From Podarcis muralis (Eukaryota), in assembly GCF_964188315.1 (NCBI RefSeq), contig NC_135665.1, positions 30,132,001-30,196,000 on the forward strand: DNA of 64,000 nt. Reading direction: 5' to 3'. Numbering within the stretch: position 1 is the stretch's first letter; each line of letters opens with the position of its first letter. Positions 1 through 64,000 of this stretch are shown here, one piece after another. The notes under the pieces are model-generated. The model did not search any database, was not told the origin of the DNA, and saw only the letters and a list, made by a program, of their open reading frames with translations. Position numbers and translations under genes: made by a program.

Positions 1-2420
1 AAAGACCTTGCTGAGAGATAGATAATGCAGTAATATTTTTCATACTTTATTTCATTTATATATCCCCCTTCCTCTGAGGAGCTCAAGGCATTATACGTCA
101 TTCTCCCATGCCCATTTTATCCTCACAACAACCCTGTGAGGTAAGTTAGGATGACAAATTGACAGCACATGTCTGCTCAAGATTAAGTTAATTGAATTCA
201 ATGGGACTTACTTATTACTAGGTAACAGTGCAAAAGTTTGCAGCAGCCTTTGTGACTAGCCTGAGATTTATGGCTGAATGGGGTTTGGAACTCCAGTGGC
301 CTTAGCCCTGATCTGATCACTACACCATACTGGTTCTTAAGAGGAGAAAAATGCCCTTTCTCTAGTATATTTATAATGTTAACCTCTCACCACATGCTTT
401 TAAAATAAAAGATCTCTAAATGAAGGGTACAAAACATGTTGAAATGAAGATATGTGACTTTTAAAAAAGTCTCTTCTTTGAAGGATTCTCTGTAATTCAA
501 AATTGGCTAGATTTGCAATTATGAAGAGCTATTTGCATTTTGGTTATTATAGGTCCAGTGCTGTGTCCCTAGAGGAGCTCTTTGTATTAATCCCACCAGC
601 AACATCTATTCTTTACGGTGTCTGCATTCTAAAATCTTGTATCTTTTGTTATTCTAGCAGAACTTGGTAGGTAGCATCACCCCAGTGATACAGCATTAGG
701 GCTTTTCTTTCTTTTGGTCTGATAAAAAAATCTGAATCATTCAAAAGCCAGCTTTATTCATTTATTTTATTTATTTATTAAATTTGTATACCGCCCTTCA
801 TCCGTAGATCTCAGGGCAGTTCACAACAAAAATACAAGCTGAAAACATCTTAAAAACAAGAACAACAAAAACAAAAACATTTCAACATTTAAAACACAAA
901 CTGACATAACAGTAATAGCACCTCACTTGATAGCAGCTTACTTAGGTCCTTTGGAACTTCATGAAACTAGGAGAGTCTATTCACTACTGTCTTGTCCCTA
1001 AATTAAGGTCATTGAGGGATGCCAGTTATGTTTTACCACACTTCAATGACATCTGCTGTGTGGTAGCCTAAGAGAGGGCCTCCTCTGTGGTGGAGCCCCA
1101 GTTGTGGAATACCCTCCCTTTCAGGATATGGCTAGCACTAACATTTGAGTTTTTGTCACCAGCTAAAAACAGTATTGCTTAGATATTTGCTAAACAATTC
1201 TCTTAGTTATGTAGGTTATCTGAATTTGTTTTAATTACTATTGTACTTGGTGTGGTTCGTTTTTATCTGCCCTGTAATTTGAAGTCTGTTTATTTGTTTC
1301 AGTGTACTCTTCTGAGATTGCTAGATGATCAAACACAGCCTTAAATAAAATAAATACTCTATGAAACAGGAACGTTCTAAAATTTGGCATATTTCCTAAC
1401 AGTCATAGACATTCAGATGCCATGCTAAATAGTGTTTTAGGATGGCATTTATGAGCCTACCTTCCTTCCAGGTTTACATGCTTTCCCCTCCTATTTCCTC
1501 CTGTAGCCTGGAGGCGCTTAGAAGCTTAAATTTCCCTTTTTGCATCTAAACCACAGACCATAGTTTACCATTAAATATACCAACTTGAAATCATAGATTA
1601 TGAAGCTGGTTTGTTGAGACCAATTAATGCTAAACCACACAATGAAAAGTATCTAAGAAAATAAACACTTTCAGATTCTTGCGCTCAGTTGTGTGGGAAA
1701 ATCACAGAACTGTAGAGTTGGAAGGGACCAACCCCCTGTAATGAAGGACTATGCAGCTGTCCCATACGGGGATCATAACTGCAACCTTGGCTTTATCAGC
1801 ACCATGCTCTAACCAACTGAGAAGAGATATAGCACAGAAGATCAGGAGGAAGGTAGGCACATGCATGTCATGCTAAACCAAATGTGGCCATACACCCCCT
1901 AGTAAGATGAAGTATCGTTATGCTTAGTGTGGAGACATTTCAGTGTATCTTTGGGGATACTCATGGGTGTCTAGCTGTCTGGCATCATTAGACAAAGTTG
2001 CAGGTCATTCCAGGATAACAGAAAAATATGATAAAAATCAGGAATGGCATCAAGTCAATGATTGAAGAAACCGCTTGAAGCTGTTTAAAAGCTATCACTT
2101 AATGGAGGTGTTTTCACAAAATCATGTGTAAATAGTGTTTTCTATTTCATATAACTAGAATGAAAAATTATATTTACTAAGTATATAATCAAAATGCTGT
2201 AGCTCACTTTCTGTACATTAGGTTGTATCCAAGGGTAGTCATAATCAGGGCAGACCGCTTAAAATTAATAAACATAGCTAGCTTTGCTTTTCACCTGAGC
2301 TTTTGGTCATTCATGTGTGGGTTTTCAAGTATTTGTGGCCTTTTTTAGTAGGCAGGATCTATAAGCCCTGTTGTTGTTTTAATACTTACCCTATGCATTT
2401 GCCCTTTTTTTTAAATCCAG

Positions 2421-2749
2421 GCCAAGGATTTGATCGCCATTTATTTGCCTTGAAGTACCTTGTCCAGCGCAGAGGTGGACGTATGCCTGATATTTATAAT
2501 GACCCAGCCTACAAAAACATAAACCATATTATAATTTCAACTAGTACATTAGGCAGTGAAGCAATTAATCATGGTGGGTTTGGACCAGTTGTGCCAGATG
2601 GTTTCGGAGTTGGATATAACATGTTTGAAGATTGGGTAGGAAGTATTATAACTAGCTATTTAGAAAAAGACTCAGAAGAACTTATAAAATACCTCGAATA
2701 TACATTGAATGATATATATGATGTCTTAGAAGGAAGAAGTCTTAAATAG
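2421..2749 (+). CDS. Terminal coding exon of a carnitine O-palmitoyltransferase 2-like (CPT2 family) gene; upstream exons lie outside the window
   Basis: Acceptor ttttttttaaatccag at 2420, phase 1. Translation (G)QGFDRHLFALKYL...DPAYKNINH...STSTL...GGFGPVVPDGFGVGY...LEGRSLK* matches the CPT2 C-terminus, and the boundary matches the start of the last CPT2 exon (G|GQGFDRH). Only about half the residues match human CPT2 as I recall it, so probably a paralogue. Confidence 0.88.
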
Positions 2750-5001
2750 TATCAAATTTTCTATTATATGGAGCTAGCAAAATAATGATGCAAAATTAAA
2801 TATATATATATTGTGCAGAGGACTATGAAATGCAACAGTTAGAAAATAAACATTGTAGAAAACAAAAATTTCAGACAATGGTTAAAGTAGTTCTATGTCA
2901 ATGTCAGTATACTAATACTGTAATTTCTTGTTCTTATTGTATATTATTGTTACTACTATTAATGATTTTATAGTAAACATTTTTTATGCAATATTTTTTC
3001 CATTGATTGTATTCACTGCTGCTCATCTAGGGAAATCATATTGTGCTGAAGAGTATATAATTTTGAGACTAATCCCAAACACTGCAAAACCAAGCAATAT
3101 ATATGCTGGTGTTTATATGTGTCACCCAGTCAGCCCGCTCTCAAAATGCTTCCTTCCCTCCCATTCTCAAGTGTAGGAAAATATGTATATACATTTTAGC
3201 ATGCAGAGTCTGCACTGCATCATATTATAATTTCAAGGAACTTTCCCTTTCTTATATGCACATCAACATGGGAGCAAGGAGCAGATCTGAGTAGCTCTGC
3301 CCCTGATGTCCCCTGCTCCTCCACTCAGACTCTTAAGTCAGCATGACTATCTGAATGGAGGGGAAATGCGGGTCTTCTGGGGAGGAGTGATGGCAGACTA
3401 GTTGTTGATTGCTGACACTCACATTGGCAGAGATAATTATGTGGTGATTAAAGGTAATCAAGATGTAAGTCTTGGTTACCAAACTCCCTGAATGGAGGGG
3501 AACTTCACAAGTATGTACAGGTTGTGTGTGTGCAGTTTGTTATACCACATCAGTTAGAAAAGGATATAAAAATCCTCCCGCATTTTTCTCTCAATAAACC
3601 TAATCCTATTATAACAGTCCTAGTAATTTGCATGAATTCCCTTTAAAAAGAACTGGGACAGGAGTTTAGGGATGATTCCTGGAGAAGCATGGGGTGGTGA
3701 GGAGGGGCTCCAACAGAGAACTACTTGTTGTAGCTGTTGATTAATCAAATCACACTGTTAAGTCTTGTCTCAACTTATTACTCGTAGAGGATTCCATTTA
3801 TACTTAATATTTCTTCAATAAAAGCCATGTTACTGACTTACAAAGAAGAAAGATAGCCAGTGCAAAAATGGAGTAAAACAACACTTAAATAAAAGCGAAG
3901 TGGTGTCTGCAAGGCTCATTTTATAAAAAGTAGCTTTCAGTGAAATAACAGTCACCCAGTAGACGTGATAAAGCTTACAAATCCTAAAAGCTACTGAATA
4001 GTTTGCAGAGACAGAAAAGGAACACACACTAAAAGCAATTGATTAATCTGTGTACAGAGAAAACTAGCCAGTTTAAAGTGCACAGGTCACAAGTTAGAAC
4101 TGTTAAGAAAGTAAACAATTAACGACATAACTTGCCGAGCAGTCAAAATAAACAGACCAGAACACAATGGGATATTTTCCTCCTTTGCATCAATGGAGAT
4201 TTCTGCCACATGGAAAGCAATGGAAAAGAATATCCAGATTTTTGACAGATGAAATATGCATGTTTAGTTCTAGTAATCCCACTGACATGCAGGCCGAGAC
4301 CTAACCTAGATGTATATTTCCGATACCGGTGAAGTATGAATCCTGAATTTCATCTAGTAAGAAATAGAAAAAGGGGTAGTAATCAATTGTTGGGGATAAT
4401 TGGGCTTTGACAGAGACAGCAGCCACTGCAGATATTCAGTATTGGACCCTCAGAGAAAGTAATTTATATATGTAATTTGGGACTCAGTCTGGTACTACTT
4501 CCCGCCCCCGCCCCATATCAGGCTTTGAAATTAGTGTGAGAACATTTTAAGCAGTGGATTTCTTTTGCAACATCGATGGCATTTGTTTCTGGCAGTTAAC
4601 ACACAGCAGCAGCTTCTGCATTCTGGACCAACTTAAGTTTCCAAACTATCTTAATGGGCAGCCCATGTATTGTAGTGCATCAAGAGGTGATGAGGGCATG
4701 CATAACTGTGGCAAGACCTTGTCTCTGTGGGACAGATTCCCTGCATAATTCAGGAGTACCCACTGTTGCTCAGACACAGACCACTTAGTCCAAAATTGGA
4801 GTTAAGAGTATGATGTGAGGACCTTTAAAAGTAGGATCCTCACTACTGCCTCTTTCGTACTAGCGGGAACAGTTTCTCCCAGAGAAGTATTGGTTAGATA
4901 CAACAGGGATGGGGAATCTCGGGTCCAACGGCTGAATGTGGGTCCCTTGGTCTCTACCCAGCAGCCAGAACTCTCCCCAGCCACACACCCTCTCCCTAGA
5001 C

Positions 5002-5209
5002 CAGGGGTCTGCAACCTTTAAGACAAAAAGAGCCACTTGGACCGAAGGAAAAAAAACTGGGAGCCGCAAAACCATTGTGACATTTAAAACAGTGGGGAGT
5101 GTCGGGGCACACAATGCACCTCCTCCCCTCACTAGTATCCGCCCCGGAGCCGCGGCAAAGATGTAAAAGAGCCACATGCGGCTCTGGAGCCGCGGGTTGC
5201 TGACCCCTG
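5002..5209. mobile_element. hAT-type MITE (208 bp)
   Basis: TIRs CAGGGGTCTGCAACC / GGTTGCTGACCCCTG; exact 8-bp TSD CCCTAGAC at 4994-5001 and 5210-5217. Confidence 0.85.
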
Positions 5210-5829
5210 CCCTAGACTAGTCCTCACCAACCCTGATCTGTACCTTTTCCAGGTACATTTACTGTTTTAATGAACAACCTGGCAGAACAAAAGCTCCTTT
5301 TGATTTTAGTCCTTCGAAAGAGGGAGTTTGAACAAAGTATAGGTGTAGTAGGATTTATAATTTTTTTCTCTACATTGCTGGAAAGGTAATTTAGCAAACA
5401 TATTTTATCAGATACGATTTATAATTGCCAAAGGGAACCTAGAGTATGCCATGAAAGTATTACGCACTACAGCTACACGTACTGTAATATTAGAAGCGTA
5501 ATGTGAAATTTGCAGCTATTGGCCACAATCCAGTACTAAGCAGGACTGCAAAAAAACACCTAACTCAATGGCTATGTACATATTACCAGCTAAAAATGCT
5601 GCTACATCATTTGTTTTCTCAATTCGGATTGAAGTTGGTTTAGGGGGGAAAGCATCAAAACATAGTATTTTATTAAAAACAACAGAATAGATACAGGGCA
5701 GATATAGACTGTGGCTAACATGTGAACATTGCTTCCCAAACCAGCGGTGGGAGCACCCTTGATGCAATGTAAACAGAAATGTGTGCACATCCTGTTTGTC
5801 CCCCATGTCTTCAGCAAATGGATTCCAGG

Positions 5830-6312
5830 AATGGTGTAATAACAGTTTATTTCATCGGCCGTGTGAGGAGGGCACTGCCTGTCTAATATGTCCTAGCAAG
5901 AATTGGAACGAAATATATAATTAGTGCCTTTCCAACCAATCTTTTTTTTGTCAGTGTAGAAAAAATATATGCAGTTACGTGCAGTAACAGTACAAACATA
6001 TAAACATCTAAGTTCTATTAAGCTAAATATAACCAACTTTCCTGAGTAGATATGCATAAGTCTGCATTCTCAGTATCTCAAAGCATACAATTGATAAACA
6101 GAAAAATAAATTGTAATATTAATATACCCAAGGCAGAGTAGGCCACTAAATTTTCTTAAAGTAAAACACACACATTCCATCCAACATTCAGTGTACTCTG
6201 TTTTAAAAGTCAAGGGAGGGGACTTTGGAACTTTTCATTCATTCTGAAACAGAATTCTAAGAATGTTAGGTACTATATAACCCAGAAACCAGAGCATTTT
6301 TTCCACCTTGCT
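5830..6312 (+). repeat. Segmental duplicate of 12985-13473 (region upstream of SPATA9 exon 1)
   Basis: Both copies start AATGGTGTAATAACAGTTTATTTCA and end TTCCACCTTGCT; collinear with scattered substitutions and small indels. Confidence 0.92.
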
Positions 6313-6545
6313 TTTTGGACAGGATCAGTCAAAGGAAGCCATGAGTGTCTTTAGGAAAATAATAGGAATTGTGACATACATACATAGGCAGCTATTTTGC
6401 TGTCAAAAATTCCAAAATAGCCTTGTAATTATCAACTAATAAAAATCTTAGTCATTCTTCAACTTTTTAACATTGCTTTTACTACTTTAACAATTAAAGG
6501 GGAAAGGTAAAGGGACACCTGACCATTAGTTCCAGTGGAGACCGA
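6313..6545. repeat. Left arm of an approximately 230-bp inverted repeat (partner 8915-9148)
   Basis: TTTTGGACAGGATCAGTCAAAGGAAG...AATTAAAGGGGAAAGGTAAAGGGAC is the reverse complement of 8915-9148; few mismatches in the unique part. Confidence 0.9.
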
Positions 6546-6814
6546 CTCTGGGGCTGCAGCACTCATCTCTATAGGCCAAGGGAGGTGGCATACAGCTTCC
6601 GGGTCATGTGGCCAGAGTGACTAAGCCACTTCTTGCGAACCAGGGCACCGCACGGAAATGCCGTTTACCTTCCCGCCGGAGCGGTACCTATTTATCTACT
6701 TGCACGTTGACGTGCTTTCGAACTGCTAGGTTGGCAGGAGCAGCGACCGAGCAACGGGAGCTCACCCCGTTGCGGGGATTTGAACCGCCAACCTTTTGAT
6801 TGGCAAGTCCTAGA
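6497..6814 (+). mobile_element. Sauria-type SINE
   Basis: AAAGGTAAAGGGACACCTGACCATTAG head; GCGGTACCTATTTATCTACTTGCAC...CGAACTGCTAGGTTGGCAGGAG body shared with five other copies in the window. Confidence 0.85.
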
Positions 6815-7340
6815 ATGCCCTAGGTTGGCGGTTCAAATTAATTTAGTTCCTTCTTAAAAAGAATAATGACCCAGCAGTCTTCCTTTTAAAAGTAATGATA
6901 AAGTTTGCTTACATGCAGTTCACTGTATGGTCCTGAAGGCAGGCTTTATCTAGTAGGAATAAGGCGGAAAAGGGAAGATGGCTGCATGACCAGCCCTTTT
7001 GTAGGGTCTGCTAGGGTCACGCCACTCATTTCCTCTGTTCCCCTGGTAAGGGAATTTCAATGGGAGGAGCACGTTTTGGAAGCTAAGCCTGCTGAAATTC
7101 ATCTAGAAAACTGTTAAAGGTACATGAGCCTTGTCCTCTTTCACATCTGACCACATCACTTTCCCTCTTTCCCAGACACATAATGCATACTTAAGGTGAA
7201 ATCTGGAATTTTCATGTGATCCCGAATGCTCTACCGAATGCTCTAGATCTTAATGCATCAAACTGTCCTCCCCCCCCCCCCCGAGTACCGTAATTTGACT
7301 ATTTTTTTTCTCTCCCTCCTTGTATTGACTTATTTTTCAG

Positions 7341-8340
7341 GACGGCAATCGCACTGTTCAGGAGTCTAGGTCTGTTGTGGCGAGAGTGTTTTCTTCCGCT
7401 CATGCAGTAATGATTAGGCATGGGCTAGCTCATCTCTCCCGCTCTTCAAAATCAATTGCTAAATTCGTGCAGCCACACCTTATTCAAAAATTGGCAGAGC
7501 TGCATAGGGTATCACATGGTCTCTTTCCGAAACTGAATGCTCCCAAACAACCTCTTTATAAATTGAAGGTAGGCAATGAGTGTGACTGCTCCATCTCATA
7601 TTTTCTTTTCTTTTTTAAAAAAAATATTTTATTAGGAATTTCAACATAACCATCTCATATTTTCTAAGTGAGTTCTAAGTGAGTGTGTGAGGGATTTTCC
7701 CCAAGTCCCCCCGCCCCAATAATTTGTCTGGGGCAGCAGCGATAGTGTGTGGGCGCACAGAGAGTTAGCAAACCACATCAGGAGCTCTGCATGGAAATAT
7801 TTAGGAACTGTCTAGCATGTGAACATTAGATTGTTATCAATGTTGAGCTTTATGTCCCATTGATTTAAATAAGGAAGATATAAGCAAGTTCTTAACTCTC
7901 CCGTTCAAACCAAAGGAACTTAAAAGTGCTAAACTTTGAAAGGATCATGCATACAAAACTGCAATATGGCAGAAGAATCCCTTGACTATGAATCCCAGCT
8001 TGGTGTAGTGGTTAAGAGCAGTGGTCTTGTAATCTGTGAACTGGATTCGTTTCCCCGCTCCTCCACATGCAGCTGCTGGGTGACCTTGGGCTAGTCATAC
8101 TTCTCTGAAGTCTCTCAGCCTCACTCACCTCACAGAGTGTTTGTTGTGGGGGATGAAGGGAAAGGAGATTTTTAGCCGCTTTGAGACTCCTTAAGGGGAG
8201 TGAAAGGCAGGATATCAAGTCCAAACTCTTCTTCTTCTCTACAGGAAAAATCCATGTCCCTTTATGATGTCCTTTCCTATCCAATGAAGACCGCCCTCAC
8301 TGGTGTAATGTGCATTTCTTATGCAGCACTAATTTATTTG
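7341..8340 (+). pseudogene. SPATA9: Partial SPATA9 duplicate: exon 3 (7341-7568) and exon 4 (8245-8340) only
   Basis: Duplicate of 15910-17856 (16323-16799 is absent from this copy). Both exons are open with intact AG/GT sites. I found no copy of exons 1, 2 or 5 nearby. Confidence 0.8.
8000..8240 (+). mobile_element. tRNA-derived SINE (Squam3-like) with (CTT)n tail
   Basis: TGGTGTAGTGGTTAAGAG A-box-like head, GGTGACCTTGGGCTAGTCA core, tail CTCTTCTTCTTCT. Confidence 0.8.
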
Positions 8341-8524
8341 GTAGGTTAGTAAATACTGTTCTTTCTGATCCTTCTTGTTTCGTGCTTCCCCTTCCCTTCA
8401 GCAAAGAATTGAAGCCATGCATTATTCTTCCATTACTGTGCACCCTTTTAGTGCACATTACCAATGCCCAGCTGTAGTTGGCATGCTAGCTGTGACCATT
8501 CCTCGACCAACATTGCCTACCTAC

Positions 8525-8757
8525 AGTAGAAGAAGAAGAGTTTGGATTTGATATCCCGCCTTTCACTCACTTTAAGGAGTCTCAAAGCGGCTAACATTCT
8601 CCTTTCCCTTCCTCCCCCACAACAAACACTCTGTGAGGTGAGTGGGGCTGAGAGACTTCAAAGAAGTGTGACTGGCCCAAGGTCACCCAGCAGCTGCATG
8701 TGGAGGAGCGGAGACGCGAACCCGGTTCCCCAGATTACGAGACTACCACTCTTAACC
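8525..8757 (-). mobile_element. tRNA-derived SINE (Squam3-like), inverted relative to 8000-8240
   Basis: GAAGAAGAAGAGTTTGGA...CCAAGGTCACCCAGCAGCTGCATGTGGAGGAGCGG...CTCTTAACCA, the reverse complement of the same family. Confidence 0.8.
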
Positions 8758-8914
8758 ATATTTAATTCAAAGTAATCTCTTAGAGTCCTTTGGGCCTTGC
8801 CAATCACCTGTTCATTCCTCAACAACTCATCATTCATCCTCCATCTGAAGGAACCCTGCGGACATCATTTCATTTCCAAAAACACTGCATTATGATGAGA
8901 GCAAGTCTTAGGAG

Positions 8915-9148
8915 TCGGTCACCAATGGACCTAATGGTCAGACGTCCCTTTACCTTTCCCCTTTAATTGTTAAAGTAGTAAAAGCAATATTAAAAAGTTG
9001 AAGAATGACTAAGATTTTTATTAGTTGATAATTACAAGGCTATTTTGGAATTTTTGACAGCAAAATAGCTGTCTATGTATGTATGTCACAATTCCTATTA
9101 TTTTCCTAAAGACACTCATAGCTTCCTTTGACTGATCCTGTCCAAAAG
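8915..9148. repeat. Right arm of the inverted repeat (partner 6313-6545), including a truncated Sauria SINE 5' end
   Basis: Direct reverse-complement match to 6313-6545. Confidence 0.9.
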
Positions 9149-11324
9149 GCATTTAGTTTCACAGTATTTTGTCTTTTAACTCGCTCTTCCAGTATGTATG
9201 CATTACTGTACAGAGCTTTCCTATGGGCTTGGTTTAAAAACAAAGTTCAATCGTACACTAGAAAATGGTTTCAGAACTCTGAACTCCAGAGAACTGTCAT
9301 CAAATTAAGGGCAGTGCAGGAATTTGGTTATTTTCTTTTCCTTCTCAATTGTCCTTGTCAGTCAGCTAGCCACATACTGTATAGGAAGGGCAGATTGCTC
9401 CCAGCAGCTCCACCTACACAGCAGTGAGTGCCAGGCTTATCCCAAACTACTGTGTAAAAGGGGCTTTGTTGCTCACAAACTCTTTCCTGTGCACAGTTTC
9501 TCGCTACTGGAAGAAAAGGGCTCTGTTTGCAGCTAGGAGAAAAGGGCAGATTTCTTTACTTAGCAAAAACCCCAGACCGGATTAAATGTTACAGATATGT
9601 GTGGTTTCTGCTGCTGCTGCTGCTGTTTATCCTTTGTGGTGGCATAACTTTTGAAAGCTTTTACAGCATCTCTGCATCAGTTCCAGCACCTACCAGGGAT
9701 TTGCAGTGTTTGTGCGAGGTTGGCAAACACAGTAGGATGGGTTTTTTAATACTACATCAGCCACATAGAAGGGCGCCACATGGTATTGCTTTGCACTTAG
9801 ATAGGCCATCATCCAGGGGTACCAACTTGAATAAAATATTGCGTAGGCTCAGGTAAGCCCTCCCTGCATAATCGATCACATGGTGTGGTGCATGCATACC
9901 ATTTGAATGGCAATGCCCATCAACATTTGGGTCTGGGGGCGGTCCTCTCAAATATTTTATGGGGAGTGGCGAAGGGACCCCGGCCTCTAGGAGTTGGCTC
10001 CTTTGCCATCATCAGTTGCCAGAGTTTCCAAGGACCAGGAGAAAGCAATCTGAAGACCTGTCAACCACTTGTTGGCAAGGGAGAAAATGCAGTATGTGGC
10101 ACATAAGAAACTACAATTTGTTCCCTGTCTTGCTTTTAGCCTTGCCTTCTGCATTTTCAGCAAAAGTTTCATAAGTATTTCAACAGACCTTTGTGATGCA
10201 TGCATATCATCTAGAAACAAAACTGACAAACTAAGAGTTAAATACTTGCATTCCTCAGAGCATGGCTGTACCTAGCTAATATGCATAACTGAGTAATTGC
10301 ACATCTATCAAGACAAGAATAAGCATGAAAAAATGCCAGTGTGTCAAATCCTTGAGCATCATATCGTGAAAGTGAAGCCATTATCAGAGAAGGATTATGT
10401 GTCTCTGTGTTAAAGATGAGTGATAGACTTCTCTAAGTCATGGTCCTCCATCCTCTGGCAAGCAATTTCACCCTTTTCTGGAGTACATTCCACCAATTTG
10501 GACTGCCCAGGTGTTTATCACTGCATTAGCTTACTGTATCTCTCTCACTCACACACCCACACCACGCCCCTACCCTCTCTCCCTACAGCCACATAGAAGT
10601 ATGCCTAGTATTCTGCCACAACACACACCAATTGCACTCTTCTCCTTGCCTGTCAAGAGAGGCATGGCAAACTACCAAGGAGTTCAGCTTTTCCAGGATA
10701 TACCTTCAGCACAGTCAATTTGGCCCAAAAGCAGCCTGTCACTTCCAGATGATACATGGCTGAGCTGGCCTCTAGCCGAGTTGCATTAGGCAGAAGCTGG
10801 GCTCCCTCCTGCCGCCCTCCTGCCTCACTTACAGGCAGATCTATGCACTGCTAAATAACTGCACAGCTGGAACAGCCTTAGGGAATTCTTGCAGGAACCA
10901 ATATGAACTTTGGCGATCATTTTGAGAAGGATTGGATTAAGCGCGAGAAAAAGAATCAAAGACTCCCAACAATAACAAATCATATTAGCATACAAGCACA
11001 ACATCTCCAATTATATTGATAACATTTGTACATCATAATACTTTTAAAACATCATTTTATATTCTGGAAGCGAGAGACACTTCTGAAGGCTGGATCAATA
11101 TAAATCGTCTAACATTTTGATTACTGGCAAAATTAATCTATTATAAGCACACTATACTATATTCTTCTCAAAGGCACAAATACTTCTCTGATCAACTCCC
11201 TTTTTAGAGAGACTGGAACTCAGTTTCATATCATCACTCAGAAGCTGAATGCTCTTTAGACAGCAAGGGTAACATTCACATTTGCTGTTATTTTAAAGCC
11301 ATTTACTATGAAGCACAGAAGATG

Positions 11325-19714
<8,390 letters not shown>

Positions 19715-19855
19715 ATTCTAAAAGCAAGAGAAAATGCACTATATTACTTAATATGACTGTCAGAAATAACCATGTTGAGGAAAGAAAATCACAACCATTT
19801 ATAGCTGAACAGTAGGCTGGTGCACAAAGAACTTTCACTGCAAACAAACGATATA

Positions 19856-20096
19856 CAGTGGGACCTCAGTTTACAAACTTAATCCGTTCCAGAAGTCTGT
19901 TCTTAAACCAAAACCGTTCTTAAACCGAGGCGTGCTTTCCCTAGTGAGATCTCCGGCTGCCAGTGCCCTTCCACCGTTCGGCTTCCATTCTTAGACCAAG
20001 GTAAAGTTTGCAAACTGGGACACTACTTCCGGTTTTGTGGAGTTCGTAAACGGAATAGTTCGTAAACAGGGCTGTTCTTAAACCGAGGTACCACTG
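19856..20096. mobile_element. Tc1/mariner MITE (related TIR, different internal sequence)
   Basis: TA|CAGTGGGACCTC...CCGAGGTACCACTG|TA. Confidence 0.82.
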
Positions 20097-22114
20097 TATT
20101 TATTTTACGTGGATCAAATGGTATCCTCCTATTTCAAGCATGATATGGAAAGGGTGATTAAAAATAAAACAGGAGCAGTACATCCTGTTCGGCATTTGAA
20201 AACCTTTCTGAAATTTACTGTGGACTACGTATTTTAAAAAGAGGAATTCATCCTTTCATGTGTGTGGTGATCCATTCTGTGAACTGGACGATTTTCACCC
20301 TATCTTTTATCCACGTATGGTGGTGTGAAAATTTTAAAGGTTATCTGATCTATGTGGCAAGCTGTTGAATGCAAATGGCTTATCCCATAAGGGCAGCGTC
20401 ACAAGGATCAACTTTTTAAAAGTCCTCATCTGATGGCCAGTATATTGAAACAAGTAACCCTTGTTTATGGCAGCAACATAGCAACAACTTTCCACAGCAA
20501 TAGCAGAATGTTAATCAAAAGCTAAAGTAAAGGGTGGAGGTTTTGTGTGTATGAACATTTTTCTTTTCTGAAATGCTGTCCATTTTCATTCTGTGACAAC
20601 AGGGTATTATTTGTTCAAAGGTATGCAAAAACCTTGATTTTACAACTTGTCACAAGTTCTTCTGAGGATGCAGTGGCAGCCAAAAACTAAGATATAAAGC
20701 ATATAGGACAACCTGAACTGGAGGAAAAAAATCACATTCATTTTGCCATCAGTGACAGCTGTTAATTGTATAATACACAGTTCTTGAGGTGTTTTTTTAA
20801 AAAACATATTGCACAAAAATGTGTTTTGAGAGCCAGAACAGATAAAGTGTTTAATGATTTTCTGAGTGCTTAAAGCTGCAATCTAAGAGACAGCGGAGTA
20901 AATTGCATAACTGTCAGATCTGCAGTCACTGTGTCTCGTCTTCGGTCTTAGCTTGTAATACTTTCCAGCTTACAAACCAACACTAAATGAGCCCCAGTGA
21001 GTTCAATGTGAATTCACTGCATTAGGCATGCATAGAATTGTAGAATAAGATAAAAGGAAATACTTAGCAGCACAAGATGAAAGAATACATATAATTACAG
21101 GCAATATCTTAAACTTTCGCAATGGAAGACGTTGTACAAAATAGTACAAAATAATACATATGAAAGAGAGAAAACAAGATACTTTCTGAATCTACTTTAA
21201 TTATATTTCACAATCAGAAACACCTTTAAATGAAAAGTCAGTGGCACTGCATTTAAAAACTATTGTTAAGAATGGTACCTGTGTGGAAAGTGGCAGATTC
21301 ACATTCCCAGGGAAATCTGAATGGTGATCCTCTAAGGCAGTAGTATGGCAAATGACACAGAAGTTGTATTATCACAGAAATATAGAAGGAAGATTGTAAG
21401 AGGTGGGTGAAAGTTCTGAATCATCAGCTTCCAAAGGTCATATCCACCACGTATGCCTTTATACAGAGAAGTTCTTTACTGGGAAATATGTTTTCGTAGA
21501 GCCTTCACACAGTGACGTGACTTAGGAGAAGATGCATCCTGCCTGAGCAGATAGGAAAGTTAAGAACCAGGCTGCACTGAATCGATAAGGACGTTTTAGA
21601 TAATCACTTGTTCACCTTAAAAGTAACCCCTAACCTAAAGCAACTAGATATTTTAGAGTACTGTAATCAAATGAAACTTTATCACGGAGCATGACCAAAG
21701 TCTGCAATTTTATCATGACAAGTTGTTTGTTGTTTACTGTCGTAACAACATATACCTTCTGTACCATGAAAAATAAATAAAAACATGGTTTTTAAAATAA
21801 AGAAGTAGCCCTAAACCAGCCTCCTCCAGGAACGCTGGATCGCAATGATGAAAATATTACTCATGTCTCAGGCTTAACAACAACAACAACAATTTATTAT
21901 TACAGTTGGAGACCAGCTTGTGAAACACAAATGGGACTGCCATCCCAAATAAGAATTATTTATTTGTACCCCGCCCACCTGACTGGGTATCCCCAGCCAC
22001 TCGGGCAGCTACTGTTGCCCATGATCAAGGGTGAATTTCCACCCCCCCCCACCTCCGTGCTTTATTTTCTGATAAAACATCCTGTTTCCTAAATTCATTA
22101 GTAACAATGAATAG

Positions 22115-22419
22115 GTAAAGGTAAAGGGATCCCTGACCATTAGGTCCAGTCGTGACCGACTCTGGGGTTGCGGCGTTCATCTCGCTTTACAGGCCGAGGG
22201 AGCCGGCGTACAGAGCAGTGCATGGAAATGCTGTTTACCTTCCAGCCGGAGCGGTACCTATTTATCTACTTGCACTTTGACGTGCTTTCGAACTGCTAGG
22301 TTGGCAGGAGCAGGGACCGAGCAACGGTAGCTCACCCGGTCATGGGGATTCGAACTGCCAACCTTCTGATTGGCAAGTCCTAGGCTCTGTGGTTTAACCC
22401 ACAGAGCCACCCGCATCCC
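22115..22419 (+). mobile_element. Sauria-type SINE with 13-bp TSD
   Basis: TSD TAACAATGAATAG at 22102-22114 and 22420-22432. Confidence 0.9.
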
Positions 22420-24499
22420 TAACAATGAATAGAGGCCAACTATAAATCCAACACTAGACAAGTGTGCCAGTCTTGTACAAGTCAAAGTGGTGTATAAACA
22501 GTACAACTGAACTTTGTTTGAGAACTCACTCTCAGACAAACATGCATATATAGGATCAGGCTCCAAAAGGCCTCCACTCATTCCAGTGAAACAATACTGA
22601 CCCAAGCAACATCAGAACCCCACAACTTTTGCAGACATAATCCCAGTGAGATGAATGGGCTTTGTGCTATCACAGAAGCTTTGAAATATTTAATCTATGC
22701 AGTTCCCAGCACACCAATACAATCCCTATTCAGCCACAAGCAAGTGGAATCTGATTGCTCATACAGGTGTGTAACTCGGAGCAGGGTCTGTGTAAATTGG
22801 CCATAAAAACTCTCAGTACGGAGAGAGTGTAAAAGGATTTCAGCTGCAATGGGAGAAGGCTAGCTGTGGACACTCGCCAATGTCTATAGCAAATTCGATT
22901 AACTTGTGTTTCCCAGCTTTCATTCTTCCTGTGACTCACCCTTCTTACTGCCAAGCAGACTCTTAGCTGGGAACACTCTGCGATTTGTGATGAACAAGGA
23001 AAGAACTGCCTGGAAGTAAACATACTGGCACAGCATCCATAGAAGCATTGTGTTCAGAATACAGAAATGTGAAGGGGGAGGGGAGAGAACCACCTAGTAG
23101 CGGTTGAAGTTGCCAACTCCACTGTGATGCAATGACAATCCTTACTGTATGTTAATAACTAGATCTTACCCCCTCTCTGGGGCAACCACCTGAAAGAAAA
23201 TGGGTTCTTCTCACTTGCACATCTTCTTTTATTTGTATGCACATTTTTTAAAGTTGTCCTCTGCCTAATATCTAACTTTAACTTAAAATAAGCCAGATGG
23301 CTTAGAAGCCAAAAGTCATGCAAGTGTGGTTTATTACATACTTATTAAAATGTGAAAAAAGAGAAAAACACCACATGTGGGATTTATATAATGTGAAACA
23401 CACAAGAATCCTTCCGAATTTATAAAGCTTTCAAGAAATCTATGGAATAAGATAGGAAGTGGGGAGGTGTATTAAGTTGCCACTGAAATCATATAAAGCT
23501 TAAAACATACATTATGATAATCACAGAATTGTAGAATCGGGAGGTCCTCTACCCCCTGCAATGCAGGAATCTTTTGCCCAACGTGAGACTCAAACCCAAG
23601 ACACTAAGATTAGGAGTCAAATGCTCTACCAACTGAGCTATAATAATATAATGGGCACAATTATTATTTTTAAAAAGTCAAGTCAAGTAACTTAGAAAAA
23701 TATATCATGGCCATAATCCAGTCTCTCATTAGATCATCTTCGCCCACTCCTGTGTGTGCTGTTTTAGGGTGAGGAGCTGTCCTTCTAATTTAATCACTTC
23801 CCCTTCTTTCTGGCAGCTTTACTACAAGCAGACAGCTGTGGGCAGCTAACAGCATTCATGAAGTACAGCCTGGATGGGGCTCTATGATATCCTATGCAAG
23901 TCATACTCACGGTCATTTGTATCCTGTGTTACTCAGAGTAGACCACTGGAATTAATGGGCATTATGACAGAGGATTCGCTGCCTCCTGCTGTTTTTGCAG
24001 TACATTTTTAGAGTAATTGGCTAGAGTGGTTATATAGCTATAACTGAGCCACAACTTCGCTGTACTGTAAATTACAAGTGTCTAACAGGAGTAGCTCATA
24101 GGGAATGCCCATTTTTTGAAACATGAGCAGAGAAACCTGAGACCCTTATCGATTTAGTTTAGCTCCTCACGGCAATGTAAATATAAAATTTCACCCATGC
24201 TACACAGCACTCTTAACAACCAAACTGCAGAAATCTACCAGGTTAAATGCACTGTTTAAAATATCCCTGCTTCTTTGAATAGGTATCACTTTCCAAAGAA
24301 CATAACGACTGCAAGATGTAGCGCGTGTGTAAACGGGAGTTACACAAATACATTATTTGAAAGGCGTGCGGCGGATCCACACGCCACGGAGTGATTTATT
24401 TCCATTTATACTTCCATTTACAGCTTCGGAGCCAGGCATTCTCCTCCCTCCGTACTCAATTTGGCCTCAAAGCTCAGAAAAACGTCGGCAATTAAAGAC

Positions 24500-25020
24500 A
24501 ATATAACACTGATAACAACAACCGCTAGGCGGCGATCGACACAAAAAGTCTTCAAGCAGCGTAGCTTTGTCTAGTAGGCAACACGCATGTGCACGAGCTT
24601 TATCTCCAAGCTCAGACTGCAATACCCAGCAGCCACCGCGCTCCCTGAGACTACAACTCCCGAAGGTCCTTGCGCTGTCACCCCCTTCCCCCCGCCTCCC
24701 TTCCTCTCGCGCGTGTTATGTGGGCTTAAGAGGGAGGGGGAAGGGAAGTGGCTACTTGACGTCTACAAACCTGCTTAACGTGGCCTAACGCCGCAGTAGC
24801 AACCGGAGGGCGAGACCCACGAGTTGAGGCGCCACCGCAAATCGCTGAGGAACCGTTTTTGCTTCTCCGCGGCGTCACGCCATTAAAACGCGAAGAGAGA
24901 AACGCTATTGGACGGCGATGTGTCACGTGTTAGCGGCTGCTGCACCTTTCCTAGATCTAGAACGCAGCCCTAAATTCACGCTGGAGGAGAGAGCAGTCCA
25001 TTCCCACTGAGCGGAACGTG
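24500..25020. promoter_or_regulatory. CpG-rich region, probable RFESD promoter and non-coding exon 1
   Basis: Local CpG enrichment about 5 kb upstream of the RFESD start codon; ACTACAACTCCC at 24650-24661 (ZNF143/THAP11-type promoter motif) and a variant ACTGCAATACCCAGCAGCC at about 24616. Exon boundaries not determined. Confidence 0.65.
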
Positions 25021-27244
25021 CTTCTGAGTTAATATGCGAAGGGCTGCGCTGTTAGGAAAGCCAGAAAAGCGTTGGGGGGAAATAATAAAGAGACACCATA
25101 TGGTAATGCAATCATTAGGCCACTTGTACGTACACACAGAGAGAGAGAGAGTGCAACGAGGTCCTAAGCAAACTTTAGAAGTACTCCAGAACTCTTCATC
25201 ACACTCAGTGCTGGATTTACGTATAAGCTAAACAAGCTATAGCTTAGGGCCCCACTCCCTCGGGGCCCCCCAAAAAATGTGAAGGGGGGGAAACTGGATG
25301 TACATTTCCGAAATATCAGATAAAAAATAAAATAAAACCTACATAAATTACCATATAGCATATATACAACACAAAAAACAGTGACAATTTGTTGTTGACA
25401 AAGGACAGCTGGACATATAAAGGGCCCCATTACCTTCAGCAGCTTAAGGCCCCATCAAACCTAAACCCAGCCTTGATCACACTTGAGGAGCAGCAGAAAG
25501 GATGGAGGGCATGGGCATAGCCAGGGACAGGGAACAACAGCTCCCCCAAACAAACAATCAAGTGGAAATAATTAGAAAGTTTGAAATTGAAATGCTCACT
25601 GAGGTCACTTGGATGATGCTGTGGTGCATTCTAGCAACGCAACTGGCAACCCGACTGCGGGACAGCGCTAGACAGAGGATGCTGACAGGTGAGTGTCCTG
25701 CCCCCCCCAACATATATCCTGGCTATGCCCATAGGTGGAGGAGTGGGTAGAAGAGGGGTTGCATCCCCTCCTCTGCAATCATGTGGTGGTTGGGGCCAGA
25801 GGCAAAAGTGGGCAGAGCAACAGAGGTGACTCTAACTTTGCACAGTTGTCTACACTGCGGCCACATAAAAGCCAGATGTTTCTACACACCTGCACATATC
25901 TTTCCATCCAGGCAAGCAAGAGCCATTGTCACAATTTAAGAACACGTTTCAGACATGCCTAAAGCACTAGACAAGGGTACACAGCACAGCTGGTGGGGAT
26001 GGATGTGACCTGAGGACATGGGTTGTTGCCTGGGGAGGGTCCATAGGATCGGGCAGAGAAGTCTGAAGGACTGCATTCAACATCTGGGCCACTGGTTCCA
26101 CAGCACTATAGTAGCCATTATGGCTAGAAGCCATTGAGTTCAGATGGAATCAGACTTTTGCCTTACAATCCAAACTCACTGATTACAAGTCGGCTTCACT
26201 GATTTCAGGCTCAACCTATATCAGTGTTTAGAGGGTCAAAAATGAAATAGTAATATTAAAAAGTCAATTAAAAAATGAACAGAAAAAGTAGTAGCAAATT
26301 TTAAAATAACACAAGCAGCATTTTTGTTGTTGTTTAAACAACAAGGAGTATTTCTAAATCTTCATTTTTGGATTATTTTCTTTATTTGAAGATGAAAACC
26401 TTGGATGCTTTTCTACCATTTCTGATTCATTTCTGATGGGGGCGTACTTATAAAGAAGTACCATCTGGTAGAAATCATATTAGAAATGCCTTGGTGTAGG
26501 AGAAAGATTTATCCTTTGCAATAAAAATACAAGTACATTCATGCAGTATTAATCTGTGGCCAACCTTTCTGCGGCAATTCTTTATAATGAAAAGATGCAG
26601 GAAAAAAATATATTGTAAATCATAGCACAATAACAAATATGCCTTCCAACAGGATACAACTTTCCAAACTACCATGGCAAAGAATCGCTTTTGGTTGAAC
26701 AGGATTTGTAAACAAGTTTAGCTGTGTATGTGTATATGGGTTGTTTTAATTAATAAAAAAATACCACATAACATAATGACAGTCAATCAGCCTCTTTGTG
26801 TCCCCCCTCCCAAGTGACTGAGCTACTCTCCCCAAGGACCTCTGTAAAGTCACTTGATCATTTAGGCTTTTTTTTGTTCTTTAGGCTTTTTTTTTAAATT
26901 CAGGGGGAAGGTAACTGTGTTTGGCTACACAAGAAAAAACACATTCATATCCTATCTTTCTTTCACCATGGAACTTAAGCCAGAATACACAGGCAGTCTT
27001 GCATCCAGGACTGAGCAGACTCAGACCTGCTTAGTCTGAGCAACGTGGTTAAAAAACATATTTCCTGTTTGATGAAGAGGGCTGTAGTTTACAAATATCT
27101 ATGCCTCAATACACTTGTCAGCTGTTAATGTGCCACAAACTGTGGGTCTGCATCTTAGTTACTTCATTTGTTCCTATTCTCCAAGGGAAGAATGGAGAAG
27201 ACCTTTTGCTGGTCTGATTTCCCCTTTCTATCAAGTTGGGCCCC

Positions 27245-28333
27245 TTCATGGATCACTGCCTTGCCGTGGCGAAGGGGCTTGAATAACTCAGAGAAGCTAT
27301 GAACTATGCCGTGCAGGGCACCCAAGATGGACAGGTCGTGATTATGCAAAAGCCTTTGACTGTGTTGACCACAGCAAACTATGGCAAGTTCTTAAAGAAA
27401 TGGGAGTGCCTGATCACCTCATCTGTCTCCTGAGAAATCTCTATGTGGGACAAGAAGCTACAGTTAGAACTGGATATGGAACAACTGATTGGTTCAAAAT
27501 TGGGAAAGGAGTGCGGCAAGGCTGTATATTGTCTCCCTGCTTATTTAACTTATATGCAGAATTCATCATGTGAAAGGCTGGGCTGGATGAATCCGAAGCC
27601 GGAATTAAAATTGCCGGAAGAAATATCAACAACCTCAGATATGCAGATGACACAACATTGATGGCAGAAAGTGAGGAGGAATTAAAGAACCTTTTAATGA
27701 GGGTGAAAGAGGAGAGTGCAAAATATGGTTTGAAGCTCAACATCAAAAAAAACGAAGATCATGGCCACTGGTCCCATCACCTCCTGGCAAATAGGAGGGG
27801 AAGAAATGGAGGCAGTGAGAGATTTTACTTTCTTGGGCTCCATGAGCACTGCAGATGGTGACAGTAGCCACGAAATTAAAAGACGCCTGCTTCTTGGGAG
27901 AAAAGCAATGACAAACCTAGACAGCATCTTATAAAGCAGAGACATCACCTTGCCAACAAAGGTCCATATAGTTAAAGCTATGGTTTTCCCAGTAGTGATG
28001 TATGGAAGTGAGAGCTGGACCATAAAGAAGGCTGATCGCCGAAGAATTGATGCTTTTGAATTATGGTGCTGGAGGAGACTCTTGAGTCCCATTCTTAAGG
28101 AGATCAGCCCTGAGTGCTCACTGGAAAGACAGAGCCTGAAGCTGAGGCTCCAATACTTTGGCCACCTCATGAGAAGAGAAGACTCCCTGGAAAAGACCCT
28201 GATCTTGGGAAAGATTGAGGACACAAAGAGAAGGGGATGACGGAGGACGAGATGGTTGGACAATGTTCTCGAAGCTATGAACATGAGTTTGACCAAACTG
28301 CAGGAGGCAGTGGAAGACAGGAGTGCCTGGCAC
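27245..28333 (+). mobile_element. Bov-B (RTE clade) LINE remnant, internally deleted and frameshifted
   Basis: Bov-B-like 5' text GGATCACTGCCTTGCCGTGGCGAAGGGGCTTG joined at about 27338 to RT sequence (DYAKAFDCVDH...GVRQGCILSP..FNLY...LRYADDTTL...YLG) and to the Bov-B 3' end (CTGAAGCTGAGGCTCCAATACTTTGGCCACCTCATGAGAAG). Contains stops and frameshifts. Confidence 0.88.
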
Positions 28334-29014
28334 TGTGGTATGGAAATCAGGAGCAATAGTTTCTAGCTGTTTAATCTGCATCGGTGAGTTGCAGTTGTCA
28401 GCTATTTAACTGCCCACTATAGCTATGCCTATAACATCAGCTTGATGTGCAGACATCAGCTGATAAGTGTTGATGCTGTGAAAAGCTTAACAATTTCTGT
28501 ACATCAAACTGCTGCAGGGGGCACAAGACAATTTTAGCTTTGATAAGGTTATGAAGAATATGCAGTCTGTTCTTGGTGGCGTCCGTGGCAAGACTTCTGG
28601 GCTTTTCTAATACTGCAGGATTTGTTTGTGCTTTCCTTGCAACAGGTTTTCTAGCACATTCAAGCTAGATATAAACCCCTTTGGGAAATCAACAGTGAAT
28701 TGATGCGGCGGCTACACAGGGGTGCGGGGAACCGATCTTTTTCGTTTAGTGAGAATTGATCGCCGGTATTTAGCTGCGAAAGGCGTGTGCTTTCGGGAGG
28801 CGTCTGTGGAAAATGTGACAGTGAAGAGACCCTGACTCCGCTCAAGACGACTGCAACCGTTGAATTGGAGGGGAGGGCGAAATGGGCTGAGGAGTGGGCA
28901 GAGCTCACAGGCGCGATGGCTGCAGCCTGGTGCGCCCACCCACGGTGAGTGACAGGTGACAGGCAGAGCCCCTATATATGCTGCCGAGGGCACCCGTGCA
29001 CAATCCTCGCTGCC

Positions 29015-30358
29015 ATGGAAGACACGTTCAACCCGGACAGCCTTGCCGTCGGACCCAACTTATCCGGCATCGCGATTCCCGGGTGGAACTTGAACCTTTC
29101 GTCCCCCGGGGCTACTCTGGGGCAGCCTAGCGCGCGGACCCTATCGGCGGGCGCGATCCTGCTGCTGGCGCTGGTGGGCAACGGCTTGCTCTTGCACCGG
29201 CTGCGCTGCGGAGGGTGCTGCTGCGGGGCCCGCTTCGGACGGCGGCGCAAGATGGATTTCTTGCTGGCGCACTTGGCCATCGCCGACCTCTACGGGTGCG
29301 GGCTGGTGCTGCTCTCCCAGCTTCCGCCGGCCGTCGTGGAGCCGGGGCAAGCAGCGTGGCCTGCAGGGGACGCCACTTGCCGCCTGCTGTGGTTCCTGCA
29401 AGGCTCCGGGCTGCTGGCGCCCTCGCACATGCTCGTCCTGATCGCGATCGAGCGACACCACATGGTGAGGGGCCCCGCGCACCCGCCGCTCTCTTTCCTG
29501 CCCGCCCGGGGCGCTTTGGCTGCGCTGGGCTGGCTGCTGGCGCTGCTGCTCGCCTTGCCGCAAGCCTTCGTCTATCGGCTGGCGCCTCCCGAGGCCGGGG
29601 GCCGTTGCCTCAGCATCTTCGCGCAGCGGCCCCGCTGGCACGGCCAGACCTACGCCGTGTACTGGGCCGTCGCGGGCTTCGTGGCGCCCGCCTGCCTGCT
29701 GGGCGGGACCTGCGGCCGCATCCTCAGCGCGCTCGGCGGCGCACCCGGCGCCAAGGACGACTACGACGACGCCGAGCCGTCGCGGGGGGCAGCGGGCAGC
29801 GGCCGCCACTACGGCGCGGAGCTTCCCGGCGCCTCCGCCGCTCCTCGCCCGCCTCCGCCGCTCTTGCTGCGGCTCCTGCCCGTCGCCAAGTGCGCGCTGC
29901 CCTCGCCGCCTGCGCCGCGGAGCCTGCCCCGCGCGCGGGCCCGGGCGGTGCAGCTGACGCTGGCGCTGGCCACGCTGTTCGCGCTCTGCGGCTTCCCGCG
30001 CTTTCTCCTGGAGCTCGCCTTGGCCTTCGCCTCCTCCGAGGGCGCCGACGAAGCGCGGGCGGCCCTGGGGAGCATCATGGCGGCCACCAACAGCGCCCTC
30101 AACCCCTACGTGTGCCTCTTGTTCCACAGCCACGGCCCGTGGGCGCGGCGCCTCCAGCGCAGGCTGTGCCGCTGCCCCGACGGGCAGCCCCGACGGCGGG
30201 CTCGCCACCGGCATCGCCCGCCGCCGCCGCAAGCGGCTGTTGAGCGCCCTGGGCGCTGGCTGTGCCCTTGCCAGACCAAGCCGCCCACCGTCTCCACGGT
30301 CGTCCACCTCGAGGAGGGTGAGAAGCCGCTCTCCGCTGCTTGCGAAAGCGGCTTCTAA
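29015..30358 (+). CDS. GPR150: Orphan class A GPCR GPR150, intronless, 447 aa
   Basis: Kozak GCCATGG at 29015. RRKMDFLL..LAIADLY, LIAIERH, ALAALGWLLALLLALP, PRWH.Q.YA, NSALNP and C-terminal CESGF all match human GPR150 as recalled. The CDS lies in a CpG island; TATA-like CTATATAT at about 28972. Confidence 0.93.
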   Translation: MEDTFNPDSLAVGPNLSGIAIPGWNLNLSSPGATLGQPSARTLSAGAILLLALVGNGLLLHRLRCGGCCCGARFGRRRKMDFLLAHLAIADLYGCGLVLLSQLPPAVVEPGQAAWPAGDATCRLLWFLQGSGLLAPSHMLVLIAIERHHMVRGPAHPPLSFLPARGALAALGWLLALLLALPQAFVYRLAPPEAGGRCLSIFAQRPRWHGQTYAVYWAVAGFVAPACLLGGTCGRILSALGGAPGAKDDYDDAEPSRGAAGSGRHYGAELPGASAAPRPPPPLLLRLLPVAKCALPSPPAPRSLPRARARAVQLTLALATLFALCGFPRFLLELALAFASSEGADEARAALGSIMAATNSALNPYVCLLFHSHGPWARRLQRRLCRCPDGQPRRRARHRHRPPPPQAAVERPGRWLCPCQTKPPTVSTVVHLEEGEKPLSAACESGF

Positions 30359-33018
30359 ACAGTTTCTTGTGGGATTGCAGGCACTCAACGTTTTTTGCAG
30401 TATCCCCAGGACATTGTCAACAAGTATTTTTGACTCATTTAACCCGGATATTCCTGGGGAAACCCGACGTTTAACACCTACACACTCCTCGACCTCTGTT
30501 ACCGCAATCCCTTGGGGATGTCTCAGCAGCCGATTTGCCATATCTGGCCTGGGAAGTACCCAAGGAGGAAGACAAAAAGGCAAAAGAGAACTGACAAATT
30601 ATTATAACACCCACCTCAAGCACACTAGGTGCTCTTTTCCTGTGGGCTGCTCACTTGGTCAAATCTGGGAGACTCCCATCTTAACACCGGAAGTCTGAGG
30701 GCTACCGCCTACTCCAGTGTGGAAAACGCACTCTGCACTTGCTCAAGAACCTTAATTAATACTCCACACTTCACAGCGCTGACCCATTACTGAAATTTGG
30801 CTGTGAATCTGGAGCCCTTGTAACCCTTGCTTAGTTTAATCGATTATGAAGCCACGACCCTCTTCCAAATCAAGAAAACCCAGAAGGGCCAGGAGATTCC
30901 ACTTGACCATTTCAGATCTAGCTGCTATTTTAAGCCCTTGCTGGGAATGTAGGGACTTGTTTCCAAGTAAATGGGCTTTGCTTGGACATGGCAACAGCCA
31001 AATGTTTTAAACTTCCTGAAGTTTTGTTCAATTCATTGCACTCCATAACTTATGACGGGACTTGCACAATGTGGTTTTAGCACAATCATTTTGTTAGGTT
31101 TGTCAACAACAGGGTTCTGCATAATCTGTTGCTTTCACTCATCACAGCAATTTTCAGGTGTGTTATTTTCAAATTCCATTGCCACAGATTTTGTCCCTTC
31201 TCAAGAGAAAGGGGCAAAAATAAGGACTGCTTTTGCTATGCAAACTGACCATATAAACTGCCTTTCTTAATTTTGTCATCTTCCACACAGTCTGTGCAAG
31301 TGAACTTAATATTAGACATTTTGACTATGAAACATATGATAATTGTCTCTGTTCAGTACAATTGGTCTAATTAGCATATAAGCTGTAATGAAAGCTGCCA
31401 TTGACCTGTGGGCAGAGGTTGAGAAAAATCAGCAGGTACAAAATGTAACTTGCAAAACTGAAAGGCTTTTAAGAATGCTTTATGCAAATGTAGTTCCTTT
31501 CTAAGTGGGCATTAGTGGCAAGTATGCAAAAATATGTGGTCTTGTAAAGGTGTGAATAAATGTCATATATAAGTACCCCTGACTGATAATCTACAATTGC
31601 AGTAGTTTCTAAAATTGCAGTAGTTTCTACTTTCACCTTTGATAGTTAATATTCTGTTCTCTTTTCTCACATAATAGTAGAGTTCATTCCAGCAGGTGGA
31701 TTTTTTTTTTTTTTTGCACAATTTGCTCTAGAAAATAGACACATATATGTCTATATTCTGGGTACTCCACTCCCTTTTCACATAAAAAGTCTGTTTCTCA
31801 GTGAAAAGGTTGATGCTTTTGTGCAGTTGGTCCCTTGCACACTATATAAAATAATATTTGGGTGTGCATGGGTTCAATTAAGGAAATTAGCATTTATAAA
31901 CAAATAATGAACCCAACAATTCCAGGACAAGCAAGGATGTATGCACAGGATACATGTAAGCAAACTGTAATAGAATAGAGGGAGTGAAATAAAATGAAAT
32001 GTAACAAGTTCTTGTTTGAACACAGCCCAAGCTGTTTATTAATGCTGAAATGAATTCCAGCATCCTATCCTATTGCTCCCTTCAGAGGCAGCATTGTTTA
32101 AAGCAGTAATAGCTCAGTATCCCACTAGCTTTCATTTGGGGGAAAAACACAAAGATGTTGTGTAGCTCGTGTAACAAAAGATTAACAAGTAGGAGCACAC
32201 CAAAAAGGGGCACTTCATCATTAACCCATGACAGAAGTTCTGTTGTTCAGGATTTCCAAGCCATCTGCAACAGGAGCTGGTGGTGCTGTCTGCAGTTTGC
32301 AGGGGGATGTTAGCCTCAAATGCAAGCATTTTCTGAGAGTAATGGGGGTATATTTCATTCATTTTTCCTATTCCTTCAGAGTCCGTCCGTCCCCCGCAAC
32401 TCTAGGATTCCTGCTGAAACCATTTAATGCTGGGAGAGGAGTTTGGGGCTGTTGTTTTTAATTTCATAAGGCAATCTCAAATGTGTAGCATACAGGCAGC
32501 CAATAAACTTCTTACAGCAAGGGTGTTACATGCTGATGCTAGGCTGCCCCAGTCATGATACTGGTCACTGTATTATGCTCCAGCTCCAGCTGCAGCTTCC
32601 AGATCCACCTCAGCCTCCAAATGTATGTCTTGGAGGCTATTGAGCACAGGTTCATAGCAGGATATTTTGTTTAATCTAATTTTAATGTACAAACTAAAAG
32701 ACTTCTGCTTGCCTGGCAAGTTCCCAAAGTATATATATAAAAAACCCCACTACCTTGTTTTTGGATGGCTCCTTTTTGCTTACAAACTGATAGGCATGGG
32801 ACCACTCATGTTCAGCATTTGAGGCAAATATGATGAGATGTGCATACACAAATACCACCTTTCTTCGTTTTATACTTCTCAGTTCCAATACATGGGGGTT
32901 TGGTGGGGGCAGGGAAAGAAACTAGTTTTTCCCACTGCACTGGAGAGAAGATCCAGATTATTCTGAGTTTCTTCTTATTCTTTGCCCTTGCATTTCCTTG
33001 AAGGAAAGGGTACTATAG

Positions 33019-33020
<2 letters not shown>

Positions 33021-33050
<30 letters not shown>
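33021..33050. repeat. (GT)n microsatellite
   Basis: Perfect GT run of about 15 units. Confidence 0.95.
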
Positions 33051-33053
<3 letters not shown>

Positions 33054-34546
33054 AGTAATGGAAAGGACAACGGTTGCTAGGGAGATTTAACATATCTGAG
33101 TAGCAAAAATCTGCATGCAAATCTCTTGGATATTTAGACCAAATGAAACAACATACGCTGCTCACACTTAAACTACAAATGCAAGCCGTGTTGGTATACC
33201 CAGGCAAGTATCTGGAGTGTGTTGCATGAAGGTTAAACAATACAGTACTTAAAAGGTTTATGCAATACAGTAAAAGAAAACAGCGGTTTTTAATAGCTGC
33301 AAGCCCTTAGAAGAATAAGAAGGAAGTGTAGATGAATCTAGCATTACCCCGCACAATGTTAACCACTACCATACTACTAACTTCATTGGGGGGGGGGGTG
33401 TTAAAAAAACCCCACTTGTAAATTGCTGCACAAACCATTAATCCAAAGGAATTCAGGACCGTATCACACAATCATTAGTCACAAATGGCATCAGTATGGT
33501 GGGGACCTAAAATTGCATGTACTGTATCTCTTTTGTGTTCAGTAGTAACTGAGGGCATTGCCAGACTCGCTGTTTTGTGGGAGGAATTCAAATGCATTCC
33601 AAAACTTCAGGTTTCTACATTTAAGGTGGGTTAAAGGGTTATGTTGCTCTTGTACAACAAATCCACTTTTTAAAAAACTCAAGACTCTTTGTGGTTTTGA
33701 AAGTGACAGAAAAATGCACCGAAAAGTGGAGGGTGAACAAATGATTCCATGTAAACATAACCACAAGCAAAATGGAGGATGAATGCTAGGTATAATCTAA
33801 CCTTCCTATAAGCTTTGTGCAAACAAATCAGGATGAATGCAAATGGATCACCTAGAGGGAGCCTGAATGGATGTGCTTGCCCTTGTTCAGTCCTAAACTG
33901 TTAATACTGCACTTTGAAATGTTGTGTTCTGACCAAGAAAAATCCAGTTAGAAACACTCACAAAATGAATATTTTAACTAGGGCAGGAATACAGTAGCTT
34001 GCAAAGTACCCTGTGGATGCTGTTGGACTCCAATTCCCATCATCCCTGACTATGAACCATATGGGCTGGGGCTGATGGATGTGGTTTTCAATAACATATG
34101 GAAGCCCAAAGGTTAGCCACTCCAGTTAGGGCACTGCAAATACTATACTTGCTATTCCAAGTATAGTAATACAAATGCGTATAGTGCTTTCAGAGTGTTT
34201 TACATGCATCTAATTGTTATCCTTACAACACTGTATGACAAGCCACCAATTATTCCGCATATTGCATGCAACAGCGGAGAAAGAGTGGCTTGCCTAAGGC
34301 ACCTAGTGAGTTCATGGCAGTGACAAGATTGAAACCTGAGAATTCCTAATTCACAGCTAAGTCCTAGCCACTACAGTATATACTTTCCCACCTGTGAAAG
34401 TATAGTCTTGGAGCTAGTGCAGATGTAATAAGCAGCTTTTGCTTCTGTTTTCAGTTGACTGCTTTTTATTGCTTTGTCCAAAACCAAAACTCTGAATAAT
34501 CTTAACAAAGGTTTAGGGAAACAAGCAAATTGTCCTGCTCCAACCA

Positions 34547-35174
34547 TGTCAGGGCTTAGTTCTTAGGCAGAGGCTGGGGTAGCCCTGTCTGCTCCTGCAA
34601 CTAGGTGAAAAGCAGACTGAAGTCAAGGTGTAGTCCATGCCAAAGCACAATAAAAGCAGTCCATCAACAAGCCTAGCTCTAAAGGCAGGATCTAAGTAGA
34701 AGCCAGCAACAGAGGCCATCGGTCAAAAGGCAGGGCAGAATAGACAAGGTGGTTCAAAAGAGTTGCTAGATTTCAGTATGTGCTGTTCCAGCAGCTTCTA
34801 TAGTCTGGTCTCCCACACTTCACCCAAGACCCCTTACTATGAGTAGCTCTATAATTTTGGACTATCAGACATGTACTGTTTTGGTAGGTAGATGCCCAAA
34901 CCTGGACTTTCTGGGCTCTATGCTCTCCGGGGCTGGGAGATGGTTCGGTCTCCCCCTCTGAAAGGGGGATGAGTTGGGAACCCACCTCAAGAGTCCTTCT
35001 AGAGCAACCTCTGGACACAGGCATGGTGAGATTTCCCCTGGATGTTAAGGGCTTCTTATCAATGCTAGAGATGGTGGAGGGGTGGCGGTTTCCATTTATC
35101 CCCTAGGGTATCCTTAGCTCAGGGGCTTTGCTGGAAGAATACTTTTCCAAATCTTGGCAGGGCCCAGTGTGACA
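34547..35174. mobile_element. Possible solo-LTR-like insertion
   Basis: GC-richer block bounded by TGTCA...TGACA inverted ends; no clear TSD. Confidence 0.3.
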
Positions 35175-35689
35175 TCACATTCACAAAATGCAGCTTGACG
35201 TTGGTTGGTTTCTCTGAACCATAGTTGAGACTAAGAACAGTTTGCTGAGGTTTGAACATAATGGTGAACTGTGGTTAAAAATGGAAGGAAAAAATTTTGA
35301 TATCCCCTTTGTGGCTGTGCCAGAGGAGAAGGGAGATGGGAAGTGCAGACAAGGCTCATGCTAACAACCATAATTTAACATTATGTCCCAATAAGGCCAT
35401 TATATCAACATCCATGTTAATCACAGGTCACTTAGCAGGGATTCTTAACCAGAGTTGAAATCAGGTTCTGAAGCTGGCTAGCAAATCCTGGTTAACAGGC
35501 AACTGGGGCTAGCTAGTATTTATATCTTAGCAGAGTAGCTTTGTGTCGGGAAACGGGAGGGACGGGGATAGCATCTGACCCCACGTCCCATTTCAGTATC
35601 TGTTGCAGTAAGAGGTAACTGCTTATTGCACCCACACTGCCTCTTTACATTCAGGAGCAGATTGTCCATTCTAACTTTCTGCAGACATT

Positions 35690-35970
35690 TCACACAATTG
35701 TCTTCTCTTTAATCCATCTATCAATTGCATCCTCGTACTTCTTTGGGTCCTTCTTCCAGTTCTGGTGCCACCTGAGGTTAGCTAAGGTATCAGAATAGTT
35801 TTGTCCTAAACTTTGTTTCCAGTTGATAAACTCCTGTTTGTTGTACTGTTCAACAGAGGCAGAGACTTTGGGATAATCAACAATGGAGTAGAGTTTTTTG
35901 TTCAAATACTGTGTGATCTCTGGAAACTTGGTTGCTACGTTTGTTAGTTCATCTGGATCGGCAGAGAGAT
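35690..35970 (-). CDS. ARSK: ARSK exon 8
   Basis: Acceptor ttgcag; (D)LSADPDELTN...EKTIV*. Confidence 0.95.
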
Positions 35971-38900
35971 CTGCAACAAAGAACGATTAAGGCAAATTAA
36001 TGAGCCTGAACTTGAAAAAAGCAGTAGCGCAGCACTGGAGCATTTGTTTGGTGTGCAGAAGGTCTCCCAATTTCAATCCCCAGTATTCATTTTATTATTA
36101 TTATTTTGCTTTTATATCTCAGCTTTCTTCTAAGGAGCTCAAGGTGGTGTACATGGCTCTCCCATCTCCATATTATCCTCACAACAAAGCTGTGAAGTAG
36201 GTGAGGTTAAGAGATGGTGCCTGGCCCAAGGTCACCCAGCAAGATTCCTACCTGAGAAGGGATTTGAACCTTGGTTTCCCACATCTTAGTCCAACACTCT
36301 AACAGCTACATCACCCTAGTGTAGGCTGGGCTAAGAAAGCCCCCTGCCAGCCTGTACAGAGCAGGAGAAGGGAAACTTTCATCTGAAGGACCATACTGTG
36401 TTAGATACTGGAGGTGGTACATAGCTCCAACTTCCTTGAAATCCCCCTTTCAAGCCACCTGAGTTGGCAGCCATCACTACACCTCACAGTAACAAATTCC
36501 ATTAACTATGCGCTGCGTGGAAAAATACTCCTTTCCCTCCCCTCGAAACTCTCACCATTCAACTTTATTGGATGGTCCCAAATTCTAGTTTTATGAGAGG
36601 AAGAAAAATGTCTTCCACTTTCTCAACACCATGCATGCTTTTATATACCTCTCTCGTGTGCCACTTTACTCACCTTTAACAAACAAACCCCGAAAACCCT
36701 CAAATGTCATTACTTCTCATAGGTGAGTTGCTCCCTTGATGATTTTGGTAATGTACCCAGGCCTAGACTACAGCATGCCACCTTTTTGGACCTTAACCTC
36801 TTTGGTGCCTAGTCATCTGACCACATTGTCCAATTTGAGACGATGAAACCGTAGTGCAGTGGTCAAATTCAAACCCAGGTTTATGGGTTTAAGCAGACTG
36901 GGCTATGCACAGTTGAGACATTAAAGAGACAACTGTCCTACCTGTCTCAGACTTTGGCCAGTGATTCTAGTGTCTTCAGACTGCACTTTTGCTGTTTCCA
37001 ACAGTGCAGTGCATTGACTGCAGAACTGTGTTTTGATTTAACTGACACATTTTGTTTGTACAAACTTGCTTTGTTGCAAAGGAGGGTGCTGATCCTTATG
37101 AAGAATGGGATGCTAATTACTATCACTACTACTTTACTACACTGCTTCTCTGCTCTTCTGGTGAACCACACAAGACATGATGCAGCAACAATTAATCATA
37201 TGTCTGGTAGTTTGTGTTGCTTCAAGACAGGAGCTACATAGTTTGATTTGTGCCTCCCTATGAGATACTCATGTGTGGCGCTGTGGGTTAAACCACAGAG
37301 CCTAGGACTTGCTGATCAGAAGGTCGGCGGTTCAAATCCCCGCGATGGGGTGAGCTCCCATTGCTCGGTCCCTGCTCCTGCCAACCTAGCAGTGCAAGTA
37401 GATAAATAGGTACCGCTCCGGTGGGAAGGGAAACGGCGTTTCTGTGCGCTGCTCTGGTTCGCCAGAAGCAGCTTAGTCATGCTGGCCCCATGACCCGGAA
37501 GCTGTACGCCGGCTCCCTCGGCCAATAAAGCGAGATAAGCGCCGCAACCCCAGAGTCGGCCACTACTGGACCTAATGGTCAGGGGTCCCTTTACCTTTAC
37601 CTTATGATACTCGTGTGGACCAGAACAGAGGATCAGACTGTACATTAATCAAGTAGCAAACGTACCAAACAGCTGAGGAGATACTGAACGACCATCTGAG
37701 TATGCTATGTATTTCCATTTGTCAGTTCTCAGCATGTAGGTCGAAGAATTCACATTGCAGCCATGGAATTCACTCAGAATCCAAGTAGGATGTTGCTTTC
37801 TAGTTGGGACTTTATCTTCTGCCTGTTTCAATACCAGGGGCATCAGTGAATATCCACTGAGATTTTTTGGTATGGGTATTCCAGCCACGTCTGAAATTGA
37901 AATTGTGACTTAAGTCAATTTGTTTTTAAAATTTGGTATTTACATTATTTAAAAAGAATTAAACATAATTAAAAGAAAAGGCAGAAATATATAAAACCAA
38001 CAAGGAAATAAATTATACACTATGTCAACCATTGCAACTTGTCCTTTGACCTTTATAGTGATATTTCTGATCCTCTTATCTTTGCATTTATATTAAGTCC
38101 AAGATGCCTCTTACATTTTCTTACTGCAGAATTAATACTAGCTACCTAGGGAAATTATTTCCACAAAACTTCAGTTCTGTTCTAACCATTAGCAGTTTAT
38201 TTGTTACTTTTAAGCAACTCATATGCGATGCAAAAGAGACAGATAGCAAGATTTTTAAGTCACTGAAATTAAACCTAACATCTTTCTGAACTAAGGGTGG
38301 CATCTAATTGCAGTGTCCTGTTTGCACAAGTAAGACTTACCCTTCCTTCTCCCTGAAGCCCCCCCATCTGCCTAATTTAAACAACCTTTAAGATGGAAGT
38401 ACAACACCATAGGTTGCATCCAGTGCTGTCACTGCACAAATGGAACAGACATCCACTTGTGCAATTGAACTTCCTGTCCCTTTCCATCCCTGCATATCTT
38501 CAAAAACATGCTTCAGAGGGCTGAGGAACCCTCTGGAGTGATTTTTTTTTGGGGGGGGGGTCCGTACAAAGAGAAATACAGGATGGCAAAATCTGCTGCA
38601 GGAATAAAAGTCTGTTTGTGCCATGTTAGATACACCACCACACCTTTAAGGGAAATTGTTAAGAAGTGACACATACATGTACGGAAACAAACTGTAAAAT
38701 CAAATGGCAAGGCACACAGACAGAGACTATATTCCTATCTACTACAGATAAGGTCAGAGCTTACTTCATCAGTCGGAGTGTCTGAGAAAATAACATTAAT
38801 CATTTGTTTGTTACTCACCTAAATAAATTAATCATTTTTGATTTTTTTTTTGTATTTTTTTAATATGCTGAATACAGGAAGGAAGAACCAGGAGAGAACA

Positions 38901-41900
38901 TATGGAGAATGAGAGCACAGGAAGGACGGTGATTTAAAAATACAAACTTCAAGAAAAGAGAGGGGGGAATTAAGACAGTTGGAACAAGAAGGTAGGGGCT
39001 GAGATTTGTTTAAGAGACTGTGTGACTCATTCATTAGTAATGTTAAACTAAAGTCTCTAGTTAGAATATAGGGTTTGAACTGAAAGTACTAACTATTTTC
39101 CAGCAGTTTAGAAATCCCCAACTTCTTGGCGACCTTTCAGTGATTCCTTCATAAGAGCTCACCTATTCAGAAGGCTTTGCCCTCACCTCTGAATTGACCC
39201 AATTTTCCTTCCGTAATACAGTACTGTCATGTCAAATACAGTTAACTATGAAGCATGGCCATCTTATCATGTTCACAATGTGATTCCCAATTGGTTAGGA
39301 TTGCCCATGTGACCGGTCTAGGAAGCATCATCCTCACACTCATTAATTTTATGCTGCTGCACTTCCATAAAACTGTACCATGTGCCTTCAGACAATGCCA
39401 GGGCAAGCAAATTAGCTTTGTTTCTCTCAGTAAAATCAAATTGGCTATGCAATATTACAAGATCCTATTTACTAAATGACCCCTAGACAACTGAATACAT
39501 TTTTGTTCCGATGAACTTTCCCAGTTGGATAAATTGTTCTTTACTGTGGGTGTCTACTTTGCTAGGGTTTCAGTACTGTCTTTATGTATTTGCTGTTTTG
39601 GTGTTTTTAAGTGTTGTTAATACTCTTATGTGTAAATGGTTGTTCAGAAGGCAATGAATAAATCAAAGATGATGACGATAATAGGTGGGATAACTCATGT
39701 CACTGATCCAGGTAGCAATGATCCCAGTTTCACATTGATTTCTTGTCCTCAGCGATGTCACATAGCTAAATCTAACAAGTTTCTTAGTGCCTTGACAACA
39801 TTCAGGTCACTATGTGGCCTGTGATTAGTCTAGGATTGCCTGTGTGATTAAGTCTAGGAAGAAGAAGCAATACTCAGAAATTTGGTGGGAAGGAAATCAA
39901 GCTGCAGCAGACAGAACAACCAACAGCAACAAACATGACTGTAAAAAGGCAAATATTCCCACAATTAAAAGGGTTTCTTTTCTCCAGGAAATATTTCTCA
40001 TCCTTCCCGCAAATGGGACACTTTTGACGCAGAAACGGAAATAAGGCAGAATACATTATTTTCCACGTTCCAGGTGTTTATAATTTCAGAAGGATTTTGA
40101 GAGTCTCATTATTTCATTCAGGATTTTTTTAAAAAAAAAAAAAATCATTTCCCCCATTATTAAAACATTCAGTAATATCTCATTTTGGAAATGACTGGAG
40201 CTCTGCGGAAACCTTCATGCCCACCTGCCTAAATATATATCCCGTTACATGTCCTTTGAGCACACTATTTTTTTTAAAGTGTGATTTTTATATCTGTGCA
40301 GAGCAGTGTAAGTATCATTCTGGCGATGCGTGCATGAAACAAGAGTGGCCTCGGTGCACATGTCGACAAAAATACACTATTCATATAAACTAACGTTAAA
40401 TCAAAGGAGGTGAAACTGACTGGGGCATCTCCAAATTTTGGCTTTATTGATCAGTGTCGGATCCTTTAAATGTCCCTTCTTTGCAAGCTGAGCAGTAAAC
40501 CACAACATGGTGTAGGCATGTTGGGGAAGTTATCTGACAGTAGTGACACCATGGTTGCTAGTCAGCCATGCTTGAAAACCAGGGGTGGCTAACCTGTGCT
40601 CTTCCAGACGTTCTTGGACTCCAACTCCCACAGGCCTCAACCAGCATGACCAAAGGTAAGGGATGATGGGAGCTGTAGTCCAGCAACTTCTAGACAGTCC
40701 CAGGTGAGCCGCTCGTGCTTTTAAGCCATCTCCTGCAATCATATGTTAGCAAAGGGAATGGTTTTAAATATTTTTTTTATCCCTGCTGGTCATATGAAGT
40801 GAGCTTGCTATTCCAACAGAAATATTGCTTACCGAGCATGGTAGGGTAGATATCCACAAGGGACACCACATTGGGGACGAATTGCAGCTTAATATTCGGT
40901 CCCATTATAAGGAGAGGAACATGGGAGCTTGCTTCGTACATGCTCATTTTGTAAAACTGCCTGTGTTCCATGGCAAGTTCTCCATGATCTGCAGTGAATA
41001 CGACAAGAGTCCTTCTGAGTAGTCCTGTGTCATTTAGAGCAGAAATTATCTCACCTGCAACAAAATATAAGGGAGGGTTAATGCACAAACATCAAAATAT
41101 TCATTAAACATTGACATGCATAAAAATAGTTTTTAGATGTCACAAGGAGGTAGCTCTTCTGCCAGTGCAATGAAAGCACTAGATCACATTGCCTGTGTTC
41201 TCATTTATACAGAAGTCGTTGCTGTTTCAAGGATTCCAAAGAAAAGTCCTCTGGGAGGATGGAGAGAAGCTGATTATGGGAGATCATGAGGGGCAGTTTA
41301 TTTTCTCCTTGAGAACTCTGAATAAGTTCCTTCCACAGCTAAATATCAGCGTGCACAACTGTGGCTTCCATACTTCCAGAAATCTCCATCTGAAATGCTG
41401 CATTTTGCTAATCTGTTGCTAAACACCCACAGTTATCCACTTTTAGAAGCTCACATTTAAGTCTACCATACAAATCTCAAAGTATGCTTTAATAGTCTGA
41501 AACTTGCAAGAGTTTTTAAAACTGCACTGAATCCCATTTAAAGTGGTGCACATGCTCAGATGCAAGATTTAGGCCACAACCCTATACATACTTACATGGG
41601 CATAGCTGGGGGGGCAGGGAGGGGCAGCTACCCCCCCCCATAATAAATAGAAATCAATCAAATACATAGCAAACTGAGGTTCTGCCCCCCTCCCAACAAA
41701 AGGCCTGCCCCTCTTAACAAAAGGTCTGTCCCCACAACAAAAAATCCTGGCTACCCCATGCATACTTATTTGGATGTAAGCTCCACTGAACACAATGGGA
41801 CTTGCTTATGAGTGTACCTAGGATTTGAGTTGTCAATATCTGGGTTCGTTGTAGTTCTCTTGACTTCACCCAAAGTGTTTATTATAATGTATGAAACTGT

Positions 41901-44900
41901 CAAATTTCTCCTGAATTTCTACATACGCTAAGCGTTTTCAAAGAAGTTACAACTACTGGCATGGATTGTAATAACTGATCAGTAAGCCCAAAACATGGAG
42001 ATTTTCCATACTGCTCATAGATCACCAAAGAGACAGCAGGGCACCAAAATTCTACCCAAAGAAAATGCTTGACCTAAGCTCCTTCTCGCTTCTGTTCTCC
42101 ATCTCTCTCATTACACTTAGGCTTTTAGGAATTAAAGCTGGAATTCTCAGAATGCCAAATTCTGCAGCAGATGGGAACAGCATTCCAGATGTGAAGCCAA
42201 CATATAAAAAGAAGATTCATAATAACTGAGAGGATTCCTCACTCTACCTCACTTCAGTTTCAGTAGATGTTCCTTGACAATTTTTCTGCTCTTCTGGCAA
42301 TAACAATATAAAAATGCTACAGTGTCAGAATTGATGTGCTTGAATATCCTTTCATTTCCAACCTCTTCCCCCAAAACAGCCATCTCAGAATATTATTTCC
42401 ATAAAGTACATGTCTTACATGTATTAAGCCACAGAGAACAAATACACCAGAATAATTACATTCCCTCCCCAATGACACTCCTGTCAGAATTGTACTGCAG
42501 GCATGACAACACTCAACACTCCCTTTGCAGCACTTTCTGCTACAGATGTTTGGTAAAGGTAAAGGTACCCCTGTCCATTAGGTCCAGTCGCGGACGACTC
42601 TGGGGTTGCGGCACTTATCTCGCTCTATAGGCCGAAGGAGCCGGCGTTTGTCCACAAACAGCTTCTGGGTCATGTGGCCAGCATGACTCAGCTGCTTCTG
42701 GCGAACCAGAGCAGCACACGGAAATGCTGTTTACCTTCCTGTCAGAGTGGTACCTATTTATCTACTTGCACTTTGACATGCTTTCGAACTGCTAGGAGGG
42801 CAGTAGCTGGGACCAAACAACAGGAACTCACCCTGTCACGGGGATTCAAACCGGCAACCTTCTGATCAGCAAGCCCTAGGCTCTGTGGTTTAGACCACAG
42901 CACCACCCGTGTCCCTCAGATGTTTGGTACAGACATCTAAAACCAGGTTAATGTCATTTATGTGGTGGTGGCCAAGACCTGGTCTCAGGAAGATGTACAT
43001 GGGGCAGAACCACATGAATGATGCCTTGTGTGACACATGCAAAAGCCCACCTCCTTTCCTCAAAGGAGTTGCAGAGTCATGCAGCTCAGATATATCGGAT
43101 GATATCCAGCCTGAATCAAGAGTAGACCCATTGAAATAAAGTTGGTCAAGTCCATTTATTTCAGTGGGTCTACTAAGTTTGACTTAGTTGAATATCCTCA
43201 CAGTACAGAGCTACATTTGTAAACATAATTGCTTGGCTCACATAATACATTATTTGCATTAAGATTGCTGTGTACACTCCTGAGATTGTGTCCTGGCCTC
43301 TTGCATTTTGCCAGGCAAAACAAGGAAGTGGCTACCCTTCTGCGCAGCTGTACCTTCCTCCGGGAAGATCTTGCGAGAGTTCTGTGAGATCTTGCTGGAA
43401 GAAGATGCAGCTGCCATTGCAGCTGCGCAACCACAGGGGTGGGGGCACCACAGGGGTGGGGGCACCACCCCACAGGATTCTGCTGCCTGAGGCAGCTGCT
43501 TCAGCCTACCTCATGGGTGGGCTGGTCCTAGTCCTGGCCTCTGCAACTGAAATGACATTACCATAGTCCTTAATACATGAACTGAGACATATTGTTTTCT
43601 TCATGGATCAGATTCTAACCTTGTAGGTTGAGTATGATAGAAGTTTTATTAAATAATAGATTAAAGAAACCCCAACAGAAAACATCTAGTTGTTACTTTC
43701 TGGAAAAAATCTTTTTACGCGAAGCTTAGCTATGAAAAATATATAGGCTGAAGTTCTAAGACTTTGAATAATGCATAATTAGGATTGTAGCCTCTACATG
43801 GCTAGAATCAGGGAAGAAAACTATCTTTGCAGTAATAGTATTGAGAAATACATTATGATATTAGTAAGATAATCAGGATATCACTTACCAAGCATTGCAT
43901 CCGTTTCTGCACACATGGCATAATAATGTGCTCGGATATCTCTGATTTCTTTCTCTGTAAATTTCTCTGTGCAGTTCTTTGTATAAGAGGAATAGTAATC
44001 TACTGGGTGCATCTCTGAAAATGGAAGCCATTTTGGAATTTTGATGGCTTCGTATCTCACCTAGTAAAAAGGGGGGGAAATTGTCAAAAGGTAACTATTA
44101 TCACCATCCAATTTGCCACCAGCCCAAGGTAGACATACTGACTGAACATGAGGACTCCATGTTTTATAAATGAGGGGAGAAGAAGAGGGGAAGGCCCCAT
44201 TGCGCAAGCAGAAGTCCTCGAACAGGGCTTGTGATGATGTGACTTCTTAGGTGACTCCTGCCCAATGCATTATTTACAGAGCGGGACCAAAGTGCATAGT
44301 TCTTTACAGAGAACAAGAGCACAGGATCCTGTCCTGAGGGGAGTGCAATCTGTAATATGACCCAGAGGAAGAGGAGGGAAATGGAGACAGGGATAAACAG
44401 ATATGTTCAGTTGCACATACTTAGGCATAGTTAGAGAATGCCATGAAGACTAGGGACTTGTGCCAAAAAGCTTTGCAGAGAAAGTACACTTTGAGGAAGG
44501 TGTCCAGGGTGGTATTCAATGAAGGGTAACACAAAGTACCCTTATTGAAATCAGTGGGCCTAACTTACTCATGTTCACTAACTACAATGTATGTACTCAG
44601 GGGAAAACTTAGTCGAATACCACCTCCAATCTGCTTCTCAATAGGTTAGAACATTGGTGTAAGGAGAGAGTCCTTGACCCACTGCTGTTCTTATCAGAGA
44701 TCTGTGCAGCAAAATGTAGCATGTGCTTAGAGGCAATACTCCAGGCATTACCACTACACTTGGTGCTTTTTTCCTGCCTGTGCAATTCATTTAGGTAAAG
44801 AGTTGGATCTGCTACAGCTTGCTTCCATAAGGTTCAGTTAGATTTTAGGAGATTATCACAGCCTTCCACCGCAATGACTTCTTCTTTTGCAGCCAGAAGC

Positions 44901-47900
44901 TTCTTCCGGTTCCACTATCCCCTCACTAACTATACTAACGCTTACACAAATCGTCTACAAGAAAGACTTTTCCTAAAAAATTGAACGTGTGGTCTTCCCT
45001 TGCTCACCGCAGTGCCTGCGTCTAGGAACAAAGCCACACGTCTTAAGGATGGCTCCAGCTGATACCTTACAGACCATCTGCTTAGCAACATAGCGTACTG
45101 TGAGACCATCATGTTGATGCACTGCTTTGAATTGATTCAGCAAATGAGAGAGCTTGATTCAGCGCTAAGCTCCATTCCAACTTAGACAGGTCATTGCTGC
45201 AACCCCAAGAACTACACAATTAATTCTGTGTGCCCAGCAGGACTTCCAATGGTGCATACACATAAACACGACGGCAATCCAATATTCAAAGCAAAAGTCA
45301 AAGTGTGACATATTGCATAGAAACCCATGGCTCACAGAAAAAAACTCCTTTGAACTCAAATCACTGTAGTATATTAGCTTGATAGCAATCCTCTGGAAGT
45401 GAATATCCAATTATTATTTTTGTAGAACATGTATTTGAGTTCATGTTCATATTTAGGCTTCAATGTTAGTTGAAGCCGCTGATTCAACTACAGTGGTACC
45501 TCGGTTGTCAAACGTAATCTGTTCCGGAAGACCGTTCGACTTCTGAAATGTTCGACAACCGAGGCGCAATGGGCGGTCGGCCAATTCCATGGAGAAAATT
45601 GAGAAATGCACCTCGGAAGCTATTCGACTTCTGAGGCACGTTTGAAAATGGAAGAATTCACTTTCAGGTTTTCGGCATTCAAAAACCAAAATGTTCGGCT
45701 TCCGAGACGCTTGAAAACCGAGGTACCACTGTACTGCTTCTGGGCAAATGCGTTCAAGTTAATTGTCATCAATGGAGACAATGTCACAGCTAGAGAAATG
45801 GACAGTGCTTATTGGTTGCTGTGAGGCAACAGCACAGGAGGTCTACCCTATTGCACTGCTTGGAAGCATGTGATTGGCTACTATGAGAATCAGGATGCTG
45901 TAAAAACGATGCATGTTTGGTTTGATCCAGCCGGGTTCTTGACTTCTTAGATGTTCACAGCTGTCCCCTCAGAAAACTCTGGAGCGAACAAAAGACTATT
46001 TTTGTCTGGCTCCAGTTTTTCCATGGAAAACAATATAACCAAACATTCACCTGAAGAAATCCCGTCAATTAGTGCCCGAGATACTACAGCCAGCTAGGTT
46101 TTGTATGAAAATGTAGTAAATAGATGCTTCAAGGAAATTCAGAATCCACACATACAACAGAAGATAAATATGATTGCAATAATGGCTTTCTTTTTCAGCT
46201 CACAGGAATGGGGAAGCCACAGTACACAATATGTACATTGTATAATCCACATTATGGTATACTCCAGAACATACCACCCATACTTCTCATTAGGCATTCC
46301 AACACACAATTATGGGGTGGATCCTAGCAGAAGGCACATAACCAGGGCTTTTTTTCAGCCAGAACTCACTGGAACGGAGTTCGCACACCTCTCAGATGGG
46401 CACCATTGCCATTATAAGAGAACCAGGGAGGCATTCATGGTGAGTTCTGCCACCTCTTTTTCTAGAAAAATAACACTGCACATAACTTTCCTCCCATTGG
46501 GCCTCTCCTGTGCCAACAGTCAAAAGCCATCTCTGCGGCTCATGCTGGCCATGAGGTTGTCCCTGCCACACAGAGGGATGAAAGGTGACCTGAGAAGAGT
46601 GAAGAAATTGGTTGCACGCGGTTCCCAAGCTAAGAACAACTTCATGTTCTCCCTAGTATAAGGATATTCAGGGACTAGAGCTATGACAAAAAATCTAGCA
46701 GAGAACCTAGAAAACGGAATACAAGGTGTACACTTTCTGAGGTTATTGTACTTCACTAGCTCAATACAGGTCCCTTGGAGTGGATGACAACAGGAAAAAA
46801 GGAGTAATCAAGAAATCATTCAAACAGCTGAAATTCTAAGACATTGCAATGATGGAGACTAAAATTGAGCACTATTCTCATTATATATAAAAAAAGTAAA
46901 CCATGCGCTGAAGATGCTTTTGTGAAGAAATGGTTGTTTCCTTTAAAATATTCTGCTGAATTACAGGGTTACACTGCCATTTAAGCAGTGGGAGCCATGG
47001 CAACCAGTCTGGAGAGTTTTGTGTGACCATTGTAAAAACAGAACCTGGAAACAACTCAGATGGAATACAAATAAACAGGAAGAGCTGACTCCCCCTCACA
47101 GAAAGAAACCATGTATGCCATCTTGAACTCATTGGAGGAAATGTGGGATAGAAATGTAATGCACAAATAAAATAAAGAGCATCTTTACATCACAAGCTTA
47201 AACTGGTTTTATTAGTCATTCTCAGGGCTTTGTTTTTCAGTCAGAACTCGTTGGGACTCACTTCTCAGGTGGGCGCCATTGCCATTCTAAGAGAATGGTG
47301 AGTTCCGGCACCATTTTTTTCTAGAAAAATAGCATGGGTCTTTCCATTTATCCAGGGAACCACGAGCATAGCGGTTTTTAACAGGAAGGACGTAGGACTA
47401 GATATTCTGAAAAGCGAATTCTCAGCACTATCACCCTACTATAATTCCTGGGGGGCCAAGGAGATTACAGTTTAGTATAAAAACATAAGTACATATCTGC
47501 TGTACTACTTACTTATCAAACCTTTATTAGGCATTATACAAATAAAACGATAAAAGAGAAAATAACATATAAAAGCCTTGAAATATATACAGAAAGGCAG
47601 CAGTTGGCTACATACATATATATATATATATATACATATAAAATCAGTGGTTTTCCTTGTTAACCTGCTCTTTGGAGAACTGCTACCAAAAACTCGGCTA
47701 CCCCCGCCGTTACCCTTTGGTCAACGTCGGATAGGCAGAATCCCACACATTCACCTTGCTGGGGTTCCAGACCACCCAAAAGAGGGGACAGCACGCGTTG
47801 ACGGAGCGTACTGTACAATGGGCAATGAAAGAGAATATGCTCTACCGTGTCCGGGACATTCATAGAACATCTGCAGAATCTCTTGTTTCTAGGAATGTTT

Positions 47901-50900
47901 TGATATCTTCCCCTGACAAATGCTGAGGGAAAAACATTCAAACGGGCCAGCATAAAAGCCCTACGTTGGGCTGGAATTATTAATTTAGTGACGTAATTGG
48001 CTCTGCTATCTAAGATATTTAAATCATAGAATATGGGGGAGCAAATTTTGTTTACAGCTGCCATAATATTTTGTCTCTCGACATCCTTTAGTCTAGTTAG
48101 GATATTATGGAAAATGTATTGCTCATTAGAATTGTACAGGGGCTCCAGCTCGATGCCTAAAGATTCAATCTTTTTTTCGAGGTACTGATACCATCTTGAT
48201 TTATAGGAGTCCTTGAGCAAATCAGCGAGCAGACTTGATGGGGGGCAGCGAAAATGGCAGCGTAACCAGTACTTTATTGAGGTGGACCAGGCCCAATATT
48301 CCATTGTGTGTATGCCTATTTCTGCACACATTGTTTCATATTTGATCACAGCTGGGAGTCCAAGAGTACGTCTCAGAAAGCTGGAGTGAATCTTTTTTAG
48401 ATCACTGTTATATGCTTGGACCCATAGCGGGATTCCATAGAATATCTGGGATTGCACTTTTGTTTGAAATATCTGATTGGCCGCAGGAATAAATTGATTG
48501 CCTTTCTGGTAATAAAAACGGGCAACTGCTGATGAGGTGCACTTTGCCTGTTTTATGGCATTTGTGCGATGATTTGCCCACCCTAAATTGCTCTGGAATA
48601 AGATTCCCAGGTACCTATAGATTTTCACTTGTTGGATTTCTTGCCCTCTTATTTTCCATTTCTCTAATTTCCAACCATTCGAGAAGACCAAAATTTTTGT
48701 CTTCTCATAATTTATAGAGAGTTTGTTACATTCACAGTAAAGGATCAGAGAAGATATAAGACGTTTCAGACCCAAGCTCGTTAATGATAGTAGGACAGCA
48801 TCGTCTGCGTATAATAAGAGAGGAACTGGTTTCTGATTAAGTTTAGGGGCATGTGATTCTATTTTTTGAAGGTGATCTGGCAAGTCTGATAAAAATAAAT
48901 TAAATAGAAAGGGGGCAAGAATACACCCTTGTTTTACCCCTTTCGAGTTTAAAATGTCTGATGAAAGGTGACCTTTGGTGTTAAGTTTGACTTGACAGGT
49001 ATTGGAAGAGTATAGATTTTGTATTAGAATCAATAAGCGCTGATCAATTTTTAATTCCGCGAGTTTCCTCCACAGCTTTGGGCGGTCAATTGAGTCGAAT
49101 GCACCACGAAAATCTACAAAAGCAGCATATATCTTAGATTGCCTTTGGGATCTGTATTTTTCAACCAAATGCATAAGTATAAGGCAGTGGTCTAATGTAG
49201 AGCAACCTTTGGAGAAACCTATTTGTTCTTTCCCTGGTAAATTTAGATTTTTCATCCAGGTAAGGAGTTTAGATAAAAGGTGCTTAGCGTAGATTTTCCC
49301 TATCACTGATAATAGGCTTATCGGTCTATAATTCCTTGGTTCTTTTGGGTCGCCATTTTTAAAGATTGGGATAATTATTGATCTTAACCATATCTCAGGT
49401 ATGATCCCATATTTATCTATGAGAGTAAACAATTGAGCTAAGGGTTCTGCCCACCAATCTATATAGGTCTTGAATAATTCTATTGGTAGACCGTCTGGCC
49501 CAGGAGATTTCCCCGATTTGAAATTTTTAACTATCTCTCTAATTTCCTCTTCTTCTACCCTTGGCCACTCCTGGAGTTTATTGATTTTATTTTTAGTGGT
49601 CTCATTTCCTTTAGGTTCACTGTGTAGATTGTTAAATACAGATGTAAAGTATTGGGACCATTTGGATTCTGCAATTGGTGGTAGAGTTAATTGATTTTCG
49701 GCTTTCAGTCCTCCGTACACTAGGTTCCAGAACGCTTTGTTGTTTTTACTCTGAATTGAGTCGAATAATTGTAGCCATTTTTGGGTTGCATATTTCTGTT
49801 TCTTTTCGGCCAGAATGTAATGATATTTTCTTTTTTCATCAAGATAAGAGGGCTCTAGTTTAGTGCGATTATTTTTAAATATTTGGCGCAGTTTTCTTTT
49901 TAGCTGGAAACATTCATCATCAAACCAAGGGCTAGCGCTATGTTTAAGTACCCAAACTTTAGGTGGAGTACTAAGCTCTACGAACATTTGGAAGATTTCA
50001 TTATAAATTTTCGGAATATCACTGTAGGAATTCGTGGTCTTTAAGTTGGATAATATTTGTTTTCTCAGGTTGGCTGTAAGTTTTTGCCCCACTGCTGCAC
50101 TCATTTCCTGGGACCATTTTAATTGGGTCATTTGTTTGTATTGAGAAGGTTCTATGATATTGTACTTGGTTATTTTGGTTTCGTCCTTTAAGTTAATAGA
50201 CAACGATAATGGCTGATGGTCGCTTTCAGTACGCGTTCCAATTTTGAGGTCCATGATCGAATTTATAATATTATAAGGGACAAGAATATAGTCGATGACA
50301 CTGCAACCTCGGGGGGAGAAGTATGTAAACTCCCCGCTTCTATCGCCTTTTGTTGAACCGTTCACAATCTGCAAATTAAAGTTGTTACATAATTCAAGTA
50401 GGCGTAGGCCTTCGTTGTTTACAACCCTATCTTTGGAGAATCGTCCTATTTTCAGGGCATGTGCGATATCATTATCAATATTCCAATTTAGTTTGCTACA
50501 TAGTTGTTCATTGTTGGTTCCCACTCTGGCATTAAAATCACCTGCTATTATCAGTGAGGCATTTGGGTATTTATCGGTCAAATTTTCTATATAAAAGGTT
50601 AGTTGTGACCAATTTTCACTGCTGCTGTTGTTTTTGGTTGGGGGGATATAGACATTTACAAGTAGCAAAGTATCGTCTTTTTGGGTTAAAAGTAGAGCTT
50701 GTGCAAGTGGTAAGCATTTTTCTAGCTGCTTGATTTCAAACCCTAAGTTGTCTTTGATCATACAACAGAACCCTGCTTTCGGCCGGCCCTTCGTGTTTGT
50801 TTTCAATGCGGGTTTCGTATAGGAGATGAATCCATTGATTTTAATATCTCTAGTTGACCATGTTTCTTGTAGAAGTATTAATTCAAAATCTTTAAAGAAG

Positions 50901-53900
50901 TTCATTAGGTCTGGGTCTCCGTCTTTGTTTCCCCACCCTGCAATATTCCAGGACAGCAAGCGTAGGATCCGTTTTTGAGTTGGTGGCTGGTTGACAGCAT
51001 TTAGTCATTTTAGTTCTGTTGTTGAGTCCAGCGAGGGATTTTGTCTTGTGCAGATACAGCCATTTGTCGCTGCTTTCGGTGGGGGACATAATGGTGGATC
51101 TTTTAGATTCTTTTTTAAAGTGCGGGAAATTAAAATTTCCTCCCTTTCTTGATTTTCTTCCTTAACTGTTCCTTGTTCCTGAGAAATTTCTGTAGTTGGT
51201 GGACTGTTATGGACAGTAGGACTGTTTTCAGTCTCTACTTCCATTTCTTTGGCCTCATTTGGTGTTGAGCTCAGTGTGTCAGGACTGTTGGAGGTCATCT
51301 TTTGTTCGGCAATGTTAGAGTCCTTTGTAGTACTTAAATAAGGGGTACCTATTTCGTTTGGAGCTAGTATTTGATATCTCAGCCAGGAATTTGTGGTCTC
51401 ATTACTGGAGTTTTTCCTTGCCATTTCATATTCTAAAGGAGGCTGGATTTGAAGCTCTGCATCTATACATTTGAAAGTTCCATTAGTAGCTCTCTTTTTG
51501 ACTATGCATTTTGGGGAGAGGGCTGGTAAGTGTAAAGTTTGATTGTGTATTGTTTCTACTGCATTTTGTTGACCTTGTTGGTGAATTTCGGTCAATCTGG
51601 CCTGTAGTTTCGTCAATTTACTGAGTATGTTTATTTGTTCTTTATCTGGTAGCTTGGTAAAGTTACTCAGCAGGTCTTCTTCTTCTGGGACTGTCCAGTC
51701 TATTGTGTCAAGGGCGAGGCTGTTATTTAATGCTACAGTCGCATGGTTTGGGAGCTTGGATTTTTCTTGCGTGATTTCCCGGGTAGCTGGCTGCGGTTTC
51801 TCCCATCTACTGGGTTCTTCCACGGGAGTAGGGCAGATGTCGGCTTCTGGTGGAATGGCCTTGTTCATCTTGTTCTGTCTTTTAGATGCAATCAATGGTC
51901 TGGGTGATATATCTTCAAAGTGTCGACGCGGAATAATTCCTTTCTGGGCTAAATGAGCCTTTTCCCTTAAGATTTTGGTTGGAATTCTATGACTGCCAAA
52001 TCTTAGTAGTACTTTTTTGGAGTATCCATCGTTAGTGAGCCTCTTGACTGCTTTTAAGTCGATGCTTCCACCCTCAAGGCCTAGGAGCAGATTTAGATGA
52101 TGTCTGGCCCAGAAGGATGATTCCCAGTAAGGTAGGGGCCCTCTATATGGAAAAATGTGGAGAACGATCTCACATGGCCTCAGTATCAGGTTGACTGAGT
52201 GAGGGGGGCTTCCTCTGGTTTTTGGCTGGTTTAGAGGTATAAATTTGTATTTGTTCTGTTTATCTCCGGGGCTTGTTAAGGATGGCAAAAAGGGAGTAAG
52301 TTGCCTCCTTTCATCTGGGTTATCCAGCTTCTTGGAGATGTTTTGTAATTGTTCAAAGATTTTTTGAACTGTTTGAGCATTCAATAGGCAGCATTCCTCC
52401 AGCAGCTCCACCTTTCTATCAATTAGTACTTGTGCCTCGATTATGGGAGTAGTAGCCTTTTCCTCATTTATTCCTAGGGATATCTCTTCAACTGTCTTTC
52501 CATGTAAAGAGTTGAGGGAGGTTTTGGGAGGAGATATGTGCTGTTTTTGAGGTAGCAGGTAATTATCTAGATTACTCTGTTTGAAACCAGAGGGCTCTGC
52601 GTCAGTTTCTGTATCAGGACACCTGAGTCTTTTGGCTCTTCTCATTGCTAGATTCTTCTTAAATCAATGAGATCAGACTTCTAAATAGAGTGATAAAGTG
52701 CTAAAGTTCTCAGGTCGCAATCTCATTCACTTCTCATTCAGTCCTGGCTGGGCTGCTGCGAGGAGTTCAAAACTGGGTCCAATTAGAGCCCTCCTTTGAA
52801 GTGTCCCCCCCCCCCCTTCTTCTCAGTTTGTTAAAACAACTGAGATGTTCGGGGGTCCAAAAGTTAGAGGTGGTGGGAGAAATTTGTGGTTTTATGAATT
52901 TGTAGTTTTTTTTTTTTTAGGGTTAAAAGCCCATTAGAAGTCCTTAAAGATCCTTGGAATAAGTTTGTCACAAGGAGTTAACAAGAAACTGGGAGGGAGT
53001 GCCTTAATGCCCGAGAGGGAATATCTGCTGTACTTGGTCACAGACAATCTGGCAACATAATAAAATACAGTCGTACCTTGGTTCTCAAACTTAATCCATT
53101 CTGGGAGTCCGTTTGACTCCTGAAATGGTTCAAAACTAAGGCACGGCTTCCAATTGGCTGCAGGAGCTTCCTGCACTCAACTGGAAGCTGAGTTGGATGT
53201 TCGGCTTCCAAAAAAGTTTGCAAACCAGAACACTCACTTCTGGGTTTGCGACGTTCGGGAGCCAAGTTGTTCGACAACTAAGGCGTTTGACTACCAGGGT
53301 ACCACTCTACTTTGGTTAATCTTTCATTTCAGATTTGAGTCACACAGCATTAGGAACATAGGAAGCTGCCCTATACTGAGTCAAGCCATTGGTCGATCTT
53401 GATTAGTATTGTCTACACTGATTGGCAGAGGTTCTCTGGGGTTTCAGGCAGGAACCTCTCCCAGTCCTACCAGGAGGTGCTGGGGACTTGAGACCCTCTG
53501 CCACTGAGCTACGGTCCTTCTGTGGGTTGAGGAATAAAATGCTCTAGAAATACAATTCATTTTTAAAAACCTATATCAAGCTATACACTAATATTTGCAT
53601 ACCCTCTGTAGCCAATAAGGAGACGTCCGAAATGTAGATGCCCCATAATTTTCTCCGGAGGAAGGTGAAGGATACGGATGAGGCAAATTTAGCCCCAAGT
53701 AAAGAACGAAGGGTTGTGTCAAGTTGGTGGCTTTGTTTCTTAGCCAAGCTGCAGCATCGTCGGTGGCCTTCCAATCCTTTTGCATGACTCTCACATAGGA
53801 CTTGTTACCTACAAGTTCTGCCACAGGCCTGCCTTCTTGCTGAAGCAAAAAATCAACGCTTCTGGTCCAAGCCTCCACACGGTTACTGAAAATCAGAACA

Positions 53901-56900
53901 GTATTCAGTATATATGCTATTTCCATGTAGATACAATCACAGGCATAGGGACGCGGGTGGCGCTGTGGGTTAAACCACAGAGCCTAGGACTTGCCGATCA
54001 GAAGGTCGGCAGTTCAAATCCCCGCGACGGGGTGAGCTCCTGTTGCTCGGTCCCAGCTCCTGCCAACCCAGGAGTTCGAAAGCACGAAGTACAAGTAGAT
54101 AAATAGGTACTGCTCCGGCAGGAACGTAAACGGCATTTCTGTGCGCTGCTCTGGTTTGCCAGACGTGGCTTAGTCATGCTGGCCACATGACCCGGAAGCT
54201 GTACACCGGCTCCCTCAGCCAATAAAGCGAGATGAGTGCCGTAACCCCAGAGTCGTCCATGACTGGACCTAATGGTCAGGGGTCCCTTTACCTTTACCTT
54301 TATAATCACAGGCAAATTATCATTATGTTCACATTTCTGACATGCCTACCATTTGTATTCAGTGGTTTATGACATTAAATTTTAACTGGGTTTATAAAAA
54401 GGTACTTATATCAGTTTGCCTTTGCAAATGATGTTCAAACATGGCCCAGCAGTAAGCCTTGTACCTGGGCACTTCTTTCTCTTCCTCCTGCCTTTGCACG
54501 GCTGTAGCAACAAGCTGGGAAGTTAAATTTTGCTTGTTGTGACCTTTAAAAATGGACAAACCGTGGCTAGGCTCAAGTAAACCAGGATTAGTGAAAACAA
54601 GTCAACTCAAGTCATAGTGAAAACAAGACAGGTTTGACAACTAACTAGTTTAGATTAAACATGGTTTAGAGATTGGCTGTAACAACAAACCATGGTTAAT
54701 TTAAAATGGAAAGGGACATTTCTGATCTCTTCCAAGCGATGCTGGAGAAAAGGAGGGAGCCTCCCTCTTCTCCCCTTGCCGCCCTCTGCATTTTCAACTC
54801 TCTGCAGCATGCACAAAGGAAAAGGGAGAATGATTTTATATGAAATTTGAGCTTCAGTATACAGGGCTAGACATGTTAGAAGTGGAATGATACATTCAAT
54901 TATTTTCTCCTTATGCAACATAAAGAAACTATGACCCTCAGAAAGGTTGCCTACAAGTGGCTGCATTGTGAAGAAAAAGACTAGGCAGTAATATTTGTTC
55001 AAGAGCAAATGACTGTAGCTCTCCCAAGGTACTTAGTTCTTACAATAAACCCTTCTGAGAAGTTTGCTGCCTTTATAATGGATTTTGTAGCGCCCTGACA
55101 ATAAGGACTTCTTTGAGCAATGATGAGGATTTTAGTTACAAAACTAAAATGTTTCGAGGAAGTGTTTTTAAAAAAATCATCTGAAAAAGTGCTACCAGTT
55201 TCATATACTTAATGGAACAAAAATTTGACAGGGGAACACATTTTACAGACGAGTGAACTGTCAGAACTTGAGGTTACTACAGAGAACACATCCATTTATG
55301 AGTAGGTTTACAGATCGTACAAAACAAAAAGAACTGTTTCAACTTAAAGTCTTAGGGCCTCAAAAGGGGTGTTGTCAGGATAAATGAAGTAAATACTGAA
55401 AAGCACTTTGTACATAGAAATGATAAAATAACAATTCTGTTTTAGCCAGGAGGCTTTCTATTAGCAGTTATCATGCCTCTGATTAACCAGTTTTAACCAG
55501 AGACAGGGTTTCCCCAATTGCTTACCTCACTGAGTGATGCCCTGAAGTATAATCCAGTTTTCCATATTTCTGAGCATAGTAGCCATGTTTTTCCATGAGG
55601 TCCATCCACGTTGTGTGATTTGGATCTAAACCCTTGAAATTATTCCAAGATTCTGTTATGTGAGTGAAGAGGCCACTCCACATAGCTAAAACGAAAACAA
55701 GAAACCCACCCATAACAGAATTGGTTGATGAATCATATAAAACATATAAAATCTGACTAAAACAAGGTATGCACAGCTTTCCTCTTGCATGTTTATTAGA
55801 CACTTTTAGGCACCAGGTGAAAACATTCCTCTTTAAGCAGGTCTTTGGCTGACTGACATCAGATGCCCTTTTGAATGTGTTGTGGAAGGGGGAGATTATT
55901 AAGTTGTCTTTGTTCTTATTTTTATTACATGTTTTATGTTTTTTACGGTATATTGTAATTTTATGTTGTGAACCTCCCTGAGATCTATGGGTACATAAAG
56001 GTAAAGGTAAAGGTACCCCTGCCCGTACGGGCCAGTCTTGACAGACTCTAGGGTTGTGCGCCCATCTCACTCAAGAGGCCGGGGGCCAGCGCTGTCCGGA
56101 GACACTTCCGGGTCACATGGCCAGCGTGACAAAACTGCATCTGGCGAGCCAGCGCAGCACACGGAAACGCCGTTTACCTTCCCGCCAGTAAGCGGTCCCT
56201 ATTTATCTACTTGCACCTGGGGGTGCTTTCGAACTGCTAGGTTGGCAGGCGCTGGGACCGAGCAACGGGAGCGCACCCCGCCATGGGGATTCGAACTGCC
56301 AACCTTTCGATCGGCAAGCCCTAGGCGCTGAGGCTTTTACCCACAGCGCCACCCGCGTCCCTACCCTATGGGTACATAGTGGTATACAAAATAAATAAAT
56401 GTTTATGACTTCCACTGCAGCTAAAAGGCATCCCGTAAGACAGGCATAGGCAACCGGTAGCCTTCCAAATATTGTTGAAATACGATTCCCATCAGCCCCA
56501 GCCAATAGGACCAATGGTGAGGGATGATGGGAGCGGTAGTCCAGCAACTTCTGGAGGGCCGCAGGTTCCCTGCCCCTGCCATAAAGCAAGAAGTTGTGGC
56601 TTCAAGGACCCATAGAGACTTTGCCACTATATTTTTCTAACCCAACATTACAATGGCTCCAAGAGGCCAGAACTCGTTCAGCAGCATGAGGAATCTTCAC
56701 AACCCCTCTGCCCTCTCCAATCACCAAAAAAATATTTTTATTATTAGTTCTACCTTGCCTTTTAAAGCAAGCTACTTACAATAAAAATATTAAAAGCAAT
56801 ACAATTCTCCCCAGGTTTTGATTACTTTGTATTTAGCAAGGAAAGGAACTTGAGAACTGCTATTGCCACTATTTTCTGAACTACGAGTTGGAGTCAAATC

Positions 56901-59606
56901 TCCTACATTCAGTCACACTATTGACAGGTTAATTCTCAGAAGCCATAATACAATAAGAGGTGTGAAGAAATGGGAGCAGGTTTCTGCTAATGGATAAGCT
57001 CTCAGCTCTGACAAACCATGGAAGGGAGAGGGGAGAGGAGCCAGTGCTGGACTCAGTCTAGGTATCCTAGCCATCTATTGAGGGTGGTCCATTCTGATCA
57101 TGAGTGTGAAGAAAAAAGGAGGAGCACCAATAAATGTTGCAGTCCATTTAATCAATCCTCAGTTCAGTGTTTGTTTAGAAGGGCTTTCCATTTTGTCTTC
57201 CCACTTCTAGGAAATGCCCAAGGCACCTAATACTCAAAAGATGTGATTAACAAAATAAAAGAAAAAAGTAGAACAGACAGAGCAGCAAATTAAAATATCC
57301 ATAAAAACAGAAAGCAGCCAATTAATTGTCAAAATAAGGGGCTACAAAAATGATAATAAGGAGGGGGAGGTCTCTCCCAAGGCAGGGAGTTCTTGTAACA
57401 CAATCCCTAAAGAGTGTGCAAGGTGTGTAAGTCATATAACTTATTCATCCAGAAGAAGACAAGCCAATGAAGCCCACTGAGTGACTTTGTGCAAGTCACT
57501 GTCATACCCAGCCTAGTTTCTCCACTTATAAAAGGGGTATGACAACAGGCTTAGCCCGAACTCACATGATGAATCTCCTAACATTGACCTTCAGCCACTC
57601 TGCACTTGGTAAATACAGACAACAGCCCACTCCTAATGTCCCACAAGCATATTATTTATTTCCTTTTTAAAACATGCAAGTGATACTATGTTTATCCTGA
57701 AGGCCTGGCTCACAAGACACTAAAAGGAACCAGAAGTTTCAAGGTTGCCCAGGGAAAATCTTTTGAAGTTTAGCTATCATAAAGTAGTATTTAAATAGGT
57801 TCTACTTATGTATTTCTTGCTTGAGTATGATCTTACCTGCACGGGAAGGACAACATATTGGAGAATTGGTATAAGCATTAAGAAAGAGACTGCCATGTTT
57901 TCGCAAGAGGTTCACGAAAGGCAAGTCTACTGTTTCATTTTTTGGGTGAAATGTCAGCCTTCCATCCTGCATGCAGGGGGGGGGGGAAGCATTTTGAGAA
58001 TTACTCTGGAAATTAATCAATGCAACATTAGAAATCACATTAATCAATGCAATGTTACAAATCACACTGTAAAAAAATCACACTGTACCAAAACACCCAT
58101 TTCAGTGGTTCTGGATGCAACAGAAGTTTTCTAGGAACATGTCTTCACTGACAGGACACCAGCTTGGTTCGAAATATATATTCCTACAAATACAGTGGTA
58201 CCTCGGGTTACATATGCTTCAGGTTACATACGCTTCAGGTTACAGACTCCACTAACGCAGAAATAATACCTCGGTTTAAGAACTTTGCTTCAGGATGAGA
58301 ACAGAAATTGTGCAGCAGCAGCGCAGCAGCAGCAGGAGGCCCCATTAGCTAAAGTGGTGCTTCAGGTTAAGAACAGTTTCAGGTTAAGAACGGACCTCTG
58401 GAACGAATTACGTACGTAACCAGAGGTACCACTGTATACATATTGACAATTGAAACATTTCAGTGAGAGGTACAATTAAGCAAGAACTGAACTATGTGAT
58501 TTCCTTACTGTGATTTCAGTGAGACTTTGTGACTGGTTCCAAGTTTTTCCAGGAATGAACAACGGCATGAGAGCAGTGACTAATTGCTCAGAAGACTTTG
58601 TGTCATGTTTAAGAGCAATTTTGGAGCTGGCCATTTGCAATAACGCAGACAAAGAAGACAGTCTGATGTATGGGCCAGACATACGAAGTATGACAACGTG
58701 GGCAACCTTTCCACATCCCCTGCTCCCAATTTAAATCAGAAGAAGAAAGAACTCATTGCCAATGACCCATTTGCAAAGTAAATCCCTATTCTGGAGCACC
58801 ATTAGTGCTCCTGTACCTTTTATTTTTTCACTATTGAGCAAAACTTGCAAGCTGCTTCATGTTCACTCCCACATATTCACTTATGCTAGAGGTGTTATAA
58901 CCCCTAGCGTACATAAAGCACTACTTTATGTAATTTATGTAACATATAATGCTCTACTTTTTTCAGTATGATGCTAAATTGTTTTGTATAATGCTAAATT
59001 TCCCCCTCCTCTCCTATCACAGGCAGCACAGTCCGAATGCCATAATCTTGCAAAAAGTTACATCTAAAGTGCTGAAAGTTAACCTTCACTATGTGAACTG
59101 AATTTCTTCCCAAAACAGACGTGTATAGGACTGCAACCCAAGTGTGACACAAGAACATGCTCTCCAATTATTAAGTGAAAGCTTAGCAACAAATGTCACT
59201 CTCAATGCAAGCTCGTTTCGCATGGAGTTCTCTAGCATGTAAATGGCACCTCCAAGCGGAAAAAAACAGCAGCCAGGCTCAAGCAGCAGGGAGATCAGGT
59301 CCACAGCAGCTGAGCCTGAAAGAGTAGACATTTTAATTTACACCATCCCGCCTCACATTCCTTCGCAAGCAGCAGCAGCATGACTGGAAAGAAGTTGCTC
59401 TGGACAGTTTTGCTTTTGTTTTGAAAAAGTCAAATACTTACTAAGGAATCGCACATCACCATCACAATGTTAGGCTTCCCGCAGCTGCTGCAAGTGTAAT
59501 CCTCGTTGAGCAGGGGCCTCGCCTTCACTGCTTCCCCAAAAGCGAAGAGGACCAAGGCAACGAGGTGACTTGCAGAGGTTACATGATTTCTACCTTTTCC
59601 ACCCAT
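35690..59606 (-). CDS. ARSK: Arylsulfatase K, complete, 545 aa; exons 59442-59606, 57837-57966, 55526-55685, 53603-53885, 43889-44060, 40833-41054, 37666-37890, 35690-35970
   Basis: Signal-like N-terminus, KPNIVMVMCDS, sulfatase motif SPICCPSRA (CxPxR), GKLDYTSGHHS, GLNLPHPYPSP, DHGELAMEHRQFYKMSMYE, SEFHGCNVN, LRWHQ. Exons sum to 1638 nt, in frame, all GT-AG. Confidence 0.96.
37275..37601 (-). mobile_element. Sauria-type SINE
   Basis: Reverse copy ending ...GGGGTCCCTTTACCTTTACC. Confidence 0.85.
37666..37890 (-). CDS. ARSK: ARSK exon 7
   Basis: (D)VAGIPIPKNLSGYSL...PQLF; acceptor tttcag, donor gtacgt. Confidence 0.95.
40833..41054 (-). CDS. ARSK: ARSK exon 6
   Basis: (G)EIISAL...DHGELAMEHRQFYK...YPTML; donor gtaagc. 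Confidence 0.95.
42556..42916 (+). mobile_element. Sauria-type SINE with 13-bp TSD
   Basis: TSD CAGATGTTTGGTA at 42543-42555 and 42917-42929. Confidence 0.9.
43889..44060 (-). CDS. ARSK: ARSK exon 5
   Basis: VRYEAIKIPKW...MHPVDYYSSYTKNCT...YYAMCAETDAML; donor gtaagt. Confidence 0.95.
45491..45731. mobile_element. Tc1/mariner MITE, family B-related
   Basis: TA|CAGTGGTACCTCGG...CCGAGGTACCACTG|TA, perfect 14-bp TIR. Confidence 0.88.
47660..51004 (-). CDS. LINE ORF2: apurinic endonuclease, reverse transcriptase and C-terminal zinc knuckle (open from the ORF1 stop; no AUG before EN motif I)
   Basis: RILRLLSWNIAG, LQETW, GDFNAR, SVIDY, SDHQP (endonuclease); KSPGPDG, NYRPISLL, FVDFRGAFDS, GVKQGCILAP, YADD, YRYLG (RT); CRC...EHILFHC. 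Confidence 0.95.
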   Translation of the reverse strand, partial: LNAVNQPPTQKRILRLLSWNIAGWGNKDGDPDLMNFFKDFELILLQETWSTRDIKINGFISYTKPALKTNTKGRPKAGFCCMIKDNLGFEIKQLEKCLPLAQALLLTQKDDTLLLVNVYIPPTKNNSSSENWSQLTFYIENLTDKYPNASLIIAGDFNARVGTNNEQLCSKLNWNIDNDIAHALKIGRFSKDRVVNNEGLRLLELCNNFNLQIVNGSTKGDRSGEFTYFSPRGCSVIDYILVPYNIINSIMDLKIGTRTESDHQPLSLSINLKDETKITKYNIIEPSQYKQMTQLKWSQEMSAAVGQKLTANLRKQILSNLKTTNSYSDIPKIYNEIFQMFVELSTPPKVWVLKHSASPWFDDECFQLKRKLRQIFKNNRTKLEPSYLDEKRKYHYILAEKKQKYATQKWLQLFDSIQSKNNKAFWNLVYGGLKAENQLTLPPIAESKWSQYFTSVFNNLHSEPKGNETTKNKINKLQEWPRVEEEEIREIVKNFKSGKSPGPDGLPIELFKTYIDWWAEPLAQLFTLIDKYGIIPEIWLRSIIIPIFKNGDPKEPRNYRPISLLSVIGKIYAKHLLSKLLTWMKNLNLPGKEQIGFSKGCSTLDHCLILMHLVEKYRSQRQSKIYAAFVDFRGAFDSIDRPKLWRKLAELKIDQRLLILIQNLYSSNTCQVKLNTKGHLSSDILNSKGVKQGCILAPFLFNLFLSDLPDHLQKIESHAPKLNQKPVPLLLYADDAVLLSLTSLGLKRLISSLILYCECNKLSINYEKTKILVFSNGWKLEKWKIRGQEIQQVKIYRYLGILFQSNLGWANHRTNAIKQAKCTSSAVARFYYQKGNQFIPAANQIFQTKVQSQIFYGIPLWVQAYNSDLKKIHSSFLRRTLGLPAVIKYETMCAEIGIHTMEYWAWSTSIKYWLRCHFRCPPSSLLADLLKDSYKSRWYQYLEKKIESLGIELEPLYNSNEQYIFHNILTRLKDVERQNIMAAVNKICSPIFYDLNILDSRANYVTKLIIPAQRRAFMLARLNVFPSAFVRGRYQNIPRNKRFCRCSMNVPDTVEHILFHCPLYSTLRQRVLSPLLGGLEPQQGECVGFCLSDVDQRVTAGVAEFLVAVLQRAG
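51005..52645 (-). CDS. LINE ORF1 (546 aa)
   Basis: ATG at 52645, after an approximately 375-bp 5'UTR; basic N-terminus RRAKRLR and coiled-coil-like stretches; ends TGA directly upstream of and in frame with ORF2. Confidence 0.88.
   Translation of the reverse strand: MRRAKRLRCPDTETDAEPSGFKQSNLDNYLLPQKQHISPPKTSLNSLHGKTVEEISLGINEEKATTPIIEAQVLIDRKVELLEECCLLNAQTVQKIFEQLQNISKKLDNPDERRQLTPFLPSLTSPGDKQNKYKFIPLNQPKTRGSPPHSVNLILRPCEIVLHIFPYRGPLPYWESSFWARHHLNLLLGLEGGSIDLKAVKRLTNDGYSKKVLLRFGSHRIPTKILREKAHLAQKGIIPRRHFEDISPRPLIASKRQNKMNKAIPPEADICPTPVEEPSRWEKPQPATREITQEKSKLPNHATVALNNSLALDTIDWTVPEEEDLLSNFTKLPDKEQINILSKLTKLQARLTEIHQQGQQNAVETIHNQTLHLPALSPKCIVKKRATNGTFKCIDAELQIQPPLEYEMARKNSSNETTNSWLRYQILAPNEIGTPYLSTTKDSNIAEQKMTSNSPDTLSSTPNEAKEMEVETENSPTVHNSPPTTEISQEQGTVKEENQEREEILISRTLKKNLKDPPLCPPPKAATNGCICTRQNPSLDSTTELK
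53068..53307. mobile_element. Tc1/mariner MITE, family B
   Basis: TA|CAGTCGTACCTTGG...GGGTACCACTC|TA; internal similarity to 18244-18484. Confidence 0.8.
53603..53885 (-). CDS. ARSK: ARSK exon 4
   Basis: (S)NRVEAWTR...GLNLPHPYPSP...YWLQR; donor gtatgc. Confidence 0.95.
53946..54300 (-). mobile_element. Sauria-type SINE with 14-bp TSD
   Basis: TSD TA(C/T)AATCACAGGCA at 53932-53945 and 54301-54314; begins 60 bp from the ARSK exon 4 acceptor. Confidence 0.9.
55526..55685 (-). CDS. ARSK: ARSK exon 3
   Basis: (A)MWSGLFTH..ESWNNFKGLDPN...GKLDYTSGHHSV; donor gtaagc. Confidence 0.95.
55998..56365 (+). mobile_element. Sauria-type SINE (second subfamily) with 13-bp TSD
   Basis: TSD CTATGGGTACATA at 55985-55997 and 56366-56378. 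Confidence 0.9.
57837..57966 (-). CDS. ARSK: ARSK exon 2 (active-site CxPxR)
   Basis: DGRLTFHP...NAYTNSPICCPSRA; donor gtaaga. Confidence 0.96.
58193..58434. mobile_element. Tc1/mariner MITE, family A (opposite orientation)
   Basis: TA|CAGTGGTACCTCGGG...GAGGTACCACTG|TA. Confidence 0.88.
59442..59606 (-). CDS. ARSK: ARSK exon 1 coding part
   Basis: MGGKGRNHVTSASHLVALVLFAFGEAVKARP...GKPNIVMVMCDSL|gtaagt. Confidence 0.85.
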
Positions 59607-59649
59607 TTCGGCCAGATCAGGAGCTCAGTAGAGCTCCCTTCTCTGCCCC

Positions 59650-61900
59650 ACCCTTCCCTTCACCCTGCCAGACGATCGTGACGCGTCCCTTGAGCAACCG
59701 GGCTGGTGCATCTCGTGCCGCACCCGCTGACCCGGCCGGGAGCAAAAAGCTCACGAATGGAAGCGACACCGTTCACAAACTCAGCCTCCGTGTCGCGGGA
59801 AACAACGACTCTCATCATGCATGTAGGTGAAGAAAGCGGGAGGAAATAATGTCAAGGGCCGTTGCAACGCGCCAGGGGAGAAATAAAGACGCACCCCCTT
59901 CTTTAACATACTTTCTTTAGGGAGGGCGGAAATAAACCTCGGGGGGAGAACTACAACTCCCATAATGCAACGCCACCGGGAAAGGTTCTCTGTTGTCAGA
60001 GGACGCACATAGAGTTGTTTAGAGTTACCGTTCCAGTGTTAACTGGTGAGATCGCTTGGTGGCATTTCTTCCCTCCTCCTCCTGCGAAGTAAAATTAGAC
60101 AGCCGTCCGTTCTAAACGACGGAGAAACCCGGGAATTCTGAGCAGGTGTAATTGGATCATAGCTGTCAACGTTTTCCCTTTTTTAAGGGAAATTCCCTTA
60201 TTCTGAATAGGATTCCTCGCAAGAAAAGGGAAAAGTTGACAGCTGTGAATTGGATAGCAGCATGATGACCCTTCTCCACGATAGTAGAAAAGAGGGCAGG
60301 AATGTATGCTCCTTATAACTCAGGCCTGATCGCGTGCTTTAAATAAAAACGAAAAACCCAGTTTGCAAGCTGCATTTCCCTTGCTATGCAGGGTACACGC
60401 AATGACCGAACAGTCTCATTGAACTCTATGGAACTTTCTCCCAAGTAGAATAGACTTACACAGAATCGCAGTGTGTACTGTTCATTGGTTGCTGATGCAA
60501 TTTGGGATTGCTCCGCTCAGAGGGTGGTCGCATCTGATGGTGCTCTGTTGTCCACCAATCCCATCCTCGTTGCCAGTGTTAAATTGTGGGTGAACATATC
60601 AGATGACACAGCAATTCTTCAAACAGCTCTTGTTATTCACAGGCCAGAACAGAACTGAACTGAAGGGTTCAGCCAACCTACTTATATAGAGCTCCACTAG
60701 AACGCAACAGTAACCATTTTCTGTAACTATCCAATCACTGAATGTCAGTTTCGATCCCTTATTTGCATATGTGGAGCTGAGTGAAAACCATCGACAGTAT
60801 CCCCCAGCTAGCCCAGGGTGAGAACTTCAGTACATAACAATGTGAGAAATTGTACTGTCTCGGTTGCCCTTCTCCCGTGTCTGAGTTCTGTTGAGGGTTA
60901 GACTCTGAAGCTTTGCTGGACTCCTCTGCAGGTGCTGCCCTACTCTGCTGGTCACACCGGTATAGATGTGATATCAGAATATTGCCATTGGTGTGGTGCA
61001 GCTTAACAGAGTGGCGGGCTACTAGTATTACACTGAAGACCAGGGTTCAAATGCCTACTCTCTCATGAATCTCGTTGGATAACCTTCTCAACCCAGCCCA
61101 CATCAATATTAGAAATAAAGCAACAGAGACAAGCCACTCTCGTCATCAAGAGTAAGCCCTGTGGGGTTTCGATTCGACTTTTTCACAGGAACTGCTCAGA
61201 CCTTCCAGGTGTCCCTATTTTGCAGAGACAGTCCCGGATTTACAGCAGCTGTCCCAGTTTCTGGTTTGAACTGCCCCGGTTTTTTCCCCTTGAAAAGGTA
61301 AAGGGGCTTCTGACCATTAGGTCCGTCCCTATTTTCATCGGAGAAACGCTGGAGGGCACGTGCGTTTAGGACTGCAGCCTCAGCCTACGGGGTTGGAAAG
61401 GGGACTCGGTCGTAGCTGAGGCTGGCAAAACCGCGCCTTGCTGCGCGTCACTAAGGAGAAATACGACTACCTCTGCCACGCGGAAGGCCGACTTGGCGTT
61501 TGACAGCGACGCGCTGTCGGGCCTCTGAGGGGACATCGGTTGAGGGGCGGGGCTAAGGAGGGGCGGCGTCTTCCGCGCGTGCGCGGGACGGCATTGATGG
61601 TTGTCTGCTGCCGGTGGTAGCCGTGGCCGGAGTCGGTAGCAGCCGGTGAGTGACTGTTCGCCGCGCGGCTTCGTGGCGAAGGAAGGCCTGGTCCCTCGAA
61701 GGCTCCGGCGGGGCGTGCCTGCCGTCAGCGCCTGCTTTTGTGAAGGGCCGGTGGCCCTCCCTGGAGCTGGGCTGCGGTTCCTCTGGGCGAAGCGGAGGGG
61801 AAGAAGAGCAGCAGGGTCAGGCTCGGGAGGCTGCGGCCCCTGCTTTAACGAATCCCCGTTGAACTCCTTGTTGAAATCCGGGCATTAACGCGCGCAGCTT
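59650..61900. promoter_or_regulatory. Divergent ARSK / TTC37 promoter region with two CpG-rich blocks
   Basis: CpG-rich 59650-60000 and 61400-61900; ACTACAACTCCCATAATGCA at 59950-59969 (ZNF143-type); GC box GGGGCGGGGC at about 61544; candidate TTC37 non-coding exon 1 donor CCG|GTGAGT at 61646. Confidence 0.7.
60158..60247. repeat. 90-bp hairpin (inverted repeat), possibly a miniature MITE
   Basis: CATAGCTGTCAAC(G)TTTTCCCTTTT ... AAAAGGGAAAAGTTGACAGCTGTG arms. Confidence 0.7.
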
Positions 61901-61964
61901 TGGCTTTAACACCTTAGTCTTTCGCCCTGGCTTGAATTGCGTGTAAAAGGAACTTATCGTAGGA

Positions 61965-62112
61965 TTGCGGAGCTGAAAAGGGACCCTGAGGATCATCTAG
62001 TCCAACCTCCCCCCCCCCCCACCCCGCGAGACAGGAATATGCAGTTACCCCATACGGGGATCGAACCTGCGACCTTCGTGTTTTCAGCACTAGGGCTCTA
62101 ACCGACTGAGCT
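61965..62112 (-). mobile_element. tRNA-derived SINE (related degenerate copies at about 1700-1822 and 23520-23640)
   Basis: Minus-strand AGCTCAGTCGGTTAGAGC (A box) ... GGTTCGATCCCC (B box), continuing into a non-tRNA tail ...GGACTAGATGATCCTCAGGGTCCC. Confidence 0.75.
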
Positions 62113-63086
62113 TTGAATGGGCAAGCAGCAGGTATCAGATAAAGCAGTGAGGGGTTGCTCCCAGGTGTCAGAAAAGGTTATTTATGTATGTTACTACTGC
62201 AGCCCGTCTTTTGTTAGCCCAAAAATGGAAAGCCAGCGAGGTCCCAACTAAAGAAGAATGGCAACTTAAGCTGACAGAATATGCACAGCTTGCAGATTTA
62301 ACATGGAATAAGAGAACAAGAAGAACATAAAGTTTAAAGAAGATTGGAAAACGCTTATTGAATATATGGGAAATAACTGTGTCCAGCTGAAAATGCTGGC
62401 AGCATTAAGATAAATTCAACAGTGTAAATAAGTTTTGATGGATGCAATAATGGAATACTGAATGGTATAGTTTTTGTAAAATACACAGGGATTTATGATA
62501 TGTAAAATGAACCATGGAAAGAGAATCAGGGAAGTCATTGATGTCTTAAGGATATAAAATGAGTACAGTATTTTAAATTGTAAAACAGAAAGTTTAATAA
62601 AAAATTATATGCGGGTGGGGGTGGGGAAACAGTGAGGGGTTGCAGGTCAGAACGGTGTGTGGGGTTGTAGCCTGCCCCACACCCCAAGCTAGCCTCTTCC
62701 CCCAAGTTAAGTAGAGGATGCTGTCCTATGGTCAGTGTTGAAGGTAAGATCCAGTCAGCTTCTGTATGTGGAATGGAAGCGTATCTCTTCACTATAGCCA
62801 GCAAAATGTTTTGGTTTGGCCCTGAAGAGTTAGAATCACCATTGTCTATAATTATAAACCTGGATGATATTGCTCATTTTTGTCCTGTAGGAAGAGGTCC
62901 ATTTAGTGGCAGGACTAAAACAAAACAAAACCCTGCATCATAGGTTTGTGGCATAAATTATCACTTATTTTGTCAAGAAGCAAAAATACCATGAAAAAGA
63001 CGGGATTAAAATAAGACTCTCTTGAAAATTCTCCATATGGCCTGGTATAATTGCTGAAATTTTCTTCCGTTACCTTGCCAGTAGTC

Positions 63087-63176
63087 ATGTCCAACAAGGA
63101 AGTGAAAGCAGCATTGAAAAGTGCCAGAGATGCTATAAGGAATAAGGAGTACAAAGAAGCACTGAAACACTGCAAG
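63087..63176 (+). CDS. TTC37: First coding exon of TTC37 / SKIC3 (superkiller complex protein 3); gene continues beyond the window
   Basis: Acceptor ttgccag at 63081; [30 protein letters not shown]|gtaact, nearly identical to the human N-terminus as recalled; divergent from ARSK as in mammals. Confidence 0.95.
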
Positions 63177-63535
63177 GTAACTAGCACTCAAATGTACAAT
63201 TAAGCTTTCGGCATGCGAAATTGTATGTTCTATTCATAGTACTCCTCTATGATATTTTAAAGTATTTCTTCATCGTCTTGGTGTTCCTTTCTGTATTTGT
63301 TTATCTGCTGCCAAACTAAAAGCTAAAGATGGGCTGCACAGCAGTGGTGTCATTTTCTGTTTCTGCCCTGTTGGTGGTGGTTTGGATGTTTTGTCAACCA
63401 GGCCATTGGTTCATTTCAGTCAGTACTGTCTTCTTTTGTTGGCAGAGGCAGTGTCTTAAACAGGTTTTTTGCTTTAGCTTTGCTGTTGAGAACTTTTGAG
63501 CTAGAAATGTTTGGGATTGAGCTTGGGACTTTGTA

Positions 63536-63890
63536 CAGTGGTGCCTCGCAAGATGAAATTAATTCGTTCCGCGAGTTTTGTCGTCTTGCGATTTTTTTCG
63601 TCTTGCGAAGCACGGTGTCGGAAAAGTTTTGGAAAAGCTTCAAAAATCACCAAAGTCTTCAAAAACCTCAAAAAAGGCTACCACACCGCGTGCTATGAGT
63701 TGCTCCTCGAAGTCAAGTCACAACTGTATTAACGGTGTTAAGAAAAAGGAAACAAACTTGCAAGACGTTTCCGTCTTGCGAAGCAAGCCCATAGGGAAAA
63801 TCGTCTTGCGAAGCAGCTCAAAAAACAAAAAACCCTTTCGTCTTGCGAGTTTTCCGTCTTGCGAGGCATTCGTCTTGCGAGGTACCACTG
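63536..63890. mobile_element. Tc1/mariner MITE, family C (355 bp)
   Basis: TA|CAGTGGTGCCTCGCAAGA...TCTTGCGAGGTACCACTG|TA; GTCTTGCGA repeated about 7 times internally. Confidence 0.88.
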
Positions 63891-64000
63891 TACATGCAAA
63901 GCACTTAACTTTTGGCTCCTTCTGCAGCTTTAGAATCTTTTGATGATAACATCTGAGCATGCACCAGTTCTGCTTTCTTCTTCAGCTTTGAAATGATTTA

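Follow-up and report, generated by a model that had tools for sequence, protein, structure and literature searches.

A LINE with both ORFs intact lies in the 64-kb window (the whole stretch of DNA that was analysed) and carries ORF1 and ORF2 contiguously in one frame of the minus strand, separated by a single UGA that is followed by CUA. No in-frame AUG precedes strand beta-1 of the ORF2 endonuclease, and the position of the stop is fixed across families of related ORF1 proteins. The best explanation is basal programmed readthrough of this stop, which would yield much ORF1p and, rarely, a 1661-aa ORF1-EN-RT fusion; on the sequence evidence it is judged to have about an even chance of being correct.

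The element and its parts are as follows.
47507..53020, minus strand: LINE, APE-type non-LTR, both ORFs intact, 5,514 bp between the TSD copies, with Pfam RVT_1 and Exo_endo_phos
53021..53034, no strand: TSD on the element's 5' side, 14 bp, exact match to 47493-47506
47493..47506, no strand: TSD on the element's 3' side, 14 bp, exact match to 53021-53034
52646..53020, minus strand: 5' UTR, 375 nt, with three short uORFs of 3, 4 and 17 codons
51008..52645, minus strand: ORF1, 546 aa, ATG at 52645, AlphaFold model built from 40 sequences
47660..51004, minus strand: ORF2 frame, 1114 codons, with APE endonuclease at about residues 12-270, RT by Pfam at 553-801 and a CCHC-type knuckle, so labelled from the sequence, at the C-terminal residues 1044-1061
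47507..47659, minus strand: 3' UTR, 153 nt, with AATAAA at 47528-47523 and a short TAAG-repeat tail

The hallmarks of a LINE are all found: the 14-bp TSD, AATAAA, the TAAG tail, an APE-RT ORF2, and a coiled coil with an RRM in ORF1. No LTR was found in the self-BLAST of the window or in its 20 largest repeat families (of 48), and the self-BLAST also yielded no second copy of the family within the 64 kb. An RT fragment at 27.3-27.9 kb of the window is 36% identical. The only named relative is a Zootoca vivipara gene model (89% identical), which points to a lacertid lizard as the probable host. The intact ORFs and the perfect TSD indicate a recent insertion and, with it, a junction that was recently copied from RNA; the source RNA may have supplied its own ORF2, which these two features do not prove.

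The AlphaFold model of ORF1 has a basic amino-terminal stretch, a long helix/coiled coil (residues 68-119), an RRM (about 151-249), a helical pair (319-367) and a disordered carboxyl-terminal part. Pfam gives zero matches to this protein. The fold-search matches listed cover residues 151-249 only and are all RRM-like, with no esterase among them, although ORF1 may still contain one; the central domain of human L1 ORF1p (2w7a; Z 7.5, rmsd 3.0, 81 aligned residues) is tied with generic RRMs. Note that the RRM is a common fold and that its matches here lie at Z 7.5-7.8. ORF2 is assigned by Pfam to Exo_endo_phos, Exo_endo_phos_2 and RVT_1, the endonuclease preceding the RT. The model of its amino-terminal domain resembles the L1 endonuclease 1vyb (fold search, E 1e-13), and sequence similarity of the endonuclease to PDB entries is weak (best E 0.066). 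In the protein atlas, ORF1 falls only with unnamed clusters, below 0.9, and the endonuclease with generic EEP clusters.

The junction region contains the following features.
51002..51007, minus strand: ORF1 stop TGA (51007-51005) then CTA (51004-51002), reading UGA-CUA-A, candidate readthrough site
51006..51008, minus strand: AUG overlapping the stop (AUGA), in the -1 frame, 38 codons, closing at 50892
50998..51000, minus strand: AUG just past the stop, in the +1 frame, 31 codons, closing at 50905
50972..51004, minus strand: stop-free linker of 11 codons from the stop to the endonuclease fold, ending in a five-A run at 50976-50972, model pLDDT < 50
50945..50971, minus strand: endonuclease strand beta-1 with motif I (RILRLLSWN), model strand E41-49, pLDDT about 90, aligning with motif I of relatives
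50903..50905, minus strand: first in-frame ORF2 AUG (MNFF), downstream of motif I

The minus strand reads GAA CTA AAA TGA CTA AAT GCT GTC AAC ... CGG ATC CTA CGC TTG CTG TCC TGG AAT from 51016 to 50945, which confirms the sequence, the shared frame and the lone UGA-CUA described by an earlier, sequence-only reading; when X is written at the TGA, translation gives 1661 residues with that single internal stop. The same reading had held that no AUG precedes motif I and that a start at MNFF would delete SWN. This is borne out by the first in-frame ATG of ORF2, at 50905, which is residue 34, downstream of SWN at residues 18-20. It had also placed the AUGs at the junction together in one frame other than that of ORF2; neither is indeed in the ORF2 frame, but they do not share a frame, as the one at 51008 closes at 50892 and the one at 51000 at 50905. 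Since neither is in the ORF2 frame, its conclusion that simple stop-start coupling fails still stands. SART1-type coupling is not found, the stop-overlapping AUG closing after its 38 codons, nor is an L1-type spacer followed by an ORF2 AUG. The arrangement is that of type II readthrough, namely UGA followed by CUA (CGG being the alternative) and, in the window copy, a needed in-frame product past the stop that has no start of its own. One base in the five-A run would bring a nearby AUG into the ORF2 frame. A further overlapping ORF2 start, formed by the conserved Asn-Gly codons (AAT-GG AUG, 51063) of the ORF1 tail described below, was considered and dropped, as its frame closes after 17 codons.

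The structural model bears on how much of the region ahead of the first AUG is needed. Strand beta-1 occupies ORF2-frame residues 12-20 (RILRLLSWN, pLDDT about 90), and disorder (pLDDT < 50) is predicted for both the ORF1 tail and the 11-residue linker; the tail is not packed on the endonuclease in the model, which has pLDDT < 50 and zero alignment depth there. As modelled, ORF2 would require the segment upstream of its first AUG: a start at that AUG would delete beta-1 including the motif I Asn, and a start at the TTG (residue 16) would clip four residues (RILR) off the strand. In the alignment, relatives keep hydrophobic residues at the RILR positions. Another idea is that ORF2 is expressed from a different RNA, which would be spliced at the in-frame CAG (50989-50987) or transcribed from an internal promoter. 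An acceptor-like in-frame CAG does lie within the linker, and a minor promoter is present at the junction of Tca2 (accessible part of PMC2194720). The CAG is not preceded by a polypyrimidine tract, however, a single GT[AG]AG donor (52173) is found across the 5' UTR and ORF1, and the shorter RNA would still be without an AUG before motif I, so that this origin of ORF2 is very improbable.

The first question about the stop is whether an element with a single ORF has here been interrupted by a private nonsense mutation, of a kind often seen in LINE copies. The ORF1 relative P0013 is 95% identical to the ORF1 of the window (26 of 546 residues differ), and its stop falls at the same codon. Among all cluster representatives, 47 ORF1 relatives of at most 681 aa were found, which make 48 with P0013; none of the 48 carries an endonuclease motif. 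No ORF1-endonuclease fusion was found among 11 endonuclease matches (612-1950 aa searched), and no protein shorter than 913 aa spans the junction, the two matches being each confined to one side of the stop. P0013 represents a cluster of 14 sequences and the ORF2 relative P0002 one of 13; ends and starts are thus those of the representatives. The ORF1 alignment is highly variable. Comparison of 49 ORF1 proteins, that of the window included, defined one more feature.
51008..51064, minus strand: conserved 19-residue ORF1 tail (N-G-C/S-I/V...D...L...) ending at the stop

The N-G-C/S-I/V motif is present near the end of 14 of the 49 proteins, its Asn being exactly 19 residues from the end in 10 of them and 17, 18, 29 and 51 residues in the others. 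The remaining 35 have no such motif; many have the look of fragments or of spliced gene models, and the ends of some are different. The motif was found again by a leave-one-out profile in 13 of the 14 (P0049 was missed); the best match of the profile in the window protein lies at -19, with a modest score of 5.3 against 3.7 for the top protein without the motif. When the window and P0013 are counted once and P0049 is dropped, 12 families are left, and in 8 of them the ending is at exactly 19 residues. Of the 12 tails that end within 17-19 residues, 8 have Asp or Asn as their last residue. The nine proteins that were compared share 19-40% identity (median 26%), and the stretch from the RRM to the motif ranges from 154 to 285 residues in the eight proteins measured. 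The stop position is under long-term constraint, because the 19-residue ending is kept across families of about 26% identity in which the RRM-to-motif stretch varies. A private stop had been named as what would overturn the sequence-only reading; at the protein level, P0013 and distant families share the position instead. With P0013 ending alike, 8 of 12 distant families ending at 19 residues and no fused relative found, the private mutation is largely refuted and hardly credible. In the position of its stop, at the least, the junction is a family trait. That constraint fits readthrough, reinitiation or a plain carboxyl-terminal binding motif and does not choose between them. A TURBS-like or 2A-like nature of the tail was judged against consensus motifs and is unsupported by its sequence.

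The second question is whether an ORF2 AUG has been lost by a private change in the window copy, which had likewise been named as fatal to readthrough. Two different close copies, P0002 (61 differences in 1099 residues) and P0061, are both called from the residue that is Leu (TTG) in the window. This codon is the first ATG, GTG or TTG past the stop in the window, and the listed start of both proteins is MLSWN. P0003, 43% identical, is called only from motif II, downstream of SWN. An in-frame start upstream of RILRLLSWN is thus not seen in P0002, P0061 or P0003 at the protein level, which also supports the type II arrangement of a product without its own start. More distant proteins (P0005, P0006, P0009 and P0012) do have a start upstream of motif I. 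In a quick ORF2 tree, with long branches and unlabelled relatives, the window joined P0002 and P0003 with an SH-aLRT of 100, P0003 being the nearest other family. Had P0002 and P0061 a nearby in-frame AUG, or an ATG at the position of 50968, a longer call would be expected. Their starts and that of P0003, which are calls of an unstated gene caller, suggest that no upstream AUG is hidden in the group; the Leu starts of P0002 and P0061 and the motif II start of P0003 are those expected if the ORF2 of the group has no AUG. P0003 could be a damaged copy, and P0002 and P0061 may truly have an ATG where their initial M is written.

A real ATG there would correspond to an active master with ATG at 50959, whose ORF2 starts MLSWN by ordinary reinitiation 15 codons past the stop, the TTG of the window copy being a private change. 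P0002 and P0061 are listed with exactly that start, and TTG differs from ATG by one base. Gene callers also write M for TTG starts, though, and such a start would remove RILR from the modelled beta-1, where relatives are hydrophobic, and would leave the open in-frame linker and the CTA unexplained; this master is improbable. About equally improbable is that ORF2 is entered from one of the out-of-frame AUGs of the junction, the ORF2 frame being reached by slippage at the five-A run 50976-50972 or through a one-base difference in the active master, of which the window copy would be a frameshift mutant and which would use ordinary stop-start coupling. Homopolymer runs are mutable, neither AUG frame meets a stop before the run, and each lies one base from the ORF2 frame. 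The AUGA overlap is moreover a common coupling signal of the SART1 type (accessible part of PMC5972666). P0002 and P0061 would on this account be called from an upstream AUG, yet the start of each is the Leu past the run, and the 8 of 12 tails of 17-19 residues that end in Asp or Asn count against it, since their pyrimidine-ending codons cannot form AUGA. The run is also not a canonical X-XXY-YYZ slippage site, and no 3' structure is predicted.

The sequence context of the stop was compared with known leaky contexts. TGACTA occurs at one of the 94 TGA triplets on the sense strand of the element, which is the ORF1 stop itself, and CTA makes up 31 of 1115 ORF2 codons (2.8%). From base composition, with frame and context assumed neutral, the joint probability of an in-frame arrangement, 12 open codons and TGA-CTA is about 0.0007, or 0.009 for UGA-C only; these figures are post hoc, for one element picked from a genome scan, and overstate the surprise. 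The leaky context that had been claimed is upheld in one half: UGACUA is the type II hexamer, whereas the vertebrate CUAG is not present, the seventh base being A (UGA-CUA-A). A stimulatory stem-loop, which the sequence-only reading had proposed to look for downstream of the stop, is not predicted: 153 nt on that side fold with z = +0.83. No stable fold was found 3' or 5' of the stop in nine windows (z from -0.87 to +2.28, pairings up to 200 nt), and a search of Rfam for RNA signals returned only one chance match (E 0.23). For the type II hexamer a 3' structure is only conditionally required (accessible part of PMC13517186). In HEK-293T cells, 1.5% readthrough was obtained with UGA-CUA on its own, and in OPRL1 the three bases past the C were also critical, all of CUAG having mattered (both from the accessible part of PMC4132726). 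Because no structure is predicted, any readthrough would be basal. ORF2 protein is scarce in LINEs, where basal readthrough may be enough.

AUG-independent reinitiation after termination, the route proposed for mammalian L1, is the main alternative, possible if doubtful. The ribosome would resume translation within the linker or on a near-cognate codon and make a free ORF2 protein, the in-frame UGA-CUA being due to chance. Three near-cognate codons lie in beta-1, 13-17 codons past the stop: AUC at 50968, where APE domains often begin, UUG at 50959 and CUG at 50956. Reinitiation has precedent in non-LTR elements, namely L1 and SART1 (accessible part of PMC5972666), and initiation of L1 ORF2 is thought to be AUG-independent (accessible part of PMC5009743). 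It covers the missing AUG and the fixed stop without a new mechanism, and the fixed 19 residues of the tail could help to hold the post-termination ribosome. All three codons have a weak context, however, the bases at -3 and +4 being pyrimidines. A start at UUG or CUG would clip the modelled beta-1, and reinitiation gives no reason to expect a shared frame, an open linker and the CTA, to which the post hoc chance of about 0.0007-0.009 applies.

Basal readthrough of the UGA would account for these features in the following way, where we infer readthrough itself, its rate, the fusion and the role of the fusion. The single RNA of a young, intact squamate LINE would be translated with most ribosomes halting at the ORF1 UGA, where the 546-aa RNA-binding ORF1 protein would be released. 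A small share, by analogy of the order of 1-2%, would decode the leaky UGA as an amino acid in its CUA context and pass the 11-residue linker into the endonuclease and RT, yielding the 1661-aa fusion. Readthrough would in this manner keep the ORF1:ORF2 ratio high and link the enzyme to the ORF1 multimer, much as Gag-Pol is held to Gag. The fusion suggested by the sequence-only reading has in its favour the geometry, the shared stop and the lack of an upstream start in other copies; against it stand the CUAA context and the failure to predict a stimulatory structure. A bolder reading is that a reptile LINE group makes its endonuclease-RT only as a UGA-readthrough fusion, as the first among non-LTR elements, and that the 19-residue nascent tail, which would sit in the ribosome exit tunnel while the stop is decoded, slows termination in place of an RNA stimulator. 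This we consider unlikely. A machine-learning study cited in PMC13517186 attributes to the nascent peptide zero effect on readthrough beyond the P-site residue, as far as the accessible part goes; that null result counts against the tail-signal part of the clade-wide reading, and the conserved tail is thus not by itself evidence of readthrough. DNA of other copies was sought as contamination in bacterial and archaeal contigs and none was found (46 pattern matches and 74 pattern matches, 0 confirmed in either case), and neither RTEX nor the junction string occurs in 12 of the 13 supplements of PMC6050309.

Programmed readthrough in a non-LTR retrotransposon, or the junction of the present family, was not found in the open-access literature that was searched. 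The accessible parts of PMC8226300, PMC11203168 and PMC5753468 hold nothing on the junction; a mention may exist in Repbase notes on squamate LINEs, outside that scope. Viruses and LTR elements are well known to use the mechanism, and the new part, if true, is the non-LTR setting. How ORF2 is translated from the bicistronic LINE RNA is a long-standing open question, for which reviews describe types of reinitiation. An intact vertebrate LINE with a virus-like leaky stop would, if confirmed, bring in a route like that of Gag-Pol, in which the ORF1:ORF2 ratio is built in and the enzyme is covalently joined to the protein that packages the RNA. The fixed-length ORF1 tail is a second, independent handle on events at the stop, whichever mechanism is right.

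Among non-LTR elements, the RTEX clade is a possible lead, as its APE-RT-CCHC ORF2, AATAAA and microsatellite tail resemble those of the window element. PMC3905857 names RTEX ORF1s with an esterase, whereas the ORF1 of the window folds as a coiled coil and an RRM, which is also the composition of L1 ORF1p. Mammalian L1 and silkworm SART1 likewise have a bicistronic non-LTR RNA coding an APE endonuclease and RT. They differ from the present element at the junction: in L1 a 63-nt spacer is followed by an ORF2 AUG, and in SART1 stop and start overlap (accessible part of PMC5972666), while here the in-frame AUG before motif I is absent. MoMLV and Candida Tca2 resemble it in having a structural ORF and an enzyme ORF in one frame with one stop between them. 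MoMLV is a retrovirus that uses UAG-G with a pseudoknot, unlike the UGA-CUA of the LINE (accessible part of PMC13517186). Tca2 (gag-UGA-pol) is an LTR element and the present one is not; its junction looked like readthrough, but the flanks did not direct readthrough in S. cerevisiae (accessible part of PMC2194720), and by analogy Tca2 is a caution against inferring readthrough from a junction. Alphaviruses (Sindbis, chikungunya) and the triatovirus PSIV, all of type II, likewise have UGA-CUA with the polymerase in frame past the stop (accessible part of PMC13517186). In comparison with these viruses the present case is a cellular retrotransposon with a candidate site, for which no 3' structure is predicted. 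It differs from the vertebrate UGA-CUAG genes (OPRL1, OPRK1, AQP4, MAPK10, MDH1) in the A at the seventh base and in the extension itself, which in those genes is a short tail and here comprises 1114 codons with two enzymes.

Besides the intact LINE, the window holds exons of several genes and a remnant of a second LINE family.

2282-2749 (+), choline/carnitine acyltransferase family gene, final exon
7329-16301 (+), SPATA9 exons
11328-19717 (-), soluble Rieske ferredoxin exons
27283-27858 (+), frameshifted RT fragment of a different LINE family
28949-30358 (+), GC-rich GPCR gene of the rhodopsin family, contained in one exon (Pfam 7tm_1)
37652-41091 (-), sulfatase exons

The sulfatase, Rieske ferredoxin and SPATA9 exons fit the gene block ARSK-GPR150-RFESD-SPATA9, and the GPCR appears to resemble GPR150, also by its neighbouring genes. 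The choline/carnitine acyltransferase gene lies outside the mammalian gene order of this region. One SPATA9 exon is present twice (7329-7646 and 15954-16301) due to a local duplication of 5830-8758 and 12985-17855 (94-95% identity). The LINE probably resides in an intron of the sulfatase gene, on the same strand; no exons of that gene were found further upstream. The RT fragment is 36% identical to the RT of the intact element (47507-53020).

Two features of ORF1 are found at its opposite ends.

51010-51063 (-), +1 frame opened by the AUG within the Asn-Gly codons
52550-52580 (-), N-terminal Q-x-x-L/I-x-x-F/Y-F/L motif, ORF1 residues 23-30

The conserved Asn-Gly codons of the ORF1 tail (AAT GGC) hold, in this copy, an AUG in good context. 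It opens a 17-codon +1 frame that closes shortly upstream of the ORF1 stop. The N-terminal motif, whose Q23 is nearly invariant, is common to ORF1 proteins of this LINE group. The ORF1 relatives P0021, P0045 and P0052, which lack the 19-residue tail, feature a second motif of this type at their carboxyl terminus. The motif resembles the consensus of the PCNA-binding PIP box.
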